Shown here piece after piece: positions 1 to 64,000 of a stretch of 64,000 nucleotides of DNA; positions within the stretch are counted from its first letter, which is position 1; the number at the start of each line of letters is the position of its first letter. This DNA comes from an uncultured Candidatus Bathyarchaeia archaeon (GTDB taxonomy: Archaea; Thermoproteota; Bathyarchaeia; RBG-16-48-13; GCA-020345945). The notes below the pieces were generated by a model that did not search any database, was not told the DNA's origin, and saw only the letters and a list, made by a program, of their open reading frames with translations. The position numbers and the translations under genes were made by a program. The stretch covers positions 11,248 through 75,247 of the forward strand of contig CAZBVH010000001.1 in the NCBI GenBank assembly GCA_964495315.1, in the 5' to 3' direction.

Positions 1-807
1 CTCGAACAAGGATACCATTATGTTCGTGCTCAGATTGCAGTTCCCGGGTACTCAACCTACGGGGCTAGAGACATACTAGGCGAACGAAGAGCTTGGAAAC
101 CCATATCACCAGAGCAGGAGAATGTCTTTGAACCCACAGCATACGTGAATGCGGTTCTAGAACTCTTCAAGCATCTTCGAGCTGAATTCGGGTACGATGT
201 CGAACTGCTTCACGATGTGCATGAAAGAGTGCCACCGATCCAGGCGATCACGCTTGCAAAAGAACTGGAGAAATACCGGCTGTTCTTCTTGGAGGATCCT
301 TTTGCCCCCGAAGACATCGAATACTTCCGTATCCTTCGGGAACAGGCGAGCACGCCGGTCGCTATGGGTGAGCTCTTCAACAATCCGAATGAGTATGTGC
401 CCTTGATCAAGGATCGGTTGATCGATTTCATCCGTGTCCACCTATCGCAGATCGGTGGTCTAAGTATGGGGCGCAAGCTTGCCGCGATGTGCGAGTTCTT
501 CGGGGTTAGGACAGCCTGGCACGGTCCAGGTGATGTCTCACCAGTAGGACATGCCGCCAACCTTGCGCTAGACCTTGCCTGCTACAACTTCGGCATTCAG
601 GAGCAGACCGTGTTCGGGGAGACGTCTCGCAAGGTGTTTCCTGGGTGTCCTGAGATCAGGGACGGATACCTCTGGCCGAACGATATGCCTGGGCTTGGGA
701 TCGATGTTGATGAGGAGCTAGCCGCCAAATATCCGTTCCCAGATGACCCCTTACGCGGCGGATGGGAGGCCGTTCGCAAGACCGACGGGACGGTAATCAG
801 ACCATAA
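1..807 (+). CDS. Enolase-superfamily sugar-acid dehydratase (D-galactonate/mannonate dehydratase-like), C-terminal part; 5' end lies outside the window
   Basis: Frame 1 is open from nt 1. The translated region (GYHYVRAQIAVPGY...KELEKYRLFFLEDP...) matches the TIM-barrel domain of the mandelate racemase/muconate lactonizing enzyme family. Confidence 0.8.
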   Translation, partial: LEQGYHYVRAQIAVPGYSTYGARDILGERRAWKPISPEQENVFEPTAYVNAVLELFKHLRAEFGYDVELLHDVHERVPPIQAITLAKELEKYRLFFLEDPFAPEDIEYFRILREQASTPVAMGELFNNPNEYVPLIKDRLIDFIRVHLSQIGGLSMGRKLAAMCEFFGVRTAWHGPGDVSPVGHAANLALDLACYNFGIQEQTVFGETSRKVFPGCPEIRDGYLWPNDMPGLGIDVDEELAAKYPFPDDPLRGGWEAVRKTDGTVIRP

Positions 808-840
808 AGGAATCTCGAATCGTGCGCATCGGGTTGTAGC

Positions 841-2058
841 TCAGCCCTTGCCCGGAGGAATCTTATGGAGTTCCTCGATAGCAGCGCGGACCCTATCCTG
901 GTCTATATCTAAAGCCACGCAGGCCTTATCGGTAATTGTAGTTCCATGTGGGGGGCATCCCGGAACGAAGATGCCGATTTCACGATACTGGTTGGCGCAT
1001 CTCCCAACAACTAGAGGCTTTCCCCTCACCTTTGGGATTTCCTCTGGTCTACCCATGATTACGGTCAACTCCCCAAGCTTACCGTCGTAGCCTGCCTCCC
1101 TCAGGTATACGAATGTGCTGTAGATCTCTCCCATGCATCCTGTGCATGCATCCTTCTCAATGAGGGTAACCGTCCCGAAGCGGCTCCTGAATACCTCGGA
1201 GTACGGCCTGAATCGCCTCGCTACTTCCTCGACTCTCAGTCCTCTAACCTCAATCTGACTCGGATCAGCTGTGCCAAGTCCCTTCTCTTGGGCCAACTGT
1301 ATGTGAAGGACCATTGCAGGGTCAAGGCGCATGATCCTTGCACAGGTGGTGTCGACGGCTACTGGGTCAGCCCCAGCCACTACCAAGTTCAAGTTAACGC
1401 GGTCTCTCGGGTATTCCCAGGTTCCTTCCATGCAGTTGACCGCGTCCACTACGGTGAAATGGGGCTTCACAGCCTTGTTCAGGTCCACGATCGCCCTGTC
1501 CAAACCGCATTGGTGCGTCCTCCTCTTCTCCAAGCCGGGTAAGATGCCTTTCATGTTCTTCAGGCTGCATGTGATCGCTGTCCTGACGTGTGTCTTCAGC
1601 ACGGGTACGCTGATTATGACATCTGCCTCGAGAGCGGTCTTCGCAACCGTGAACTTCTTCATCACGTAGGCATCAGGGATTTCCACCTCAACCGTTTGAT
1701 CCCTGTTCAGGTCGATAAGCTCAACACCGCATCGTTGAGCTACATCTTCGGTCCCGGACATCTTGAACGCGTCCAAGGTATCTCGAAAGTCTGGAAAATC
1801 GTATCCAACACTGGCCCCTTCTCCTATGATGATTCTCCGAGGGTTCCGTTCCTTCGCTATCTTCACAACGGCTTCAGTGACTCTAGCATCCGTGAGGATA
1901 CCTGTACCGGACTCCAACGGGCGCAGAACATTAGGTTTTATCAGAACGGTGGAGCCCCTACCAATCAGGGTGTCCAGCCCTCCGGCTTGCTTTGCCGCTG
2001 ATCTCACTGCTCCCTCAATGTCCTCGTCCTGAACCCGGACAATTGATACAAGAGCCAA
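841..2058 (-). CDS. DUF362 domain protein (putative Fe-S protein)
   Basis: VLIKPNV and VLKTHVRTAITCSLKNMKG motifs are typical of DUF362. Several Cys pairs are present. Confidence 0.7.
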   Translation of the reverse strand: MALVSIVRVQDEDIEGAVRSAAKQAGGLDTLIGRGSTVLIKPNVLRPLESGTGILTDARVTEAVVKIAKERNPRRIIIGEGASVGYDFPDFRDTLDAFKMSGTEDVAQRCGVELIDLNRDQTVEVEIPDAYVMKKFTVAKTALEADVIISVPVLKTHVRTAITCSLKNMKGILPGLEKRRTHQCGLDRAIVDLNKAVKPHFTVVDAVNCMEGTWEYPRDRVNLNLVVAGADPVAVDTTCARIMRLDPAMVLHIQLAQEKGLGTADPSQIEVRGLRVEEVARRFRPYSEVFRSRFGTVTLIEKDACTGCMGEIYSTFVYLREAGYDGKLGELTVIMGRPEEIPKVRGKPLVVGRCANQYREIGIFVPGCPPHGTTITDKACVALDIDQDRVRAAIEELHKIPPGKG

Positions 2059-2276
2059 GACCCCTTCCTCCTACTGATGCCATCACTTTCTGACCAGTCA
2101 GGTTCTATAACATTAACTGAATCGCTCGTACGAGACTCGCAGTCAACCCAGCAGCTAACGGCTTTTCCTGCAATTCACACCTGTCGTCTGACGTTCTGGC
2201 GCATCTAGCCATATCCTTCGATGGCCAACCGCTACCCAAATGACTCTGTCAAAGAGACAAAGGCAGGACGCACCCC

Positions 2277-3245
2277 CTAATACGCATAGTCGAGGATGAT
2301 TGCGGCAGCATAAAGTATCATGGCCAAATGGAAGAGCGGAAGTGCCCTCAATCCTGATTCAGGGTTCTTCCCTCCCATCACTATACAGTTTGCAATGATT
2401 AGTAAGCAGAACGCAATCAAGAACCCACCCAAGGCTATCGATCCCAGCCGTATCAAGAACAGCGGTGCCATACCGAAATGCAGGAGCGTGAACAACAATA
2501 TCCAGCGTGCGGTGCCCTCGGTCCCATACAGCACCGTTACCGTCTTCACATTCCTCGCTTTGTCATTCCTAATATCTGCGAGATCGTTCAATCCAAGATG
2601 TGCCAAGGTCCAAGGATAGAAGAACATGAAATAGGAGAGGGCGGTCCCATCTGGTTGACCATAGCAGAGATAGCCTGCGATAGGGAAGAGGGAGAGATCT
2701 GTTCTTCCTAGAAGCTGTGCTAGAGGGAACCTCTGTTCTCTCTTTCTTACTTGATAGAAGACCTCAACAAAGTAGGAGTAGGCCATCACACCAAGTACAT
2801 ATAGGCTGTTCGGGTACGGAAGCGTAGCTATTAAGGCCGATGAGAGCGTGACAAGAAGTAAGAATAGTCCTAGCGCTTTCCTTGGATCGATTAGGCCCGA
2901 AGAGAGCGGTCTCTCTCCGAACGGTCTCCAATACTTGGTGAGTCTGTCGAATTCGATGTCCTTCTTGTCTATCTCCCTGTCGACATAGTCGTTAAGTACG
3001 AGCCCTGCTTCAAACCCGCATAGTCCGATCAATGCAGCCCTGATAGTCAGCGACCATGAGAAGCTGCCATACTTCTCAAAGGCAAGCACCAAGCCAGAGC
3101 AGAAGAGCAGGGGCCAGACGAACGAGAAATGGGCTCTCGTCAGGTCAATATATGCTCTCAGTGAGTTCTTCATCGTTCTGCTTTTCCTGTTGTGTTGGAG
3201 TGGTGGTTTTGAACCTGAGCCTTGTGGAGTTGCTGTGACCATCAT
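2277..3245 (-). CDS. UbiA-family prenyltransferase (DGGGP synthase-like); true start probably at 3173 (MKNSL...)
   Basis: Polytopic membrane protein with the NDYVDREIDKKD aspartate-rich motif. The long ORF start lies 5 bp from the divergent neighbour's start, which favours the internal Met. Confidence 0.75.
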   Translation of the reverse strand: MMVTATPQGSGSKPPLQHNRKSRTMKNSLRAYIDLTRAHFSFVWPLLFCSGLVLAFEKYGSFSWSLTIRAALIGLCGFEAGLVLNDYVDREIDKKDIEFDRLTKYWRPFGERPLSSGLIDPRKALGLFLLLVTLSSALIATLPYPNSLYVLGVMAYSYFVEVFYQVRKREQRFPLAQLLGRTDLSLFPIAGYLCYGQPDGTALSYFMFFYPWTLAHLGLNDLADIRNDKARNVKTVTVLYGTEGTARWILLFTLLHFGMAPLFLIRLGSIALGGFLIAFCLLIIANCIVMGGKNPESGLRALPLFHLAMILYAAAIILDYAY

Positions 3246-3250
3246 GTTTA

Positions 3251-4264
3251 TTGATAAGTTTTCCGTTTTTTCTGGGAGTTGTGGCTTGGATGATATGGCA
3301 GTTCCTCCTATTCTTGGCAGTTGGGCTGGTCTTCCTTGGGGGTGCCAGTGGGATAGCCGTATCGAATATTGTCGCCATATCCGAGAAGCGAAGGCTCAAG
3401 AAATCTGTTCTGAGCTTTCTTCTGGTCGCCATGTCAACATCGCTTCCTGAGCTTTTCGTCGCCATTAACGCCATTATTCTTGGGGAGATGTCTGTTTCGC
3501 TTGGAGACATCCTTGGCTCCAACATCACGAACATCTCCCTCATAATCGGTGTTTCTCTGCTGGTCGCAAGTCTAAACCACTCTGAACATACAAGAATGGT
3601 TTTGAGCGGTGAGGAGCGACGAGAGCTGATAACTGGATTGATGCTCCTCTCAATAACGCTCCTCACGCTTCTCTACCTCCAGTACGTGGGTCGTGTGATC
3701 GGCATCCTGCTGTTAGGCATCTTCTTCGTTTACTCCTACATACTGGTGCAGAAGAGAAAGGAGGACGGGGACGACAACCCGAACGAGACCACAGATAGAC
3801 GAATAGGAAAGGAGATCGCGCTAACCATCGTCGGGATAGTCGGTGTCCTCATGGGCGCGAGGCTTACGGTTAAGTCTGCGATTGAGATCGCGAACTTCTT
3901 CGGTGTTCCAGGCTCGATCATAGGTGCAACTCTAGTCGCTCTCGGAACCAGTCTGCCTGAACTCGCGGTTGATGTGAGGGCGGCTTACCGAGGCTACTTT
4001 GAGATTGCTTTGGGCGATATCGTTGGGAGTTGCTTCTTGAACTCGACGCTTATTCTCGGTCTCCTATTGACTTTCACGCCGTTCAAGGCAAACTTGCTTG
4101 TCCTGTCTGATCTTATACTGTTCGGCGTGATATCGAATCTTCTCCTATGGTACTTCTTAGGTCTCGGAAAGATAATGGGGAGACGAGAGGCTGTAATTTT
4201 CCTATCCGTCTACGTGGTTTACCTGCTGGGTCTCTTTGAGATTCTTATCTTAAGGGTTGCTTAG
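3251..4264 (+). CDS. Ca2+/Na+ antiporter (CaCA family, YrbG-like)
   Basis: Two alpha-repeat motifs (GDILGSNITNISLIIG and GDIVGSCFLNSTLILG) in about 10 predicted TM helices. Confidence 0.8.
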   Translation: MISFPFFLGVVAWMIWQFLLFLAVGLVFLGGASGIAVSNIVAISEKRRLKKSVLSFLLVAMSTSLPELFVAINAIILGEMSVSLGDILGSNITNISLIIGVSLLVASLNHSEHTRMVLSGEERRELITGLMLLSITLLTLLYLQYVGRVIGILLLGIFFVYSYILVQKRKEDGDDNPNETTDRRIGKEIALTIVGIVGVLMGARLTVKSAIEIANFFGVPGSIIGATLVALGTSLPELAVDVRAAYRGYFEIALGDIVGSCFLNSTLILGLLLTFTPFKANLLVLSDLILFGVISNLLLWYFLGLGKIMGRREAVIFLSVYVVYLLGLFEILILRVA

Positions 4265-4535
4265 TCGGAGTCATGCAGTAATTGCGGTGTCTTGCGATTC
4301 TTGTAGTTCGGTTGATTGCTTGCATAAGGTGACTCTTCCGGTCTGCATTTCTGGAACAGTTTCTGCATGGGTCACTGGCAGGTACTATTACTGAGGATTG
4401 AAACTGTGGTGACGTAGATCTCAATTATCTGAGCACCCGAGGAAATTCTCCCGAACCCAAGACTCCCAAGAGGCCGCGTTCCAGTCGATGCATATCGGCT
4501 ACTGGCCTGTGATTTTCCTTCTCGTGGTCATCTGG

Positions 4536-5744
4536 TCATCGCGTCTCGTCTTCTTTCAAGTATGCCACAAGGACTAGCTCTGACGCTATGAATAGTCCCA
4601 CGCAAAGCGCAAAAGTGGCTGGCGGTCCATATGCGTCCCAGAGCATTGCGCCGACAACAGAGCCTGGAATAGCTATGAGCGTTATCACGGCGAACATGAC
4701 GCTGAACGTTCCAGCCCTCCTGTTTGCAGGCACTAGATCGGCGATGTACGCGTTTCTCGCTGGAAAGTTGAAGGAGTTTGCTATCGGCTCGATCGTTGCG
4801 GCGATGATCAGCCAGTAGAAGTTGGGTGCCATGAAGTATGCGACTGGGATTAGCGGGTACAGGAATCCGGCAATCAGGATCGAGTTCCTCGTTCCAAGGG
4901 TGTCTGAGAGGCGTGCTACGGGTAACCTTGAGGCTATCATCGCAACGAGCGATATGCCGGTAACTATTCCGTATTCCGTATCAGTAATGCCGACGTTCTC
5001 TATACAGTATACGACGAGGAGGGGACTCAAAGCATCTAATGCAAAGTGAGCTATCGCCCTAGAGACCATTATGGTCCGGATCGGTCCGTTGTGGAATACC
5101 CCGGCCGCGGTCTTCCTGAAGTTTTCGCTGATACGCCTCTTTTCCATGCCTGATTTCTCTGCCGTGGTCAGGGTCTCTTCTAGAAATATTGCCCTTACTG
5201 TGTTGGCGAGTAGGACGCATCCGATCGTGATGGCAATAGCTGTCTTCTCTCCCACTAGGACGCCTTGAGCCTCCATGATCACTCCCGCTACAGCCGGTAT
5301 GATGATCCCTGGGATGCTTGTTGCCGTCTCAAACCCTGCGAACGCCCGGGCGCGGTGTCTTGGATCGACGGATTCGGCTTGGATTGCTTGCAGGGGGTTC
5401 TCTCTGATCGAGTCGATGGAGATGAGCACCGTCCCTAGGAGTAGCTGCTCCCAAGACTTGGCCAAGAAATATACGACTAAGCCCAACGGTGCGATATATC
5501 CAGACAGAATGATCAGCCTCTTTCTCCCTGATATGTCAGAGACCGCCCCTCCAGTGAGGTCCATGATCATCCCTAGGGCTCTCCTAAGCGACAGTACGAG
5601 TCCAACCTCGGTCAACGTGGCTCCCAGCGATATTATGTAGAGCGCCCAGAAGGGCGTCCACATGTAGCCGGCGATGCCGTAGATGAACCCTGAGACGTAG
5701 AGAACAACCATGTTTCTGGTTAGGATACCTCTCTCCGACGTCAC
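4536..5744 (-). CDS. MFS transporter
   Basis: 402 aa hydrophobic protein with the MFS 12-TM architecture, including GRKRLIILSGY-like loop motifs. Confidence 0.75.
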   Translation of the reverse strand: MTSERGILTRNMVVLYVSGFIYGIAGYMWTPFWALYIISLGATLTEVGLVLSLRRALGMIMDLTGGAVSDISGRKRLIILSGYIAPLGLVVYFLAKSWEQLLLGTVLISIDSIRENPLQAIQAESVDPRHRARAFAGFETATSIPGIIIPAVAGVIMEAQGVLVGEKTAIAITIGCVLLANTVRAIFLEETLTTAEKSGMEKRRISENFRKTAAGVFHNGPIRTIMVSRAIAHFALDALSPLLVVYCIENVGITDTEYGIVTGISLVAMIASRLPVARLSDTLGTRNSILIAGFLYPLIPVAYFMAPNFYWLIIAATIEPIANSFNFPARNAYIADLVPANRRAGTFSVMFAVITLIAIPGSVVGAMLWDAYGPPATFALCVGLFIASELVLVAYLKEDETR

Positions 5745-5994
5745 TGTCTCTTACTCCTAGCCTCGCCGCTCGGTCCAAGTGTAATGAAGAGTCCCAATCT
5801 TGCAGACGGCTGGAAAAGTGTTTCGAGGCTTCCTCTCACCTCTCTCCGCAATGCCAGAATCGGCTCAGAGGAGTAAAACTAGGATGGGGTTCCAGATGGA
5901 TTCACGGATCTTATCCTACCGGGTCGCAAACTGATGCTGGGGAAAATGATAATTGGTACGGCGCATCAGCTATTGATGGGGAGAGCGTATAGCA

Positions 5995-7785
5995 ATGAGA
6001 ATTCTGAGAGTAGATCTATCAACTGATTCTCTAAAGGACGAGACAATAGACGAGGAGACTGCGAAGAAGTTTGTCGGCGGCCGTGGCATCGGCGTAAAGA
6101 TTCTCTACGATGAACTCAAGGCAGGAATAGACCCGCTCGGTCCAGAGAACAAGCTGATCTTCATGACGGGACCCGCGACTGGCACGGTGTTCCCTGCGAG
6201 TGGGAGATTTCACGTGATCACCAAGTCTCCCCTCACAGGGGGTATCGGCGACGCGAACTGTGGCGGGAACTGGGGGCCGGAGCTGCGCTTCGCTGGGTTC
6301 GATGGAATAATCTTCGAAGGCAAGGCGAAAGATCCGGTCTACCTATGGATCAGGGATGGCGAGGGCGAGCTGAGAGGTGCTGAAGAATACTGGGGGCTCG
6401 GGGTCTGGGATACCGAGGACAAGATTCAGGAAGAACTTGGCGACAAGAGGGCTAAGCTTGCGAGCATCGGTCCAGCCGGAGAGAAGCTTGTACTCATGGC
6501 AGCCATAATGAACGACAAGCACAGGGCCGCGGGGAGAGCAGGGGTCGGGGCTGTGATGGGGTCGAAGAAGCTGAAGGCCGTGGTTGTTCGGGGTGGGCGG
6601 AAGCCGCCGGTGGCGGATCAAGATGGGCTCTCAAGAGCAGCTGAGAAAGCGGTTCAGAAGCTTAAGGAGAACGCTGTGACTGGGGAGGGGCTGCCAAAAG
6701 TGGGCACCGCGATCCTGATCAACGTGAACAACGAGAGTGGGGCACTCCCCACGAGAAACTTCCAGACAGGAGTGTTCCCAGGGGCTGACAAGATCAGCGG
6801 CGAGACCATACAGAAGACGATACTGACTGGCACCAAGCCCTGCTGGGGTTGCTCAATCGCTTGCGGTAGGGTGAGCACGATCACTGAACCTCCATACCAG
6901 GTCGAAGGGGAGGGCCCAGAATACGAGACAGATTGGTCCCTCGGTGCCATGTGTGGGGTCGACGACCTCAACGCCATAACCAAAGCCCACAACATCTGCG
7001 ATGAGATGGGGATGGACCCAATATCCTTCGGGAGCACGGTTGGATGTGCGATGGAGCTGTGTGAGAAGGGGTTGGTTCCCAAAGAGAAGCTTGGCGGAAT
7101 GGAGCTGAAATTCGGCAACCCACAGGCGATCGTTGAGCTGGCTTGGAGAACTGGCATTCGATCAGGGTTCGGAGACGAGATAGCCCAAGGAGCGAAGCGT
7201 CTAGCTGAATCCTATGGCGCCCCTGAGCTCGCTATGCACGTCAAGGGACTGGAGCTTCCCGCCTACGATCCTAGAGGCGTCAAGGGCCACGGGCTAGGCT
7301 ATGCAACTTCAAACCGGGGTGGATGCCACTTGAGGGCCTACATGATTGCCCCTGAGATCCTTGGCATACCTGAGAAGCTTGATCCCCTAAAACCAGATGG
7401 GAAGGCTAAGTGGGTCATCGCGTTTCAAGACATCTTCAGCATGGCTGACTCGTTGGTCGTCTGTAAGTTCCTGACGTTTGCCCTCGGTGCAGAGGACTTA
7501 ACCAGCTTGAGCAACCCAATAACGGGCTGGAACTGGTCCGCAGACGATTTCACGAAGATCGGTGAGCGAATCTACAACCTTGAACGGATGTTCATCAACC
7601 GTGAGGGCTTCTCTAGGAAGGACGACACTCTTCCTGAGAGGCTGCTCAAAGAGCCTATGCCTGAGGGACCCGCCAAAGGGCATGTCGTTGAACTGGATCA
7701 GATGCTTGACGAGTACTATGGACTCCGTGGCTGGAAGGACGGTAGGCCGACAGCAGAGAAGATCAAAGAACTTGGGCTCCGGTAA
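5995..7785 (+). CDS. aor: Tungsten-containing aldehyde:ferredoxin oxidoreductase (AOR family)
   Basis: 596 aa with the MRILRVDLST...GGRGIG...TGPATG N-terminal AOR signature and full-length colinearity with AOR. Confidence 0.9.
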   Translation: MRILRVDLSTDSLKDETIDEETAKKFVGGRGIGVKILYDELKAGIDPLGPENKLIFMTGPATGTVFPASGRFHVITKSPLTGGIGDANCGGNWGPELRFAGFDGIIFEGKAKDPVYLWIRDGEGELRGAEEYWGLGVWDTEDKIQEELGDKRAKLASIGPAGEKLVLMAAIMNDKHRAAGRAGVGAVMGSKKLKAVVVRGGRKPPVADQDGLSRAAEKAVQKLKENAVTGEGLPKVGTAILINVNNESGALPTRNFQTGVFPGADKISGETIQKTILTGTKPCWGCSIACGRVSTITEPPYQVEGEGPEYETDWSLGAMCGVDDLNAITKAHNICDEMGMDPISFGSTVGCAMELCEKGLVPKEKLGGMELKFGNPQAIVELAWRTGIRSGFGDEIAQGAKRLAESYGAPELAMHVKGLELPAYDPRGVKGHGLGYATSNRGGCHLRAYMIAPEILGIPEKLDPLKPDGKAKWVIAFQDIFSMADSLVVCKFLTFALGAEDLTSLSNPITGWNWSADDFTKIGERIYNLERMFINREGFSRKDDTLPERLLKEPMPEGPAKGHVVELDQMLDEYYGLRGWKDGRPTAEKIKELGLR

Positions 7786-7832
7786 TCCACAAAGACTATC
7801 TCCATCCGTCCCCCTATTTTTTTGGACTAAAA

Positions 7833-8120
7833 TTGCCGAAGGTTGAGGTCCGAGTATACGCGACCTTCAGGGAACTCTTTCCATCAAACACTCTAAAGAT
7901 CTCGACCGAAGCACGAGACGTCAGAGAGCTAATAGACTTCTTGACGGGGGAGTACAGTTCAGGCTTCAGAGAAAGGCTGCTCGACAAGGAGACGGGGAGA
8001 CTCCGCCCTTACAACAAGATACTTGTCAATGGGAGAGACATAGATTTCCTAGATTATCTCAAGACAGAGCTGAGAGACGGTGACTCGGTCGTCTTCTTTC
8101 CGCCAGCTGGAGGAGGATAG
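7833..8120 (+). CDS. MoaD/ThiS-like ubiquitin-fold sulfur carrier with C-terminal GG
   Basis: 95 aa starting at TTG, beta-grasp pattern, ending ...FFPPAGGG followed by a stop. Lies immediately downstream of aor. Confidence 0.75.
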   Translation: MPKVEVRVYATFRELFPSNTLKISTEARDVRELIDFLTGEYSSGFRERLLDKETGRLRPYNKILVNGRDIDFLDYLKTELRDGDSVVFFPPAGGG

Positions 8121-8169
8121 AAGCAAGATCAGGTGGTGGGCAGAAACAGACCCGTGAGTTGATCTCGAA

Positions 8170-9402
8170 TTGGAAGACAAGGAAGACCCGATTACGGATC
8201 ATATCCTAACGGCGCGAGAAGGGGAGGTGATCTCACTTCCAAAGAGCATAATGAAGAAGCATGGGATCGCGTTAGGAGAGAAGCTCGAAGTCTATGAGAT
8301 TGGAGGAGACCTCCTACTCAAGAGGACGCATCAAGACGATATAAGACGGCTCTACGTGGAGCCCACAACCGAGTGCAATCTGGGCTGTAGGATCTGCGTA
8401 CGCAAATCCTGGGAAGACCCTATCGGGAGGATGAGCTTAGAGGATTACAGGCGACTGATGAAGATGGCATCAGCCCTTCCAAACCTGGACAGGGTGATCC
8501 TCGGCGGCTTCGGGGAACCTTTGTGTCACCCCGAGATATGCGAGATGATCCGTGTAACCAGGAAGACCCTCGGCGAAGATGTGGGTATCGAACTTACTAC
8601 TAACGCCTCTATCCTAGACGAAGAGACTTCTAGGAGGCTGGTCTCAAGCGGACTGGACAGGTTGATAGTCTCCCTTGATAGCGTCTCTTCCGCCCTATAC
8701 GAAGAGATAAGGAGCGGCGCTGACTTCTCCAGGGTCACAGCGAACATTCTTACCCTTGGCAAGGTGAAAGACAGCCTAGGCGTATCAACTCCCTCCCTCG
8801 CCATAGAGTTCGTTTCCATGAGAAGAAACATTAGAGACCTACCTGAGCTACCGCGCCTTGCCAGCCAGATGGGTGCCTCAGCTATCCTCGTAACCAATCT
8901 CCTTCCGCACACAACCGAGATGCGAGACGAAATCCTATACTCAGACTCGTCGCAGAACGACCTCCTAAATGATCTAAGGCTCCACTCGGTGAGAGAGGCG
9001 ATAAAACACTCCGTAATGCTGACCATGCCTGAAACCGCGTTGGGGACTCAAAGAGAGTGCCGTTTCATCGAGGACGATTCCTGCGTCGTCTCCTGGGACG
9101 GATATGTCAGCCCCTGCTACAGGCTGATGCACACATATCCCTGCTATGTCCTCGGGAGGATCAAGAGGGTGGTGAAGGCTCAGTTCGGGAACGTCACGAA
9201 GGAAAGCCTTAGTGAGATATGGAACTCGGGGGAGTATGTGAGGTTCAGGCACAGAGTGAAGATGTTCAGGTTCCCCTCTTGTCCTGACTGCAAGTTTAGG
9301 GACTATTGTTGGTGGACTGAGACCTCGGAGCATGACTGCTGGGGTGCAAGCCCTTCGTGCGCAGACTGCCTCTGGAGCCGAGGTATCCTTCTCTGCCCTT
9401 AG
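8170..9402 (+). CDS. Radical SAM/SPASM-domain protein (Cmo-like tungsten cofactor-modifying protein) with an N-terminal SpoVT/AbrB-like domain
   Basis: CNLGCRIC CX3CX2C motif plus a Cys-rich C-terminal SPASM/twitch region (CPDCKFRDYCWW...CADC). N-terminal residues 15-55 resemble an AbrB swapped hairpin. The aor-cmo synteny is known from Pyrococcus. Confidence 0.85.
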   Translation: MEDKEDPITDHILTAREGEVISLPKSIMKKHGIALGEKLEVYEIGGDLLLKRTHQDDIRRLYVEPTTECNLGCRICVRKSWEDPIGRMSLEDYRRLMKMASALPNLDRVILGGFGEPLCHPEICEMIRVTRKTLGEDVGIELTTNASILDEETSRRLVSSGLDRLIVSLDSVSSALYEEIRSGADFSRVTANILTLGKVKDSLGVSTPSLAIEFVSMRRNIRDLPELPRLASQMGASAILVTNLLPHTTEMRDEILYSDSSQNDLLNDLRLHSVREAIKHSVMLTMPETALGTQRECRFIEDDSCVVSWDGYVSPCYRLMHTYPCYVLGRIKRVVKAQFGNVTKESLSEIWNSGEYVRFRHRVKMFRFPSCPDCKFRDYCWWTETSEHDCWGASPSCADCLWSRGILLCP

Positions 9403-9567
9403 TCTGAGCCCTCAAAGTCGAGCGCGAAAGGGAGAGATCGGAAGACGTGAAGGATCCGTGGGGCATATTCATGGTTGCCCTGAACTGAGGGAAATCTAAG
9501 GCGTTCTCATTCGAGGCTCATATTCCACGGTGGTTGGTATGCTCACCCAGATTACATGAGTAGAGGT

Positions 9568-10974
9568 CTAGTGCTTGGCTTGCTTTGTCGTCGTCTCGGC
9601 GGCAAGTATCACGGGCTCCCAAGGGGTACAGACGCTCGGGGCGTAGCAGGTGTCTGCCTTGGATAGCTCCCAGACGTTCATCTGTTTCTGTATCGCTATC
9701 GAGACTATATTGATTCTCTGGGTTACCTCCTCTCCGCCAACTATCTGTCCCCCGATTACACGGCCGGTGTCAGGTTCTGCGACGATCTTTACAACTATGT
9801 CCTTTCCCCCTGGATAGTACTCTGCTCTTGTCTTAGAGGCGATAGATCCAGAGATAGTTTCGAGTCCTTCCTGATGGGCGTGAGACTCGGTAAGCCCAGT
9901 TCCCCCTACCTCGAAGCCGAACATCGTCGAGACCACTGAGTCTAGAACTCCTGGGAATACGGAGTGACCGCCAACAGCGTTGGCTCCGGCAACTTTTCCC
10001 TGCCTGGCTGCTGTTGTCCCTAGAGCACTTATGGTCGGTCGACCTGTGACCATGTTTGAACTCTCCACGCAATCGCCGGCAGCATAGACGTGAGGAATTG
10101 AGGTTTCCATCCTCGGGTTGACTTCTATCGCGCCTGTTACTCCAAGTCTCATTCCGATCTCACTTGGAAGCTCAACCCTCGGCACCACGCCGGCTGCAAA
10201 CAGCACTATCTCTGCATCGATCTCCCCTCTCCTCACAACGACTCCACTGACCTCTCCGTCGCCGAGTATCTTCTCCACAGATCTCCCGACCATCACCCTG
10301 AGTCCATGCTCCTCGATCTTCTCCTGTGCGATCTCCGCCATGTCCTCGTCAATCATTCTCGGAAGTATCTGTGGGGAACTTTCGGTGACGGTGGTTTCGA
10401 TATCCCTCCTTACGAGGGCGTGGGCGAGTTCTAGGCCTATGAATCCTGCTCCCACAACTATCGCGGAAGAAGCGTTCTTCATGGCGTCTTGTATCTTCAT
10501 TCCATCCTCGAGGGTTCTGAGGGAAAAGACGCCCTTCTTCTCGATGCCTGGTATTGGAGGGATTCGGGAAGCGGCTCCCGTGGCCAGGATAAGAGAGTCG
10601 TAGTCCAGCGACTCCGTTTCGCCTTCGAGATGTTCGACCTCGATGGTTTTCTCCTTTGGATTGACATGTTTCACCTTGCTTCGTAGGCGTAGATCGATTC
10701 TCATGTCTTCGAAGAATGGAGGGGGAAAGAGCAGGAGCTCCTCAAAGCTTGGGACCTCCCCGCTTAGCACATACGGTAATCCACAACGAGAGTATGGCGG
10801 ATAGGCTTCATCAGATATCAAGGTGATCTCAATGCGTCTGTCCCTCTTCCTGGCTTCCGCGGCTGCGGTGACTCCGGCGGAATTTGCTCCAACGATCACG
10901 ATGCTCTTCTTGCGTGTACGCTTATCCCTACCAACCATACTTCCTCCTCCCAGTCTTTGTCTGAGTGGTTTCAC
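9568..10974 (-). CDS. CoA-disulfide reductase / NAD(P)H sulfur oxidoreductase (pyridine nucleotide-disulfide oxidoreductase)
   Basis: GxGxxG FAD site (IVIVGANSAG), redox-active SRCGLPY cysteine and a second NAD fold. Start may be the internal MVGRD (10938). Confidence 0.8.
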   Translation of the reverse strand: MKPLRQRLGGGSMVGRDKRTRKKSIVIVGANSAGVTAAAEARKRDRRIEITLISDEAYPPYSRCGLPYVLSGEVPSFEELLLFPPPFFEDMRIDLRLRSKVKHVNPKEKTIEVEHLEGETESLDYDSLILATGAASRIPPIPGIEKKGVFSLRTLEDGMKIQDAMKNASSAIVVGAGFIGLELAHALVRRDIETTVTESSPQILPRMIDEDMAEIAQEKIEEHGLRVMVGRSVEKILGDGEVSGVVVRRGEIDAEIVLFAAGVVPRVELPSEIGMRLGVTGAIEVNPRMETSIPHVYAAGDCVESSNMVTGRPTISALGTTAARQGKVAGANAVGGHSVFPGVLDSVVSTMFGFEVGGTGLTESHAHQEGLETISGSIASKTRAEYYPGGKDIVVKIVAEPDTGRVIGGQIVGGEEVTQRINIVSIAIQKQMNVWELSKADTCYAPSVCTPWEPVILAAETTTKQAKH

Positions 10975-11015
10975 CTATACATTTGTATGCGCAGAGATAC
11001 GGGCTAAGTAGCGTG

Positions 11016-11384
11016 CTAGAATGTTATGACTGCGTCAGCCTCCAATAGTAGGTCGTTTAGGGTGGCAGCCCCGACGATCGTTACTGGTTTCTGGATGTTC
11101 CCCTTCTCTATTCCTAGGAGCATGCAGCTCTGGTCGCAGACCATCATGCGTACCCCTGCTCCGACGGCTTGGTCCATGACCTGCTTTAGGGTCGGGAAGC
11201 TTCCGACCTTAATGTTCTCTGCCTCTCCACTCTTCACAACGGTTACTCCCTTGATGACGAAGTATATCGTGGCGTCGATTCCCATCGCCTGTGCTGTCGC
11301 GGCAAGGATGAAGGGGGCGTAGAGCCTCTCCGGGGTATCCGTTCCACTTGTCTGCACATATAGGATCCTCTTTCTCTCTGGCAC
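11016..11384 (-). CDS. DsrE/DsrF-family sulfur-relay protein
   Basis: 122 aa with DsrE-like fold motifs and a conserved Cys in MMVCDQSC. Confidence 0.75.
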   Translation of the reverse strand: MPERKRILYVQTSGTDTPERLYAPFILAATAQAMGIDATIYFVIKGVTVVKSGEAENIKVGSFPTLKQVMDQAVGAGVRMMVCDQSCMLLGIEKGNIQKPVTIVGAATLNDLLLEADAVITF

Positions 11385-11388
11385 TCTC

Positions 11389-11640
11389 TCACCTCCGGCA
11401 GCTGGTCTTCCTTATGAGGAATCTCAGGCCAACCTCCTCTTTCCTGAAGTCTAGGATCTCCTGTCCCATCCTCCTGGCCCAACGCTTGATATCCTCGTCT
11501 GCAGCCGGGTCATCGGCAAGCACCTCCAACACCTCCCCGCTCCTCAGCTTCCCCACCTCGGCGGCGGTCCTGAGTATGGGTTCGGGGCAGCATAGCCCTC
11601 TCAAATCGATCTTCCTCTTAGGGTTGGTTGGCATGTCCAT
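11389..11640 (-). CDS. TusA-like sulfurtransferase
   Basis: 83 aa with the CPxP motif (DLRGLCCPEP). Start is 4 nt upstream of the dsrE-like gene, consistent with an operon. Confidence 0.8.
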   Translation of the reverse strand: MDMPTNPKRKIDLRGLCCPEPILRTAAEVGKLRSGEVLEVLADDPAADEDIKRWARRMGQEILDFRKEEVGLRFLIRKTSCRR

Positions 11641-11692
11641 GATGCACCTCTCTGCACGCTGTGTGCTGCAGTTATGTCAGATACAGATATAT

Positions 11693-11711
11693 CTTTATGA
11701 CGCTGTCATAA
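11693..11711. promoter_or_regulatory. 19 bp palindrome TTTATGAC-gct-GTCATAAA in the divergent tusA-operon / E1 intergenic region
   Basis: Perfect 8 bp inverted arms with a 3 bp spacer, read directly from the sequence. Lies 56 nt from the tusA-like start and about 60 nt from the E1 start. Confidence 0.4.
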
Positions 11712-11769
11712 AAAGAATGCGCTGTATGCCGAAGTAAAAACCAATAAAGTCTCTGAAATGTGAGAAACC

Positions 11770-12861
11770 GTGGGGAATAGATTGGACAAGACAGGGCTAT
11801 CGGAGGAAGATCTCTACACGTATTCAAGACAGATAGTGTTGAGAGAGATCGGTTACGAGGGGCAAGAACGCATACGAGATGCCAAGGTCTGTGTTGTCGG
11901 TCTGGGCGGCCTAGGGTGTCCTGCTGTCTTGCAGCTTGCCGCTATGGGGGTAGGCTATCTGAGGATTGTCGATCGGGATCTTGTAGAACGTTCGAACCTC
12001 CATAGACAGTACCTCTACGATACGAGTCAGCTCGGGCTTCCGAAGGTTGAGGCGGCGATGCTCAAATTGGAGAAACTTAACCCCGATGTCAAGCTGGATC
12101 CTCATCCTCTCTCTGTAGACGGCTCAAACGCAGGAAGGGTCGTTGAGGGAATGGATGTCGTGCTCGATGGGTTAGATAACCTGAAACCCCGGTATGCGGT
12201 CAATCGGGCGTGCGTTGAACATAATATTCCCTACGTGTTTGCAGCCGCCATAGAGACCTTCGGATCTGTGTCAACAATCATCCCTGGAGAGACCTCGTGC
12301 CTGGAGTGCTTCTACTCCGACATCGATGAGGATCTCCTACCCACCTGTTCCGTTGTTGGGGTTCACCCCTCTACTACCTCAATCGTATCGAGCCTAGAGG
12401 TATCTGAGGCGGTTAGAGTTCTTGTCGATACCAAACCCAAACTTGCAGGAAGCCTCCTCTTCTTCGACCTGTCAAATATCGAGTTCGATCGGATCGGTCT
12501 CAAAAGAAGGGAAGACTGTCCTGCATGTGGCGAGAGCCCTGCACAGATTCACAGATTCCGTGAGAGCATTCAGATCGAGGAGGTCTGCAGTCGGGGAGGA
12601 AGAAGGACCTTTATCGCGGTGCCCTGTGAGGACCTGGACCTGGACCTCCGTGTGATTCAGAGAAGGTTAGAGAGGACGATGGGAATGCTGTCCAAGCGGA
12701 CTAAGATGAGTCTAGCTTTCATGTTCAAGCACCGGACACGGACAACGCTCCTTCAGTCCGGAGTATGCATCCTTGAGGGGCGCGTGGACGGAGATGCTGC
12801 TCTGGCGAGTTACCGTCGAATCATGGAAGGTCTTCAGTTGACTGGGTCCCGTCAATCATAG
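11770..12861 (+). CDS. MoeB/ThiF/UbaA-family E1-like activating enzyme with C-terminal extension
   Basis: Rossmann GLGGLGCP nucleotide site and two zinc CxxC pairs (CLEC and CPAC), followed by about 100 aa of unassigned C-terminal sequence. Confidence 0.85.
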   Translation: MGNRLDKTGLSEEDLYTYSRQIVLREIGYEGQERIRDAKVCVVGLGGLGCPAVLQLAAMGVGYLRIVDRDLVERSNLHRQYLYDTSQLGLPKVEAAMLKLEKLNPDVKLDPHPLSVDGSNAGRVVEGMDVVLDGLDNLKPRYAVNRACVEHNIPYVFAAAIETFGSVSTIIPGETSCLECFYSDIDEDLLPTCSVVGVHPSTTSIVSSLEVSEAVRVLVDTKPKLAGSLLFFDLSNIEFDRIGLKRREDCPACGESPAQIHRFRESIQIEEVCSRGGRRTFIAVPCEDLDLDLRVIQRRLERTMGMLSKRTKMSLAFMFKHRTRTTLLQSGVCILEGRVDGDAALASYRRIMEGLQLTGSRQS

Positions 12862-13057
12862 GTGAGGGATTGGTAGATTCATCTTGTTGGCTCCTGGCAA
12901 AACCTCAGAAGCCTCGGTCACGCGAGTAAAGATCCTAGGCCACCCTGTCCAAGGTGAGACGCATCTGCGTGCCTTGGGAGGCAGGCTCCTTGATTATTGA
13001 TGCCTATAATCATCTTGGGGGTCCTGATCGGGGAGACCATGCGAGGCAGTCTCCTGA

Positions 13058-13383
13058 GGAGATCATCGCAAATATGGATCGGTCGGCTGGCTGGTTGCTG
13101 GGATGGATGCGTCTCTGAACGAGAAGACTGGAATCGGGGAGACGAGGCATTCACCGTCAGGCTATGATCTAGTATTACTCGGTGTACCTGCTTGGAACAG
13201 CAGAGTCCTCCAGCGATGAGAACCTACCTCAAGAGGAACGACCTATCGGAGAAGAGGATTGCGTTCTTCTGCACCAACGAGGGATCCGGTGCTGACGATG
13301 CTTTCTCGTGCCTGAGGGCTCTGGCGAGGAATCAGGATCCGGTAGCTCAGCTGGTTGTGGGTGAGGCTCTCAAGGACCGGTAG
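13058..13383 (+). pseudogene. Frameshifted flavodoxin-like (Flavodoxin_4-type) gene remnant, C-terminal half only
   Basis: Frame 2 reads ...YDLVLLGVPAW... and stops at 13217. Frame 1 continues with ...DLSEKRIAFFCTNEGSGADD...VVGEA, the expected downstream flavodoxin motifs. No intact N-terminal half exists upstream. Confidence 0.4.
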
Positions 13384-13543
13384 GGTGCGGAGAGTGAGGT
13401 GGAAGGCTCGTGTAGAGAACTGATTGCGGTCATGGGTAAGGTCAGGAGGCGTTCCACTGCCGAGATATGGTTGAACTCTTTATTCTGATCTTTCTTATGT
13501 TTACCTGCAGTATAGGTAGCCTTCGCGGCTACTGGTTCTCTCT

Positions 13544-14254
13544 TCACCGGGGGCGGGAGCTTTCTCCTTCGATTCTTCCGTCCCTCATGCGGACAATCCT
13601 GTCCGCGAAATCGGCTGCGATAGGATCGTGGGTGACCATGATCACGGTGACCCCTTCCTCCTTGCAGAGGTCCTTCAGTTGGCCTATGACCTCCTGCCCG
13701 GTCTTTGTGTCTAGGTCTCCCGTAGGCTCGTCTGCAAGGATCAGGCTCGGACGATTGGCTAAAGCTCTTGCTATCGCAACCCTCTGCTGTTCTCCCCCGC
13801 TGAGTTCATCAGGTCTATGATCTGCCCGGTCTGAGAGCCCGACCGTCTTGAGTAGCTGGTCTGTTCTCTCCCTGCTCTTCTTCCTGTCCACATTGGCCAG
13901 GTCCATGGGAAGTTCTATGTTCTCTCTGGCTGAGAGGACAGGGATGAGGTTGTAGAACTGGTAGACGAACCCGATCTTATGTCTCCTTATCCTATCCTTG
14001 TCCGACTCTCTCAGCTTCGAGAGGTCCTCTCGGTCAAGGATTATGCTGCCTTCTGTAGGCGTATCCAGGGTTCCTATGAGGTTGAGTAGCGTGGTCTTTC
14101 CGGATCCGGATGATCCCATAACCGCGACGAACTCCCCCTTTTTCACTCTTAGGTCGATTCCGTTTAGGGCTTTAACCTTCAGTTTTCCGAGTGTGTAGAC
14201 CTTGGTTAGGCGGTTCACTTCTAGGATCGATGTCTCGGTCTCGTTTCTTGTCAT
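13544..14254 (-). CDS. ABC transporter ATP-binding protein (MacB/LolD-type)
   Basis: Walker A (GSSGSGKTT), signature LSGGEQQR, Walker B ILADEPTGDLD and H-loop. Confidence 0.9.
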   Translation of the reverse strand: MTRNETETSILEVNRLTKVYTLGKLKVKALNGIDLRVKKGEFVAVMGSSGSGKTTLLNLIGTLDTPTEGSIILDREDLSKLRESDKDRIRRHKIGFVYQFYNLIPVLSARENIELPMDLANVDRKKSRERTDQLLKTVGLSDRADHRPDELSGGEQQRVAIARALANRPSLILADEPTGDLDTKTGQEVIGQLKDLCKEEGVTVIMVTHDPIAADFADRIVRMRDGRIEGESSRPR

Positions 14255-14258
14255 CTGT

Positions 14259-16913
14259 TCACTCGTTCCTCCTTATGGCGTCGACTATGTCTAGTCTCAG
14301 CGCTTTGTACAGGGGATATGCCACGCTGACGACTGATACCCCGAGCGCGAGTATAGTTGCGGTCCTCATTGCTTCCCAGGGTGTTTTGAGTGCCCCGGAG
14401 AAGCCTGTCTGGGCCATCACGAAGGTGATTCCTCTGTAAATGATTAGTCCGGAGATCGTTCCCAGCAGTAGCCCTATTGCTCCAAGTATGATTGCTTCTC
14501 CGACTATCATCTTGTTCACCTGGTTTATGCTCATGCCTTGAGATCGCAGTATACCGATCTCTCTCTTCCGCTCCGATATGTTCATGATCATTATACTTGA
14601 CATGCCGATTGCGGATACCACGACTGAGAAGAGGATCAGGTTGTTGAATAGGTTCCACATCTCATTCATGTTCTTGTCTATTGCCTCGAGGATGTCGATT
14701 CTCGTGATTACTCCGATCCCGTATTTCTTCCCGAATTTCTCGAGAATTCTATCTCTCACGTATCCAATTCTCTCGCTATATTCGGGTTTGACCTTTACGT
14801 AGAACAGTGTTGCCTCGTCCTCGTAGTAACCCCATTGCGCGTTCAGGGTGTGGTATGAGATGTAGCACATCTTGCTCATTGGTCCTCCTGATGGCTGCTG
14901 CATTCCTACTTCGACTATTCCGATGACGTGGAAGATCCTCCATACTGGTTTCCAGATGACGATGTTTGGTGCGATCTCGACTGCTAGCAAAGAGAGGACG
15001 TTGATCTTCGATCCCACTCTCGCCCCCAAAGTTTGGGCAACGCCGCTTTGGAGGATGATTGTGTTTGGGTCATGGAGTCTCTGGTAGACATCGGGCGGGG
15101 TTTCTGGTGTGAAGGTCATATTCATTACTTTGGGGTAGGCACAGTACCTGTCTGAGTAGGCTCCGTTTGGGGTGTGGATCGCGCTCAGGCTGATCGTGAC
15201 ATTCTCGCTTCTTGTCACTGATCGTATCTTTGTGCCGATTATCCGAACTGGGGCAGCCTGCTCAATAAGGGTCCTGTTCTCAAGGCGGGCGAGGTCTTTC
15301 CAGAATTCTCTTTGAAGTGCGTCGTCTCCCGCTATCACCATTATGTCGGATTGGAAGAGGTTGGTGACCGTCTTTTCTATCCCGTTGTTTACGGTATATT
15401 GTACTCCGCCTATCGCGACTATGAAAGACAGGCTTATTGTTATCAGTGTGAAGCAGATGGTTGTCCTTACTAGGTTTCTTGAGAAGTTTCTCGATGCGAG
15501 TCTGCTGATTTTTCCGAATACAGGGTAGAGCGCGTACTCGAAGATCTTCTCTGTGGCTTTTATGAGTCCCGCCGTCATCAGGATGAGACCTGCTATCAAA
15601 GGAGGAATCGAGGCTGCGCCGATTCTCGGGATATCTATGACCTTGGATGCATTGGCGAATCCTTGGAGGTAGACTCCTATGAGGAATAGTGGGGCTCCTG
15701 CTCCAAAAAGTACCCATTGAAGCCTTCTGTGGCCGGTCATTCTCATCGAGGGTCTGAGTGCCTTTAGGATTTCTGTTCTTCCTGCAATAATGGACGGGAT
15801 GAGTCCACCGATCAATGTGGTTAGTAGCCCTGTTGCGACACCGAGGGCTATTGTCTCTGGCTTATAGATAATCGTGATTCCTTGGGACGCGTGGAAGCCT
15901 AGCGTCTTCGAGAAGTATCCTGCTAACAGAAATCCTGTCACTAGCCCTGTGGCTGTTCCCGCTATGCCGAGGAGTATGCTCTCAAACAGGAACATTCGAA
16001 AGACTTGTGTCTTTGAGGCCCCTATGGATCTGATCACCCCTATCTCATAGATCCTCTCCTTCACGTTCATGTAGACTGTATTGAAGACGATGACGAGGGC
16101 GACAACGCTTGTTACAGCCGACATTATGAGCAGTCCACTCCTGAAGCCCTGCATGGCATTCTGCATGCTGTCAAGGATCCTTTCCTTATCGGCGGTTACT
16201 TCATACTCCCCTCCAAGGGCTCTCCTGAGTCTCTCAACTACTTCACGGGTATCCGAAACGCTGTCAACCCGAGCTATTATTCTTGTGAACTTCCCCCAGG
16301 CTCTGGACATCTGCCGGGCCGTTGCAAGGGTTACGTACGCTGTGTATCTCTGGATGAAGAACATTCCTCGGCTCTCAACTGGAAGATGGTATAGACCTAC
16401 CACTTCCAGCCAGTAGTAACTTGACCCCACTCGGACCTTGATTCTCTGTCCAATCGTGTAGTTGAGTCGGTCATCTATGATGATCTTTCCAGGGTCCAGC
16501 GATCTGCTTCCAGTTATGTTTGTGTATTCCGGGTTCAAGTAGTCGAAGTCGCTTGTCGGGTTCACTCCGTTGATTGAGAGTGAGGCTGAGCTTTCCTCCG
16601 TCATGTTCCAGAATATGGCGTGCCCTGAGGCTGTGACTCTGCCTGATGCCTCCGCTACGCCTTTCACCTGCCGGACTTCTGACAGGACCTGCTCACTTAG
16701 TGATGCGCCGGTAGCTGAGTAGACGCTGATGTCTATGGATCCAGATGACCTATTGATGGTGTCAACGAATTGGTTGTAGGCGCTGTCGAAGGCTATGTTG
16801 ACCCCTGTTAGGAGCGCGACGCCGATTATGATGCTCAGGACGGTGAGCGTGTTCCTGAGCTTGCGTCTGGAGAGGCTTCTGAACGCGATTCTTGTGGTGG
16901 ACATATGTGCCAT
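14259..16913 (-). CDS. ABC transporter permease, duplicated FtsX/MacB-like with large extracytoplasmic domains
   Basis: 884 aa. N-terminal TM helix, large extracytoplasmic domain and FtsX 4-TM block, then a second repeat of the same arrangement. Confidence 0.85.
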   Translation of the reverse strand: MAHMSTTRIAFRSLSRRKLRNTLTVLSIIIGVALLTGVNIAFDSAYNQFVDTINRSSGSIDISVYSATGASLSEQVLSEVRQVKGVAEASGRVTASGHAIFWNMTEESSASLSINGVNPTSDFDYLNPEYTNITGSRSLDPGKIIIDDRLNYTIGQRIKVRVGSSYYWLEVVGLYHLPVESRGMFFIQRYTAYVTLATARQMSRAWGKFTRIIARVDSVSDTREVVERLRRALGGEYEVTADKERILDSMQNAMQGFRSGLLIMSAVTSVVALVIVFNTVYMNVKERIYEIGVIRSIGASKTQVFRMFLFESILLGIAGTATGLVTGFLLAGYFSKTLGFHASQGITIIYKPETIALGVATGLLTTLIGGLIPSIIAGRTEILKALRPSMRMTGHRRLQWVLFGAGAPLFLIGVYLQGFANASKVIDIPRIGAASIPPLIAGLILMTAGLIKATEKIFEYALYPVFGKISRLASRNFSRNLVRTTICFTLITISLSFIVAIGGVQYTVNNGIEKTVTNLFQSDIMVIAGDDALQREFWKDLARLENRTLIEQAAPVRIIGTKIRSVTRSENVTISLSAIHTPNGAYSDRYCAYPKVMNMTFTPETPPDVYQRLHDPNTIILQSGVAQTLGARVGSKINVLSLLAVEIAPNIVIWKPVWRIFHVIGIVEVGMQQPSGGPMSKMCYISYHTLNAQWGYYEDEATLFYVKVKPEYSERIGYVRDRILEKFGKKYGIGVITRIDILEAIDKNMNEMWNLFNNLILFSVVVSAIGMSSIMIMNISERKREIGILRSQGMSINQVNKMIVGEAIILGAIGLLLGTISGLIIYRGITFVMAQTGFSGALKTPWEAMRTATILALGVSVVSVAYPLYKALRLDIVDAIRRNE

Positions 16914-16950
16914 TCCAAATAGTCTTGTCTCTTGGGGGTGGGAGGCTCAT

Positions 16951-17208
16951 TTAAGATTTCTTGCCAGGGGATCTTTCGTCTTCTCCGCCAAGGGCTCCCA
17001 TGAGCTTGATGGCGAATTCACGGACGTGGTCGGCTCTCGTGATGACGATGGATTTATGTGGGCCGCCGCCTAGGACGAGCAGTTTCTCCCCTGGTCCGAT
17101 CCCCATCTCTTCTCTTGCCTCTTTGGGTATCACTATCTGCCCCCTCTCACTTATGGTTACGATTCCGTAGATGCGTATCCTTTTCCACAGCTCAGCCATT
17201 CGGATCAC
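16951..17208 (-). CDS. SpoVT/AbrB-family DNA-binding protein (putative regulator of the downstream ABC operon)
   Basis: 85 aa with the swapped-hairpin motif ISERGQIVIPKEAREEMGIGPGEKLLV. GTG start; 37 nt upstream of the permease gene. Confidence 0.7.
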   Translation of the reverse strand: MIRMAELWKRIRIYGIVTISERGQIVIPKEAREEMGIGPGEKLLVLGGGPHKSIVITRADHVREFAIKLMGALGGEDERSPGKKS

Positions 17209-17300
17209 TTGTGCACAGTTTTCATGGAAAAGCTATCTTCATACTTTTCATACAAATCATATTATTAAGTTTTTACCTACTTGAGCATTCGCTGAGACCG
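17209..17300. promoter_or_regulatory. AT-rich divergent promoter region between the abrB-like/ABC operon and the corrinoid methyltransferase operon
   Basis: Local AT content is about 68% (ttttcatacaaatcatattattaagtttttacc), against a window average of about 47%. TATA-like ttattaag and tttttacc elements are present. Confidence 0.35.
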
Positions 17301-17453
17301 CGATGTAGAACCATGCAATTCCGGCTCGAACTGCAACCGCGAGATCCTCTAATGGATCTCGAGGCAATCAAGACCCGAGAGTCCTGTGTGGTGAAAAGGC
17401 TCAGCAAAAGTCTTATCGAGAGTATAGTAACCCTCTCTCCTCGGTGAGGGCAG

Positions 17454-18626
17454 ATGGCTACGACGCGCGACAGGTTGATGGCTGTTCTTGAGGGCAAGGA
17501 GCATCAGAGCGTAGTGTGGTGGCCCAGGATAAGGCACTGGTACGATGTGAACAACTGTGCGAATACGCTTCCCGAGCGATATAGGGGGCTCTACTTAGAT
17601 GAGGTCTACAAAGATCTTGGCGCAACCCCGCGCGAGGTCTGGATAGGGGGTCTATTCGGTGGAGGCGAATACTCTGGAGAGATCGCCTTGGTGACCAGAG
17701 AAGGAAATGATGTGGAGGTATGGGTGAAGCCTGCTAAGGGTCTCTACAAGGACACCTCTGGTGACTTCATCGTCACAAAGTACGTGACCCCGGTGGGCGA
17801 GATGACGCAGGTCGCTAGGAGGACGGAGAGTGGCACTTCCTCTTATACTGTCGAGCACTTCCTCAAGGACCAGGAGAGCATAGACGTCTACAAGTACGTC
17901 TTGGAGCACAGGGAGTATGAGTTCGACTGGCCGCGCTATAGATGGGGTGAGAAGAGGTACGGCGACCAGATCTACCCCAAAGCTGCGACAGAAAGGGAGC
18001 CTCTCCTAAGGCTAGTGATAGGGATGATGGGGCTCAATAGAACGGTGATCTGGCTCTGGAAGCACCAACAGGAGATGGAGGAGCTCATGGAGCTGATGCT
18101 GCAAGACCTTGAGAAACAGATTGAAGCCTATGCTGGTACGCCTGTCGTAGAGTTGTGCATGCCATCAAACACTCACGAATCCCTATGCTCACCAAACCAG
18201 TTCAGGAAGTATATGATACCTCACCTCCAGCGGATCGCAGAGAAGGTTCATGCGGCTGGGAAGTACATCTCATCCCACTGGGACGGCTTTGTGAAGAATC
18301 TACTTCCGCTCCTCAAGGATACGGGGATAGATGGTGTGGAATGTGTAACGCCGAAACCTCAAGGCGACCTTACACTTGAGGAGATGAAGAGATACATAAC
18401 TGATGAGGGCAGGTTTCTCAGGGATGGGCTGCCTGCCGTCCTATTCACGAAGCATCACTCTGTAGGGGAGCTTGAGGCGTTCACACGGCAGATCCTGGAT
18501 ACGCTTGGCGGTTCTGGGCGGCTGCAGCTCGGCGTCTCCGACATGGTTCCCGCGAATGCCGATATTGAGCGGGTTAGGCTCGTAGGCAAGATTGTCGAAG
18601 AATGGAACGAAGAGAGATTCGGGTGA
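17454..18626 (+). CDS. Uroporphyrinogen-decarboxylase (URO-D) family methyltransferase (MtaA/MtbA-like methylcobamide:acceptor methyltransferase)
   Basis: 390 aa URO-D-fold pattern. Lies 3 nt upstream of a corrinoid protein gene. Confidence 0.7.
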   Translation: MATTRDRLMAVLEGKEHQSVVWWPRIRHWYDVNNCANTLPERYRGLYLDEVYKDLGATPREVWIGGLFGGGEYSGEIALVTREGNDVEVWVKPAKGLYKDTSGDFIVTKYVTPVGEMTQVARRTESGTSSYTVEHFLKDQESIDVYKYVLEHREYEFDWPRYRWGEKRYGDQIYPKAATEREPLLRLVIGMMGLNRTVIWLWKHQQEMEELMELMLQDLEKQIEAYAGTPVVELCMPSNTHESLCSPNQFRKYMIPHLQRIAEKVHAAGKYISSHWDGFVKNLLPLLKDTGIDGVECVTPKPQGDLTLEEMKRYITDEGRFLRDGLPAVLFTKHHSVGELEAFTRQILDTLGGSGRLQLGVSDMVPANADIERVRLVGKIVEEWNEERFG

Positions 18627-18629
18627 TCT

Positions 18630-19283
18630 GTGTTGACCGAGAAAGGGAAGAAAATCCTTGAGAAGATAAGGAACAGTGTCGTGAACTTCGACGTGGAAGG
18701 CATAAGGAGCGCGAGTTTAGAGGCGATAGGGACAGGGATGACCACGGGAAGGGTCATAGAAGCGATGGGGGAGGGGATGGGTGTTGTTGGCAAGAAGTAT
18801 GAGGCGGGAGAGTACTTCGTCCCAGAGCTCATCATGGCAGGCGAGACGATGAAGGAAGGTCTGGCGGTTCTGAAGCCACACATGGAGGACGAGCCGCAGG
18901 CTACCTTAGGTACCGCTGTCGTTGCAACCGTTCTCGGCGACCTCCACGATATCGGGAAGAACATATTCATCACCCTGCTGGTCGCAGCCGGATTCAATGT
19001 CGTCGACTTGGGGGTCGATGTGCCCGCAGGGAAGATTGCGGATGCCGTCAGGAGTTCTGGTGCAATTATCGTCGGTCTCTCCGCCCTCCTAACCACTAAC
19101 CTAGATCAGATACCCCTCATCATCAACGAATTGGAGAAGGTGGGGCTGAGAGAGAAGGTGAAGGTTATCGTGGGAGGAGCCACCGTGACTGAGGCCTTTA
19201 CGAAGGAGATAGGGGCTGATGGCTATGCTAAGGAAGCCGTGACCGGTGTGGATATCTGTAAGAAGTGGGCGAAGCAAAGCTAA
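18630..19283 (+). CDS. Cobalamin-binding corrinoid protein (MtaC/MtbC/MtmC-like)
   Basis: DxHxxG B12-binding motif (DLHDIGKN) in a Rossmann-like B12-binding domain, preceded by an N-terminal helical cap. Confidence 0.85.
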   Translation: MLTEKGKKILEKIRNSVVNFDVEGIRSASLEAIGTGMTTGRVIEAMGEGMGVVGKKYEAGEYFVPELIMAGETMKEGLAVLKPHMEDEPQATLGTAVVATVLGDLHDIGKNIFITLLVAAGFNVVDLGVDVPAGKIADAVRSSGAIIVGLSALLTTNLDQIPLIINELEKVGLREKVKVIVGGATVTEAFTKEIGADGYAKEAVTGVDICKKWAKQS

Positions 19284-19335
19284 GGATCGACATCAAGTGG
19301 CTTATCCTAGTAGAAGCAGTATTGGGGGCATTGTC

Positions 19336-19554
19336 TCAAGAGAGCCCACTGGCAAAAGGCTTGCACGGGGCGTGGACAGCCTCTACGAATGAGTCCCACC
19401 ACCATTGAGGCTCTTGCTCAGCCCACCCCTTCAGAGGATGGTGTACCTTACAGAACGAGCGGCCTAACCCCGCTATGTTTCCTTCTGAATCGGTGAGGAT
19501 CGCTCTCAAACTGGTCGTTCCTGCATCTACACCTAGGACGTACCTCTCGACCAC
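19336..19554 (-). pseudogene. FGGY carbohydrate kinase (glycerol/xylulose kinase-like) N-terminal fragment
   Basis: 72 aa. YVLGVDAGTTSLRAIL...GWAEQEPQWWWD is the FGGY N-terminal phosphate-1 region. The ORF ends after about 70 aa and the remainder is missing, because the neighbouring gene on the other strand begins. Confidence 0.55.
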
Positions 19555-19579
19555 AGTCCATCATCTGTAAGAGGGGTCT

Positions 19580-20533
19580 CTAAATCCTCAACGTCCACAA
19601 TATGCGTGACGGTCCTTCCACTTCTGCAACTTTTCCCTGCTTCGCTAGTCGCTGCAGGTGCACTAAGACGGTGCGGTTTGTCACACCCTCAGGAATCCTC
19701 CGCCTAAAGACTGGGCATACGGCATAGGAGACCTCAGCAGCGCTCATGGGTCTTTTCGTCTTCTTGAGGATTGCCACTATCTGGTCCGCAATCTTGAGGT
19801 TTATGTCCGAGGAGAACTTTAGGTACTCTCTAAGCCGGAAGCCCTTGAGGATCGCTCTCTCAGAGGGCAGGTAGGGGTGATCTGTCAGCATCAACCGCAG
19901 ATTCATCTTCATCAATCGATCGATCGAGCTGAGGTATGCGTCCACATCTTGCAGGATTATGAAGTCATCAGTTTTGGTGCTCCCTCCAACGACGGAGTCT
20001 CCGGTGAAAACGGTTTCTCCTTGCCTATCGTAGAAGCAGACTGAGTCGGCTGAGTGTCCAGGGGTGTGCACAACCTCCAGGCTGAACGGTCCAAGTTCTA
20101 GGGCTTCTCCGTCCTTCAGGGTTCGATCAACCCTCAGGGGTTGGCTGATGGGTCTCTTGAGGATGTTCTCCCTGTCCTTCTCTGTCAAGTACTTTCCATA
20201 ATCAGCCAGATACTTGGTGCGTTGCATCTCAGGTTTCTCAAGTGCTTCAGCCCCCGATTCGTGTACTGCTATCTTTGCTCCGGTCGCTGCCTTTATGGCT
20301 TGATCACTGCCGACATGGTCGCCGTGGTTGTGTGTATGTATGATTAGGGAGACATCTTTAGGGTCGCGTCTTACCTGCCTGAGGTAAGGCAAGATTACGT
20401 TCTCCCATGTCCCCGGCAGACCAGAGTCTACTAGGGTTATCTCTTTTCCCAGGATTGCGTAGCAGGCTGTGAATATCCCATGCATCGGCTGCTCCAAATA
20501 GTGAATGGCTTCAGTAATCTGCATAAGAATCAC
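19580..20533 (-). CDS. MBL-fold metallo-hydrolase with C-terminal winged-helix-like domain
   Basis: HTHNHGDH motif and downstream His/Asp ligands. The C-terminal 70 aa looks like a wHTH. Confidence 0.8.
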   Translation of the reverse strand: MILMQITEAIHYLEQPMHGIFTACYAILGKEITLVDSGLPGTWENVILPYLRQVRRDPKDVSLIIHTHNHGDHVGSDQAIKAATGAKIAVHESGAEALEKPEMQRTKYLADYGKYLTEKDRENILKRPISQPLRVDRTLKDGEALELGPFSLEVVHTPGHSADSVCFYDRQGETVFTGDSVVGGSTKTDDFIILQDVDAYLSSIDRLMKMNLRLMLTDHPYLPSERAILKGFRLREYLKFSSDINLKIADQIVAILKKTKRPMSAAEVSYAVCPVFRRRIPEGVTNRTVLVHLQRLAKQGKVAEVEGPSRILWTLRI

Positions 20534-20851
20534 CTGAATCTCAAAGCCCTTGAACCACGTATACTATTTTCGATTCCCCATTCGATCCAGTCACAGCAGC
20601 CAAATAAGAAGGAATCCGGAAGATCTGCTATTTGGGGCTCCCCAGTGAACCTCTCCGCTGACAAACGAGTATCGATCGCGAAGGGTGACCGCGGCAGACT
20701 TATGGATGATGACTCAATCTGCTCGGTGTTCCCAGCAAGTTGAAGCCTTCCCCTTTTTCCCATCAATCAATTCCGACGAGGGTCTTGGCATCTTTCTTGT
20801 CAGTTGATGGCAAACCGATCTTCAGGTTCCGAGGAGTGTCCACCGGGAGAA

Positions 20852-21121
20852 CTAGCATCTTTTGGAGTGCCTTCTGCTGGCTTTGTTAACGAGATCGGTC
20901 TTCTGATCATGGCTGAGACCCTTGATCTCCCGTTCTCGTCTCATCGCGTCCCTGCGTGACTCGAACTCCTCCACATATACCAGCCTCATCGGTTTTCTCA
21001 TCCTAGTGTACTTGGCGCCGCGCCCTTGCCTGTGCCATTCGACACGTGATTCCAGGTCCCTAGTATATCCCGTGTAGTAGCTCCCGTCTCGACAGAGGAG
21101 CATATAGACGTAATGCATCAT
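20852..21121 (-). CDS. GIY-YIG nuclease family protein (UPF0213-like, stand-alone)
   Basis: 89 aa. YVYML...GSYYTGYTRDLESRVEWH...R...E is the GIY-YIG core. Confidence 0.8.
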   Translation of the reverse strand: MMHYVYMLLCRDGSYYTGYTRDLESRVEWHRQGRGAKYTRMRKPMRLVYVEEFESRRDAMRREREIKGLSHDQKTDLVNKASRRHSKRC

Positions 21122-21136
21122 AAATTGTCACGCTAG

Positions 21137-22252
21137 TCAGACCTTCGGCAGGCTCAGCCTTTGATCTGCCTGTTGAAGGAGCTTTACAATCGGCAGATCA
21201 TAGGGACATCTCTTCTCGCACTCCCCGCACTGCGTACAGTCATCAACCCTGGTCGAGAGTCTCATATACTGACTCCGCGCCCAATCTTTCAACCCATAGC
21301 CGTAGTATCGGTCGAATCTCAGGATCGCAGGGATCTTCACGAACTCAGGGCATGGCATACACATCTCGCATGTGTTCAGCGTACCGCCCTCCCGGCAGTG
21401 GAGGCCACCCTCCTCACTCCAGAACTCGAATTCCTCCTCATGGGTCGCGCGGTCAAAGTCTCGAACCGCCTTCACGGCGGCATCGATCTCTTCCACGTTC
21501 TCGAATCCAGAGACTATTGTGGAGACTTCACGGCGTAATAGGAAGCCGAGGGCGCGCCTAGCTATCTCGCGGTCGTCTCTGCCCAAGAGTGTCCTGAACT
21601 CGTCGGAGCCCAGGAAGAAGGGTTGTCCGCCGAAAGGCTTCATGACGACGACGCCCACGTCGAGCTCTTTCGCCAAAGGGACGAGTTCCTCCAGGGCTCG
21701 CCTCGTAATCACGTTAATCGGTACCTGGATTGCGTCGAACTCCCCTGTACGTATGGCTTCGATGAGTACGTGTGGATAATGCCCGGTGATTCCGATGTGG
21801 TCTACAAGACCTTGGGACCGGGCCTCCCTCAAGGCTTCCAAGGCGCTGTCTGAGCCCATGGCTCTCTTAAGCGTCGACAGGTCGTTTACGCCATGCAGCT
21901 GGACCGCGTCGATTCTGGTGGTTCTCAGCCTCTTGAGGCTATGCCTGAGTTGTACCCATGCACCGCCCCTCGTCATGTCCTCGACCTTCGTCGCTATAAC
22001 GCAGTCATCCCTAACAGGTGCCAGGGCGTCGCCGATGCGCTCCTCGCTGTTATAGTAGGATCGGGCAGTATCGAAGTAATTAATGCCCTGGTCGAAGGCG
22101 TAGCGCACGATTCGTTCTGCTTCCTCTCTCGTCATAGGAGGCAGATGCTCTCCTATCGGAGCCCCACCGAAGCCAAGTACCGAGACCTCAAGCCCAGTCC
22201 TTCCGAGCCTGCGTTTCTCCATTTTTCCTCGAGCTTCCTTCACTCGAACCAC
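21137..22252 (-). CDS. Aldo/keto reductase fused to a C-terminal 4Fe-4S ferredoxin-like domain
   Basis: AKR N-terminus (RRLGRTGLEVSVLGFGG, catalytic D/Y/K/H pattern). C-terminal CEMCMPC and CTQCGECEKRCP cysteine clusters. Alternative start at MEKRR (22222). Confidence 0.85.
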   Translation of the reverse strand: MVRVKEARGKMEKRRLGRTGLEVSVLGFGGAPIGEHLPPMTREEAERIVRYAFDQGINYFDTARSYYNSEERIGDALAPVRDDCVIATKVEDMTRGGAWVQLRHSLKRLRTTRIDAVQLHGVNDLSTLKRAMGSDSALEALREARSQGLVDHIGITGHYPHVLIEAIRTGEFDAIQVPINVITRRALEELVPLAKELDVGVVVMKPFGGQPFFLGSDEFRTLLGRDDREIARRALGFLLRREVSTIVSGFENVEEIDAAVKAVRDFDRATHEEEFEFWSEEGGLHCREGGTLNTCEMCMPCPEFVKIPAILRFDRYYGYGLKDWARSQYMRLSTRVDDCTQCGECEKRCPYDLPIVKLLQQADQRLSLPKV

Positions 22253-22469
22253 CCCAAGAAAACTGGTTGGTACTCAGGCTGCGAGCTATAAAAGCCTAAT
22301 TTGCCGTCCTCATCCGGTCAGCTCTTCCATGGCTATCCGTGATCGCGTATGCCTTCGCTGTGGACACCTCGTCCATCAACCTTGAAAAGATTCAGAGAAG
22401 AAACGAAACACTTACCAGACGGTTGTAACCCAAATTCTAATCTCCTGACGTTTCGGTGGACTGGACACG

Positions 22470-23144
22470 GTGTGGAAAGCTATCGCCTGCGATTTCGATG
22501 GAACCTTGACTGACGAGCAAGGTAGGCTGAGCATAGACGCCTTGGCTGCGGCAAGAGAGTCAGAGGCTAGAGGGATTCCCATAATCCTCTCAAGCGGCCG
22601 AGTCCTAGCTGAAATGAACATGCTGTCAAAGGTCATCGGGACAAGCGGACCTATAATCGCCGAGAATGGGGGAGTTATCTGGAATCCTAGGACACTGAGC
22701 AAACATCTGCAAGGCGACCCAGAGAAAGCCAGGAGAGCGTATCAAGCCCTCCTCTCCCATCCAGGCGAGATCGAACTCCTCAAGCCGACGCTTAGGGAGA
22801 CCGACGTAGTCGTCAGAGGAAGAAGGGTCGCAGAACTGCAAGCCATACTCAGAACAGAGGAGCTGGGTGTTCACATCATAGATGCCAATGTCGCCACCCA
22901 CATCACCGACACATCCGTTGACAAAGGAAGAGCACTCAAGACCGCCGCAGAGATGTTGAACATGGATACCAGCGAGATTGTAGCGATCGGGGACTCCCCG
23001 AACGACATAGCACTATTCCAGGCTGCCGGCGCAGGATACGCAGTCGCAAATGCTGACCCCCACCCAAGTGACCAGACGATCCTTCGGCGCAGGATGCGCG
23101 GAAGCGATCCGAGAAGTCCTGGAGAGCCTTCACTGAATGATTAG
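22470..23144 (+). CDS. HAD-superfamily phosphatase (archaeal phosphoglycolate phosphatase-like, HAD-IIB)
   Basis: DFDGTLT motif I, SGR motif II and a GDSPND motif. GTG start. Confidence 0.75.
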   Translation: MWKAIACDFDGTLTDEQGRLSIDALAAARESEARGIPIILSSGRVLAEMNMLSKVIGTSGPIIAENGGVIWNPRTLSKHLQGDPEKARRAYQALLSHPGEIELLKPTLRETDVVVRGRRVAELQAILRTEELGVHIIDANVATHITDTSVDKGRALKTAAEMLNMDTSEIVAIGDSPNDIALFQAAGAGYAVANADPHPSDQTILRRRMRGSDPRSPGEPSLND

Positions 23145-23320
23145 CGTATCTTGAACAGCCACCATGGTTCGTGAGGTCAAGCGATTTCTCAAGATGGGAC
23201 AGATAGGAAGAATGAAATAACAAATCGCTACGAGTGAGAAACCCGGAGAGCGATCGTTAATATGAAAGACCTGACTCCATTCCTCCATGTTCAAATGGCA
23301 ACCAGAAAAGGAGGCATTCT

Positions 23321-24592
23321 ATGAAAATGGTCAAGCGAGGTAGGCGTAGACTACTCGAAGAGGACCAGGAGACAGCCAGAATCGTCTCTGAGATCTTGAA
23401 GGACATCGAGAAGAATGGGATGGATGCCGTTCGCAGATACAGCCAGAAGTTTGACGGGTGGAACCCGAAGAGCTTTGAGCTGGGTGAGAAGGAGATCGAA
23501 GAAGCGATCTCGAAACTACCAGACCAAGTCATCGAGGATACTGATTTCTGCCAGGAGAATGTACGTGAGTTTGCCAGAGAGCAGTTAAAGACCCTGCACC
23601 CTCTTGAGGTTCAGATCAGACCGGGAGTAGTCCTTGGCCACAAGCACATTCCTGTCCATTCGGTCGGGAGCTACATTCCCGGCGGAAGGTATCCTATGTT
23701 CGGTTCGGCGCAGATGAGTATCATACCCGCGAAGGTAGCCGGGGTGAAGAATATTGTTGCATGTACTCCGCCTGTCAAGGACGAGGGATACTATCCGGCA
23801 ACCGTTAACGCAATGAAGAAGGCTGGGGCGGACCGAATATTCATATTAGGAGGGGTCCAAGCCATGGCGCTCATGGCTTTCGGGTTGGGTGAAGTTGAAC
23901 CCGTCGATGTCCTCTGTGGTGCTGGGAACAAGTATGTTGTGGAGGCCAAGCGCCAACTGTTTGGGCGGTGTGGAATCGATCTCCTTGCTGGTCCGACGGA
24001 GATCCTCATCATTGCGGATGAGAGTGCAACCCCTAGCCTCGTAGCCTGCGATCTTCTAGGCCAGGCAGAACATGATCCGAACAGCGGTGTCTGCCTGATA
24101 TGCCTCAGCGAGGAGTTCGCCCACAGGACCATCACTGAGCTTGAGAAACAGCTGAAGGTTCTTCCGACTCGTGATGTCGCCGAACTCTCTTGGGGAATCA
24201 ACGGCATCGTCTATGTCGCTGACAGTAGGGAAGAGGCGGTCAAACTCAGTGACGACTATGCCCCGGAGCATCTGGAGCTACACGTGAAGGATCCCGACTA
24301 CTATACCGAGAATCTTACAAACTATGGTTCCTTATTCATCGGGGAAGAGACGACGGTTGCCTACGGTGACAAATGCATCGGAACGAACCACATCCTGCCT
24401 ACGAGCCGTGCAGCCCGCTTCACCGGCGGACTATGGGTAGGAAAATTCCTGAAGACCTGTACCTATCAGCGGATGACACCGGCCGCAAGCCGTGAGATCG
24501 GCATGGTCACGGAACGCCAATGCAGACAAGAGAACATGCTTGCCCACGCGATCACTGCCAGGGTAAGGGTGGATCGCTATACCAAAGGTTAG
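23321..24592 (+). CDS. hisD: Histidinol dehydrogenase family protein
   Basis: 423 aa with the HisD-family pattern throughout, including the Zn/NAD site residues around QAEHD and HLE. Confidence 0.85.
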   Translation: MKMVKRGRRRLLEEDQETARIVSEILKDIEKNGMDAVRRYSQKFDGWNPKSFELGEKEIEEAISKLPDQVIEDTDFCQENVREFAREQLKTLHPLEVQIRPGVVLGHKHIPVHSVGSYIPGGRYPMFGSAQMSIIPAKVAGVKNIVACTPPVKDEGYYPATVNAMKKAGADRIFILGGVQAMALMAFGLGEVEPVDVLCGAGNKYVVEAKRQLFGRCGIDLLAGPTEILIIADESATPSLVACDLLGQAEHDPNSGVCLICLSEEFAHRTITELEKQLKVLPTRDVAELSWGINGIVYVADSREEAVKLSDDYAPEHLELHVKDPDYYTENLTNYGSLFIGEETTVAYGDKCIGTNHILPTSRAARFTGGLWVGKFLKTCTYQRMTPAASREIGMVTERQCRQENMLAHAITARVRVDRYTKG

Positions 24593-24661
24593 GCTTAAGC
24601 GTGCCCGACAGCATACCACCTGGTCAAATATCTCAGAGTCTTCCAAAGGAGAGGAGACCGC

Positions 24662-25426
24662 ATGAGTAACGAGATGTTCAGACTGGACAACAAAGTCGCG
24701 TTAATCACGGGGGCGGCGACAGGTCTCGGTGCCGCGATCTCCATAGCGCTTGCCAAGAATGGTGCCGATGTTGCTATTTCAGACAAGCCCGGTGTGGGCT
24801 TGGATAATACTGCAACGAAGGCAGGGGTGTATGGACACGGGGTCTTCAAGGTTGGCATCGATGTCCGCGAACTCAGTCAGATCCGCGAGGGGGTTGCGAC
24901 TGTTGAGGATGAGTTCGGCAGAATCGACATCCTAGTGAATAATGCTGGAATCAATAGGCCTGCGCCAGGCCTTGAAGTGACAGAAGACAACTGGGATGAT
25001 CATCTCAATACGAACGTGAAAGGCGGCTTCTTCTTGGCGCAAGCCGTAGCCAAAGGGATGATATCCCGGGGGTGGGGGCGGATCATCTTCATCGCCAGTC
25101 AGTCCGGGTTGATAGGCATCCCGGGGCAGTCCGTCTACTGCTCAAGCAAAGGCGCGGTGATCCAGTTGGCTCGTACCCTTGGCGTGGAGTGGGCTAAGCA
25201 TGGAGTCACTGTCAACGCTGTGGCTCCAACCTTTGTGGAGACAGACCTCACCCGCAAGCGTCTGCAGGACCCTGGGTTCCTGAGATTTGTACTGGATAGG
25301 ATTCCTGCTGGGAAGCTTGCTATGCCGGAAGATGTCGCCGCAGCCGTAGTCTACCTTGCGAGCGAAGATGCAAGGATGGTTAACGGCGCCACGTTATCCG
25401 TTGATGGTGGCTGGACAGCGTGGTAG
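24662..25426 (+). CDS. SDR-family oxidoreductase
   Basis: TGAATGLG glycine-rich motif, NNAG, and the YxxxK catalytic dyad (YCSSK). Confidence 0.9.
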   Translation: MSNEMFRLDNKVALITGAATGLGAAISIALAKNGADVAISDKPGVGLDNTATKAGVYGHGVFKVGIDVRELSQIREGVATVEDEFGRIDILVNNAGINRPAPGLEVTEDNWDDHLNTNVKGGFFLAQAVAKGMISRGWGRIIFIASQSGLIGIPGQSVYCSSKGAVIQLARTLGVEWAKHGVTVNAVAPTFVETDLTRKRLQDPGFLRFVLDRIPAGKLAMPEDVAAAVVYLASEDARMVNGATLSVDGGWTAW

Positions 25427-26369
25427 GAGAAATCGGAGAGGAGGAAGGAGCCTGAAGGAGTTTCCTAGGCTTTCAAGCTCCAAACTCCTCGAACGACTTG
25501 AGCTGCCTAAAGGCAAGGTCAGGGTTGTCCTCGACACCGACACCTACAATGAGATCGATGACCAGTTCGCCGTTACCTACGCGATGCTCTCACCTGAGAA
25601 GATGACCGTTGAGGCTATCCATGCTGCACCGTTCTTCAATGCTCGTTCTACGGGACCAGCGGACGGGATGGGAAAGAGCTACCAAGAGATACTGCGTGTC
25701 CTCAGCAGGCTAGGCTGCAAGGCTGAGAACCTTGTCTTCAAGGGGTCTGAAAGCTATCTGCCTAGTCCTGAGACTCCGGTGCAGAGTGACGCCGCCCGTA
25801 ACCTGGTGAAGAAGGCTCTTGAGCGAGAGGAACCGCTCTACGTGGTAGCCCTAGGGGCGCCGACAAATGTGGCTTCAGCGCTGCTCATGGAACCGATGAT
25901 CATTGAGCACATCGTGGTCATCTGGCTTGGCGGCAATCCCCTCTACTGGCCCTCGGCCTCCGAGTTCAACCTGAAACAGGATCTTGCCGCCTCAAAGCTA
26001 CTCTTCGACACTGGTGTGCCGCTCATACACATTCCCTGCAAGAATGTCTCCGAACACCTGCGTACAACCGTCGCCGAGCTTGAACGGTACATAAAGGGCA
26101 CCAGTGCAATCGGCGACTACCTTTTCCAGATATTCTCCGATTACCGCGACGATCATTTTGCTTGGTCCAAACCTCTCTGGGACCTCGCCCCTGTCGCCTT
26201 CCTCGTAGATCCCTGTTGGGTTCCGACAGAGATTGTTCACAGCCCTATACTGAGCGATCAGATGACCTACAGCCTGGATCAAGGCAGACACTTCATCAGG
26301 GTCGCCACAGGAATGAACCGCGACGAGATATTCCGCGATCTCTTCACGAAAGTAAGAGGCGCAAACTAG
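25356..26369 (+). CDS. Nucleoside hydrolase (IU-NH family); start uncertain because it overlaps the SDR gene by about 70 nt
   Basis: DTDTYNEIDDQFA aspartate cluster and Ca-binding pattern. No ATG/GTG/TTG in frame between the SDR stop (25426) and the conserved DTD motif (25527). Confidence 0.8.
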   Translation: MRAKMQGWLTAPRYPLMVAGQRGRRNRRGGRSLKEFPRLSSSKLLERLELPKGKVRVVLDTDTYNEIDDQFAVTYAMLSPEKMTVEAIHAAPFFNARSTGPADGMGKSYQEILRVLSRLGCKAENLVFKGSESYLPSPETPVQSDAARNLVKKALEREEPLYVVALGAPTNVASALLMEPMIIEHIVVIWLGGNPLYWPSASEFNLKQDLAASKLLFDTGVPLIHIPCKNVSEHLRTTVAELERYIKGTSAIGDYLFQIFSDYRDDHFAWSKPLWDLAPVAFLVDPCWVPTEIVHSPILSDQMTYSLDQGRHFIRVATGMNRDEIFRDLFTKVRGAN

Positions 26370-26534
26370 TCGGACCATTGGACCGTGACGATCCTATAAT
26401 CCATGAAGAAGATGACTGCCAAGGCCGCGGTCCTTCTACTGGCTGACCAGGATTGAGGATTCCTAGATATTTCCCCCGACCACCTGGCTAGTGAGTCTTA
26501 AAGGCTTTAATCTTCAAGGTTCCGCTTCGCTATC

Positions 26535-27071
26535 TTGGTATCTGCTTTGTCGATTCTAGACGTTATTAAGGCTAGGGGAAGTATCAGGAGGTACAAACCT
26601 AAACCTGTGCCAAAGGAAGAGTTGTTGAAAGTTGTTGAGGCGGCTGAATACGCTCAGTCGGCGGCCAACAGGCAACCTTGGCAGTTTATTCTCGTGACTG
26701 ATGCAGTGATGAAGAAGAGGCTTGTCGAGGCTGCGAGGAATCAAGGGTTCGTCGGCGAGGCTGCAGCAGTCTTGATGTGTTTGGCTAATCCCAAGGAGAG
26801 TGCGAAGGTGGGTCCCTTCGAGGGGTTCCTGGTCGACTTGGCCATAGCGATCGAGAATATGGCGCTCACTGCTTGGGATCTTGGAATAGGCAGTTGCTGG
26901 ATCGGCGCCTTCAACGAGAACAGCGTGAAAGGGCTGCTAGGCATACCTGAGGAGTTCCGTGTAGTTTCCCTGCTTACGCTTGGATACCCCGACGAGAGGC
27001 CGAGAGCAAAGAACATGAAACTCCTGAATGAGATACTCCACTACGAGAGATGGGGTCGGAGAGAGCCTTAG
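26535..27071 (+). CDS. Nitroreductase-family protein
   Basis: 178 aa. RGSIRRYKPKPV...NRQPWQFILV is the nitroreductase FMN site. Confidence 0.8.
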   Translation: MVSALSILDVIKARGSIRRYKPKPVPKEELLKVVEAAEYAQSAANRQPWQFILVTDAVMKKRLVEAARNQGFVGEAAAVLMCLANPKESAKVGPFEGFLVDLAIAIENMALTAWDLGIGSCWIGAFNENSVKGLLGIPEEFRVVSLLTLGYPDERPRAKNMKLLNEILHYERWGRREP

Positions 27072-27270
27072 CCCTCTCTGACCTCCGATTCCTTGTGAGG
27101 TTTCGATAGGAGAATCCTTACTCACAGTCAAGCAGGTTTCTATTGCTCCCATGGGAAACGTTTTAAGGGGCTAAAGGAGTTAAGGCGGTGTCCGTCTGAG
27201 CCACGTAGCGTCTCAAAACCGCCGGAAGTCCTATGGACTTTCTAAAGAAGCTAATTCAAGTGATTACACG

Positions 27271-28281
27271 TTGAAGGTTGCCAAGGACATTCTAGGGCTG
27301 ATAGGGAATACCCCGCTCCTCAAACTGCGAAGGGTGACGAGAGGTCTCGATGTGAACGTCTACGTCAAGTGCGAGTATCTTAACCCAAGCGGAAGCATAA
27401 AGGACAGGATGGCGCTCCGCATGGTGGAGGAAGCCGAGAAGGAGGGGCGGCTCGGTCCTGGCGGTACCATGATCGAGATGACCAGCGGAAACACCGGGTC
27501 GGCACTAGCCTTCGTAGGGAGTGTCAAGGGATACAAAGTCCGCCTCTTCATACCATCCCAGTGGACTGGTTCTTACAGCCCAACCGACAGGATCAACATG
27601 ATGAGGTTCTTCGGCGGGGAGGTTGAGACCTTCAACCTAGGGCAGTACGATGTGCTGCTGAGGAACTTGGGCGAAGATGAGAAGGCGCTGGCAGCCCTCA
27701 TCATAGGGATGAAGAAATGCTGTGAGGTTGAGAAGGGTAATCCAAGGATCTGGTGGCCGAATCAGATGTGCAACATCTATAACGCGCTAGCTAACAGAGA
27801 CACTACTGGAAAGGAGATTCTGAACCAGCTTGACGGGGAAGTTGACGGATGGGTAGCGTCGGTCGGGACGGGCGGTACGCTTCTGGGCGTGGCTGAAGCC
27901 CTTCGGAAGGAGAACCCTGCTGTGCGGGTTGTCGGTGTCGAGCCTGCCGACGCACCCTTGATTGAATGTGTAAGGTCTGGGGTGTCCCAGCGGTTCTTCG
28001 AGGTCTTAGGTGTTCCGAGAACGAAGCTGCTGATTGAGCTGATGCTGGAGAAGGGTCTGCCTGACGAGGTGGTAGCCGTGGCCGACAGGGATGCGAGGGA
28101 GATGGCTTACCGGCTCTGCAGTGAGGAGGGCTTCTTCTGCGGGATGTCTTCGGGCGCCAATGTCTATGCTGCCATCCAGACTGCCAAGACGTTGGGGAGA
28201 GATGCCAATGTTGTGACCATCCTAGTAGACAGAAGAGATAGGTACTTCTCAGAGCACCCGGCAGAGCACTACGTCATCTAG
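27271..28281 (+). CDS. PLP-dependent cysteine synthase/CBS-like enzyme (fold type II), atypical subfamily with an insertion
   Basis: Lys-PLP motif NPSGSIKDR, glycine loop SGNTG and C-terminal GxSSG. TTG start. Paralog of 37400..38356. Confidence 0.8.
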   Translation: MKVAKDILGLIGNTPLLKLRRVTRGLDVNVYVKCEYLNPSGSIKDRMALRMVEEAEKEGRLGPGGTMIEMTSGNTGSALAFVGSVKGYKVRLFIPSQWTGSYSPTDRINMMRFFGGEVETFNLGQYDVLLRNLGEDEKALAALIIGMKKCCEVEKGNPRIWWPNQMCNIYNALANRDTTGKEILNQLDGEVDGWVASVGTGGTLLGVAEALRKENPAVRVVGVEPADAPLIECVRSGVSQRFFEVLGVPRTKLLIELMLEKGLPDEVVAVADRDAREMAYRLCSEEGFFCGMSSGANVYAAIQTAKTLGRDANVVTILVDRRDRYFSEHPAEHYVI

Positions 28282-28338
28282 CTAACCAGGTTAGCCCTTA
28301 GCTCATTCTTATGCCAAAGAGGCAGTCATGCCTCAATG

Positions 28339-29322
28339 CTATTCGAGAGGGTTTCCTGTCTTCTCTGCTTCTTTGATCAGCTTAGGGGGCCATCTTCCGA
28401 AGATTTGGGATGCTAGCTCAAGTTGCTCCTCTTCGAGAGGGTTCTTTCCGCACTGTTGATGTATGAAGGCGTCCAGCCAGAGGGGCTCATCACAGTAGTA
28501 GATCAGTCCCATTCTCTCCAGCGCGTCGTATTTGTAGCCGAAGACTGCTTTGTATCTCCCTGTCTCCTTGCCAATGTTGTAGCTGAGCGAGTTTACGCCT
28601 TCAACCATGCCTACGAGATTGAAGATCGACCTGTAGATCTTATTGATGTCTGCGATGTTCTGTGCCAGGTCTTCGCTGGCTTTGCCGTGATAAGCACGAA
28701 GCCTAGAGCCGTATCCCACATGCTCAGGTATAAGTCCAAACATGTTCTTCATACACAGCGTAAAGAAGACCTTGAACTTCGCCAGGCTGATGAATGTGCC
28801 TGTCCTACGCGCATACAGCTTCGTGGGGAGGAAACTGTACAATTCGCTCCTTAACACAGGGGGATGCCTACTTTCAACAATGCCCTTCACGATCTCTCTG
28901 TCGACAGTCCTCCCATCCAAGACTTCCTCAGCAATGTTGACGTACTCTGTTCCGAGTTCCTCAATCACTTTCTTGATCCCGGTTCTCTCCAAGAAGTCTT
29001 CTTCAGATTCCCTTACACGCTTCCTCTCATAATCTGAGAGCCTCATGCCTAGCTTGAGATCGCTTAGAACGGTCGAGTTCCTCAGGGAGTAAGATTCGAC
29101 AAGGACAACCTCTCCCTGTGTATGGAGAAACCTTAACATCCATTCCAATATGCGTGGATCTGTGAAGTGGCAAGGGTCATCGCATATCCAGTTGGGCTTC
29201 ACGATGAAAGGCTGCTTCAACCGCAGAGAACTCATGAAACCAGAGAACTCCTCCCAAGTATGAATGTCATCCATGATCAGCCGTTTTCCCTCAAACTCAA
29301 ACTTCTCATGCATGCCAGACAC
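28339..29322 (-). CDS. DUF362-like protein (second paralog)
   Basis: PFIVKPNW and KFKVFFTLCMKNMFGLIP...H motifs parallel those of the DUF362 protein at 841..2058. Confidence 0.5.
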   Translation of the reverse strand: MSGMHEKFEFEGKRLIMDDIHTWEEFSGFMSSLRLKQPFIVKPNWICDDPCHFTDPRILEWMLRFLHTQGEVVLVESYSLRNSTVLSDLKLGMRLSDYERKRVRESEEDFLERTGIKKVIEELGTEYVNIAEEVLDGRTVDREIVKGIVESRHPPVLRSELYSFLPTKLYARRTGTFISLAKFKVFFTLCMKNMFGLIPEHVGYGSRLRAYHGKASEDLAQNIADINKIYRSIFNLVGMVEGVNSLSYNIGKETGRYKAVFGYKYDALERMGLIYYCDEPLWLDAFIHQQCGKNPLEEEQLELASQIFGRWPPKLIKEAEKTGNPLE

Positions 29323-29517
29323 CTCAATGTCTCAACTCATTCGCTCTTCGCATATTTGTCTTGGTGGGTCTCCTTCAACAATTGCAGTGCTCCCAGCCCT
29401 AACACATCCTGCTTTCATGCTATCACACATGAGAACAATACCTCGTACATGCCCGTCATCTGTGTAACCTGCCTTCCAATTCTGTTGGCAGATAGTGCAG
29501 GGAGAGATCTGTAAGGT

Positions 29518-30033
29518 GTGTATCTGATTAGGCTTTTATCCAAAACTTGCTTAGTTCCACTGCATAGCCGAGGTGGCGCGGCGAGCTATGCGCCGCTCAC
29601 CTACCACTCACGAAGAGGCAAAGAAGAGGCTTCGGTGGAACCTGCGATGAGAAAAAGAGTTTGGTGTGAGAACTGCTACCGAAGAAATAACCTGGACATG
29701 CATGTTGACGACTGGGATGAGCGTTTCCTGTCCCAGATAGACTCGAAGACCTATGTGGAGATGTTGAAGCTCGGCAATGTCAAGTTGGCGATGGTTTCTG
29801 CGAGCTCCCATGTGGGCAAGTGTTCCTATCCTACCCGGGTAGGTCAGATGCATAAGGGTATCAAGGGCAGAGACGTGCTGGGTGAGATCATCGACCTAGC
29901 CCACAAGGCAGGCATCTTCTGGACGCTCAGATCACCAGCGCCATTGAACCCTGAATGCTCTGAAGTATTGGGCAGTCCTTGCCTGTCTTACGCCAATTCT
30001 GCTATGCATCACAGGCGCTTGTATTTTTGGTAG
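29518..30033 (+). pseudogene. Truncated glycoside hydrolase remnant (alpha-L-fucosidase/GH29-like N-terminal region)
   Basis: DDWDERF...YVEMLKLGNVKLAMVSASSHVGKCSYPT...GRDVLGEIIDLAHKAGIF parallels the GH29 N-terminal TIM-barrel start. The frame then degenerates and runs into the convergent rraA-like gene. About 150 of the expected 450 aa remain. Confidence 0.35.
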
Positions 30034-30698
30034 ACTTCATCGATCGAGACTCCAGAAGCGAGGGCCTTGCGTGTATCCTCCTCACGTGCTTCTGTCTCTT
30101 CAGCCTTAACTAAGACTCGCTGAGCCATCTCTTGGGGTATTGCAATTACACCGTCCATGTCTCCTACAATCCAGTCGCCCGGGTTCACTGCAACCTCAGC
30201 GGTGAGGGTTCCACTCATACATATGGGAATCTGGAAGTCTTGGGGTCTCCATCGTCTGAGTGACTCGATGGGACTGGTGTAGCGGACGAACACAGGCCAG
30301 TCCGGGATTTTGAGAAGGCCTCTTCCATCCCTGATCCCGCCATCGATGACTATTCCGACAGCCCCATGTTGCTTCGAGGTGTAGCTCATCATCTCGCCCC
30401 AGTGTCCGCAACAGGATTCCTTCTCAGCGTCAACAACTACGACATTATTGGGTCTTATCGCTTTCAGCATCCCGAAATTCTCAAACTTGGGGCTCGTGCT
30501 TCCGGTTCTTGGGTCTCTTGAACCTTGCACTGTGAAGGCTTGACCGGCTACGTGCATGTCGTAGCATAGCGGCTTTATCGCGAGTGACAGGCACTGGTTT
30601 CCATATCCCATCGAGTCCAAGGTATCATATATGGTGGCTGTAGGGATCTTCCTATATCGTTCAGCCATCTCCTTTGCGCCGATCTCTTCTTCGACCAA
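30009..30698 (-). CDS. RraA-family protein (class II 4-hydroxy-2-oxoacid aldolase / oxaloacetate decarboxylase-like)
   Basis: 229 aa with the RraA/MenG-like fold pattern (ATIYDTLDSMG...VVVVDAEKE...GIVIDGGIRD). Confidence 0.8.
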   Translation of the reverse strand: MVEEEIGAKEMAERYRKIPTATIYDTLDSMGYGNQCLSLAIKPLCYDMHVAGQAFTVQGSRDPRTGSTSPKFENFGMLKAIRPNNVVVVDAEKESCCGHWGEMMSYTSKQHGAVGIVIDGGIRDGRGLLKIPDWPVFVRYTSPIESLRRWRPQDFQIPICMSGTLTAEVAVNPGDWIVGDMDGVIAIPQEMAQRVLVKAEETEAREEDTRKALASGVSIDEVYQKYKRL

Positions 30699-30880
30699 TC
30701 CACCTTCCTCCCAACAGAGCTTGAAAGCATGAATACATATCCTGCACCGTTCAAAAAACTCTTTGGCTTAAAAGTAGACAGTATATCGAAGCGGCTGAGG
30801 CATATGCCAGGGGTGTCTTCAATCTGAGAATAGTTGACTTACGGACTGCCAAACTTGACGTAGGTTTCAAAGAGATACTG

Positions 30881-31963
30881 GTGAAGGTCTACACCGACGA
30901 GGAGATCACGGGTCTCGGAGAAGCCTACTGGGGTGAAGGCGTTAGAGAGATCGTAAAGAGCGAAAGGATGAAACAGATCCTCTCAGGACAGAACCCCCTC
31001 GACGTAAACAGGCTTTTCACCAGGATGATCGACGCCATGTCAGGTGAAGGTTCGACAGCCGGAGCTACTGTGACAGCGATCAGCGGGATAGAACTGGCAT
31101 TATGGGACATAGTTGGAAAAAGCTTAGGCGCTCCCCTCTACCGGCTCCTCGGGGGAAAGTACCGCGACAAGGTAAGGATCTACGCGGACTGCCATGCCGG
31201 AGAGGTCGATGAACCGAAGTCCTGGGCTGAGAAAGCCTTGTCCGTCAGAGACATGGGATATACCGCCCTCAAATTCGATATAGACACTCCGGAGCACTGG
31301 AGAGAAGACTTCAATCGTTGCTTAACCAACACCGAGATACATACTCAGGCTGAGAAGGTCGCCGCCGTCAGGGAGGCCGTTGGGGATGACGCTGATCTCA
31401 TGATAGACTGCCACTGGAGGTACTCTCCCAAAGACGCGCTGAGGCTGGCGGATGCGCTGAAGGAGTACAACCTGCTATGGCTTGAAGACCCTATCCCTCC
31501 AGGTAACGTTGAGGCCATGCGGAAGGTCACCTCAATGAGTCCGATCCCGATATGCACTGGCGAGAACCTCTACCTCAAAAGCGGATTCAGAGAACTCATT
31601 GAGAAGCAGGCCGCGGACATCGTGTCTCCGGACATACCCAAGGTCGGCGGCGTCTCGGAGTTCAAGAGGATCGCCGATATGGCTGACACCTACTATGTTC
31701 CTGTCGCACCGCACAACATATCCTCCCCCATCGGAACAATTGCTGGGGTCCACGCCTGCGCCTCAATTAGCAATTTCCTCCTCCTAGAGGTTCACCACCT
31801 CGCCCGCGCACCTTGGTGGGAGGACTTGGTGAAAGGTGAGAAGCCCCTAATCAAAGATGGCTTCATCACCATCACGGAAAAGCCAGGGATAGGAGTAGAA
31901 CTTGACGAGAAAGAGGTCTCAAAGCATCTCATTGAAGCTGATGAGGGCTTCTTCGACGAATGA
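30881..31963 (+). CDS. Enolase-superfamily dehydratase (mandelate racemase/muconate lactonizing enzyme family)
   Basis: KVYTDEEITGLGEA N-domain motif; KFD, DCH and LEDP metal-binding and catalytic motifs. GTG start. Conserved N-terminal sequence continues upstream of the first canonical start (see findings). Confidence 0.85.
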   Translation: MKVYTDEEITGLGEAYWGEGVREIVKSERMKQILSGQNPLDVNRLFTRMIDAMSGEGSTAGATVTAISGIELALWDIVGKSLGAPLYRLLGGKYRDKVRIYADCHAGEVDEPKSWAEKALSVRDMGYTALKFDIDTPEHWREDFNRCLTNTEIHTQAEKVAAVREAVGDDADLMIDCHWRYSPKDALRLADALKEYNLLWLEDPIPPGNVEAMRKVTSMSPIPICTGENLYLKSGFRELIEKQAADIVSPDIPKVGGVSEFKRIADMADTYYVPVAPHNISSPIGTIAGVHACASISNFLLLEVHHLARAPWWEDLVKGEKPLIKDGFITITEKPGIGVELDEKEVSKHLIEADEGFFDE

Positions 31964-32025
31964 GGACAAAGAAGGCAATCTTGGGAGTTGCGAGAGCTGG
32001 ACGAACGTCGACTACGAGAAGGGTA

Positions 32026-32634
32026 TGGAGCTGAGTCTGTCTGATCTCTCTGATCGTGTTAGCTGCAGGTAAATCAACTAGGTTTGGGAAGAACAAGTTG
32101 CTCCACAAGATCGGAGGGCGTACGGTAATCGGACGTGTAGTCAAGAGTGCGCTGGGATCCGAAGCAGACGAGGTTATTCTGGTCGTCGGGCACGACGCAG
32201 AAAGAGTGGGAAGAGAAGTGTCCGGGGCAGAATGCAAGCTCGTCTACAACAGCGCGTTCGAGGAGGGGCAGAGTTCCTCAGTGAAAGTCGGCGTTACATC
32301 GGCAGCAGAAGACTCTGAGGCTGCAATGATACTTCCGGGAGACATCGCCTTGATCAGCTCGGAGGCGATAGACAAGGTAATCGAGGAGTACAGGAGAACA
32401 GGCGGTCCAATAGTTGTGGCGGCCTATCAAGGTAAGCATGGACACCCGATACTCCTCGATAGGAGCCTGTTCCGCGAGATCGCTCAGATAAACGAGGAAA
32501 CTCAAGGTCTGAAGGCTATAGTCAATAGGCATCGGAAACAGGTGAGACAGGTTGAGGTGGGGTCGCCGGAAGTGCTGTTTGACCTGGACACGGAGGAGGA
32601 TATCAGAAGGCTCTCTACTTTCTCTGAGGTCTGA
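32026..32634 (+). CDS. MobA/MocA-like molybdenum cofactor nucleotidyltransferase
   Basis: LAAGKSTRFG nucleotide-binding motif about 10 aa from the ATG at 32026 and the GT-A-like fold pattern. The ORF track starts at GTG 32056, but the frame is open back to ATG 32026 and to ATG 31960, which overlaps the upstream stop. Confidence 0.75.
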
Positions 32635-33475
32635 CGGTAGTCTTCTCTCGCAACGCCAACGACTCACCTGTACCGCCTCTATGAAGCTTCACTATCTCCG
32701 CCATTATGCTGACCGCTATCTCCTCCGGGGTTTCCCCACCGATATCCAAACCGATGGGTGCATAGACGCGTCTTATAGCATCCTCAGGAACGCCCTCTCT
32801 CCTCAATTTCTCGAACACTTTTCTAACCTTCGTCTGACTGCCTATCATCCCAACATAGGCGGCCTTCGAGGTGATGGTGCGCCTGAGAACAAGCTCGTCA
32901 AGTGCATGCCCTCTGGTGACTATGACCACGTATGTAGACGGTGTTATCTCCACTCTGCTCAACGCGTCATCGAAGTTCTGGCAGATCGCCATGTCGGCTT
33001 CCGGAAACCTCTCTCTATTCGCGTATTCCTTCCTGTCATCAAGTACCACAACGCGGAAACCAAGCATAGCGCCTAGCTTCGTGAGCGGCAACGCGATGTG
33101 TCCGCCTCCTGCTATCAGTAGCGTGGGCTTATTCCGAATGGGGTCTAGGAGCAACTCCATCTCACCTCCACACACCATACCGGTCTCAGCAGCTTCTCCC
33201 TCACCAAGAGAGTACGTCACAACTCTTGGCTCTCCCTTGCTAAGCACTTTTCGAGATTCGGATATGACAAGGGCTTCGATCTTACCTCCACCGATCGTAC
33301 CGAAAATGCCTCCACTCTCTCTCACTATCATCTTGGCACCCACTTCTCTTGGAACGGAGCCCCTAGTCTTCACCACGGTGACTAAGACAAATCTCTCACC
33401 GTTTGCCACCAACTCGTTAGCCTTCTGAAGGATTTCACTCATTGTTCTCCCTCTTCGCCCCTGAAAATGCATCAC
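32615..33475 (-). CDS. XdhC/CoxI-family molybdenum cofactor insertion chaperone
   Basis: N-terminal XdhC domain (FVLVTVVKTRGSVPREVGAKMIV...GTIGGG) and C-terminal Rossmann-like domain (LLIAGGGHIA). Confidence 0.8.
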   Translation of the reverse strand: MMHFQGRRGRTMSEILQKANELVANGERFVLVTVVKTRGSVPREVGAKMIVRESGGIFGTIGGGKIEALVISESRKVLSKGEPRVVTYSLGEGEAAETGMVCGGEMELLLDPIRNKPTLLIAGGGHIALPLTKLGAMLGFRVVVLDDRKEYANRERFPEADMAICQNFDDALSRVEITPSTYVVIVTRGHALDELVLRRTITSKAAYVGMIGSQTKVRKVFEKLRREGVPEDAIRRVYAPIGLDIGGETPEEIAVSIMAEIVKLHRGGTGESLALREKTTVRPQRK

Positions 33476-33570
33476 GCGTTAAAGTTGGCTGTTCTCGCCC
33501 AAATCCTTCATGTTCCCCTCGATGCGATACGAGATCAGGTCTTCTGGATACAACTCTAATATCCTCGGTA

Positions 33571-34851
33571 TCAAGCCCAAGACAAACCAGGCACAAGATT
33601 GACGTCGACTTCTTCATCTCTCTCAAGCACGGTCTTTCCTGGAGGTGCGATCACGAAGCCGTCTGCTTCCACCAATGTCCTCAGCAGAGAGGAGTCTCCC
33701 ATGATCGGTCTTGCCAGCCAGTCCCCAGATCTTTTTTCGAATCTGACGAGGACTACCCTCTCGAATTCTCCTGATCCGTCAAACACTACTTCTTCGCTCA
33801 TCCTTGCCTTGATCGCGGCAAGGTGGTTCTCTTCTGATATCCCACTCAACATGCGCATCAACGGGATGGCGAAGGTGTAGAAGCCGACGAGAGTGGATTG
33901 GATATGTCCAGGCAGCATCACGATCGGCTTACCTCTCACGACGCCTACCCCCGAAACTCTTCCTGGTCTCCTCTTTATCCCGTGGACAATCACCATCGAA
34001 TCTTCAGACTGATTGATGGCATCTGGAACGTAATCCCGATCGCCCACCGAGCAACCGCCTATGGTTATCAAGAGATCTCCTTTTTCTAGACCCTCAACTA
34101 TCTTCTCTCTTGTGATGGATACGTCGTCCGGGGTGATGCCCATATCAACTGGTATTCCGCCTAGTCTGGTCACTAATCTTGCGATTGTGTGGCTGTGACT
34201 CTGGATAGTCTTCCCGTCCTTCTTCTCTTCGATATCCTCAACTAACTCATTCCCGCTTGAGATTATGGGGACGATTGGTCTACGGACGATCTTGACAGCT
34301 TTGACTCCTAGGGCGGCGAGAAGCCCCTCATCTTGGGCTCTCAGAATCCTCCCTTTCGATAGTATCCTTTCTCCTCTTTTCACATCCTCACCCCTAGGAA
34401 TCACATTCTCACCGACGCGCAGGGGATCACATATCTGAATTGAGGTCCTTCCAGATGGGACGACCTGCTCCTCCATAACGACCGCATCCGCTCCTTTGGG
34501 CAAGGACCCGCCAGTTGGAACCTTGCAGGTCTCTTCCTCGTGGAGTTCACAGCTCACTCTCTCCCCGAGCTGTATCTCACCCTTGACTCTCAACAAGACC
34601 GGGGTGTCCGATGACGCGCCGTAAGTATCCTTTGCTCTGACGGCAAAGCCATCGAATCGTGAGCAATCTCGTTCGGGGAGATCCATAGGAGCTATTACAT
34701 CCTCGGCGAGGACTCGGCCGAACGTATCGCTGGTTTGGGCCGATTCCGAATCCAAGGCTTTCGGGCGAATAATCCTGATAACCTGCCTTAAGGCTTCTGC
34801 AGGGGTTACATAGTTGAGTTTCCTTCTCATGTCTTGTCTCACCCGACCCAA
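33571..34851 (-). CDS. moeA: Molybdopterin molybdenumtransferase MoeA
   Basis: 426 aa. MoeA N-terminal, MPT-binding (GGxS...GDxD-like) and C-terminal domains are colinear. Confidence 0.85.
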   Translation of the reverse strand: MGRVRQDMRRKLNYVTPAEALRQVIRIIRPKALDSESAQTSDTFGRVLAEDVIAPMDLPERDCSRFDGFAVRAKDTYGASSDTPVLLRVKGEIQLGERVSCELHEEETCKVPTGGSLPKGADAVVMEEQVVPSGRTSIQICDPLRVGENVIPRGEDVKRGERILSKGRILRAQDEGLLAALGVKAVKIVRRPIVPIISSGNELVEDIEEKKDGKTIQSHSHTIARLVTRLGGIPVDMGITPDDVSITREKIVEGLEKGDLLITIGGCSVGDRDYVPDAINQSEDSMVIVHGIKRRPGRVSGVGVVRGKPIVMLPGHIQSTLVGFYTFAIPLMRMLSGISEENHLAAIKARMSEEVVFDGSGEFERVVLVRFEKRSGDWLARPIMGDSSLLRTLVEADGFVIAPPGKTVLERDEEVDVNLVPGLSWA

Positions 34852-34957
34852 GCGCTTTCTGCTCAGGAATATCTCAGCCTTACCCTGATCCTAGGGGATA
34901 GATGCCTACTTACAATTCTAGCGCAAGAGTTTCAAATATCTATCACTCAGTCAACGA

Positions 34958-36187
34958 TTGTCTGGGCTGATTACTATGTTACTGAACAGGAGAAGGGCAG
35001 AGAAGAAAATGGAGCAACACGGTCTTGACGCTCTGGTCGCGACCTCACCTGCCAACGTTCTTTACGCGAGTGATCTTTGCTCAAGAAACTGTTTTGTCTT
35101 ACTACCATATGAACGAGGAGTAGAGCCGGCTCTCATCGCCTCGATCTCCGGTCCTACACCGGTTGTTCTCATGTCTCCCCCTCACATACGCGACGTACGG
35201 TATTATGGGGAGTTCTACACAGTGGTACCCAAGGTTAAGGGGGGATTCACCAATGCTGAACGAGAGTTGATCAAAGCCCAGGAATCTTGGGATAGAACAA
35301 AGATAGCAGACCCAATTGAGATCTTGATCAACCTACTGGAAGAACGAGGCATAACAAAGGGTAGGATCGGTTTAGATGAATCGGCACTGCCCTATCAACA
35401 CCCGTCTTGGCAAGAGATCAGGCGCAGACTGCCCAAACTTGAGGTCGTCCCCGCAGAAAGAATACTCAGGGAAATACGCATGGTCAAATCTGAGGAAGAG
35501 ATCAGGCGGATAAAGGAAGCGGTAAGGATCACGGAGAAGGCTTGGCAGACCGCTCTGGAAGAGGCACGTACGGGGATTACTGAGAGAGCGTTCGCAGGGA
35601 TATACGAGCATACCATTATCTCAGAGGGAGGCAGACTCACATCTTGGATGGGCATGTATGGATCACCCATCGCGTTTGGACGCCGAACCGCCTTTGTAGA
35701 CATCGCGTTACCTTCCGACTACAAACTGAAAAAGGGAGACATCCTGCGTCTTGACGGCGGCTGCAGTTATATGGGCTATTCTTGCGACATGGGGCGCAGC
35801 GCGGTTCTCGGGCAACCCGGTGAGAAGACGCTGAAGTATTGGAATGCTATCTTTGAAGGAGAGAAGCTAGCCATTGGCATGGCGGAGCCAGGTGCTGAGG
35901 CTTCAGTGATATTCAACTCGGTAGTTGAAAAAGTCAGGAAGAGCGGAATACCCGAGTACAAGCGGCATCACACTGGTCATGGATGGGGTATCGAACACTA
36001 CGATCCGCCGCTTATCGGCCCCAATGATCACACCCAACTCGAGGAGGGGATGGTGTTGTGTTTCGAGACCCCATACTATGAAGTTGGGTGGGGTGGACTA
36101 TTGCACGAAGACATCGTGGTGATCACCGAGAGCAAACCTCGTTACCTCACAAAGTTCGAGGGAGAACTACGCATAATGAAAGAATAG
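34958..36187 (+). CDS. M24-family metallopeptidase (Xaa-Pro aminopeptidase/creatinase-like)
   Basis: Creatinase-like N-domain followed by a pita-bread domain with HTGHGWGIEHYDPP and the EEGMVLCFE metal ligands. Confidence 0.8.
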   Translation: MSGLITMLLNRRRAEKKMEQHGLDALVATSPANVLYASDLCSRNCFVLLPYERGVEPALIASISGPTPVVLMSPPHIRDVRYYGEFYTVVPKVKGGFTNAERELIKAQESWDRTKIADPIEILINLLEERGITKGRIGLDESALPYQHPSWQEIRRRLPKLEVVPAERILREIRMVKSEEEIRRIKEAVRITEKAWQTALEEARTGITERAFAGIYEHTIISEGGRLTSWMGMYGSPIAFGRRTAFVDIALPSDYKLKKGDILRLDGGCSYMGYSCDMGRSAVLGQPGEKTLKYWNAIFEGEKLAIGMAEPGAEASVIFNSVVEKVRKSGIPEYKRHHTGHGWGIEHYDPPLIGPNDHTQLEEGMVLCFETPYYEVGWGGLLHEDIVVITESKPRYLTKFEGELRIMKE

Positions 36188-36284
36188 CTTTCCAGCTATC
36201 CGTTTGGGAGGCACCTTTTCCGGGCGTACGAGTGCGCAGAAAGGCTTCCTATAAATATCCTCCTGCCACAAGGTAGGAAACTGC

Positions 36285-37298
36285 ATGAGATCCTCAAGTA
36301 TTGACTTCGGTATATCGGAACCTCGTGGACGCGACATCGACATTATAGCGTTTGCCAAGGCGGCTGAGAGGCTTGGCTTCAACTCTATTCATGTGCGTGA
36401 CCACGTCTCCGCGCCCTTCGAGCCATTAACAATTCTAACGGCCATAGCCATGAAGACGGAGAAGTTGAAGGTTGCCACAAGCGTACTCGATATGAACCGG
36501 CGTAATCCAGCAATCACAGCACATATGACATCCACACTAGACCACCTTTCAGGCGGCCGGCTGATCCTTGGCGTCGGCTGTGGCATATGGAATTGGCCCA
36601 CCTACAACGTACCAAACATAGGAGACAAAGGGAGACTGAAGGTCAGCAGAAAGGTAACCAGAGCGAGAGAGGCCATCGAGGTCCTCAAGAAGTTCTGGAC
36701 TGAGCCGTCCGTCACGTACAAAGGAAGGTTCTATGGCTTTGAGGACGCCTCGATTGCAACGAAACCACTGCAGAGACCACATCCTCCCATCTGGGTTGCA
36801 GGGTACGGCAGGCGAATGAAGAGGATAGCTGCCGAGCTTGGAGACGGGTTCATCACTCAAACGATGCCACCAACAATGTACAAGGAGGAGGTCGAAAGTG
36901 TGAGATGCTCTGCAAAGGCGGCCGGTAGAGATCCGATGAAGATCAAGGGCATACTTGCAGCAATGACCGGGATCGGGCGGACCCATGATGAGGCTGTGGA
37001 GTCGATCAAGAAGGAAGCACAGAGCCTACTATTCCGTTCTGCTAGAGACCATGCTGACCATCACAACAGGTTGGCTGAACGGTTGGGCTACGGTGAGCCG
37101 CTTCCTTGGAAGAGACCGGAGGATATCTCTTCTGAGGACATAGGTCAAGTCTACCTCATCGGAACCCCTGAGGAGATCATCACACGTATAGAAGAGTACC
37201 TGAAAGGTGGAATGAGCTACCTCATCGTTATGGGTCCACAAACAACGGATAGCCTGAAACTCTTCTCCAATAAAGTCATATCATCCTTCAAGGATTAG
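36285..37298 (+). CDS. LLM-class flavin/F420-dependent oxidoreductase
   Basis: Luciferase-like monooxygenase TIM-barrel pattern (FAKAAERLGFNSIHVRDH...LGVGCG). Confidence 0.8.
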   Translation: MRSSSIDFGISEPRGRDIDIIAFAKAAERLGFNSIHVRDHVSAPFEPLTILTAIAMKTEKLKVATSVLDMNRRNPAITAHMTSTLDHLSGGRLILGVGCGIWNWPTYNVPNIGDKGRLKVSRKVTRAREAIEVLKKFWTEPSVTYKGRFYGFEDASIATKPLQRPHPPIWVAGYGRRMKRIAAELGDGFITQTMPPTMYKEEVESVRCSAKAAGRDPMKIKGILAAMTGIGRTHDEAVESIKKEAQSLLFRSARDHADHHNRLAERLGYGEPLPWKRPEDISSEDIGQVYLIGTPEEIITRIEEYLKGGMSYLIVMGPQTTDSLKLFSNKVISSFKD

Positions 37299-37399
37299 AA
37301 GTGCGAAGAACCCTCGTTCTGTCGTGGTCTACTGGCAGGTGTGATGGAGCGAAACTCATCGTAAACATATCAACACTTTGTACTCGGCGTGTGGTGAAT

Positions 37400-38356
37400 A
37401 TGCAGGTCGCAAACGGTGTGCTGGATCTAATTGGTAAGACACCTATGGTGAAACTGAACAGCCTCACGAAAGGCATTGAGGCAAACGTACTTGTCAAGTT
37501 GGAATACCTCAACCCAAGTGGAAGTCTGAAGGATAGGATCGCGCTTGAGATGATCGAGCGCGCAGAGGAGAAAGGGATCCTGAAGCCTGGTTACACGATC
37601 GTTGAAGCCAGCACAGGAAATACTGGGATCGCACTCTCACTTGTTGGTACCCTGAAAGGGTACAGAGTAGTCATATACGAGACGATACCTGGGAGAATGG
37701 GAGAGGAGAAGATAAAGATCATGAGGAACTACGGTGCAGAGGTTAAACTGATAACTCCAGAGCAGCGGGAAAGAGAAAGGAGTGTGCCTGGGGCAGAGAT
37801 CGAGCTTCCCGGTAGACAGATGTGCCTGGAGTTGGAGCGGAGCAACCCGAAGGTCTGGTGGGCGCGACAATTCAGCAACCCTGACAACACAAGGGCCCAC
37901 AACAAGACGGGTAGGGAGATCCTAGCTCAAACTGATGGTAAGGTCCACGCCTTTGTCGGCTCCATAGGTACAGGTGGAACACTGATGGGCATAGCTGAGG
38001 TGCTGAAAAAGGAATTGCCGAACATAAGGGTTGTCGGGATCCAGCCCTCAAGCTCCAAAGTTGCCATCACTCCAGGCGAACCCTACCCTAGAAGTGAGAT
38101 AAAGGGCGGCATCGTCTCCGATATGACGGAGAGACGCAATCTGATCGATGAGGTGGTAAAGGTCAGCGACGAGGACGCTGTAGAGATAACTCGTCGGCTT
38201 TGGAAAGAAGAGGGGCTATTTGCAGGGGTATCGTCGGGAGCCAACGTACTCGTCGCAATAAGGGAGGCCGAAAGACTAGGGGAAGGAAAGAATGTAGTAA
38301 CCGTCCTGCCTGATAGCGGAGACAGATACCTAACAGAGCAACACTACGTTACCTAG
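37400..38356 (+). CDS. PLP-dependent cysteine synthase/CBS-like enzyme, paralog 2 (start set at MQVANG)
   Basis: NPSGSLKDR Lys-PLP motif, STGNTG loop and GVSSGAN. The ORF track start at 37301 adds 33 non-conserved residues and overlaps the LLM gene's stop. Confidence 0.8.
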   Translation: MQVANGVLDLIGKTPMVKLNSLTKGIEANVLVKLEYLNPSGSLKDRIALEMIERAEEKGILKPGYTIVEASTGNTGIALSLVGTLKGYRVVIYETIPGRMGEEKIKIMRNYGAEVKLITPEQRERERSVPGAEIELPGRQMCLELERSNPKVWWARQFSNPDNTRAHNKTGREILAQTDGKVHAFVGSIGTGGTLMGIAEVLKKELPNIRVVGIQPSSSKVAITPGEPYPRSEIKGGIVSDMTERRNLIDEVVKVSDEDAVEITRRLWKEEGLFAGVSSGANVLVAIREAERLGEGKNVVTVLPDSGDRYLTEQHYVT

Positions 38357-38435
38357 AAAGACGTCAAAGTCCAATCATGGCCCTCGCGGGAAACCGGATG
38401 CCAGCCCTCCAAAGCCACTATTGACCGGATCTACC

Positions 38436-39473
38436 CTATTTGTTCACAAAGGACGGCATAATCTCTTCAGAGAAATTCTCCATAGCCTTTGCAAGATCAT
38501 GTGGCTCCGCAACAGAGAAGTTCAACATGAAGTGTCTCACATTCACGTCGACATATCTTTGAATTCCTTCGATCACATCGTCCACGTTTCCTATCAGCGA
38601 TGTTCCCATTATGTCTTCCACCGGGGAAGGTTTCCAGCCCCATTGCTTCAATAGTGATACCTTGTGAGCGTAGGCTGGCGTCTCCCTATACCTTCTGATA
38701 GCCACCTCACGGCTCTTTGCTAGGCTTACAGGGATCTCACGTACAAGCTCGATCTCAGAAAGTTCCCTGTCATATTTCCTCAAAGCATCTCTCAACTTGG
38801 GTTGCGCGTCTCTGAACTGCTCTGGGGACATCCCGGGAACCCAGCCCTGCGCGTATCTGGCTATTCGATCCAGGATTGCAGGGGTAGCTTTGTGCTCTCC
38901 TACAACAATCGGGAGGGGCCTCTGGATGGGTTTCGGGTAAAACTCAACGTCCGTGAATCTGACGTACTTTCCAGCAAAGCTCGCCTTTGGTTTCTCGAAG
39001 AGTTCTCTCAGGCCTTGGATTCCTTCATCAAGCCTAGTCCTTCGGTCTCCAATGTTGAGGGCATTAGATTCTTCACGGTACGCTCCGACTCCCACACCTA
39101 AGATCATCCGCCCATTGGAGAGTACGTCAAGGGTTGCCAGCTGCTTGGCGAGTATTACAAGTGCAGGTGTTCTCCAAGGAAGCACCAAGACTCCTGTTGC
39201 CAGTCTTACCTTCTCTGTTACGGCAGCTATGGCTGCTAGGCTGATCAAAGGCTCATAGAATGAGGGTTTGGGCTTAACGTCCATTATGTATTCCGGTGTT
39301 GTGATGTGGTCGTTGCCCCAGACCGAGTAATAGCCGAGTTCTTCTGCTCGCTTTCCGGCGTCAACGATCGTCTCTCTCGAGGCGAAGCCTGTGGGGACCA
39401 TTAACCCCTCTCTGCCTGTAGGGACCGATACGCCAAATCGAATCATCCTTTGCTCCCCATCCTGAAGCCCCAT
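38436..39473 (-). CDS. LLM-class F420-dependent oxidoreductase
   Basis: MIRFGVSVP...ELGYYSVWGNDH...LGVGVGAY luciferase-like pattern. Confidence 0.8.
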   Translation of the reverse strand: MGLQDGEQRMIRFGVSVPTGREGLMVPTGFASRETIVDAGKRAEELGYYSVWGNDHITTPEYIMDVKPKPSFYEPLISLAAIAAVTEKVRLATGVLVLPWRTPALVILAKQLATLDVLSNGRMILGVGVGAYREESNALNIGDRRTRLDEGIQGLRELFEKPKASFAGKYVRFTDVEFYPKPIQRPLPIVVGEHKATPAILDRIARYAQGWVPGMSPEQFRDAQPKLRDALRKYDRELSEIELVREIPVSLAKSREVAIRRYRETPAYAHKVSLLKQWGWKPSPVEDIMGTSLIGNVDDVIEGIQRYVDVNVRHFMLNFSVAEPHDLAKAMENFSEEIMPSFVNK

Positions 39474-39493
39474 CCCAGCCTTCTATTTTAGAG

Positions 39494-40450
39494 TTGTTAC
39501 TCCTCTTGAGAGTGCGTTACCAAAAACCATTTCTAGTTTGGCGAGCGGTTCAAAGACTGAACAGATTGTCAGACCTTTTCAGACCTAGAGAATACTGCAG
39601 ACCGGAGAGCATAGAGGAAGCCATATCCCTGCTGGCAAGGTACGGAGAGAGAGCAAGACCGATTGCGGGCGGCACTGATCTCTTAGTCGAGAAGCCGAGT
39701 AAGGTTGAGTACCTGATTGATATCATGCGTCTGCCCTTGGCCTACATCAGAGAGAACCCTCATACTCGAGGCATAGGCATTGGTGCATTAACCACTGTCC
39801 GTGAGATAGAGACTTCAAGACTATTCGAAGATGCAAGGTTCAGGGTCTACAGCATACTGGCAGATGTAGCGAAAGAGATTGGATATGTGACGACGAGGAA
39901 CCTGGCCACCATTGGAGGCAACATCTGCAACGCTGTTCCTTCCGCAGACTTTCCGCCGGTATTGATAGCCATGGACGCCGAGGCGAGAATAGTGGGACCG
40001 AATGGAGAGAGGATTCTTCCCTTAGAGGGATTCTTTGTACAAGCCAGAAAGACGATCATGAGAAGCGACGAGTTGCTTACAGAGATCCAGGTACCAAGAC
40101 AACCTCCTCTCACCGGAGTAGCCTTCTCTAAACTTGGCAGGCTGCGTGTAGACATCGCTCTAGTAAACGTCGCCGCCCGAGTCACCCTTGGACCTGATGA
40201 AAGCTGCAAGGATGCCAGAATAGTGCTCGGAGCGGTAGCACCGACCCCCATCAGAGCCAAGAGAGCGGAAAATCTGCTCAAGGACAGGACCGTAGGAGAC
40301 GATATTATTGAAGAGGCAGCTCAAGCGGCGTCAGAGGAGACCAAGCCGATAAGTGATGTCCGTGCCTCCGCCGAGTATCGAAGAATGATGTCTAAAGTCC
40401 TAACGACTCATGTGCTCAAGCAGGCTCTTGAAAGAGCTGGAAGAGGGTGA
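39494..40450 (+). CDS. Xanthine dehydrogenase-family FAD-binding subunit (CoxM/XdhB-like)
   Basis: FAD-binding PCMH domain (AGGTDLLV, ATIGGN) and CO-dehydrogenase flavoprotein C-terminal domain. Conserved N-terminus aligns from TTG 39566 (MSDLFRPREYCRPESIEEA). Confidence 0.85.
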   Translation: MLLLLRVRYQKPFLVWRAVQRLNRLSDLFRPREYCRPESIEEAISLLARYGERARPIAGGTDLLVEKPSKVEYLIDIMRLPLAYIRENPHTRGIGIGALTTVREIETSRLFEDARFRVYSILADVAKEIGYVTTRNLATIGGNICNAVPSADFPPVLIAMDAEARIVGPNGERILPLEGFFVQARKTIMRSDELLTEIQVPRQPPLTGVAFSKLGRLRVDIALVNVAARVTLGPDESCKDARIVLGAVAPTPIRAKRAENLLKDRTVGDDIIEEAAQAASEETKPISDVRASAEYRRMMSKVLTTHVLKQALERAGRG

Positions 40451-40938
40451 CCGACCTGGGAAAGTTCTCAATCAGATTAAATGTAAACGGAGAAACCCGC
40501 GAGGTCATGGTGCGGCCTCACTGGACTCTACTATATGTTCTCAGGGAGGAACTCGGGCTTGCCGGACCGAAACTCAGCTGCGGCTCCGGCGAATGTGGAG
40601 CATGCACCGTTCTCATGGATGGAAAGGTGGTCCCCTCCTGTCTGGTACTGGCGGCACAGGCTGAAGGCAAAAAGATAATCACGATCGAGGGTCTCGCAGA
40701 CGGAACCACGCTACATCCCCTGCAGGAGGCATTCGTTGAACATGGTGCTGTCCAATGCGGCTTCTGCACGCCCGGAATGATCATCTCCGCGAAAGCGTTG
40801 CTGGATGAGAACCCTTGCCCGACAGAGGAGGATGTAAAGGAAGCTATTGCCGGAAACATATGCAGATGTACAGGCTACTCCAACATAGTGGAGGCCATAC
40901 TGGACGCTGCAAGCAAGATCAAGAGAGGTGTGAATTAA
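40447..40938 (+). CDS. Xanthine dehydrogenase-family [2Fe-2S] small subunit (CoxS-like)
   Basis: Plant-type ferredoxin Cys motif CGSGECGACTV and second-cluster motif QCGFCTPGM...CRCTGY. ATGA overlap with the upstream gene. Confidence 0.9.
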   Translation: MTDLGKFSIRLNVNGETREVMVRPHWTLLYVLREELGLAGPKLSCGSGECGACTVLMDGKVVPSCLVLAAQAEGKKIITIEGLADGTTLHPLQEAFVEHGAVQCGFCTPGMIISAKALLDENPCPTEEDVKEAIAGNICRCTGYSNIVEAILDAASKIKRGVN

Positions 40939-40939
40939 G

Positions 40940-43291
40940 ATGCCAGTTGTGGGCAAACGTGTACCAATGACGAAAACACATGATGCGTTTGAGAAAGTGA
41001 CGGGCAGGGCAACGTACACAACAGACCTTAAGTTACCCGGCATGTCGTATGCAAAGATCCTCAGAAGCCCTTATGCCCACGCGATAGTTGCAAGGGTTGA
41101 TGCGAGAAGAGCGGAGGGAGTCTCTGGCGTTGTGGCAGTGCTAACTTCAAAGGACGTATCTTCCGAACCGCACGGCACCTTTCCTCTGCCACACCCACAG
41201 GACTTGTATACACTACCCCCTATCGGCGGCAAGGTACGCTACGTGGGGGATCCGGTGGCTGCGGTGGCAGCCAAAGACATCGACACAGCTGAGGAAGCCC
41301 TAGAACTGATAGATGTGGAATACAAGGAGCTGCCCTCGGTCCTCGACCCTGAGGAGGCCCTCAAGCCTGATGCACCAAGGATACATCCGTGGGGCAACCT
41401 CGCAGTAGACCCCATGAACATAGAATTCGGCGACATTGAGAAAGGCTTCAAGGAAGCCGACTACGTATTTGAAGACACCTACAGAACATCGATTCAATGC
41501 CATGCCTGTGCTGAAACACATTCGTGCGTGGCAGACTGGGACGAGGATGGAAAGATAACGGTTTGGGCAGGCACTCAGGCTCCCTTTGCCACTCGAGAGT
41601 GCCTAGCCTTAGCTCTTGGCATCTCGGAAGATAGGATCAGGGTTGTGGTTCCGCCCGGCGGTTTCGGAGGGGGTTTCGGAAGCAAGAAGGAAGTCCAATC
41701 CTTGAGCCTGGACATTGCCGCTCTCTTGGCCAAGAAAGCGGGTAGACCAGTGAAACTGGTGTTCACTAGGGAAGAAGAGTTTGCTTGCACTGAAACACGC
41801 CACCCTACCGTTGTTCGCCTAAAAACTGGGGTAAAGAAAGATGGGACCCTGACAGTGAGGCACTCAAAGACGATCTACGATACTGGTGCATACGCCAGTC
41901 ACGGATCATTTGTCTTTACGCGTGCGATGCGCTCCCTTGCACTCTGGAGATGCGCCAACATAAAGTACGAGGGGCTTCTCGTCTACACCAACAAGGTTGT
42001 TGCTGGGGCAATGCGAGGATATGGAAACCCACAGCATACGTTTGCGGTTGAGCTTCAGAACGATCAGATCGCTGAAGAGCTGGGGATCGACCCGATGGAG
42101 TGGAGACTGAAGAATCACATACGAGTCGGTGACATAGATAAGGCACCAGGGCGCGGGGATCCTGGCAAACCCATAGGTGGTAGTAACTGGATACCGGCGT
42201 TGTATAAGATCCAGAGTTGTGGTCTCAGTGAATGCATAGTGAAGGGTGCGGAGAGCATCGGTTGGGAGAGAAGGAAGATGAAGCCTGGAGAGGTCGGGGA
42301 AACAAGGAAACGAGGTATAGGTATGGCTTGCGGTATGCATAGCAGCGGAACGATGCCTACTCCCCGATTCTCCAGCGTCTATATCAGGCTGAACGAGGAT
42401 GGCAGGATAGACATAATTTCAGGCGGGTGCGACCACGGAGGAACAGGACAGCATACCGTAATAGCGCAGATCGCCGCCGAAGAACTGGGGGTGCCCTTGG
42501 AAACGATAACTGTAACAGCCGAGGATACGGGCGTCACTCCATATGATTCAGGGACGGCTGGCGCCAGTGGTGGCACCTACACCGTAGGAGGGGCACTTGT
42601 AGAGGCGATAACGGATCTGAAGAAGAAGCTTCTCAGACAAGCTTCGACCATGTTGAAGGCACATGTCGAAGATCTGGAGATAGAGAAAGGGTACGTCCAT
42701 GTTAAAGGAGCCCCCGATAAGCAATTGTCCTTTAAAGACATAGCCGGGAAGGCTCGAGTAGACAGACATCCTTACACCTATCTGGAGGGTGATGGGTACT
42801 ACTATTATCCAGCCACAAATGCGCCTCCCTTCTTCGTGGACTTCGCGGAAGTGGAGGTGGACACCGAAACCGGGCAGGTCAAGGTGCTCAAGATAGTGGC
42901 GGCTCACGACAGCGGTAGGGCCATCAACCCAATGTTCTTTGAGGGACAGGTTCAAGGAGGGATACAGCAGGGCGTAGGATATGCCCTCACCGAGCGGCTC
43001 ATAGTAGATGAGGTGACTGGGATGCCGCTCAACCCCACATTCTTGGACTATAACGTGCTGAGGGCGGTCGACATGCCTGAGACCGAAGTGATAATTGTGG
43101 AGACGGAGGAGCCTACAGGCCCTCTTGGAGCGAAAGGGCTTGGTGAACCGTGCTCGGTCTCTGTTGCCCCAGCAGTAGTGAATGCCGTGTGCGACGCAAT
43201 AGGAGTACGCATCAAAGAGCTTCCAATAACGCCGGAGAAGGTCCTTCAAGCGTTAACAGAAAAAGAGCAACAAGAGCGAATTGCCCACTAG
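40940..43291 (+). CDS. Xanthine dehydrogenase/aldehyde oxidase-family molybdopterin-binding large subunit (CoxL-like)
   Basis: 783 aa with colinear a/b-hammerhead and MoCo-binding domains. Starts 2 nt after the small-subunit stop. Confidence 0.9.
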   Translation: MPVVGKRVPMTKTHDAFEKVTGRATYTTDLKLPGMSYAKILRSPYAHAIVARVDARRAEGVSGVVAVLTSKDVSSEPHGTFPLPHPQDLYTLPPIGGKVRYVGDPVAAVAAKDIDTAEEALELIDVEYKELPSVLDPEEALKPDAPRIHPWGNLAVDPMNIEFGDIEKGFKEADYVFEDTYRTSIQCHACAETHSCVADWDEDGKITVWAGTQAPFATRECLALALGISEDRIRVVVPPGGFGGGFGSKKEVQSLSLDIAALLAKKAGRPVKLVFTREEEFACTETRHPTVVRLKTGVKKDGTLTVRHSKTIYDTGAYASHGSFVFTRAMRSLALWRCANIKYEGLLVYTNKVVAGAMRGYGNPQHTFAVELQNDQIAEELGIDPMEWRLKNHIRVGDIDKAPGRGDPGKPIGGSNWIPALYKIQSCGLSECIVKGAESIGWERRKMKPGEVGETRKRGIGMACGMHSSGTMPTPRFSSVYIRLNEDGRIDIISGGCDHGGTGQHTVIAQIAAEELGVPLETITVTAEDTGVTPYDSGTAGASGGTYTVGGALVEAITDLKKKLLRQASTMLKAHVEDLEIEKGYVHVKGAPDKQLSFKDIAGKARVDRHPYTYLEGDGYYYYPATNAPPFFVDFAEVEVDTETGQVKVLKIVAAHDSGRAINPMFFEGQVQGGIQQGVGYALTERLIVDEVTGMPLNPTFLDYNVLRAVDMPETEVIIVETEEPTGPLGAKGLGEPCSVSVAPAVVNAVCDAIGVRIKELPITPEKVLQALTEKEQQERIAH

Positions 43292-43313
43292 GCGAGTCAG
43301 TGGAAGGTTGGGT

Positions 43314-45044
43314 TCACGGGTGTTTGCAGATCACATCTATTAGCGCCTGTCTCTTCTCTTGCCTTGCCACACTCAGGCCTCTCGTCAACGCCTCTTTTAG
43401 TTCTACAGGGTCTTCAACGGTCTCTCCGTAGCCGTGGTTTGCCCTCGCGATCTCGGCGTATTTCGGACTTGGATCGAGGTCCACAGCGACGAAGTTGCCC
43501 GTCCTGACGGACCAACCGTTCGGGAAGAGCGTTCTCACTGTACGTTTCACGGCGTTGTAGCATTGATTATTGAAGATCACTGTCAGGAAAGGAATCTTGT
43601 ACCTGCTTGAAACCCAGTGGCAGGCGGTTGGAACAGCGAACATGTAACTTCCGTCGCCTACACAGGCGATGACCGTCTGTTCGGGTGCTGCCATCTTTGC
43701 CCCTAATGCGACCCCCATACCCAGTCCAAGCCAGCCTGCTGGTGAGCTTCTGAAGTAGGTTCCAGGTTTGCTGAGCTGAATCTGAGCCGCCTCAAGGTCA
43801 TACTCGTCGACAATTATTGTGTTCTCATCTTTCACCTCGTTCACAACGTAGGACAGCCAGGTAAAACTGATCGGCTTCTCATCCTTGGCTTTGAAGGCGG
43901 CTTTTCTCCAGAGGCCTCTCTGTCTGCTGTGTTCACTCCTGATCTTCTCGAACCTGTCCTCGATCTCCTCGCGTTTCCCTTCATTGTCCGAGATGAGTTC
44001 CTCTAGAATGGATTTGAGGGCAGGGATCGCTAGTCTCGGGTCCGCTGTGATCGGCATGTCAACTGGGTATCCCCAGATGGGGTAGGATGTGTAGGCTGGA
44101 TCCACGTCTATCTGAATGACTTCAGCGCCTTCCTTGGGCTTGGTGACCTTCGGGATCCACGGTATGTCGCTGTCAATCAGCATGATCACGTCAGCTCCCT
44201 CAAGATAGGGTTTCACATCGTATCCAACGTGGAGCGGGTTCTCCGTGGGGAAGTTCATGAAGTATTTTGGCGCTTCGACGACAGGAATTGCTAAGAGTTC
44301 GGCTAGCTCCACGAGTTTGCTGACGGCCTCGGGTCGTCTGCCCAGTCGGCTGGTTATGATAAGAGGGTTGTCTGCGTCCAGTAACAGCCGCGCGACCTCC
44401 TTAAGCTTCCCAATATCTGCATTTGGGGGGGATACTGGCTGCCTCGTCTTTGTAGGAGTTGCCTCGCTTCCCCTCACCTCTTCCATCAGCCACTCTCTTG
44501 GAAGTATAAGGTAGACCGGACCTTGCGGCTCGGCTGTTGCTATCTTGAAGGCTCTCTCGACCACTGTCTTGAGCTGTTTGGTCGTTCTCAGCTCATAGTC
44601 CCACTTTACGAACTCCCTCAACAGACTTCCCTGATCGAAGGACTCCTGCCCCCAGTGCACTGATATGTCTCGGCTTCCCTCGTAACCCTCCTCGGTGACA
44701 GGTGTCCGGCCCGCGGTGAAGATCATGGGTACGCGCGCACGGTAGGCGCTCATCACTGCACCGAGCGCGTTCGCGGCGCCAACTATGACGTGTACCATTA
44801 CCGCCTGCGGCCTTCCTGAGACTAGGGCATATCCATATGCCATGCCCATCGCGGGTATTTCGTGGGGGACGAGGACCGGCTTCGGATTCTCCACTCCTTT
44901 TGCTGCAAACTTAGCGAAGACCTCATTTATCGGAGCGGTATCTGTCCCCGGATTGATGAACAAGTAGTCCACACCGTTCGCCGCGAGCAGTCTGAGGTAT
45001 GCCTCAGCACAGCTCTCACCCTGTTCGACGATCTCTTCCGACAT
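43314..45044 (-). CDS. Thiamine-pyrophosphate-dependent enzyme (acetolactate synthase/benzoylformate decarboxylase-like)
   Basis: 576 aa. N-terminal TPP-Pyr domain, central domain and C-terminal TPP-PP domain with the GDGS...N motif. Confidence 0.85.
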   Translation of the reverse strand: MSEEIVEQGESCAEAYLRLLAANGVDYLFINPGTDTAPINEVFAKFAAKGVENPKPVLVPHEIPAMGMAYGYALVSGRPQAVMVHVIVGAANALGAVMSAYRARVPMIFTAGRTPVTEEGYEGSRDISVHWGQESFDQGSLLREFVKWDYELRTTKQLKTVVERAFKIATAEPQGPVYLILPREWLMEEVRGSEATPTKTRQPVSPPNADIGKLKEVARLLLDADNPLIITSRLGRRPEAVSKLVELAELLAIPVVEAPKYFMNFPTENPLHVGYDVKPYLEGADVIMLIDSDIPWIPKVTKPKEGAEVIQIDVDPAYTSYPIWGYPVDMPITADPRLAIPALKSILEELISDNEGKREEIEDRFEKIRSEHSRQRGLWRKAAFKAKDEKPISFTWLSYVVNEVKDENTIIVDEYDLEAAQIQLSKPGTYFRSSPAGWLGLGMGVALGAKMAAPEQTVIACVGDGSYMFAVPTACHWVSSRYKIPFLTVIFNNQCYNAVKRTVRTLFPNGWSVRTGNFVAVDLDPSPKYAEIARANHGYGETVEDPVELKEALTRGLSVARQEKRQALIDVICKHP

Positions 45045-45071
45045 CTTTTCAACCGACCTCTTCAGGTAGAC

Positions 45072-45800
45072 CTATCTCCTCTCGGTCTCTCGCAGGAATT
45101 CCTTGGCGCCCTCTAGGAATAGATCGTTTGTACGCGCCTCTGCCGTGACATCCGACTTCAACTTCTTGCCTGCCGCCCGGATCTGCAATGTGGCTTGCCG
45201 GATCGCCTCCACCACACGGGGATGGTCCGGCTCGCCGGGTAATCCTATCGACTGCGCTAGGTCATTAGGTCCGAAGGCGAATAGTTCGAGGTGCTCTACC
45301 TTCAGGATCTCAGGCAGGTTCTGGAGGGCTTGGGCATCCTCCAGTAGGGCGATCGGCAGTATCTCCTCGTTGACTTGCTCCATGAAGGTGCGACGTTCTC
45401 GACCGCTCGCCTGCACGCCGTAGTTGTTGCCCCTGCCCCCACCGAAACTGCGACTCCCTCCAGGGGCGAAGAAGCAAGCCTTCGTGAAGGCTTCAGCGTC
45501 ATCCTTGGTGATGATGTGGGGTCCCATGATGCCCATGATCCCCCGGTCTAAGAACTGTAGTATCGTGGAGGGCTCGGTGTTCGAAACACGCGCAATGGGT
45601 GTGAGTCCAACTAGGTCAGCTGCCCGGCACATCTCCTCGATGTCCTTCAGAGTGAAGACGCCGTGCTCCCCATCCAGGAAGACGTAGTCGAAGCCAGCAT
45701 ACCCCATTAGCTCGATTAGAGTGGCTGAGGGGAAGACTAGTTGACAGCCGAAAGCCTTCTTCCCAGCTCTCATCTTAGCCTTGACCTTGTTAGTTCGCAT
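45072..45800 (-). CDS. HpcH/HpaI-family 2-keto-3-deoxy-acid aldolase
   Basis: GCQLVFPSATLIELMGYAGFDYVFLDGEHG and downstream metal-binding E/D pattern. Start set at MRTNKVKAK; the longer ORF adds 18 non-conserved residues. Confidence 0.8.
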   Translation of the reverse strand: MRTNKVKAKMRAGKKAFGCQLVFPSATLIELMGYAGFDYVFLDGEHGVFTLKDIEEMCRAADLVGLTPIARVSNTEPSTILQFLDRGIMGIMGPHIITKDDAEAFTKACFFAPGGSRSFGGGRGNNYGVQASGRERRTFMEQVNEEILPIALLEDAQALQNLPEILKVEHLELFAFGPNDLAQSIGLPGEPDHPRVVEAIRQATLQIRAAGKKLKSDVTAEARTNDLFLEGAKEFLRETERR

Positions 45801-46004
45801 GAAATCTCCCCATCCTAGAATCTCCATTCGAAATATTGGCTTTTTCCATTCCACTCCTGCATAACCTGCGAAAGTTGAAAGCTTCGATTGCCCGCTGATG
45901 GCACAGGTTTCAACAGTGTGCTACATTCAACTCCATTACTCCTATATCTATCCATAGAACGTATCCCCTGAGTTAAGTGTTCAATCCACGCTGAACTGCA
46001 GTCG

Positions 46005-46871
46005 GTGGCGAATGGGTTGAGAAATAGGAAACAACTGTCGCCAATAGAGGCCTCAGAGCCGAGACCTACATACCTAGAACTCATGGCTGACTTGGGCGCC
46101 GCGAGACACATAGGAGGTCTAAAAGCTACAAGAGAGCTGCTCGAACTATGCCACATAGACAAAGCCAGATACGTCCTGGACGTCGGCTGTGGCATTGGAA
46201 AGACTCCTTGTTACATCGCAAAGAGATATGACTGTAGAGTGGTCGGCGTGGACATCTCTCAAAGAATGATCGACTTGTCAAGAGAAAGGGCTGAGAGGGA
46301 AGGCTTACAGAAGAAGGTTGAATTCAGGATTGCAGACGCACAAGACCTCCCTCTCGAAGACGACCTCTTCGACGCGGTCATCTGTGAGTCCGTAACCGTG
46401 TTTGTGGAAGACAAACAGAGGGCGGTAAACGAGTACATGCGAGTGACAAAGCCGGGGGGATATGTCGGGCTTAACGAGGCAACTTGGATGAAGACACCAC
46501 CCCCAACAGAAGTTCTTGAGTACACATCCCGCACCTTCCACAGCGTCAAGCTGGAAACTTCTGATACTTGGGTAGAACTCTTGGAAACCTCAGGACTGAA
46601 AGACATAGTGGCTAGAACCTACAAGATTGCCTACCTCGACGAGGTGATTAGTAGGGTAAAGTGGCTCGGTCTCAGAGACGTAGTATCAATCTGGTATAGA
46701 ATACTGTGCCTGTACATCGCAAGCCCAGCTCACAGGAGGGCGATAAGAGACCTGGCAGGAGAGGCGCAGAGCACTCCTGAGGGCTTCTACGAGTACTTCA
46801 GGTACGGAATATACGTAGGCAAGAAGAATGAGACCTCTAACACTTTGCGCCGGCGTAATGCTAGGCTATGA
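46005..46871 (+). CDS. Class I SAM-dependent methyltransferase
   Basis: VLDVGCGIGKTP motif I, acidic motif II (VGVDIS) and motif III in a Rossmann fold. Confidence 0.8.
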   Translation: MANGLRNRKQLSPIEASEPRPTYLELMADLGAARHIGGLKATRELLELCHIDKARYVLDVGCGIGKTPCYIAKRYDCRVVGVDISQRMIDLSRERAEREGLQKKVEFRIADAQDLPLEDDLFDAVICESVTVFVEDKQRAVNEYMRVTKPGGYVGLNEATWMKTPPPTEVLEYTSRTFHSVKLETSDTWVELLETSGLKDIVARTYKIAYLDEVISRVKWLGLRDVVSIWYRILCLYIASPAHRRAIRDLAGEAQSTPEGFYEYFRYGIYVGKKNETSNTLRRRNARL

Positions 46872-46977
46872 CGCGGTTCTCCCCTACCGCTACCAAACGA
46901 CAGATCTCACTCAGCATGCCAATGATGTTCACTAGGCTTTGACCAAAGCTGGCTGCGATGGCAAGGTATGGCGTCCA

Positions 46978-47322
46978 CTAGTAAACGCGAGGGCTGGTGT
47001 CAGACTGGAGTGTTTCCATTGGGTCACCGAATCCCATCGTCTCGCTCTCTAGCCTAGTCTTCATGGTTCTTCGTCTATGAGCTATAATGAGCAATACTGC
47101 GACGCTGATTAATGCCCAGGCGACTATGTCGGCGATCAAGTATAGCAAGTTGACTCGCCAAGGGAAGTATTTTGGGGCTAGTACAAGTCGGATAAGCCAA
47201 GGAAACGGATATCCGTAATAGTCTGCGCCAACGAGCATAGTTGTTCTGTTCGGGATCAGACCTGTCAAGAAGGTCGTTGCCATTCCATTGATGGTCGCTG
47301 AAAGCAGGATCTTCCGACTCAC
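46978..47322 (-). CDS. Hypothetical small membrane protein
   Basis: 114 aa ORF with two predicted TM segments in an otherwise unassigned gap. No recognisable family. Confidence 0.3.
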   Translation of the reverse strand: MSRKILLSATINGMATTFLTGLIPNRTTMLVGADYYGYPFPWLIRLVLAPKYFPWRVNLLYLIADIVAWALISVAVLLIIAHRRRTMKTRLESETMGFGDPMETLQSDTSPRVY

Positions 47323-47611
47323 TTATTTCACCTTGTCCCCCATTAGGACTGGATTCGCCTAGGTGAGATGCCGCTTATTGGCTTTTCAACTTCACCGATC
47401 ATCCATATCCGACACATCGGCCAGACAAGCGAAACGCCTCGCAGGCCAGCACTCATTATCGCACACGAGGGTTGACGGCGAAAGCCGAAGCGTTGTCTCT
47501 TATCTTCTAGTCAGTGCATCCGAGTGCCGCGAAAAGTTATGTTGAGTTGCTAAACTCTTATGATCGGTATCTTCACATTGCGCGGTTCACACAACACACT
47601 GGGGATCTGTA

Positions 47612-48235
47612 ATGGCAGTGAAGGTCTTGATTCTAAGCAAGAACGATCGGTACCATCTACTTGAAGAACTCGGCTCAAAGATCCTTGACTGGTTAAAAGA
47701 GCTGGAAGAGGTCCGAACGGAAGTCAGCCATGACAAGGGAATTCTTGCCAGTAGAGAACTGGACACTTGCGATATCTGCATTCTTTGCACAACGATGGGT
47801 GACCTCACAGCCGAACAGGAAGAGGGGATAGTTGAGTTCGTTGAAGACGGAAAGAACCTCTTCGGTATCCATTCCGCCACAGTCATCAATGAGGAACGCA
47901 AGAGATACATCAGCCTAATCGGTGGCAGGTTCACGCACCATCCTCCTCGGCATGAGTTTCAGGTGAGGATCGAAGACAAAGGTCACCCTATCACAGGCGG
48001 GATCGAGGACTTCAAGGTCACCGATGAGCTCTATATCTTGGATCGTGCGCCAGAAGGCGCCCATATCCTGGCAACCGCTCTGTGTGAGGGCAAAGCACAG
48101 CCCCTCCTCTACGCGAAGAGAGTGGGAAAAGGTAAGGTACTCTACAACGCATTGGGTCATGATCAAGCGACCTACAATCATCCCATATTCCGAAGGCTGG
48201 TGATCCAGGGAATCCAATGGATGATCAGCAGATAA
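47612..48235 (+). CDS. ThuA-like (class I glutamine amidotransferase-like) protein
   Basis: 207 aa. ...LFGIHSA...YNALGHD...HPIFRRLVIQGIQW resembles the ThuA C-terminal signature. Confidence 0.6.
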   Translation: MAVKVLILSKNDRYHLLEELGSKILDWLKELEEVRTEVSHDKGILASRELDTCDICILCTTMGDLTAEQEEGIVEFVEDGKNLFGIHSATVINEERKRYISLIGGRFTHHPPRHEFQVRIEDKGHPITGGIEDFKVTDELYILDRAPEGAHILATALCEGKAQPLLYAKRVGKGKVLYNALGHDQATYNHPIFRRLVIQGIQWMISR

Positions 48236-48329
48236 CGCATAAGTCTTTCAGCCTATGCCCAGTGTCGCAGAGAAACCCTAGAATATCTATGACGTTTCTT
48301 CCCTTCTCCTCCCGTGCAAGCGATACCTG

Positions 48330-49271
48330 TTAGATACACTCTATGATCTGCTCATGGATTTGCCTGATCCACCCAACGCTAGGCGTCTGATAGGATCTCA
48401 GGATGAAGAATGTGAATCCGATACGTTCAAACTCTCTTATGCTCCCGATGCACTCGTCAGCCGTTCCCGCAATCATCTCCCGGCGATTCAACCTATACCA
48501 AGCTTCGAATGGTTCGGAGAGCTTACTCATGTCGTAGATGCTTCTCATGTCTTTTCTCAGGCTGTCCTCATCTTTCCCGAGATGGACATGCGAGAACAAG
48601 GACTTCTCGATGCCATCGTAATCCCGGCCAACCGTGGTACAATGCCCCTTAAGGGCTTCCAGCTTCCGTTGACAGGTCTCGGGAGACCCGCCCAGGTTGC
48701 ATCTGTCCGCGTACTGGGCGACAACCCTCAGGAGGAACTTCTCCCCTCCTCCGCCGATCGTTATCGGTGGATACGGCTTCTGGACGGGCCGAGGCTCACA
48801 ATTGGCGTCCCTTATCGAGAAGTACTCTCCTTCATAGGTTGGGTGTTCCTCCGTCCACATCATCCGGATGATCTTGACGCCTTCCTCCAGCTGCCGTATC
48901 CTGGTTCGGGCATCAGGGAACTCATACCCATACGCCCTATACTCGGCTTCATGCCCACCCGCCCCGACTCCGAACTCTAGGCGTCCACCTGATACGACGT
49001 CCAGTGTGGCACTCATCTTCGCGACTAGTGCGGGGTTCCGGAAGGAGTTGCATAGTACGAGTGATCCGAGCCGTATCCTCTCCGTCACCGGCGCCAGAGC
49101 AGAGAGCAAGGTCCAACTTTCAAGCCTCGGTCCCCGCTGGAGAATGGCGTCGGCAAACCACATCGAGTGAAATCCCAAACGCTCGCATTCCTGAGTCTGT
49201 TTCCGTATCTCACCCCAGCTCTGTCGGCTCGTAACGAACATCCCGAACCTGAGATCCTTCAATACGATCAC
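48330..49271 (-). CDS. LLM-class F420-dependent oxidoreductase (third paralog)
   Basis: Luciferase-like pattern (CERLGFHSMWFADA...FGVGAGG). Confidence 0.8.
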   Translation of the reverse strand: MIVLKDLRFGMFVTSRQSWGEIRKQTQECERLGFHSMWFADAILQRGPRLESWTLLSALAPVTERIRLGSLVLCNSFRNPALVAKMSATLDVVSGGRLEFGVGAGGHEAEYRAYGYEFPDARTRIRQLEEGVKIIRMMWTEEHPTYEGEYFSIRDANCEPRPVQKPYPPITIGGGGEKFLLRVVAQYADRCNLGGSPETCQRKLEALKGHCTTVGRDYDGIEKSLFSHVHLGKDEDSLRKDMRSIYDMSKLSEPFEAWYRLNRREMIAGTADECIGSIREFERIGFTFFILRSYQTPSVGWIRQIHEQIIECI

Positions 49272-49394
49272 AACCTCTAACGGAAAGGTTTAGCCTCGAG
49301 CAGAAAAGGCTAACCCAAGCTCGCACCTATGCGCCTGCTTGGTGGGCAAGGGTATGCTGAGGGCCCTATCATGCTATGGATTGATAGGAGGTGT

Positions 49395-50591
49395 TCACTC
49401 TTCGCCTGTCTCTTCAGGCTCGCCCGGAGGGACCTCGTATAGCCCTGCGCCGCGACGACGCCCCCATGGGCTTGAACGTGCTTCAGGGGAGGGTTTCTCA
49501 ACGAGGAATCGCTCTAGCTTCCTGTCGTCGATAGTCATACCTAGGCCTGGGGAGTCGCCTAGGACAATCCATCCGTCCTCGATCCGATTGTCCACCTGCA
49601 TGACCACGTCTCTGCCCACGTCCACGACTTCCATCATCATGTGATTGGGCAGGGCTGCAGCTAGGTGTGCCATGTATTTTCCGGGGCAGTTCATCATCGA
49701 GACAGGGAGCTCGAAGGCGTAGGCCAGGTCTGCTACCTGCATCGCGCCCGTAATCCCTGATGTGCCAGATCCTATCTCAACCACGTCTACCGCCTCGTTG
49801 GCGATGAGGGGGGTGAACTCGCTGATCTCGTCTAGGTTCTCCCCTGTGGCAACCGCGGCTCTTATACTCTGAGAGACTTTACGGAGGCCGCGGTAGTCCC
49901 ACCGGCGGGCCGGTTCCTCGGCCCAGGTGATCTCGTAGTGCTCCTCAATCCGCCTTATGTTCCGGATTGCCTGTTTGGGCGACCAGTACTCGTTCGCATC
50001 GATGAGCAGGATAGGCTTCTTACCAGACTTGGAGAGCGCATCCCTCATTATGCCTATGCGCCGGATATCTGTCTCCCGGTCCAGACCGACCTTCAACTTG
50101 CCCGCCGAGATACCCCTCCGAGCCATGCCCTCGTAGAAGGTTTGCAGCTCCTCGTCTGAGAGGGGCATATCGATACCGCTGGCATAAGCCTTCACCATCC
50201 GCGTGGAGGCTCCCAGCGTCTTCCAGAGCGGTTCATCCTTTGCCTTGGCCTTCAGATCCCAGAGCGCTACATCAATTGCGGAGAGTGCGTCGTTGGCGAC
50301 TCCACGGTTCCCGCCTTTGAAGACAAAGTCTACCATCCTCTTCCAGAGTCCTCGCACACCCCTCGGATCCCGCCCTAGAAGCAAGTCTTCCACCATCGAG
50401 TGTATGTGACCTCTCGCACTGGGCGATCCCAGAGAGATGCCTGTGATGCCTTCATCGGTATCGATGAAGACGGCTAGACTCGCAGCCTTTTTCCTTCCTG
50501 TGGGACTGTTGGCGTCACCAAGGCGCCTCGTCATCTCAATCTCATACAGCTTGGTTCTTACGCCGGTTATCTTCATAATTCCCCTCCTCAC
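49395..50591 (-). CDS. Enolase-superfamily enzyme (mandelate racemase/muconate lactonizing family), third paralog
   Basis: MKITGVRT...DTDEGITGISLG N-domain and KVG, DAN, EEP barrel motifs. Probable start at MKITG (50576). Confidence 0.85.
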   Translation of the reverse strand: MRRGIMKITGVRTKLYEIEMTRRLGDANSPTGRKKAASLAVFIDTDEGITGISLGSPSARGHIHSMVEDLLLGRDPRGVRGLWKRMVDFVFKGGNRGVANDALSAIDVALWDLKAKAKDEPLWKTLGASTRMVKAYASGIDMPLSDEELQTFYEGMARRGISAGKLKVGLDRETDIRRIGIMRDALSKSGKKPILLIDANEYWSPKQAIRNIRRIEEHYEITWAEEPARRWDYRGLRKVSQSIRAAVATGENLDEISEFTPLIANEAVDVVEIGSGTSGITGAMQVADLAYAFELPVSMMNCPGKYMAHLAAALPNHMMMEVVDVGRDVVMQVDNRIEDGWIVLGDSPGLGMTIDDRKLERFLVEKPSPEARSSPWGRRRGAGLYEVPPGEPEETGEE

Positions 50592-50622
50592 AAAATGATC
50601 CTGACATGGTTCAAGCAGTCTG

Positions 50623-52083
50623 CTAGTCGAATTGCAGACCTATTTCCTCCAAGTACTTCACGGCTTCCCTACGGCCGCTGAGGAACCTATCGGTCGGCTT
50701 CTGCTTGACATAGTCGTAACAGGCCAGATGAGGCTTGAAGAAGGATTCAGGCTCTGAGTATATGAGTATCCTTCTATCTCTGCTGAAGTCGGTCGATTGA
50801 AGCTTCTCCCTTCGAATCCGCCCCAGCATCTCGTCCAGGTCAGCCAGCTTGATCCTAGCCTTCAATGCCGCGTCGGAGACCTCGATCCCCCAGCTCACTA
50901 AAGGTGGTGGAGGGGTCCAGACGTAGAAGAGGTTGCCTCCCATCACCATTCCTCCTATGGTGCTGACAGCTGTGTACAGGATGTTCTCCACTGAAGCCAG
51001 GTCCTCTGCCTGTCCGCCGCTTCCACCGCTCGCCATCTCTATCGTGTTCTTGTGCCTGCGGAGGGCTTTCCTCATCGCGAAGCCGCACCAGGAGGCAGTC
51101 TTCTCGCCACCCCAAACATCCCATGACTCGCTCTTCTCCATGGGCTGCATGGAGCTGCGCCGCAGCTTCTCCAAGCCTGCCATATACTGGACGGAGTCGT
51201 GGTAGATCATCCAGGCTGCGATATTCCTGACGATGCCCTCTATCATGGCTCCCTCCCAGCCGCCGGCGAAGCCGCCTACCGACCCACCTGTACCCCCATT
51301 CATGCCGAAGCAACCATACTCATCAAAGTATATTGCTGCGGCGAGAAGGGTGGTCTCGACCTTCAGGTCAGGCAGGACAGAGAGGAGCAGCCCGTCGCTC
51401 GACCTGAGCCCCCTCTCCTCATCCTTAGGGGCAATCAGGGCCTCGGTGGTAGTGAGGATGGGATAGTTGCAGAGGGCAAGGCCGGCTCTCCCTGCGAGTC
51501 TCACACCTATCCTAGCCCTCTCGACCGCCTTTCGGGCCGCGTAGACGACCATCGGTGTGCCGTGAACCTCTCTCCCCATGATCCTGTGGTAGTTGAAGGT
51601 CTCCAGATAGTCGATCCTAGGTATCCTAACGAGTTCCTTAATCATGTTCTCAAGGGGCATGAGCACCTCATTCCAAGCGCTGTGACCTCCAACAACTATG
51701 TTCCTAGGTCTAGGGTCCTCAATCTCTCTCTTTGCCAGGGTTCGAGCATCCTTTTCCGTCCCCACGGTTATCTGGCTGGGGGCTTCCTTGCATGCCTCCC
51801 TTACCTCCTCCTCCGTGAATTGTATCGCTCTATTCGTGTTGATGCAGTAGACTCCCCTCTCAGAGAGGTACCCCACGGCTGCGTCGAAGAGCTGATCTGC
51901 GTAGGCGTTGTCAACGTCATAGAATCTCTCGTGTTCCCCCACCTTCAGCCCGTACTTCTCGGAGAGTTCCTGCATCTTCCGGAACATACCCATGTTCCAC
52001 TCTTTCTCATCCATCTTGGGTCCGTTCTGGGCCCTCTCAGCAACCTCAATCAGACTGATCGTGAGCATCCCTCCTCTGACCAT
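50623..52083 (-). CDS. MtmB-family (monomethylamine methyltransferase-like) protein lacking the pyrrolysine amber codon
   Basis: 486 aa uninterrupted. The N-terminal 120 aa parallel Methanosarcina MtmB (WNMGMFRKMQELSEKYGL...GVYCINTNRAIQFTEEEV versus WDLMKIPMKAMELKQKYGL...GIYCTDTHRIVKYTEDEI). The C-terminus (YLEEIGLQF) also parallels MtmB. Confidence 0.7.
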   Translation of the reverse strand: MVRGGMLTISLIEVAERAQNGPKMDEKEWNMGMFRKMQELSEKYGLKVGEHERFYDVDNAYADQLFDAAVGYLSERGVYCINTNRAIQFTEEEVREACKEAPSQITVGTEKDARTLAKREIEDPRPRNIVVGGHSAWNEVLMPLENMIKELVRIPRIDYLETFNYHRIMGREVHGTPMVVYAARKAVERARIGVRLAGRAGLALCNYPILTTTEALIAPKDEERGLRSSDGLLLSVLPDLKVETTLLAAAIYFDEYGCFGMNGGTGGSVGGFAGGWEGAMIEGIVRNIAAWMIYHDSVQYMAGLEKLRRSSMQPMEKSESWDVWGGEKTASWCGFAMRKALRRHKNTIEMASGGSGGQAEDLASVENILYTAVSTIGGMVMGGNLFYVWTPPPPLVSWGIEVSDAALKARIKLADLDEMLGRIRREKLQSTDFSRDRRILIYSEPESFFKPHLACYDYVKQKPTDRFLSGRREAVKYLEEIGLQFD

Positions 52084-52100
52084 TGAATTCGCGTTCTCGA

Positions 52101-52116
52101 AATTATAAGTTAACGT
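52101..52116 (-). promoter_or_regulatory. Archaeal-type BRE/TATA (cgTTAAC-TTATAATT on the minus strand) for the MtmB-like gene
   Basis: TATA-like TTATAATT lies 18-25 nt upstream of the ATG and is preceded by an A/G-rich BRE-like element, consistent with a leaderless archaeal transcript. Confidence 0.4.
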
Positions 52117-52282
52117 GCACTTGCCTCAGACTCTTAAGGGGCTGCATACAGGGTGGCTGGATCAGTTGAGGAACAACCTCATGTGCAAGTCTTCTCGACG
52201 GACTAAGCCAACTTGGCGCAGATGATCTACCCTGAGAGGTGCGGAACGCTGGCATTCGCTCAGCTTTGCCGGGTTGAGCCTG

Positions 52283-53269
52283 TCAGCCCGGCTCTACGTT
52301 CAGGAAGATTCGTATCAGAAACCCTATGACAAAGGATAACCCTGCTACTCCCAAGCTGATTAGGGACATCTCTAGAAACCTCCTCCTGAAAGGAATGCTC
52401 CTGGTGACGGATACGTAGAAGGTGAAGAGAAGAATCACGAAGATTCCGCTCAGAATCGAGACTCCGAGGCAGAAGTAGATGTTGGAGAAGAGCAGGAATG
52501 GGGAGATTAAGAGCAAGACCGTGAAGACATAGGCTATGCCTGTATATATCGAGGCCCTAATAGGGTTCCGCTCCCCTCCCTCAGTCTTGACGGATAGGTA
52601 TTCAGACGCAGCCATCGATAGAGATGCAGCGACTCCCGTAATTGAGCCTACCAAGGCGATAAGACCTGCGTTTTGAAGGGCGAGGGTTAGCCCTGCAAGC
52701 GTGCCTGTAAGCTCTACGAGGGCGTCGTTGAGACCGAGAACCACGGAGCCAACGTATCTCAGATGCTCCTCGTCGATCAAGCCTATCAGGCTCTCCTCAT
52801 GTTCACCCTCATCCTCAAGGATGCTTCTAGCTCCATGAAAGGATTCGGTGAACTTTTCATACACTTCCTGAGCTCGTCCCTCATCTCTCTCCATTAGCTT
52901 GACTCCAAAGGTCAAACCAAATATTCTGGCGATGAGGAGGTACTTCCATATCTTCAGCCTGTCTGGGCTCACATCTCTGCGGCTGTGCTTCTTCCAGAAC
53001 TTGTAGTGTCTCAGCTCATCCCTTGAGATGTGTCGCAGAACGTCTCTATTGCGAGGTTCCTTAACCGCATCTGACAGCCTCTCATAGATGAGGTGCTCTG
53101 TGATCTCATTCTTCTGAGCAGCCAACACTGCTCTCTCTGTCTCTCTGTCCGACATTCCCATTCTCGCGGTATTCTTCTCCGTAGATCTCTTTTCAAACTT
53201 CCTAGATTGAACCTGTGCGGTATTCAAGGGTTGAGTTCTCTCCAAAGGATGTCTTGCGAATCGTCTCAA
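52283..53269 (-). CDS. VIT1/CCC1-family iron/manganese transporter with N-terminal ferritin-like domain
   Basis: N-terminal ferritin-like four-helix region (ExxH pairs) fused to a C-terminal 5-TM VIT1 domain. Confidence 0.75.
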   Translation of the reverse strand: MRRFARHPLERTQPLNTAQVQSRKFEKRSTEKNTARMGMSDRETERAVLAAQKNEITEHLIYERLSDAVKEPRNRDVLRHISRDELRHYKFWKKHSRRDVSPDRLKIWKYLLIARIFGLTFGVKLMERDEGRAQEVYEKFTESFHGARSILEDEGEHEESLIGLIDEEHLRYVGSVVLGLNDALVELTGTLAGLTLALQNAGLIALVGSITGVAASLSMAASEYLSVKTEGGERNPIRASIYTGIAYVFTVLLLISPFLLFSNIYFCLGVSILSGIFVILLFTFYVSVTRSIPFRRRFLEMSLISLGVAGLSFVIGFLIRIFLNVEPG

Positions 53270-53371
53270 GCTACGAGTGCTGTCTGTATCTCCTCATCAG
53301 CAACCGGAAAGAGAAACGGCTTTCCAAGGAGACAACCCCGAGGAATTGTCGATGATATGTTAATCGGTTGA

Positions 53372-55247
<1,876 letters not shown>

Positions 55248-55276
<29 letters not shown>

Positions 55277-56993
55277 GTTGTGACTCGTAGATCTCTTGGT
55301 AGATGGGGCTTGTCTTAATCAGTTCCCTGTGGTTGCCTTCAGCCACGACTCTGCCATGATCCAGTACTACTATCTTGTCCGCTCCGAGTACTGTGCTTAT
55401 GCGTTGTGCTATCACGAAGTTTGTGCGTCCCCTCATCAGTTCATCTAGCTCACGTCGTATCTTGACTTCTGTCTCGACGTCTACTGAGCTTGTGCTGTCG
55501 TCGAGGATCAGGATCTCTGGTTTCACCAAGAGTGCGCGGGCGATCGCGACTCGCTGTCGCTGCCCACCTGAAAGGTTGACTCCTCGTTGTCCAACAGGTG
55601 TATCGTAGCCTTGCGGGAAGCTTGTTATGAACTCGTGAGCTTGGGCTGCTTTCGCTGCGACCATGACCTCCTCATCGGTAGCGTCTTCCCTGCCATACCT
55701 TATGTTGTCCCGTATCGTGCCTGAGAATAGAACGGTCTCTTGGAGGCTTATCCCAATGTGGGCGCGAAGCGATTGCTGTGTTACATCCCTGAGGTCGGTA
55801 CCATCAATAGTTATCCTTCCTCTCGTCACATCGTAGAACCGAGGGATGAGATTGACGAGACTGGTCTTTCCTGAGCCTGTTGAGCCCAAGATGGCGATCG
55901 TCTGCCCTGGCTCAGCCACCAAGTTTATGTCCTCTAGGACGGGGTCTGTGCAGTCCTTGATGTAGCTGAAGCAGACACCCTCGAAGACCACTCTCCCTCT
56001 CACATCTGTCAAGGGTCTGGCGTTGGGTTTGTCCTGTATGTCTGGGATGGAGTCCATGACCTCCATGACTCTCACGGCTGATGCGTTTGCCGCTGATATT
56101 GGACCTGCAATCATAGCCAGCATGAAGAGGGGAAACATCGTTGAGATAAGATAGTTGACGAAGGCCACTATCTCGCCTAAGGTCAGTCTGCCCGCTATGA
56201 TCTGGGATCCTCCGAAGTAGATGATGACCACGATTCCTAAGTTGATGAGCAGTAGCATCATAGGCATAAGGGCCGAGAGTAGCCTGACAACCTTGACCTC
56301 CTGCTCCATAAGGTCATCGTTAGCCGCTCCGAACCTTTTTACCTCGTAGTCTCTCCTAGAGAAAGCTTTGACTACTCTCATACCTGCAAGGTTCTCCTCT
56401 AGGACTTGGTTTAGCCGCTCAAGTCTCTTTTGGATCGCTGCAAACATTGGATGAATCCTTCGGGCGAGGATCGTTGTGAGAAGAAGTATGAATAGCATCA
56501 TGGGGAGTATCATCGTCGCGAGCATGCTGTTCGTTGCTAGCATCAGGATGATGCTCCCTGCTATCATCAGAGGTGCACGGACCAGCATGCGTAGTGAGAT
56601 CTGGACGGCTGCTTGAAGCCGGTTCATGTCGCTGGTGAGGCGCACGATCAGCTCTCCGGTTCGGAAGTCGTCAAGGTTTCTGAAGCTGAAGGTCTGCACC
56701 TTGCGATAGGCTGCGCTGCGGAGGTCTGCGGCGAAACCTTGGGCTGTGCGGACCGAGTAGAAGGTGTTCGCGACTGCCAGTAGGGCGCTAACAATTGAGA
56801 CGCCGATCATGATGAGGCTGGTGTTGGCTATCACCTGCACATTCTTGGTTGCAACACCTTGGTCGACGATCACCTGGACGAGTCTAGGTATCGCCAGATC
56901 CAGAACGACCGTGATAGACAGAAGTGTGACTGCAAGAATTGTATCCCGACTGTAAGGTTTCAGATACCCTAAGGCACGTCTAAGGTCGTTCAT
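55248..56993 (-). CDS. ABC exporter, fused permease/ATP-binding protein (heterodimer partner)
   Basis: 6-TM domain plus NBD (GSTGSGKTS, LSGGQRQR). Overlaps the downstream partner by 29 nt. Confidence 0.9.
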
Positions 56994-57517
56994 TCGGGGT
57001 TCTCCAATTGCTTGTTAATCTTCTCGATCTCCTTGGTTGTCTCTTCGAGGATTCCTCGCACTCTCGCAGAGGCTTCCCGATTATCCACTATGAGGGGATT
57101 GATCTTCTCCAACGCGTTTAGAAGTCGGTAGTTAGCTTCGAAGACCTCTTCTCGCATTCCTTGAAAGAGTCTCCAATATATCTTCTGGACGGAATGGTAG
57201 TGGGACTTGATGTGTGTCCATGATCTTTTGCGTTTCTCGACTTCTCTCAGTCCAGCTTGTGTAAGGCTGTATTTCTTGAGTGTTGGAAGGTCAGAGCTTA
57301 CCTGCTCTATCAGTCTCTGCTCCTCCAGTATCGCGAGGAGAGGATACATTGAGCCAGGGCTGGGTCTCCAATCGGTATAATGCTCAATCTCATCCATAAG
57401 CTCCGAGCCTGACATGGACTCCTGCTTCAGGATGTCCAATGTCATATGGTGGAGCATTCCTTTTGGTACACCGATTCCCTTGCCTAGGCGTCTTCTCTGG
57501 CTGCCGCTTCGATGCAT
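56990..57517 (-). CDS. PadR-family transcriptional regulator
   Basis: wHTH with the PadR signature (SGSELMDEIEHYT...SPGSMYPLL). Overlaps the ABC gene start by 4 nt. Confidence 0.8.
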   Translation of the reverse strand: MHRSGSQRRRLGKGIGVPKGMLHHMTLDILKQESMSGSELMDEIEHYTDWRPSPGSMYPLLAILEEQRLIEQVSSDLPTLKKYSLTQAGLREVEKRKRSWTHIKSHYHSVQKIYWRLFQGMREEVFEANYRLLNALEKINPLIVDNREASARVRGILEETTKEIEKINKQLENPE

Positions 57518-57527
57518 AAAACATCAC

Positions 57528-57567
57528 GCAATATCGAAACCAATATCGAAATCGATATCCATGATAT
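57528..57567. promoter_or_regulatory. Tandem AATATCGAAA(C/T) repeats and quasi-palindrome overlapping the padR-ABC operon promoter (candidate PadR operator)
   Basis: aATATCGAAAc caATATCGAAAt cgatatcc, found 13-50 nt upstream of the padR start codon on the minus strand. ATATCGAAA / ATCGATAT are inverted near-copies. Confidence 0.4.
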
Positions 57568-57917
57568 AAACTTAATCCCTGAAAGAACTTCTTCAAGGAC
57601 AATAACACGAATCGGAAAATACATACTTCAAACAAACAGTGGTTATCATCTGACCAGGGAACAGCTATCCTGAAGCTTCTATGCCAGAACCGCTACCCCT
57701 CTACCGAAATCCCTGACAGTCTTGATCCCTTCCTCATCTTGCACAACGTCTCCCCTACTATCTCCGAATGCCACGCTCCAATACCTAGCCCCAGGGACCA
57801 CCATCTCCACGATCAAGAAGAAGAGGACCTGAGCCAAAGCAAAATTCTGTCCTGCCCTACGAGCGAAATCGCAAAAAAGGGGTAAGCGCACACCAATAGA
57901 GTGTAAGGGATAAAGGA

Positions 57918-58919
57918 GTGCTGCTGGTTCAGTTCAAGTCACTCGATAATGTCCGTCATGTTGGACTGGTCAGCAGAGATGGGCGTTCACTGCAGGTCCT
58001 GCGTGCAACGAGAAGCATCTATGACCTAGCCTTGGAGGCAGGGGAGGCGAAGACAGGGCTGGAACGATTAGTCGGGGATCGCATTGGTGACGAGGAAGTC
58101 GACTATGATCAAGTCATCTCGGAGAAGCGCCTCCTCCCGCCTCTCGACCACCCCGACCCCGCCCACTGCTACGTCACTGGCACTGGTCTTACCCATCTTG
58201 GCAGTGCTCAGGCACGCAACACGATGCACGCCAAACTGCAAGATGAACAGGCTCAGTTAACGGACTCGATGAAGATGTTCAAGTTAGGGCTTGAGGGCGG
58301 TAAACCCGCATCCGGCAAGGTGGGTGTCCAACCGGAGTGGTTCTACAAGGGCGACGGCGGCTGCCTCGTCCCTCCTGGACACCCGCTTGAGCTGCCCCCG
58401 TTCGCCCTCGATGGCGGTGAAGAGGCAGAGGTCGTCGGTCTCTACGTCATCTCCCGATCTGGCGATGTTCTGCGCGTGGGCTTTACACTCGGCAACGAGT
58501 TCTCCGACCACGTGCTGGAGCGGAAGAACTACCTCTACCTAGCCCACTCAAAACTTCGCAACTGCTCGATCGGGCCTGAACTGCTGACCGGCGACCTGCC
58601 CACCAGCATCTCTGGCACCGTTCGACTGCTGCGCGGTGGCGATGAGCTGTGGGCAGAGACCTTTCTGACCGGTGAAGCAAACATGTCGCACAGCATCGCC
58701 AACCTCGAGTACCACCACTTCAAGTACGACGGGTTCCGCCGCTCTGGGGATGTACACTGCCACTTCTTCGGTGCGGCTACCCTAAGCTTCTCAGCCGGAG
58801 TCAACGCCAGACCGGGCGACATCTTCGAGATTTCTGCGCCACCATTCAGCCGCCCGTTGATCAATCCACTTGTTGCCAGTGGATTGAGCGGCACTCTGGT
58901 TACAGTGCAGCCGCTTTGA
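57918..58919 (+). CDS. Fumarylacetoacetate hydrolase (FAH)-family protein
   Basis: The C-terminal 190 aa carry the FAH pattern (EAEVVGLYVI...VGFTLGNEFSDHVLE). The codon usage is strongly GC3-rich, unlike the neighbouring genes. Confidence 0.5.
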   Translation: MLLVQFKSLDNVRHVGLVSRDGRSLQVLRATRSIYDLALEAGEAKTGLERLVGDRIGDEEVDYDQVISEKRLLPPLDHPDPAHCYVTGTGLTHLGSAQARNTMHAKLQDEQAQLTDSMKMFKLGLEGGKPASGKVGVQPEWFYKGDGGCLVPPGHPLELPPFALDGGEEAEVVGLYVISRSGDVLRVGFTLGNEFSDHVLERKNYLYLAHSKLRNCSIGPELLTGDLPTSISGTVRLLRGGDELWAETFLTGEANMSHSIANLEYHHFKYDGFRRSGDVHCHFFGAATLSFSAGVNARPGDIFEISAPPFSRPLINPLVASGLSGTLVTVQPL

Positions 58920-59147
58920 CTGGTGTCGAGACGCGTTTGCCGGTTCTTTGAACCGGCTGTTCAAAGAAGGATCCTCGGAAGACGATAATTCGTGTCCCCT
59001 TCTTGGTGAGTGGCTCTGGTCACACTTGGTCGCGTGTCGCTAAGAACTGGGTAAAGGATATGTGTCGGCGCGAAACATAAAGTGGAAAAGATGCTGCGAG
59101 ATTGAGGAGGACAATAACGGTTGACGCAGAATGAGAGGTGATGAGTC

Positions 59148-60113
59148 GTGGCCAAGAGTGCAAAGAAGGCGTTCCAGAAGATTGAGGAAAGATATCACGT
59201 ACTGTTTGAGATGATGCGGGATGGTGTCGTATATGTGGACATGGAAGGGCGCATCATTGAGTGCAATCAGGCATACGCAGACATGCTTGGCTATTCCAGA
59301 GACGAATTGAGAGGTGTGACCTATCAAGAACTGACGCCTGAAGAATGGCACGAGATGGAAGATGAGATTGTAAAGGAAGAGATAATGAAAAAAGGCTACT
59401 CCGATCTATACGAGAAAGAATTACTGAGAAAAGACGGAACTGTTTTTCCAGTAAATATTCGAGTTTCGTTGATCAGAGACGAAGACGGACAAGTCGTAGG
59501 AATGTGGCGTATAATCAGAGACATTACCCTGCGGAAGAGTGGAGAGCTGGAGCTGAGAAGAAGTGAGGAGCGCTATCGCAAGCTTTTCGAGTTGTCTCCC
59601 GACGCCATACTGACCTTCAATCTGGCAGGCCTCTGTACATCATTCAATCCTGCTGCGGAAAGGAACTTGGGCTACTCCAAGGAGGAGGTCGTCGGCAGCC
59701 ACATCTCTAAGCTGCCCTTCCTAAGGGCCAGGGACATTCCCAACTATATCAAGGTGTTCAACTCCATCTGGGAAGGGAAAGTGCCAGCGGCGCTTGAGAT
59801 TCCTTATGTGTGCAAAGATGGAAGCTCAGGGTTTGGGGAGGCCAATTTTGGCGTGCTGAAGGAGGACGATAAGATAGTAGGCCTCACAGTTGTAGTGAGA
59901 GATGTCACCGAACGCAAGCAACTGGAAGATCAAGATCGCCTCCTTCACGTCTTTCTGAGACAGGATCTCAAAGGGAAGATCCAAGATATCCAAGGTTTCG
60001 TCGAGCAACTGGGGCGTACAAGCCTCTCCGGAAAGCAGGAGGAATATGTTCAGAGCCTCAAGGAATTGTGCAAAGGAACAGCTGAACTAATAGATAAGAG
60101 TCTACAGACTTAG
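59148..60113 (+). CDS. Tandem PAS-domain sensor protein with a C-terminal HisKA-like stub (no ATPase domain)
   Basis: Two PAS repeats (residues about 20-130 and 140-250), then LLHVFLRQDLKGKIQDIQGF, which resembles an H-box helix, and the protein ends. AT-richer codon usage. Confidence 0.8.
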   Translation: MAKSAKKAFQKIEERYHVLFEMMRDGVVYVDMEGRIIECNQAYADMLGYSRDELRGVTYQELTPEEWHEMEDEIVKEEIMKKGYSDLYEKELLRKDGTVFPVNIRVSLIRDEDGQVVGMWRIIRDITLRKSGELELRRSEERYRKLFELSPDAILTFNLAGLCTSFNPAAERNLGYSKEEVVGSHISKLPFLRARDIPNYIKVFNSIWEGKVPAALEIPYVCKDGSSGFGEANFGVLKEDDKIVGLTVVVRDVTERKQLEDQDRLLHVFLRQDLKGKIQDIQGFVEQLGRTSLSGKQEEYVQSLKELCKGTAELIDKSLQT

Positions 60114-60409
60114 AGGAGGCAAGGAAGCCGAGGGTAGAACACCTGCTGCTGCGAACGGTGATGCCCAGCGAGAGATCACTAACACGGACTGACATCCTAA
60201 TCGACGTCAATGCCGGAACTCAAAGAACGGTCAGAACCCAGTCTCAGGTTAACTCTCTGCAATCCCCAATCCTCGAGGAAGTGTCACCCTCCTTGCATGC
60301 TGTCAACCTCGGGGGGGAGCCCTGAATTCGAGTTAGTGGCAGGAAATAGTCGATTCTCCATTGCTCCCTTCATGGGTCTTTTGTTTGCTCCGGACCAAGC
60401 TTGGAGGCA

Positions 60410-63091
60410 TCAGATGTCTCTTCTAAGAGTCTCAATTATGCTGAGTCTCATTGCTTTGTAGGTCGGGTAGACTGCTCCGAGCACGCCCATCATAAACGCA
60501 CTGGTTATCGCTATCTGTATCGGGGTGAAAGAAAGGAAGTAGACCATTTCGAAGCCCCACAGGCTCACCCAATCAACGATAACCTGATAGAGCTTGACTG
60601 CGATTGGAATGCTCACAGCGAGTCCAAGAACAGTCACAGCTATCACCTCTACCAGGATCATCATTGCCAGTTGCGAGTATGAAGCGCCCATTGACCTCAG
60701 AATCGCGATCTCCCTCTTTCTGTCGTCGACGTTCATGTTTGTGGTCACCGCGATGCCGAGGACACAGACTATGAACCCGGAGATCTTCATGACCTCGTAC
60801 ATTGCCAGCTCCTCCGCTATGTGTTCATCTAGGTCCTGGAGCAAGTCCTCTCGGGTCATTATCCCTACTGGATATCTTCCCTCGAAACGTCTCTTGATCT
60901 CATCCTTGACGTGGGCAAGCCGGTTCTTGTACTCATCTCTTACCTCAATAAAGAAGACATTCGCGTAGTCACCTACGTTTCCGAACTGGCCGGTAAGGGT
61001 ACTGTAGGACACGTAGCATGGATCTCCCAAGCCAGGGGCACCGAAGGCAAATATTGCGCCGGGATTAGCCTCCGCTATACCGATCACGCTGAACCTGCGC
61101 CAGATGGGCACATAGAAGATCTGTCCTGCGGCCAAGACCCGTTCGGCTGATAGGATCTCAACCGCGCTGCCCCGCCTAAGATCCCCCAGCGAGGAGGCTA
61201 CCGCACGAGAGAGTATCACTGTATTGGGTTGCATCAACTCGTAGTACACGCTAGGCGGTGTATCCGTGCTAAGCTTGACGTCCATAACCTTAGGGAAGGA
61301 GCGAACATCGATGCCCATCATCGGCGCGGAGAAGTTTCCTGCTCTGCCGTCTGGAACCCTAAGCCTAGTCTCGAACGATATGGTCGCGGTGACAAACTCG
61401 ACGTAGCGGCCTCCGCCAAGGTTCTGGATCTTCTTGTGGAAGTCAGCCGGAATCCTCTCCTCGCTAAAGACAACTATGTCTGCGGGAAAGAGCCGTTTCA
61501 TATTTTTCTCTATACTGATGTCCATCGATCCCATTTCGAATTCTGCCACCATGTAGAACGTCAAGGCTACACATATCAAGGAGAGGCTTACAGCCGTTCT
61601 AGTCATGTTTCTTCGAATACTCTTGGATGCGAAGCCTCCAAGCCTCCCCAAGATTGGTTGAGAGAGATATCTCCAGAGGACCGCGTATATCCTAAGGCAC
61701 CCTACTGCGAGAGCGACGCCTCCAAGTATGAATGCCGGCAATGAGAACATTGGAAGTATCTCTGCAGAGATTCCTAGGAGTGTCGTCCCAGGGTCCCGAA
61801 TCTTCGACAACTGATTTGCGCCCCAAAGCAAGATCAGTCCCAGCACTGCAGAGAAGATGGGTAACCATTTCTCATCGGCAGACCGTCCTCCTCGCACCGT
61901 TTCGATGATGTTCTCCCGGGACGTCATAAGAGAGGGGACGATTGCTGCGATCACCGCTATTAAGGGTCCGACCACCACCCCGGCTTTCAGATAGGTTTCA
62001 CTGAAGACTATCTTGACATACTCGGCGGCAGGGGCGGTCTCTGGGCTTGAAAGAATGAGCGTGGCCGCTGGGCTGATGAAAGCCTCAGCCATGTATATCG
62101 CTAGTGCCGTTCCGATGAGCGCTCCAGCTATGCTGGCTATGACTCCGATGAATGCGGCTTCGCTGATGAGCATCAGGAAGACCTGATTCATGGTCATGCC
62201 GAAGGATCTGAGGGTTCCTATCTCGTATATCCGACCCTTTGCGTTCATGTATTGCATATTGAAGATCAAGACGGCGGCGATTGTGAAGGCTATGATTGCG
62301 TAAAGCAGGCTGTCTATCGAGTAGCCTTCCATGAGCTCCTCAATCTGTTGCAGCATCTGTTTCCTGACCGCGGAGACTTTATACCTATAGCCCAGCTCTC
62401 CTTCGAGTCTTTCCACGACCCGGTCTACATCTCTGAAGTCCCTGATCTTGGCGATCATCATCGTGAGTCTTCCATAAGTCTTGAAGATCCTCTGCGCCAT
62501 TGGCAGGTCAATGTAGATCCTCTTCCCGATCTCCCCGAGTCCCTTGAGCAGCGGTGGGGGAAGGTAGACTCCTGCAACCTTGAGTTCGTAGTACTCCCCG
62601 AGTACACGTATCTTCATGGTATCGCCGATACCAAGGCCAAACCTAGAGTCGACGATAACCTCGTTCCTCTCGAGGACCCGTCTTCCCTCGATCTTTGTAT
62701 ACCTCTCATCCATGTAGTCGTAGTCGCCCTGAGCGACTCCAATTACGCTCACGTCTTCTTCGTATTCTTGTCCTGCAGTCTGGTTCCAAAAGGAGACTGT
62801 TCCTCGACCTTCCACTCTTCCCGCTGCATCAGTGATATTCGCCATCGACCTAACCAATTGGAGCGTCTCTATGGGGAAGGATTTCCCAACAGCCGAGGTT
62901 ATGCTGATGTCAGCATTCCCCGTCGCCCGAATCGCGAGGTCTTTGAAGTTGCGACTGGCGCTCTCCAGAACCGTGCCTATCGATACGAGAAGGATCACGC
63001 CTAGCAGGATCCCGACAAACGATAGCGCATTCTTCCTCTTTCTCCTGATGATGCTCTTAGCCGCATACCTGAGGACGAAGGGTGGTGACAT
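60410..63091 (-). CDS. ABC transporter permease, duplicated FtsX/MacB-like (paralog of 14259..16913)
   Basis: 893 aa with the same duplicated TM/extracytoplasmic-domain/FtsX architecture. N-terminus MSPPFVLRYAAKSIIRRKRKN parallels the first copy. Confidence 0.85.
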   Translation of the reverse strand: MSPPFVLRYAAKSIIRRKRKNALSFVGILLGVILLVSIGTVLESASRNFKDLAIRATGNADISITSAVGKSFPIETLQLVRSMANITDAAGRVEGRGTVSFWNQTAGQEYEEDVSVIGVAQGDYDYMDERYTKIEGRRVLERNEVIVDSRFGLGIGDTMKIRVLGEYYELKVAGVYLPPPLLKGLGEIGKRIYIDLPMAQRIFKTYGRLTMMIAKIRDFRDVDRVVERLEGELGYRYKVSAVRKQMLQQIEELMEGYSIDSLLYAIIAFTIAAVLIFNMQYMNAKGRIYEIGTLRSFGMTMNQVFLMLISEAAFIGVIASIAGALIGTALAIYMAEAFISPAATLILSSPETAPAAEYVKIVFSETYLKAGVVVGPLIAVIAAIVPSLMTSRENIIETVRGGRSADEKWLPIFSAVLGLILLWGANQLSKIRDPGTTLLGISAEILPMFSLPAFILGGVALAVGCLRIYAVLWRYLSQPILGRLGGFASKSIRRNMTRTAVSLSLICVALTFYMVAEFEMGSMDISIEKNMKRLFPADIVVFSEERIPADFHKKIQNLGGGRYVEFVTATISFETRLRVPDGRAGNFSAPMMGIDVRSFPKVMDVKLSTDTPPSVYYELMQPNTVILSRAVASSLGDLRRGSAVEILSAERVLAAGQIFYVPIWRRFSVIGIAEANPGAIFAFGAPGLGDPCYVSYSTLTGQFGNVGDYANVFFIEVRDEYKNRLAHVKDEIKRRFEGRYPVGIMTREDLLQDLDEHIAEELAMYEVMKISGFIVCVLGIAVTTNMNVDDRKREIAILRSMGASYSQLAMMILVEVIAVTVLGLAVSIPIAVKLYQVIVDWVSLWGFEMVYFLSFTPIQIAITSAFMMGVLGAVYPTYKAMRLSIIETLRRDI

Positions 63092-63118
63092 ACTTTTGCT
63101 CCTCCATTGAACTTCACG

Positions 63119-63982
63119 TTAGGGATTCAGGACTCTCTCCCCTTTGATCATCCCATCCCTCATCTGAACAATCCTGTCCGCGTGCTCAGCGGCAACAGGA
63201 TCGTGGGTGACCATGATCACGGTAACCCCTTCCCCTTTACATAGGTCCCTAAGTTCGCCTACGACCTCATGCCCGGTCTTTGTGTCGAGATCTCCGGTCG
63301 GTTCATCTGCAAGGACCAGGCTCGGATGATTAGCCAATGCTCTCGCTATTGCGATCCTCTGTTGTTCTCCCCCGCTCAGTTCGTCTGGCTTATGAGTCGC
63401 TCGGTCCGTAAGACCGACCATCTTCAACAATCTATCCGCTCTCTCCTTACGTTCTTCTCCTGGAACGCCGGCAATGTCCATTGGCAGCTCCACGTTCTCC
63501 CTAGCTGTGAGGATGGGGATCAGGTTGTAGAACTGGTAGATGAAACCGATCTTGCGCCTCCTTATCCTGACTTTGTCTGATTCGCTCAGTTTTGAGAGGT
63601 TCTCCCCATCGAGGATTACGCTGCCTTCAGTGGGGGAGTCCAAGGTTCCTACGATGTTGAGCAGGGTGGTCTTTCCAGAACCTGACGCCCCCATTATCGC
63701 TAGGAGTTCTCCCCGTTTGACCTCCAGATTGACTCCTCTTAAAGCCTCGATATCCAACTTGCCCAGCCTGTAGGTCTTACGAAGGTTACTCACTTCCAGA
63801 ATCGGCTTCTCAGTCTCGTCCAAAGGGATCTGCCTGCTCCTGTTTTCTGATGACGTCGTGTCTTTTGAGGCTGCCTGTCTTATCCAGAATTCATGAGCAG
63901 TGTACTTAGGATCGATGTCTCTGTTGAGGGTGTGGCTTCGGGTCTTTTCATTCCCGGCGTAACAATCGACCACTGTCGACAC
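63119..63982 (-). CDS. ABC transporter ATP-binding protein (MacB/LolD-type) with a 60 aa N-terminal extension; paralog of 13544..14254
   Basis: Walker A GASGSGKTT, LSGGEQQR and LADEPTGDLD. About 80% nucleotide identity to 13544..14254 across the NBD. Confidence 0.9.
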   Translation of the reverse strand: MSTVVDCYAGNEKTRSHTLNRDIDPKYTAHEFWIRQAASKDTTSSENRSRQIPLDETEKPILEVSNLRKTYRLGKLDIEALRGVNLEVKRGELLAIMGASGSGKTTLLNIVGTLDSPTEGSVILDGENLSKLSESDKVRIRRRKIGFIYQFYNLIPILTARENVELPMDIAGVPGEERKERADRLLKMVGLTDRATHKPDELSGGEQQRIAIARALANHPSLVLADEPTGDLDTKTGHEVVGELRDLCKGEGVTVIMVTHDPVAAEHADRIVQMRDGMIKGERVLNP

Positions 63983-64000
63983 TCCTTGACGTGCTGACCT

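Follow-up and report, generated by a model that had tools for sequence, protein, structure and literature searches.

The gene of interest lies in a 64,000-nucleotide stretch of archaeal DNA, here called the window, and follows two other plus-strand genes, one for a tungsten-type aldehyde:ferredoxin oxidoreductase (AOR) and one for a MoaD/SAMP-like ubiquitin-like sulfur carrier (Table 1). The MoaD-like protein, whose C-terminus reads ...PPAGGG, is encoded by the upstream operon partner of the radical SAM (rSAM) gene, and 3' of the cluster there are CoA-disulfide-reductase-like, DsrE2-like, TusA-like, and MoeB/UbaA-like genes. Scans of the 64-kb window detected no Rfam family and no tRNA. The same AOR-MoaD-rSAM arrangement is present in L001, a locus whose AOR carries AFOR_N/AFOR_C and is 91% identical to the window AOR, as well as in many other genome loci and in T. 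kodakarensis, where the order AOR-UblC(MoaD)-rSAM corresponds to tk1066-tk1065-tk1064 (PMC11323500). In T. kodakarensis, AOR and FOR activity depends in part on UblC, and the rSAM protein is described merely as 'possibly involved' in cofactor maturation (PMC11323500). Across the loci compared, AOR adjoins the rSAM gene in about half, and MoaD-like genes, often as two paralogues, adjoin it in 43 of 81.

Table 1. Positions of the genes and protein segments discussed in the text, in window coordinates.
Feature	Position	Strand	Remarks
Tungsten-type aldehyde:ferredoxin oxidoreductase (AOR), 596 aa	5995..7785	+	First gene of the AOR-MoaD-rSAM cluster
MoaD/SAMP-like ubiquitin-like sulfur carrier, 95 aa	7833..8120	+	TIGR01687 2.3e-18, above cutoff
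Whole rSAM gene	8170..9402	+	410-aa radical SAM/SPASM protein, TIGR04317 'Cmo', TTG start
Acidic N-terminal leader, residues 1-11 (LEDKEDPITDH)	8170..8202	+	Poorly conserved, pLDDT 48-56
Predicted SpoVT/AbrB-type half-barrel, residues 12-52	8203..8325	+	PF04014, hhalign, AF2, Foldseek
Linker, residues 53-61 (THQDDIRRL)	8326..8352	+	Runs into the first core strand, YVEPT
Radical SAM core	8356..8763	+	Pfam residues 63-198, PF04055 E=9e-17
CX3CX2C motif, C69/C73/C76	8374..8397	+	Inside the radical SAM core
SPASM/auxiliary-cluster region and Cys-rich tail	9058..9399	+	Pfam residues 297-375
Stand-alone AbrB-like ORF	16951..17208	-	PF04014 6.6e-8, TIGR01439 2e-12

The rSAM gene of this cluster codes for a radical SAM/SPASM maturase of Cmo type. 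Its product scored 402.1 bits (E=1.9e-120) against TIGR04317, the family of tungsten cofactor oxidoreductase radical SAM maturases ('Cmo'), for which the curated cutoff is 380 bits. The NCBIfam alignment pairs residues 57-410 with model positions 2-349, an end-to-end match, and because it begins only at residue 57, the N-terminal ~56 residues fall outside the family model. Both PF04055 and PF13186 were above threshold in the Pfam scan. Conserved cysteines of the SPASM region and tail lie at positions 297, 316, 371, 374, 380, 390, 397, 400, and 409, and in an alignment of 29 homologues the Cys columns are invariant. Thus, with its CX3CX2C motif and SPASM-type Cys-rich C-terminus, the core (residues 57-410) resembles TIGR04317 Cmo as represented by P. 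furiosus cmo and T. kodakarensis TK1064. Structure comparison placed BlsE, SuiB, CteB, SkfB, anSME, PqqE, and MoaA as the closest solved structures to the core, with no Cmo-family member among the PDB matches. In the one-genome-per-species data, which contained 444 rSAM relatives, the best were ~45% identical to the window protein. The first-pass annotation had described a domain fused to the N-terminus of a Cmo-like enzyme, and the continuous 410-aa ORF, in which the TIGR04317 match starts at residue 57, bears this out.

The TTG at which this ORF begins is the earliest start codon past an in-frame TGA at 8155-8157. Were translation to start instead at ATG 8251 (M28), only a truncated, non-functional piece of the N-terminal domain would be made. 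Gene callers did choose M28 in the two closest relatives (P0002 and P0003; 75% identity), and no clear Shine-Dalgarno sequence precedes the TTG. However, the same 410-aa ORF from a TTG is present in L001 and L002, the loci of these 75%-identical relatives, and in L001 the TTG itself is conserved and codons 1-27 are open and in frame with the window gene, with conservative replacements and with R-E-G-E and L-P kept. The GGAGG-like string 20 nt from ATG 8251 encodes the conserved R-E-G-E. In addition, a 100% identical JGI protein (P0001) is annotated from the TTG, and in bacterial homologues the entire domain is read from an ATG ('MPKVxxDxxGRLxLP...'). A start-site artefact is therefore extremely improbable, and we rejected M28 as the true start on the in-frame conservation of codons 1-27 and the TTG in L001. 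Between the window and L001 proteins, identity is 54% in the N-domain and 77% in the core.

Within the N-terminal segment, residues ~12-52 are predicted to form one SpoVT/AbrB-type half-barrel consisting of a hairpin, a helix, and a second hairpin. An extended b1-b2 region (residues 12-24) with a conserved LP motif is followed by a helix (25-31) and a hairpin (39-44/47-52), and the peptide quoted in the first-pass annotation, TAREGEVISLPKSIMKKHGIALGEKLEVYEIGGDLLLKR (residues 14-52), stands ahead of C69-x3-C73-x2-C76. The acidic leader is missing in bacterial homologues, which begin MPKV..., and a 'PDxRKxY' segment at the linker is conserved family-wide. PF04014 (MazE/SpoVT-AbrB) matched the window N-terminus with E=5.2e-5 to 6.6e-5 and 23.2-23.5 bits, 1.2-1.5 bits short of its gathering score of 24.7 bits, and TIGR01439 (AbrB domain) matched with E 6e-4 and 19.5 bits, below its cutoff of 28.3. 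When residues 1-67 were scanned alone, PF04014 was the sole Pfam match and no competing Pfam family appeared. Neither the Pfam nor the NCBIfam scans gave a PqqD/RRE match in the N-terminus, and its structural neighbours were of AbrB type only.

Homologues support the same assignment. Individual N-domains from 12 of 59 close homologues matched PF04014 (best 3.6e-7), the other matches in this set being mainly to MraZ (7) and AbrB-like (3). Among 40 diverse representatives with less than 50% mutual identity, 12 matched PF04014 (best 1.4e-6), and the sole other family was AbrB-like. In hhalign, a profile of 58 N-domains matched the stand-alone AbrB protein encoded in the window (P=2.9e-5). Against PDB sequences the N-domain profile gave weak E-values (0.03-1), though the alignments to AbrB and SpoVT were full-length.

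An AF2 model of residues 1-56, computed from the alignment of N-domains behind this profile, had a mean pLDDT of 82, rising to 86-92 over residues 11-50. In a Foldseek search of the PDB, 24 of the 25 best matches were SpoVT, AbrB-N, MazE, VapB, Sso7c4, C68/C56, and a related histone-like protein. The top one had TM 0.67 (prob 1.00), with an rmsd of 1.7 A across 46 columns, and matches to SpoVT, AbrB, and MazE had TMq 0.55-0.67, rmsd 1.7-2.6 A, and prob 0.97-1.00. In the AF2 model of the full-length protein (pLDDT 82, pTM 0.85) the secondary structure of the N-domain is as in the isolated-domain model. The proposal that a SpoVT/AbrB swapped-hairpin-type fold lies at the N-terminus is thus confirmed by four independent lines of evidence: the PF04014 match of the window protein (E=5e-5), the individual matches of its homologues, the profile alignment, and structure prediction, which returned a fold of this type.

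The window domain has the same hairpin-helix-hairpin topology and length as SpoVT/AbrB domains (PF04014, TIGR01439) and shares with them the 'G-x-[LIV]-x-[LI]-P' and 'G' loop motifs. SpoVT itself, an AbrB domain plus a GAF domain, has its AbrB-type part N-terminal to a larger globular domain, as does the window protein. However, whereas members of the SpoVT/AbrB family have an oligomerisation, sensor, or toxin-binding segment, here the domain is joined to an enzyme.

Far from being peculiar to the window, the fusion is widespread. Among the best 120 homologues, ~100 are 392-399 aa long and have the domain. In Chloroflexota, Desulfobacterota, Sporomusa, and Geosporobacter the alignment begins at residue ~12-23, and in many Bacillota it begins only at residue 57, with a shorter, seemingly helix-less version, 'KVRIAKDGSTKLPVSLEGGQEAIFISTEGGYRLIPL', upstream. 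From 1.84 billion 50%-identity representatives we took the 134 best with an intact Cys motif. The full domain was recognisable in 30 of these; another 27 have 30-44 residues ahead of the Cys motif, which resemble the final hairpin alone; 62 have practically no N-domain; and a few others are degenerate. The N-terminus therefore forms a graded series: full, helix-less (Bacillota), an apparent single hairpin (Thermococcus, Crenarchaeota, Caldisericaceae), and none.

Shortened forms include the P. furiosus 'cofactor modifying protein' (Cmo), a 357-aa protein that starts MKYLYLEITSRC and lacks the domain yet scores 475 bits to TIGR04317. A Thermococcus sp. orthologue has a 22-residue leader and no full domain, Staphylothermus and Fervidicoccus have a short leader only, and the Thermoplasmata, Heliorestis, and Culexmicrobium proteins are without the domain. 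In contrast to the P. furiosus and Thermococcus sp. enzymes, the window protein has both an acidic leader of 11 residues and the complete AbrB-type domain. Hence the domain is not universal among Cmo orthologues, and the question of whether Thermococcales Cmo proteins carry it, which the first-pass annotation had raised, was answered in the negative for both of these species. Because about a quarter of the diverse representatives have it and the Pyrococcus enzyme does not, we conclude that the AbrB-type domain is an optional accessory module of the Cmo family.

A sister clade of ~420-430-aa proteins, related to TIGR04311 ('putative metalloenzyme maturase'), has the same three-part AbrB-rSAM-SPASM architecture as the window protein. 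The N-domains of this clade contain the textbook motif 'VDESGRLVLPxxVAEKYGLKPG', for example 'VDESGRLVLPPAVAEKYGLKPGTRVRIE', and PF04014 is already in the precomputed annotation of several members. These proteins differ from the window protein in scoring 265-325 bits against TIGR04317, under the cutoff, and in their gene neighbourhoods. Their islands are of an arsenic/thiol type (ArsR, ACR3-type(SBF), DsbD_2, rhodanese, GcvH, OsmC, thioredoxin, DGC), and those inspected contained neither AOR nor MoaD. One such island has two rSAM paralogues side by side.

The stand-alone AbrB-like gene to which the first-pass annotation had drawn attention does exist and its product is AbrB-like, but it lies on the minus strand, and the suggested tie to the rSAM gene did not hold. 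The gene abuts a MacB/FtsX-type ABC permease gene, a pairing that is conserved in L001, and a tblastn search (E<=1e-5) of 79 rSAM genome loci gave no homologue. It is best read as transporter-associated rather than as a Cmo partner, and we rejected it as a partner of the rSAM protein on these grounds. Supply of an AbrB partner in trans where the domain is missing was also considered and rejected: in the three loci inspected (Thermococcus, Thermoplasmata, and Heliorestis), no stand-alone AbrB gene lies beside the domain-less rSAM gene.

Neither the enzyme family nor the domain superfamily is new, and Pfam already flags the architecture in some relatives. Cmo genes adjoining tungsten aldehyde oxidoreductase genes have reportedly been on record since 1995 with no known reaction; our literature search found no published biochemical function for any TIGR04317 member. 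Nor did it find a paper that links AbrB/SpoVT to Cmo or that describes the fusion or assigns a role to it. The window protein is a SPASM maturase with an AbrB-type instead of an RRE-type accessory domain. In SuiB, CteB, and SkfB the accessory domain is an N-terminal RRE (PqqD-like), and like the window protein these SPASM peptide maturases carry a small N-terminal domain before the radical SAM/SPASM core. However, the analogy is one of position only, since the RRE fold, a winged helix-turn-helix plus a three-stranded sheet, is unrelated to the swapped-hairpin half-barrel predicted for the window protein. Furthermore, the RRE enzymes are RiPP peptide maturases, whereas no peptide substrate is known for the window enzyme. 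The fusion would illustrate use of the swapped-hairpin fold by an enzyme instead of by a transcription factor or an antitoxin. Being optional and not unique to the window genome, the module is a lead toward Cmo function and not a surprise, and orthologues that naturally carry the full domain, the hairpin only, or neither offer ready-made controls.

In the known solved structures of SpoVT/AbrB proteins, a lone half-barrel becomes a complete barrel only together with a second copy. Given one copy per chain and no partner gene nearby, we infer that the maturase would form a homodimer through an N-terminal barrel. Each chain would bring one half-barrel copy, and the two N-domains would interleave into a barrel of eight strands; the same barrel may offer a docking surface for a protein client. 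The AF2 model of the isolated chain takes the SpoVT conformation (rmsd 1.7 A), yet residues 12-23, although confidently placed, are not strand-paired, which is expected if a partner chain is needed. Because many orthologues do without the domain, the module appears dispensable for the core chemistry, and it is probably not needed for catalysis. The N-domain of the window protein is probably not DNA-binding either. Our leading interpretation, held with middling confidence, is that this dispensable N-domain most likely pairs two maturase chains and may also dock partners.

Alternatively, the domain could act in the manner of an RRE, docking the MoaD-like carrier or apo-AOR and presenting it to the active site. 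Its N-terminal position does match that of the RRE in SuiB, CteB, and SkfB, all three of which appear in the above list of solved structures nearest to the core; MoaD-like genes are frequent neighbours, in T. kodakarensis (PMC11323500) as in the loci counted above; and in the sister clade a GcvH-like small carrier-type protein and a rhodanese are encoded adjacent to the rSAM gene. Yet orthologues in the same gene contexts, AOR-MoaD-rSAM or AOR-rSAM-ThiS (Heliorestis; the T. kodakarensis operon, PMC11323500), have no domain. P. furiosus Cmo lacks it as well, and no AbrB protein was found encoded in trans in the three domain-less loci. The sister clade, for its part, keeps the domain without MoaD or AOR in its islands. 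The idea of MoaD docking is thus weakened, both by domain-less orthologues in the same type of operon and by the MoaD-less sister clade. No AbrB-type domain is known to us to bind a ubiquitin-like protein, and we consider client recognition as the domain's role doubtful, though still credible.

Somewhat less probable, in our judgment, is a PutA-like autoregulator, in which the barrel would bind the operon promoter and the enzyme would repress the cluster until a substrate or partner titrated it away. To our knowledge, the characterised SpoVT, AbrB, MazE, VapB, and MraZ domains bind DNA, and the top structural matches of the N-domain in Foldseek are all DNA-binding proteins. In one distant relative, P0247, an XRE-type HTH (PF01381 E=6.7e-12) takes the corresponding N-terminal place, and its gene lies beside a MoeA-like gene. 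Upstream of AOR, the window and L001 share a conserved block of ~80 nt, and basic positions are conserved across the family at alignment columns 12, 30, 31, 45, and 55. However, the arginines that contact DNA in AbrB (R8, R15, R23, and R24) appear not to be conserved in the window protein when mapped with AbrB and SpoVT sequences. The equivalent of the loop arginine R15 is V20 (Thr in L001) and that of R23 is Met. In this mapping, 50% of the family has K/R in the R15 column, L/M stands for R23, and R24 corresponds to K29. The charge of the window domain is ~0 for residues 12-56 by hand count and -4 for residues 1-56, against a family mean of -0.3. Charge is a weak argument against DNA binding, because some swapped-hairpin proteins, MazE among them, bind DNA despite being acidic. 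Other members of the superfamily also use other residues. The 5700..6000 region that includes the AOR promoter has no inverted repeat, and a promoter plus 5' UTR would account for the conserved upstream block equally well. The HTH-rSAM fusion of P0247 stands alone, and the closest relatives of this protein have no N-domain at all. We therefore rejected DNA-binding fusions as a recurrent theme.

It is also conceivable, though we rate it low, that the segment is a structural remnant or cap, in which the core-adjacent hairpin packs on the radical SAM barrel and the rest is decaying or lineage-specific, with no separate function. Such a history would fit the graded series from full to helix-less to single hairpin to none, and the N-domain does evolve faster than the core, as the comparison with L001 indicated. 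However, the full domain with a recognisable motif is kept in Chloroflexota, Desulfobacterota, several archaea, and the sister clade, and individual PF04014 matches reach 1e-6 to 4e-7. Conservation across phyla together with matches of this strength argues for selection on the whole fold.

A broader version of the docking and regulatory ideas would make the N-domain an unrecognised partner-recognition or regulatory element of a whole branch of SPASM maturases, serving either as a carrier-docking platform or in PutA-like self-repression of the operon; we regard this as a possibility with a good deal against it. Under the docking option, one possibility is a dimeric platform for MoaD-like proteins in the tungsten clusters and for GcvH-like proteins or rhodanese in the islands of the sister clade. 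If this were so, the carrier protein would be the real substrate or co-substrate of Cmo.

Pairing of two chains through the N-terminal barrel, the reading that we prefer, may not involve every part of the module. The C-terminal hairpin is retained in many shortened orthologues, which suggests that this part may pack on the enzyme core and not form the barrel.

The aldehyde:ferredoxin oxidoreductase (AOR) gene of the window is directly preceded, up to its start codon, by a block of ~80 nt (5915..5994; GCTGGGGAAAATGATAATTGG...GGGGAGAGCGTA) that is nearly identical to positions 3660-3740 of L001, the 75%-related contig with AOR, MoaD-like and radical SAM genes. The remainder of the intergenic region upstream of AOR could not be aligned between the two. 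No Rfam match was found for the block. It may represent a promoter together with a leader; a regulatory site is the other possibility.

The MoaD-like carriers of the two contigs differ at their C-terminal ends. In the window the ORF (7833..8120) ends directly at GGG, whereas the L001 copy (L001:5573-5944, 123 aa) continues for 26 residues beyond it (GGGDRKDSGNRPNQ...), with its 3' end overlapping the TTG start of the L001 radical SAM gene. The extended copy could be a carrier that requires C-terminal processing, or its stop codon could merely have been lost. Two MoaD-like genes are usual in the bacterial clusters: the order is AOR - MoaD (110-125 aa) - radical SAM - MoaD (77 aa) in Clostridia (Bacillota loci L009, L019, L025, L053, L059 and L062) and AOR - radical SAM - MoaD (79 aa) - MoaD-like (~125 aa) in Chloroflexota (L022, L043, L057 and L077).

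Downstream of the AOR-MoaD-radical SAM genes, the window carries a sulfur-relay set (9568..12861), which is absent from L001, where a TrmO-like gene takes its place. The arrangement of stand-alone AbrB, ABC permease and ATPase genes is common to both contigs. When compared with the model for the HgcAB-associated protein HgcC (NF040962), the window's stand-alone AbrB-type protein gave a sub-threshold match (3.9e-11). The window also holds two further cofactor-dependent systems, an XdhA-like molybdenum hydroxylase and a putative methyltransferase-type ORF pair; the latter ORFs appear to be counterparts of the genes annotated in L001 as URO-D/MtaA-like and B12-binding, a methyltransferase system.

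Further features of the window outside the AOR-MoaD-radical SAM genes
Feature	Position	Strand	Remark
CoA-disulfide-reductase-like	9568..10974	-	
DsrE2-like	11016..11384	-	
TusA-like	11389..11640	-	
MoeB/ThiF/UbaA-type E1 enzyme	11770..12861	+	
236-aa ORF, after permease gene	13544..14254	-	counterpart of L001 ABC ATPase gene
MacB/FtsX-type ABC permease, 884 aa	14259..16913	-	
Stand-alone AbrB-type protein, 85 aa	16951..17208	-	directly adjoins ABC permease gene
390-aa ORF, then 217-aa ORF	17454..19283	+	
XdhA-like molybdenum hydroxylase large subunit	40940..43291	+	NF043082 651 bits, below cutoff

The sister-clade AbrB-radical SAM-SPASM proteins (~420-430 aa) lie in islands, at L089:4387-9175 and on one JGI contig, together with ArsR-type regulators, an SBF/ACR3-type transporter, a low-molecular-weight phosphatase and DsbD_2, rhodanese, GcvH-like, OsmC, thioredoxin-like and DGC-domain genes. 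In one island, two radical SAM paralogues stand side by side.

A distant relative, P0247 (L087:1384-2814), carries an XRE-type HTH (PF01381, E=6.7e-12) N-terminal to its radical SAM/SPASM core. Its nearest relatives are without the HTH, and the fusion itself occurred on just two contigs, which came from sister samples. The P0247 gene lies immediately 3' of a gene that, judged from its sequence, may encode a MoeA-like protein fused to a periplasmic-binding-protein-like domain.

Follow-up and report, generated by a model that had tools for sequence, protein, structure and literature searches.

A divergent UroD-superfamily protein and its neighbouring corrinoid protein in a Bathyarchaeia-type archaeon: a candidate methyltransferase I and carrier pair

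Results

The gene pair and its upstream region

The window, i.e. the whole 64-kb stretch of DNA that was analysed, carries two co-oriented genes, here called ORF A and ORF B, and a gene divergent from them. The features of this region are as follows.

17454..18626 (+): ORF A, putative MT1 (substrate:corrinoid methyltransferase) and divergent member of the UroD superfamily
18630..19283 (+): ORF B, a predicted corrinoid (cobamide-binding) methyl-carrier protein of 217 aa, with Pfam B12-binding_2 and B12-binding matches
17209..17453 (+): intergenic region 5' of ORF A, common to the divergent gene, delimited by direct sequence reading
16951..17208 (-): MazE/AbrB-like gene, divergent from ORF A, with a Pfam MazE_antitoxin match

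The ORF read-out of the window gave an ATG start and 390 aa for ORF A, and a GTG start for ORF B. Both genes are on the + strand and are separated by 3 nt ('TGA tct GTG'), and the stop codon of ORF A is overlapped by a GGGTGA element. The coordinates of both ORFs and the 3-nt spacing given in the first-pass annotation were thus reproduced exactly. A Shine-Dalgarno-like element, GGTGAGGG, was found 6 nt 5' of the ATG of ORF A, and the upstream region contains an AT-rich stretch at ~17240-17275; a promoter role may be suggested for this region from its sequence. The Rfam scan of the window yielded no match, cobalamin riboswitch included.

ORF B is a two-domain corrinoid protein

The cobamide-binding motif of ORF B is located at the following position.

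18939..18956 (+): codons of D104-L-H106-D-I-G109, the DxHxxG base-off/His-on cobamide-binding motif (DLHDIGKN)

ORF B consists of an N-terminal cap (PF02607 B12-binding_2, residues 10-82, 63.5 bits, E 2e-17) and a Rossmann B12-binding domain (PF02310 B12-binding, residues 95-206, 78.3 bits, E 5e-22). The canonical DLHDIGKN sequence ascribed earlier to the second gene is present with D104, H106 and G109, and the retention of His106 answers the concern that the conserved His ligand might have been lost. The further motifs of such proteins, SxL and GG, were found as SALLTT at residue 151 and as GG at 182-183. The DxHxxG motif is identical in 4jgi ('GDLHDIGKNI') and was kept in all 14 of the 14 corrinoid proteins that are paired with a member of the ORF A family.

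The best solved relatives of ORF B were 4jgi (E 2.5e-41), 1y80, MttC 7xcn and MtmC 3ezx, with E values of 1e-33 to 1e-41. The two-domain architecture and the DxHxxG, SxL and GG motifs are shared with MtmC, MtbC, MttC and MtgC (4jgi, 1y80, 3ezx, 7xcn). However, unlike the members of the named subfamilies, ORF B stays under every curated NCBIfam cutoff: the MtgC, pyl_corrinoid and MtbC models match at 158-166 bits (TIGR02370 162.6 against a cutoff of 215.3, MtgC 165.5 against 370, MtbC 158.2 against 350). Judged from these profiles, ORF B is a member of the broad methyltransferase-type corrinoid family and falls into no named or substrate-specific subfamily.

Fold and active site residues of ORF A

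In the Pfam search ORF A matched URO-D with 42.9 bits (cutoff 23.9), over residues 191-296 only, and 172 homologues, mostly from Bathyarchaeota, were collected. The AF2 model of the protein had a pLDDT of 93.1. The top Foldseek match of this model in the PDB was MtaA (4ay7_A, E 6.1e-11, TM 0.62/0.70), followed by UROD and MetE; the model and the Foldseek matches together establish a UroD-type TIM-barrel fold. A beta-rich insertion is present in the model at residues 79-134. In the profile comparison with the MtaA set, for which residues 53-342 of 4ay7 served as reference (recovered through the 4ay7 match of the URO-D protein of the Peptoclostridium locus L084), hhalign gave a probability of 97.8%. 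When the PDB sequences were searched with phmmer and with the 54-sequence family profile, no UroD, MtaA or CdmB match was obtained for ORF A. Tetracycline-repressor matches, seen in the phmmer search of the PDB, were disregarded as noise, with E values near 0.007 and not one significant stretch.

Three positions of ORF A were considered as active site residues.

18276..18284 (+): codons of His275-Trp276-Asp277, the counterpart of the zinc-binding His-x-Cys of MtaA according to hhalign
18339..18341 (+): codon of Glu296, invariant in alignment A1, at the C-terminal end of barrel strand E294-296 of the model
18540..18542 (+): codon of Asp363, the counterpart of the third MtaA zinc ligand, the Cys in 'APGCG', according to global hhalign

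The 'SHWDG' sequence of ORF A was paired by hhalign with 'LHICG' of MtaA, and H275, D277 and G278 are invariant among the 54 family members of alignment A1. In the global hhalign the pairing of 'GVSDM' with 'APGCG' places Asp363, kept in at least 90% of the family members, at the third position. In ORF A, His275-Asp277-Asp363 thus stand where MtaA has its zinc-binding His-Cys-Cys, and the thiol-activating His-Cys-Cys site of MtaA and MtbA is absent. On the basis of these residues the carboxylate-rich site probably holds a divalent metal, and Glu296 could possibly be a fourth ligand or a catalytic carboxylate.

The HMM classification of ORF A gave scores far below the family cutoffs (28.8 bits against 235.4 for TIGR01463, 22.8 against 400 for NF040654 and 15.7 against 600 for NF041608), with matches restricted to residues 186-296. 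The label 'MtaA-like', which had been attached to the protein before, could not be maintained as a family membership, in view of both the 28.8 bits against 235.4 and the His-Asp-Asp residues in place of His-Cys-Cys.

Conservation of the gene pair

The neighbours of ORF A homologues were clustered over 79 loci, including 16 assessable archaeal and roughly 60 bacterial ones. A corrinoid-protein gene lies immediately downstream of the ORF A homologue in 11 of the 16 archaeal loci, mostly of Bathyarchaeia, and the loci with this pairing belong to three or more sub-clades (48-89% identity). The gene is missing from the vicinity in the other five (L002, L003/L014, L005, L006 and L015). CP070784.1 is one of the complete genomes in which the pair occurs. 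Among the bacteria, where the relatives are ~32% identical, the corrinoid-protein gene is immediately downstream in L040 and L068 and close by in L017 and L035, but most of the ~60 loci have no corrinoid neighbour. Still, no neighbour family other than the corrinoid protein recurred in more than eight of the 79 loci, and neither an MT2 nor an activase or a transporter emerged from the clustering as conserved. The pairwise identities within the ORF A family and within its corrinoid partners correlated with r = 0.96 over 14 pairs, a correlation that a shared species phylogeny would also yield. Taken together, these results support that ORF A and ORF B are a real, co-inherited, corrinoid-linked gene pair.

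In the Cloacimonadales locus L068 the family member is followed by the corrinoid protein, a MetH-activation-domain-like protein, an MtaA/CmuA-family protein (182 bits) and CobW. A MetH-activation-like (PF02965-like) protein was detected in L040 and L082 as well. Within 10 kb of ORF A relatives Mtd was found in L002 and CdhC in L003, so this group has H4MPT/Wood-Ljungdahl genes. Several bacterial relatives sit amid GH38, GH9, Gfo/Idh/MocA, sugar ABC and glycyl-radical genes; therefore the wider family may have a corrinoid-independent role. The family as a whole comprises about 400 clusters at 50% identity (E <= 1e-30), with hosts among Bathyarchaeia, Asgard archaea, Hydrogenedentota, Armatimonadota, Planctomycetota and gut Clostridia.

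Other genes of the window and the MtmB-family gene

After greedy selection 54 ORFs with a length of 100 aa or more were kept in the window. Fifty-two of them were scanned against Pfam, one was spurious, and the remaining one, a MacB-type permease gene, was assigned through synteny with locus L001. Genes of sugar-acid catabolism abound in the window, among them four MR_MLE genes, one of the AraD1 family (GguC), and HpcH and RraA aldolases. Within these 64 kb there was no RamA/RACo activase, no MtrH or other pterin-binding methyltransferase and no Mcr, so the ORF survey bears out the earlier remark that mcr and RamA-like activase genes are lacking from the window. The non-methanogenic context assumed in the same annotation is also in line with the host, which resembles a non-methanogenic Bathyarchaeia-type archaeon.

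One further gene had been linked to the pair.

50623..52083 (-): MtmB-family gene, Pfam MtmB match of 130.6 bits, only the N-terminal 60% matching

This gene is 31 kb from the pair and on the opposite strand, and its product had no NCBIfam match. The ORF is uninterrupted, with no in-frame UAG for pyrrolysine, and the pyrrolysine X of 1l2q ('GMGVXGPE') aligns with Cys205 ('GLALCNYP'). In all contexts examined, i.e. the window, L085, L086 and L087, an MR_MLE enolase-superfamily gene is near the MtmB-family gene, and no corrinoid protein was found within about 6 kb of it. The earlier suggestion that the MtmB-family protein completes a three-component system with the pair had to be given up, considering its distance, its strand, the Cys at the pyrrolysine position and its enolase-superfamily neighbour.

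Discussion

With moderate confidence we interpret the pair as a two-gene operon that encodes the first half of a corrinoid-dependent methyl-transfer system, in which ORF A acts as MT1 on an O-methylated donor. His106 of ORF B would be the ligand for base-off/His-on binding of the cobamide. The His275/Asp277/Asp363 site of ORF A, with Glu296 and likely with a divalent metal, would bind the oxygen of the O-methylated donor, and Co(I) of the carrier ORF B would then accept the methyl group to yield CH3-Co(III). ORF A would act as a methyltransferase I in the manner of OdmB, VdmB, MtvB, MtoB and CdmB. An MT2 encoded elsewhere, a candidate being an MtrH-type enzyme such as those described beside corrinoid proteins in other Bathyarchaeia, would then methylate tetrahydromethanopterin, through which the methyl group would enter the archaeal Wood-Ljungdahl pathway, and the activase would also be encoded elsewhere.

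The MT1 side is favoured because ORF A adjoins the carrier gene, in the same orientation and with a gap of only 3 nt, and because it has the carboxylate site. In the UroD superfamily the S-methyltransferases use His-Cys-Cys, while in the O-methyltransferases the cysteines are replaced by carboxylates or by non-ligands (Kountz & Balskus, PMC10418091), and His275/Asp277/Asp363 of ORF A agrees with such a replacement. The UroD-superfamily MT1 enzymes MtvB, OdmB, VdmB, MtoB and CdmB of O-demethylase and dehalogenase systems are encoded beside their own corrinoid protein, as in cdmBCA (PMC13222342). Like them, ORF A is a UroD-type TIM barrel encoded directly upstream of the corrinoid-protein gene (B-C order), and carboxylates take the place of the cysteine zinc ligands of MtaA. 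For CdmB, additional insertions are reported in the region between the first strands of the barrel (PMC13222342), to which the beta-rich insertion 79-134 of ORF A may be compared. Among solved structures the nearest relative of the carrier by sequence, 4jgi, is the corrinoid component of a putative O-demethylase from Desulfitobacterium hafniense, and this too speaks for ORF A as MT1. The same can be said of L068, where the second methyltransferase slot is filled by a far more canonical MtaA/CmuA-family protein, but the MtaA/CmuA family includes both MT1 and MT2 enzymes and the layout of this locus therefore does not fix the roles. Several features are at variance with the proposal. CdmB, a UroD-type MT1, needs no zinc (PMC13222342), which counts against the proposed metal site. 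Sequence comparison gave no link between ORF A and the MT1 enzymes above, phmmer and the family profile retrieving no PDB chain, and in contrast to those systems, the cluster in the window has neither an MT2 of the MtvA/MtoA/CdmA type nor an activase, both being absent across the 64 kb. The proposed function is tentative, since most bacterial relatives have no corrinoid neighbour and several of them are in carbohydrate-utilisation loci.

The reverse assignment, in which ORF A is the MT2 that demethylates methyl-Co(III)-ORF B and passes the group on to H4MPT, H4folate, or a thiol or oxygen nucleophile, with the MT1 encoded elsewhere and no link to the MtmB-family protein, seems to us unlikely, though it keeps some weight. 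The nearest solved structure is that of an MT2, MtaA, the only NCBIfam models matched by ORF A are those of MtaA, MtbA and CmuA, and MT2 enzymes are known within the UroD superfamily (PMC10418091). An MtaA-like methyl-acceptor role is nevertheless improbable because of the sub-cutoff score, the values being 8- to 40-fold under the family cutoffs, and because of the His-Asp-Asp residues; judged by these residues, the absence of the thiol-activating site would exclude an acceptor of the CoM or homocysteine type. The presence of a far more MtaA-like protein in the L068 cluster also argues against it. A UroD fold would be unusual for a pterin-directed MT2, since these enzymes normally have that of MtrH/MeTr, and the gene adjoining that of the corrinoid protein in methanogens codes for the MT1 and not for the MT2. 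Still less probable, in our estimate, is that ORF A is no methyltransferase but a metal-dependent TIM-barrel enzyme for some carbohydrate-derived substrate, for example a decarboxylase, isomerase or hydrolase, the adjacent B12 protein having another link such as regulation or cofactor handling. Such an enzyme would fit the lack of a corrinoid neighbour in most bacterial relatives, the location of several of them in glycoside-hydrolase or sugar-transport loci, the abundance of sugar-acid catabolic genes in the window, and the His/Asp/Glu/Asp constellation, which is frequent in metal-dependent TIM-barrel enzymes. However, several archaeal sub-clades and unrelated bacteria alike have a methyltransferase-type corrinoid protein with cap and DxHxxG next to the family member, and the MetH-activation-like protein is additionally present in three loci. 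We know of no role for a corrinoid protein of this architecture beyond methyl transfer or light sensing.

The remaining two explanations can be given little credit. A scheme with the MtmB-family protein as MT1, ORF B as carrier and ORF A as MT2 is very improbable: all three protein families do occur within one 64-kb window, and in the Bathyarchaeota genome CP070773.1 an ORF A homologue is followed ~8.7 kb downstream by a gene of the MtmB family, but that homologue has no adjacent corrinoid protein, and the position and strand of the MtmB-like gene, its recurring MR_MLE neighbour, Cys205, the partial Pfam match and the missing NCBIfam match all contradict the scheme. Three-component systems should not be built from family names scattered over a window. 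The identification of ORF A as a true uroporphyrinogen decarboxylase (HemE) is almost certainly wrong. The Pfam URO-D match and the Foldseek matches to UROD structures would suggest it, but the former is limited to about a hundred residues, no TIGR01464 hemE match was obtained at E <= 0.01, the family profile retrieved no UROD chain from the PDB, no heme or tetrapyrrole genes are among the window ORFs, and the conserved neighbour is a corrinoid protein. The possibility of a HemE identity, raised with the first-pass annotation, is thus contradicted by these profile and context data.

Returning to ORF A as a putative MT1, its distance from the known systems can be defined. With MtaA, MtbA and MtsA (TIGR01463; 4ay7) it shares the structural match, the profile alignment and the His of H-x-C, but it differs from them in having only 14-16% identity, His-Asp-Asp, about 55 extra residues in the form of the beta insertion, and no visible CoM or Mcr context in the 64-kb window. 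The type 1 mlp clusters (PMC10418091) resemble the pair in combining UroD-superfamily and corrinoid proteins, in occurring in non-methylotrophic anaerobes and in having no H4folate methyltransferase in the cluster. The Mlps, however, are ~30% identical to MtaA/MtbA, have a soft-ligand zinc site and occur in sets of two or three with a Ram/RACE activase (PMC10418091). ORF A is by comparison much more diverged, carries a carboxylate site and stands alone, with no accompanying activase. The MtgB-MtgC-MtgA lignin O-demethylase of Bathyarchaeia (Yu et al. 2023, PMC10989822) belongs to the same archaeal class, its MT1 and carrier are likewise proposed to feed H4MPT, and an activase was not found there either. 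MtgB has about 300 aa and reportedly no homology to known MT1 enzymes, and MtgA is an MT2 within the cluster (PMC10989822); ORF A, a 390-aa UroD-fold protein, would thus be a different, additional candidate MT1 family.

A wider generalisation can be offered only as an improbable conjecture: the ORF A family could be an unrecognised, widespread family of corrinoid-dependent O-demethylases, with O-methylated carbohydrates or related methoxy compounds, not lignin aromatics, as substrates, whose methyl groups would enter C1 metabolism; in Bathyarchaeia it could represent an 'unidentified MT-I' feeding the CoP-MtrH couple.

The His-Asp-Asp site of ORF A offers a test case for the ligand-set rule on O versus S atoms in UroD-superfamily methyltransferases, and ORF A and ORF B are a concrete pair open to expression and assay. 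Methylotrophic acetogenesis has been proposed for Bathyarchaeia, with the substrate-specific methyltransferases stated as unidentified in published analyses (PMC7886697), and MtgB is so far the only MT1 family specific to Bathyarchaeia for which tests have been made (PMC10989822). If ORF A is indeed a second MT1, unlike MtgB in fold and supplied with its own carrier, it would widen the range of methylated compounds usable by Bathyarchaeia.

Gene pair and corrinoid protein

The first-pass annotation had described a URO-D-like gene followed, after 3 nt, by a corrinoid protein gene. Both open reading frames were found exactly as described, and the existence of the pair is confirmed, far beyond chance.

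17454..18626, + strand: ORF A, URO-D-like protein, ATG start, 390 aa
18630..19283, + strand: ORF B, corrinoid protein, GTG start, 217 aa

The gap between the two genes consists of the three bases 'tct'; the stop codon of ORF A is overlapped by a GGGTGA element, and a GGTGAGGG element lies 6 nt 5' of the ORF A start. The 245 nt between ORF A and the divergent MazE/AbrB-like gene upstream of it form a common intergenic region that contains an AT-rich stretch.

ORF B matched the Pfam families B12-binding_2 (E 2e-17) and B12-binding (E 5e-22), and its motif D104-L-H106-D-I-G109, followed by SALLTT and then GG, retains the cobalamin His ligand (H106), as had been supposed. The top NCBIfam matches (MtgC, the pyl_corrinoid domain TIGR02370 and MtbC) scored 158-166 bits, each under its curated cutoff. 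The closest solved structure by sequence was 4jgi (E 2.5e-41), which carries the same 'GDLHDIGKNI' motif and is the corrinoid component of a putative O-demethylase from Desulfitobacterium hafniense; further solved relatives were 1y80 (Moorella), MttC (7xcn), MtmC (3ezx) and the MetH B12 domain. Thus, judged by its motif and relatives, ORF B is a predicted methyl carrier of the methyltransferase type, outside any assignable substrate-specific subfamily.

Modelled fold and putative active site of ORF A

The Pfam URO-D match of ORF A (42.9 bits, cutoff 23.9) was confined to residues 191-296, and neither the single sequence nor the profile of its family (54 aligned homologues) matched any PDB chain by sequence. 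The AlphaFold2 model built from the family alignment had a pLDDT of 93.1 and a pTM of 0.90. Its top Foldseek match in the PDB was the Methanosarcina mazei MtaA 4ay7 (E 6e-11, TM 0.62/0.70), followed by uroporphyrinogen decarboxylases and then MetE; an extra beta-rich insertion was seen at approx. residues 79-134. Since the model is confident and its matches are MtaA and UROD, ORF A is, as modelled, a deeply divergent TIM barrel of the UroD superfamily.

The proposed MtaA-like classification did not survive HMM scoring, as ORF A reached 28.8, 22.8 and 15.7 bits against MtaA/MtbA cutoffs of 235, 400 and 600. A genuine HemE, the other identity considered for a URO-D-like protein, has a negligible probability: the TIGR01464 match was absent, the Pfam match was partial and no heme context was present in the window.

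For the zinc site that defines MtaA, the family profile was compared with a small MtaA set by hhalign (local probability 93%; global 97.8%, E 5e-12), 4ay7 residues 53-342 being taken from the printed HMMER alignment. The MtaA 'LHICG' aligned with the family 'SHWDG', His falling on His275 and Cys on Asp277, and 'APGCG' with 'GVSDM', where the Cys corresponded to Asp363. His275, Asp277, Gly278 and Glu296 were invariant in the 54-member alignment, Asp363 was kept in at least 90%, and all five lie at the C-terminal ends of predicted barrel strands. UroD-superfamily S-methyltransferases have a His-Cys-Cys site, whereas the O-methyltransferases have Glu, Asp or non-ligands at one or both Cys positions, favouring oxygen-atom binding (Kountz & Balskus, PMC10418091). 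The putative His-Asp-Asp site of ORF A fits the O-type pattern.

H-x-D-G in place of the MtaA H-x-C-G was also observed in URO-D-superfamily paralogues adjoining family members at three other genome loci (L061, 1863..2981; L063, 9174..10181; L042, 7365..8444), thus the carboxylate variant is widespread among uncharacterised UroD-like proteins.

Distribution and gene neighbourhood

Bathyarchaeota/Bathyarchaeia accounted for nearly all homologues with 45-89% identity to ORF A, and some came from Thor- and Njordarchaeota. Bacterial homologues formed a second tier of about 30-36% identity, including Hydrogenedentota, Armatimonadota, Planctomycetota, Clostridia and Oscillospiraceae. Among 1.84 billion representative proteins, the family profile found 399 clusters at E <= 1e-30, and 1518 when the threshold was relaxed to E <= 1e-10.

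The corrinoid protein was the only neighbour family common to more than 8 of the 79 genome loci surveyed. Its gene lay directly 3' of the family member, overlapping it or separated from it by under 20 nt, in 11 of 16 assessable archaeal loci from at least three sub-clades (the window, L001, L004, L008-L013, L016 and L036), and was absent at L002, L003/L014, L005, L006 and L015. Pairwise identities of enzyme and carrier correlated tightly (r = 0.96, n = 14 pairs), which fits long-term co-inheritance and would also result from shared species history.

Bacterial loci with a corrinoid protein were the minority: adjacent or close in L035, L040 and L068, within about 4 kb in L017, L045, L061, L063 and L082. 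A MetH-activation-domain-like protein (PF02965) also occurred at L040, L068 and L082.

7956..14634 of Cloacimonadales contig CAXXOU010000002.1: L068, compact bacterial cluster

The order in L068 is family member, corrinoid protein, PF02965-like protein, TPR histidine kinase, MtaA/CmuA protein and CobW. The nearly canonical MtaA/CmuA-family protein (182 bits, 'FVCG...APGCD' motif) is fused to a HUIPC/thioredoxin-like domain. The cluster looks like a complete, uncharacterised corrinoid methyl-transfer system.

Other bacterial members (~32% identity), usually without a corrinoid neighbour, adjoin GH38 alpha-mannosidases, GH9, Gfo/Idh/MocA oxidoreductases, sugar ABC permeases or a glycyl-radical enzyme, and these surroundings hint at a carbohydrate-linked substrate in the wider family.

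L045, 7947..11933: bacterial relative in carbohydrate context
L051, 5075..9110: the same
L065, L049, L026 and L018: the same

At a separate locus of Peptoclostridium acidaminophilum (EAL2_808p; L084, 980..8638) a sugar ABC transporter and a GH123-domain (DUF4091) protein are encoded in one string, in the same direction, with a corrinoid protein and an MtaA-like URO-D protein, the latter having the full H-x-C...C motif; this is another tie between corrinoid methyltransferases and glycan utilisation.

MtmB-like gene and the rest of the window

Greedy selection kept 54 ORFs that were 100 aa or longer; 52 were Pfam-scanned, one (17058..17447, overlapping the MazE gene) was spurious and one, the MacB-type permease gene 14259..16913, was assigned by synteny with the ENA contig L001. 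RamA/RACo activases, pterin methyltransferases (MtrH included) and Mcr were all missing from the 54, in agreement with the earlier statement on mcr and RamA-like activases. Across 1..64000 every Rfam family stayed below its gathering score, so no tRNA, rRNA or (cobalamin) riboswitch was detected by Rfam. The window and L001, whose ORF A is 89% identical, share the order DUF362, aldehyde:ferredoxin oxidoreductase, radical SAM/SPASM, ABC/MacB, MazE and the pair.

50623..52083, - strand: MtmB homologue, Pfam MtmB 130.6 bits over residues 10-294
145..807, 30881..31963 and 49395..50591: MR_MLE (enolase-superfamily) genes
57918..58919: AraD1 family protein (GguC model, 501 bits)
45072..45854: HpcH aldolase
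30009..30698: RraA-like
36285..37298, 38436..39473 and 48330..49271: F420-type LLM (luciferase-like) oxidoreductases

The MtmB-like protein matched PDB 1l2q (E 1e-19), and no NCBIfam model at E <= 1e-5; the MtmB model covers just its N-terminal ~60%. The MtmB pyrrolysine position aligns with Cys205, and the in-frame stop is absent. It had been proposed that this protein completes a three-component methyltransferase system with ORF A and ORF B. The gene, however, is on the opposite strand, 31 kb away from the pair, and is directly followed by the MR_MLE gene 49395..50591 (-; best match, sub-threshold, L-talarate/galactarate dehydratase) and the LLM oxidoreductase 48330..49271 (-). MtmB-MR_MLE proximity (<4 kb) recurs in three further contexts, L085 (a Bathyarchaeota MAG), L086 and L087, and no corrinoid protein is present near these MtmB homologues. 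Thus the three-component assembly has no genomic support and is highly improbable, and the recurring neighbour and the missing corrinoid protein suggest that the MtmB-like protein does something other than methylamine:corrinoid methyl transfer.

Apart from this, sugar-acid and oxidoreductase genes abound in the window. The density of enolase-superfamily dehydratase and sugar-acid pathway genes is unusually high and, together with the three LLM oxidoreductases, suggests that the host is a heterotroph catabolising sugar acids. Two separate MacB-type ABC systems (13544..16913 and 60410..63982, both -), each with an ~890-aa FtsX/MacB_PCD permease and an ATPase, were also observed; the former directly precedes the pair, with synteny conserved in L001. 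A molybdenum-enzyme island (32056..43291) contains MobA-like, XdhC and MoeA genes, then FAD, [2Fe-2S] and Mo subunits of a xanthine-dehydrogenase/CO-dehydrogenase-family enzyme.

Proposed function of the pair

The site pattern, the gene order and the precedent of MtvB, OdmB, VdmB, MtoB and CdmB, UroD-superfamily MT1s (substrate:corrinoid methyltransferases) encoded with their carrier proteins (PMC13222342), lead us to infer, with slightly better than even confidence, that ORF A is an MT1 acting on an O-methyl donor with ORF B as carrier. By homology, ORF B would hold the cobamide His-on via His106. The His275/Asp277/Asp363 site of ORF A (with Glu296), probably with a divalent metal, would bind an R-O-CH3 donor through its oxygen atom and polarise that atom, and ORF A would transfer the methyl group to Co(I)-ORF B. 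From there an unlinked MT2 (second methyltransferase) would pass it on to H4MPT; Mtd and CdhC are encoded nearby in loci of ORF A relatives. Activases were reported missing in both cultivated Bathyarchaeia systems too (PMC10989822; PMC10477458).

That ORF A itself takes the methyl group from the corrinoid protein to the acceptor, as an MT2, seems rather unlikely: its nearest structural match is MtaA, but in L068 the second methyltransferase slot is taken by the other, more MtaA-like protein. A role other than methyl transfer is a little less probable again; all the evidence is computational, and the bacterial gene contexts leave room for a different function of the family, while the archaeal pairing with a carrier points to methyl transfer.

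As an MT1, ORF A would work with ORF B like the known corrinoid MT1 and carrier systems, although it falls outside both MtaA/MtbA and HemE. It differs from the Bathyarchaeia-specific MtgB, of ~300 aa and reported to be without homology to known MT1s (PMC10989822), in its length and its UroD-superfamily membership, and from the Mlps, whose identity to MtaA is ~30%, whose zinc ligands remain soft and whose genes occur together with a Ram activase (PMC10418091). ORF A is best described as belonging to an uncharacterised UroD-superfamily clade with a predicted His-Asp-Asp site and a beta insertion, likened to the UroD-type O-demethylases by site pattern and gene order. For an abundant group of archaea, the pair supplies a concrete MT1 candidate that can be put to the test.

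Follow-up and report, generated by a model that had tools for sequence, protein, structure and literature searches.

At the locus studied here, a 64-kb stretch of DNA analysed as a whole (hereafter the window), the minus strand carries an ORF of 486 aa from its first ATG (50623..52083), which runs to a TAG stop codon without any internal stop. The initial annotation had described it as an uninterrupted homologue of the monomethylamine (MMA) methyltransferase MtmB, devoid of the in-frame UAG that encodes pyrrolysine (Pyl). This observation of a Pyl-free MtmB-like gene is confirmed, as is the length of the ORF. The end given for it, 52125, has to be corrected: this position is the boundary set by the upstream in-frame stop, and the ORF starts at 52083. 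The true start is probably Met6 (52068), giving a protein of 481 aa, since orthologues begin M-I-S-L-L-E-V, matching Met6, and the NCBI copy (P0001) is 481 aa long. Among the closest relatives, identity to CP070773.1 is 77% and the remaining close loci are all in Bathyarchaeia MAGs, on which the assignment to Bathyarchaeia is based; orthologues L001 and L005 are 87% and 77% identical to the window protein, respectively.

Direct reading of the upstream sequence reveals an archaeal promoter-like GTTAAC-TTATAA (BRE-like and TATA-like; 52114..52103, minus strand), whose 3′ end lies 19 nt from the first ATG and ~34 nt from the conserved start. A TATA/BRE-like element had indeed been reported about 20 nt 5′ of the ATG. 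The upstream non-coding DNA of L001 and L005 keeps the block AACTTATAAT(T/C)T(C/T)GAGAA, and we regard the conserved element as a putative promoter. Further upstream on the same strand (52283..53269) lies a gene for a transporter of the VIT1 family (PF01988), which is also found upstream in L001; the N-terminus of the product is rubrerythrin/ferritin-like and matches PF02915 weakly. As the 199-nt gap between the two genes holds the promoter-like element, they probably belong to separate transcription units.

On the other side, an enolase-superfamily MR_MLE gene of the mandelate-racemase/acid-sugar-dehydratase type (49395..50591, minus strand; PF13378 and PF02746) probably has its real start at the ATG at 50576 (thus 49395..50576). 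A 46-nt gap separates this ATG from the end of the MtmB-like gene, and a GGAGG of its own precedes it by 7 nt. In NCBIfam the product comes closest to talarate/galactarate dehydratase (167 bits, under the 500-bit cut-off), and its PDB matches are 2ovl, 5xd9 and 2pp0. No terminator-like site was found in the intervening gap by a promoter/terminator scan of bacterial type, whose output was at shuffle level and hence uninformative. The two genes are probably co-transcribed. The idea that the MR_MLE protein is a betaine epimerase (HpbD-like), providing a link to a betaine demethylase, was considered and rejected: its best matches fall in the acid-sugar dehydratase/cycloisomerase-type subgroup of mandelate racemases. 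An F420-dependent luciferase-like (LLM) oxidoreductase gene follows 123 nt downstream of the MR_MLE gene (48330..49271, minus strand; PF00296, 190 bits; TIGR03560, 234.7 bits for a cut-off of 231.4), and the same position is kept in L001.

These three neighbours had been identified correctly, all on the minus strand, and the two downstream ones had been called an odd combination. The order MtmB-like/MR_MLE/LLM is kept in the closest orthologue L001 only, and the association of MR_MLE with the clade defined below gives p ~0.04–0.11 against the local background. A strong MR_MLE enrichment, entertained as a candidate signal, was downgraded on the ground that the window itself contains three MR_MLE genes and that the MR_MLE neighbours elsewhere are not orthologous (24–47% mutual identity next to clade-A genes). 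Given how many genes of this kind these genomes contain, the enolase-family neighbour does not rise convincingly above background and is weakly informative.

The nearest B12-binding gene is located 31 kb away (18630..19283, plus strand) and encodes the sole candidate methyl acceptor in the window. Its designation as a corrinoid protein proved to be genuine: the product carries B12-binding and B12-binding_2 domains (PF02310 and PF02607), matches MttC (7xcn_M), MtmC (3ezx), 4jgi and 1y80 in the PDB, and is also MtgC/MtbC/TIGR02370-like. It is of the methyltransferase, methylamine/betaine type, with no MT1 gene beside it. Directly upstream is a gene for a divergent URO-D or MtaA-CmuA-like protein (17454..18626, plus strand), recognised by PF01208 over residues 191–296 only (E 4e-11) and by TIGR01463 at 28.8 bits, far under the 235-bit cut-off; a search of its sequence against the PDB gave no match. 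It may act as an MT2 (methylcobamide methyltransferase) or else be an MT1 of the O-demethylase type. No RamA-type corrinoid activase was seen among the annotated ORFs of the window.

The window protein is a member of the MtmB superfamily without an amber codon. The profile search proposed in the initial annotation returned the MtmB family (PF05369) at 130.6 bits for a cut-off of 25 (E 9.6e-38), with a match limited to residues 11–295, that is to profile positions 3–284 of 450 (the N-terminal two thirds), and sequence alignment and fold prediction agree with it. An NCBIfam search gave no match for this protein. MtmB1 (1l2q) was found in the PDB at E 1e-19 with phmmer, and the AlphaFold2 model (pLDDT 91.1, pTM 0.90) has MtmB structures as its best fold matches (1nth, 1l2q and 1tv2; Foldseek E ~1e-28, TM 0.77–0.83). 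In the alignment to MtmB1, likewise suggested, Pyl202 is replaced by Cys205, located within AGRAGLALCNYP and encoded by TGC (51471..51469).

Within the family the Pyl column is occupied by C, T, A, V, L or S, and Cys205 is conserved only within a subclade. Pyl decoding is very unlikely here, because UAG terminates more genes of the window than any other stop codon (24/50), the MtmB-like gene among them. The 64 kb contain no tRNA and no Rfam match, nor any pyl-like gene among the annotated ORFs. In a control search seeded with MtmB1, the matches listed were all true Pyl MtmBs, appearing as 201-aa fragments ending at UAG. Finally, MtmB1 residues E205, E229 and E259, which we take to be those supporting Pyl chemistry, align to P208, L233 and G263 of the window protein.

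In the family tree, the window protein falls in a well-supported, mainly Bathyarchaeia clade of long-form proteins (~480 aa; clade A), which together with clade B constitutes a subfamily (YYP) with 100% bootstrap. The two parts of the family differ sharply in context: a B12-binding (corrinoid-protein) gene is directly adjacent to none of the 25 clade-A members versus 87/103 in the rest of the family (47/63 in clade B), a contrast with a Fisher p of ~1e-13 to 1e-16 that reflects few evolutionary events only. At the base of clade A, two members (L018 and L090) still stand in operons where a B12-binding gene is followed first by a clade-B and then by a clade-A paralogue, MtrH being encoded alongside, and already have the clade-specific indels. 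This missing corrinoid gene, which had gone unmentioned, is a more telling feature of the context than the enolase-family neighbour. Pyl-free MtmB homologues as such were already known; what is new here is the placement in an orphan, long-form, mainly Bathyarchaeia clade.

Conservation is unevenly distributed along the protein. The N-terminal core is kept and invariant across clades A, B, C and MtmB1: R17, C80, R85, E93, the AGRxG just before the Pyl column (A197 to G201) and D230, R227 being also among the residues common to all branches. Residues typical of the YYP subfamily and common to clade B are kept as well (H134, E161, Y207, P208); Cys80, His134 and Glu161 form a possible metal site. 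In the C-terminal part, the derived subclade containing the window protein lost features that clades B, C and MtmB1 conserve: the [SA]G[PL][GC]T-E loop, the glutamate of the LLE that follows it (Tyr370 in the window protein) and the RxxR...Q-T-P-L-E loop (here TPPPP). The xxE[AS]R loop, likewise conserved there, is not kept, and Arg413 was lost as well, a residue common to clades B and C where MtmB1 has Ile. The window protein reads EDLASVE...ILY370 and WTPPPPLVSW, where MtmB1 reads AGPCTEMCLLE...GMEARM. Two clade-specific insertions are present, at 303–330 (pLDDT <50 at 310–324) and at 430–445 (with invariant D436, R438 and Y442). Since the remodelled motifs are common to all clade-A members, they are a feature of the clade and not a sequencing artefact.

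With confidence barely better than balanced, we favour the view that the gene encodes a Pyl-independent MtmB-fold methyltransferase of the long-form clade, acting on a methylated substrate other than MMA together with a corrinoid protein encoded elsewhere. The clade would go back to a gene duplication within an operon for a corrinoid methyltransferase, followed by dispersal. The substrate would bind at the barrel mouth, lined at the C-terminal ends of the β-strands by Cys80, His134, Glu161/Asn164, Cys205/Tyr207 and Asp230; its methyl group would be transferred to the Co(I) of the distant corrinoid protein, for which 18630..19283 is a candidate, and a second methyltransferase, MtrH-like or URO-D-like, would pass it to a C1 carrier. 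By analogy with MtqB, discussed below, a quaternary amine is one possible substrate; another, suggested by the surrounding genes, is a sugar or sugar acid bearing a methyl group. Corrinoid dependence is favoured by membership of the superfamily, the kept core residues, the corrinoid adjacency of clade B, the basal corrinoid operons and the corrinoid protein of the window, and also because MtqB, the only characterised non-Pyl MtmB, is corrinoid-dependent. It is weakened by the 0/25 adjacency, the loss of the C-terminal motifs, the partial Pfam match and the want of a RamA-type activase among the annotated ORFs.

Alternatively, the MtmB fold may have been neofunctionalised. The enzyme would then work without a corrinoid partner and catalyse different chemistry within the surrounding sugar-acid catabolism, its substrate being an acid or hydroxy-acid derived from carbohydrate; we judge this possible though unlikely. 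Besides the lack of adjacent corrinoid genes throughout clade A, the remodelled C-terminus with its insertions at 303–330 and 430–445 argues for it, the motifs lost being those of the corrinoid-linked branches and of MtmB1. So do the neighbours: MR_MLE genes recur on independent contigs (window/L001, L002, L004, L006, L009, L083), an FAA hydrolase gene is directly upstream in L006 and L088, and GFO/IDH/MocA, UxuA-like, Zn-ADH, 2-hydroxyacid dehydrogenase, DHDPS, KDPG aldolase with PfkB, and acid-sugar kinase genes are also recurrent. However, the genomes are saturated with such genes, as the three MR_MLE copies of the window and the marginal enrichment illustrate, the neighbouring MR_MLEs are the divergent ones described above, and gene order is shared with the 87%-identical orthologue only. 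Moreover, residues at active-site positions common to corrinoid-linked clade B are kept, and basal clade members remain within corrinoid operons.

More broadly, and as a rather improbable scenario, the clade may have left the classical three-component system altogether, either as a demethylase of methylated sugars or sugar acids or through corrinoid-protein-independent new chemistry in sugar-acid catabolism. In the demethylase version, substrates such as 4-O-methyl-glucuronate or O-methyl-deoxyhexoses from plant and algal polymers would donate methyl groups to the Wood-Ljungdahl pathway, and the sugar skeleton would be consumed by the MR_MLE, LLM and aldolase neighbours.

The literature offers a more specific model. 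The initial annotation had considered non-Pyl MtmB proteins much less explored than non-Pyl MttB relatives; barely explored they still are, although not wholly unexplored. MtqB of Methanococcoides methylutens Q3c, a non-Pyl tetramethylammonium/choline:corrinoid methyltransferase, was reported in 2026 (PMC13044021), and in ‘Ca. Formimonas warabiya’ the protein that dichloromethane induces most strongly is another non-Pyl MtmB (PMC9768040). An MtqB-like enzyme demethylating choline, tetramethylammonium or betaine seems doubtful to us for the window gene. The MtqB pocket is described as enriched in aromatic and sulfur-containing side chains, among them a conserved Met-Cys, and characterised non-Pyl MttB relatives all use quaternary amines (PMC13044021); the barrel-mouth positions of the window protein include C80, C205, M261, W137, F163 and Y207, in agreement with such a pocket. 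Yet Cys205 is not conserved beyond the subclade, mtqB adjoins mtqC (RS04770/RS04775) whereas the window gene has no corrinoid neighbour, and MtqB sits in a small clade near Pyl MtmBs (PMC13044021), while the window protein is ~25% identical to MtmB1 and belongs to the distinct YYP subfamily.

Lastly, a genuine MMA methyltransferase, with Cys205 replacing Pyl or with a UAG-containing isoform, is what database and MAG annotations imply (mtmB, monomethylamine:corrinoid methyltransferase) and what Bathyarchaeia papers count (PMC10321748), but it is very improbable and largely refuted by the sequence, given the lack of any in-frame TAG where TAG is the main stop codon, the variable Pyl column, the P208, L233 and G263 noted above and the absence of an adjacent mtmC gene.

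These results bear on current practice, as such genes are routinely counted as ‘mtmB’ and taken as evidence of MMA use by Bathyarchaeia (PMC10321748, PMC8407382). An MMA enzyme of the Pyl type is excluded for the window protein, which belongs to a distinct, orphan and structurally remodelled clade. Identifying its substrate would provide a second function for the barely explored non-Pyl MtmB superfamily and change the inference of methylotrophy for one of the most abundant groups of sediment archaea. Should the clade no longer need a corrinoid protein, it would clearly exemplify how the fold of a methyltransferase of the methanogenesis type can be put to use in other chemistry.

Among known systems, the non-Pyl MttB superfamily (MtgB, MtpB, MtcB, MtyB; COG5598) presents a parallel theme of Pyl-free paralogues with other methyl donors. 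Its likeness to the window protein is a distant one of fold (Foldseek E 1e-7 to 1e-10, TM ~0.45): it constitutes another Pfam family (PF06253), and no sequence-level homology to the window protein was detected.

MtmB1 of Methanosarcina barkeri (1L2Q/1NTH) is much closer, with the same TIM-barrel fold over its full length (Foldseek E 4e-28, TM 0.77–0.83) and a shared N-terminal core (C80, R85, E93 and D230, with AGRxG immediately preceding the Pyl position), at an identity of ~25% in the MAFFT alignment and 18% in the Foldseek structural alignment. It differs by Pyl202 in place of Cys and by its C-terminal AGPCT-E, LLE and ME-AR motifs, absent from the window protein, which has two insertions and one loop deletion relative to it. 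Unlike MtmB1, the window protein is encoded without an adjacent corrinoid gene, in an organism whose main stop codon is TAG.

The nearest relatives outside the clade are the clade-B YYP homologues (~460 aa, 32–39% identity) of Chloroflexota, Spirochaetales, Neomoorella stamsii, Archaeoglobi and Bathyarchaeia. They share H134, E161, F163-N164, Y207-P208 and the superfamily core with the window protein, but keep the S[GE][PL][GC]T-E motif, the RxxR...QTPLE loop, E370 and R413, and are devoid of the 430–445 insertion.

MtqB, finally, is set apart from the window protein by its published description: it is encoded beside MtqC in a methanogen, whereas the window protein is an orphan of another, long-form clade in a non-methanogenic, Bathyarchaeia-type genome. 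Both are Pyl-free and of the same superfamily, and MtqB shows that such proteins can be corrinoid-dependent methyltransferases with substrates other than MMA.

The MtmB-like gene was initially annotated as an uninterrupted, pyrrolysine-free member of the MtmB family, an interpretation that our analysis supports overall. The ORF runs without interruption over 50623..52083 on the minus strand (486 aa, ATG start, TAG stop); the end coordinate first proposed, 52125, is an in-frame stop boundary upstream of the ORF and not a start codon. The true start is probably Met6 (52068), since this position matches the orthologue N-termini (M-I-S-L-L-E-V), the NCBI database copy of the protein is 481 aa long and residues 1–5 have pLDDT <50 in the AlphaFold2 model. 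The archaeal promoter-like element proposed upstream corresponds to GTTAAC-TTATAA at 52114..52103. Orthologues of 87% and 77% identity carry this block upstream as well, amid otherwise diverged non-coding DNA, which supports its reading as a putative archaeal promoter.

Against the PF05369 (MtmB) profile, the protein scores 130.6 bits (gathering threshold 25), but only residues 11–295 align, over profile positions 3–284 of 450; zero NCBIfam models matched. Among solved structures, the sole real sequence match is Methanosarcina barkeri MtmB1 (E 1e-19). Alignment of the two proteins places pyrrolysine X202 of MtmB1 at Cys205 in AGRAGLALCNYP (codon TGC, 51471..51469), with no amber codon. The AlphaFold2 model, built from an alignment of 59 homologues, is confident (pLDDT 91.1, pTM 0.90). 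Because its top PDB matches are three MtmB entries (E ~1e-28, TM 0.77–0.83), MttB and MtgB structures being far lower (TM ~0.45), the MtmB fold is predicted to span the entire protein and not its N-terminal part alone.

The family is small: a full phmmer run over 1.84 billion cluster representatives found 539 matches with E ≤ 1e-3, of which 43 reach E ≤ 1e-30. Scanning the species genomes of GTDB gave 78 loci, the closest all from Bathyarchaeia MAGs (best CP070773.1, 77% identity) and the remoter ones from Chloroflexota, Spirochaetales, Neomoorella stamsii, Archaeoglobi, Nitrospirota and others. Multiple paralogues within single genomes are frequent, and CP070773.1, JAZFSF01, JAOZHB01 and Chloroflexota JAMCWG01 carry three to nine family members each. 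When 130 sequences are clustered by neighbour joining (100 bootstraps, MtmB1 as root), 89 of them form a subfamily with 100% support, called YYP here, all with the motif AGRxG-x-A-x-x-[YLF]-Y-P around the Pyl column. Within it, 25 loci sequences and the window protein form clade A (99% support, 478–492 aa), with Bathyarchaeia loci throughout; one Bathyarchaeia MAG carries a tandem pair of clade-A paralogues (L012, 8489..11437). The innermost subclade, whose members are 50% or more identical to the window protein, has Cys in the Pyl column. Outside this subclade the position holds T, A, V, L or S, which argues that Cys205 is a subclade feature and not a catalytic residue of the whole family.

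To score gene context, all loci were searched by phmmer with proteins of the window, and B12-binding genes within 1.5 kb were counted. Such a gene was found at 40/40 loci of clade C (the remaining branch) and 47/63 of clade B (the other YYP homologues, ~460 aa), whereas none of the 25 clade-A genes has one directly adjacent (Fisher p ~1e-13 to 1e-16 for clade A versus the rest, the clade representing few independent events). At two clade-A loci, L015 and L018, a corrinoid gene lies 1.5–2 kb off, beside a clade-B paralogue in between. The clade-A pattern was confirmed on Pfam-annotated metagenome contigs, which add independent contexts (L001, L002/3, L083/84, L085, L086/87, L088, L089). By exception, basal members lie in an operon ordered B12-binding gene, clade-B MtmB-like gene (~460 aa), clade-A MtmB-like gene (~490 aa) (L018, 3493..7205; L090, 4823..9541, adjoined by an MtrH gene). 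This order points to tandem duplication within such a corrinoid methyltransferase operon as the origin of clade A, its later members having dispersed.

Clade A retains the residues common to all branches and MtmB1 (R17, C80, R85, E93, A197-G-R-x-G201, D230) as well as H134, E161, F163-N164 and Y207-P208 of the YYP subfamily. In the AlphaFold2 model, all these residues sit at or just past the C-terminal ends of the barrel strands, the location of active sites in TIM barrels. The C-terminal third is remodelled, which is why the Pfam profile covers two thirds only. In the window protein, the loop S[GE][PL][GC]T-E (AGPCTE in MtmB1) reads EDLASVE, the LLE glutamate that follows it is replaced by Tyr370, the RxxR...Q-T-P-L-E loop is reduced to WTPPPP, and Arg413, kept in clades B and C and Ile in MtmB1, is Leu. 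Of the two clade-A insertions, 303–330 is a variable, low-confidence loop (pLDDT <50 at 310–324) and 430–445 a conserved segment with D436, R438 and Y442 invariant. Basal, operon-embedded members already carry these indels but still retain Arg413 and a G-S-E version of the T-E loop; the indels alone are therefore no sign of lost corrinoid dependence.

The best-supported reading, at about even chances, is that the window protein is an orphan methyl-donor:corrinoid methyltransferase (MT1) with a substrate other than monomethylamine and a corrinoid protein acting in trans. The candidate partner would be the corrinoid protein of the window, encoded 31 kb from the MtmB-like gene. Its MtgC/MtbC/MttC-like gene comes immediately after a divergent URO-D/MtaA-CmuA-like gene, the two spanning 17454..19283; FtsX permease and metallo-beta-lactamase genes flank the pair, with no recognisable MT1 gene beside it. 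The pair may represent an orphan corrinoid protein with its methylcobamide methyltransferase (MT2), or an O-demethylase-type MT1 with its corrinoid protein.

The main rival, which we consider unlikely, is that the derived subclade has taken on a reaction of carbohydrate-acid metabolism that needs no corrinoid protein. The odd neighbours initially reported are indeed present: an enolase-superfamily gene (MR_MLE) with its own GGAGG lies 46 nt downstream, no terminator-like site being found in between, and an F420-type LLM oxidoreductase gene (TIGR03560) starts 123 nt past it. The entire order VIT1, MtmB-like, MR_MLE, LLM, ThuA is repeated only in L001 (87% identical). MR_MLE genes also occur within 3–4 kb of clade-A genes in L002, L004, L006, L009 and L083, with a mutual identity of only 24–47%, and an FAA hydrolase gene lies directly upstream in L006 and L088. 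Further recurrent neighbours (GFO/IDH/MocA, UxuA-like, Zn-ADH, 2-hydroxyacid dehydrogenase, DHDPS, KDPG aldolase with PfkB, acid-sugar kinase, FAD_oxidored) give a set that looks like sugar-acid catabolism. The window background is itself dense in such genes, so that the MR_MLE association (p ~0.04–0.11 against this background) is only suggestive of a pathway, and the pathway idea drawn from the neighbourhood is weak.

The window region is unusually rich in sugar-acid and hydroxy-acid catabolic genes: three MR_MLE (1..807, cut by the window edge; 30881..31963; 49395..50591), an RraA-like aldolase (30009..30698), an HpcH/HpaI aldolase (45072..45854), a GguC/AraD1-family protein (57918..58919; 500 bits, over cut-off) and an aldehyde:ferredoxin oxidoreductase, AFOR (5995..7785). 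Three LLM oxidoreductases, probably F420-dependent, are encoded within 13 kb (36285..37298, 38436..39473, 48330..49271). XdhC and MoeA genes lie near a molybdenum-hydroxylase cluster of xanthine/CO-dehydrogenase type (32615..34851 and 39494..43291), which encodes FAD-binding, 2Fe-2S and MoCo-binding subunits. At 53372..57517, a PadR-family regulator gene, whose stop overlaps the start of the first exporter, precedes a pair of ABC exporter genes that overlap each other and encode ATPase–permease fusions of 634 and 581 aa, which looks like a regulated efflux operon. At the locus of the 77% orthologue (L005), the downstream gene is not MR_MLE but a 313-aa ORF (11520..12461) with zero Pfam or NCBIfam matches. 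In L002, a 494-aa protein with weak SelA/class-V aminotransferase similarity (11494..12978) is encoded directly downstream of the clade-A gene, followed by a sulfite-oxidase-type Mo domain protein; upstream lies a divergent aminotransferase/2-hydroxyacid dehydrogenase/MR_MLE/Zn-ADH/MFS unit.

A quaternary-amine role specifically like that of the non-Pyl relative MtqB, a sub-case of the orphan MT1 reading, is less likely still. In Methanococcoides methylutens Q3c, MtqB removes methyl groups from tetramethylammonium and choline and passes them to MtqC, the corrinoid protein encoded next to it (PMC13044021); the clade-A genes directly adjoin no corrinoid gene.

The protein database offers a control: its entries for genuine Pyl MtmBs are fragments of 201 aa that end where the amber codon stands. 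The 85 close homologues of the window protein are, without exception, either complete or simple partials. TAG is the commonest stop among 50 plausible window genes (24 TAG, 19 TGA, 7 TAA; window G+C 52.8%) and also ends the MtmB-like gene. A stop usage dominated by TAG is not the pattern of Pyl-decoding archaea. A tRNA and Rfam search of the 64-kb window, too short a stretch to settle pylTSBCD, gave zero matches, and stop usage is the stronger clue. MtmB1 E205, E229 and E259, which we take to be residues around Pyl, align with P208, L233 and G263, consistent with a substrate activation different from that of MtmB1 if this presumed placement of the three acidic residues is correct. We essentially exclude that the protein acts as a true monomethylamine methyltransferase or is made as a Pyl isoform.

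The existence of non-Pyl MtmB homologues is long established, and a function was first published for one of them, MtqB, in 2026 (PMC13044021); in 'Ca. Formimonas warabiya', the protein most induced by dichloromethane is a non-Pyl member of the MtmB superfamily (PMC9768040). What is new here is a pyrrolysine-free homologue from a distinct, orphan, C-terminally remodelled clade, mainly of Bathyarchaeia; it offers a tractable biochemical target. Bathyarchaeia genome papers have counted such genes as mtmB, that is, as monomethylamine use (PMC10321748, PMC8407382), a routine annotation that the present finding corrects.
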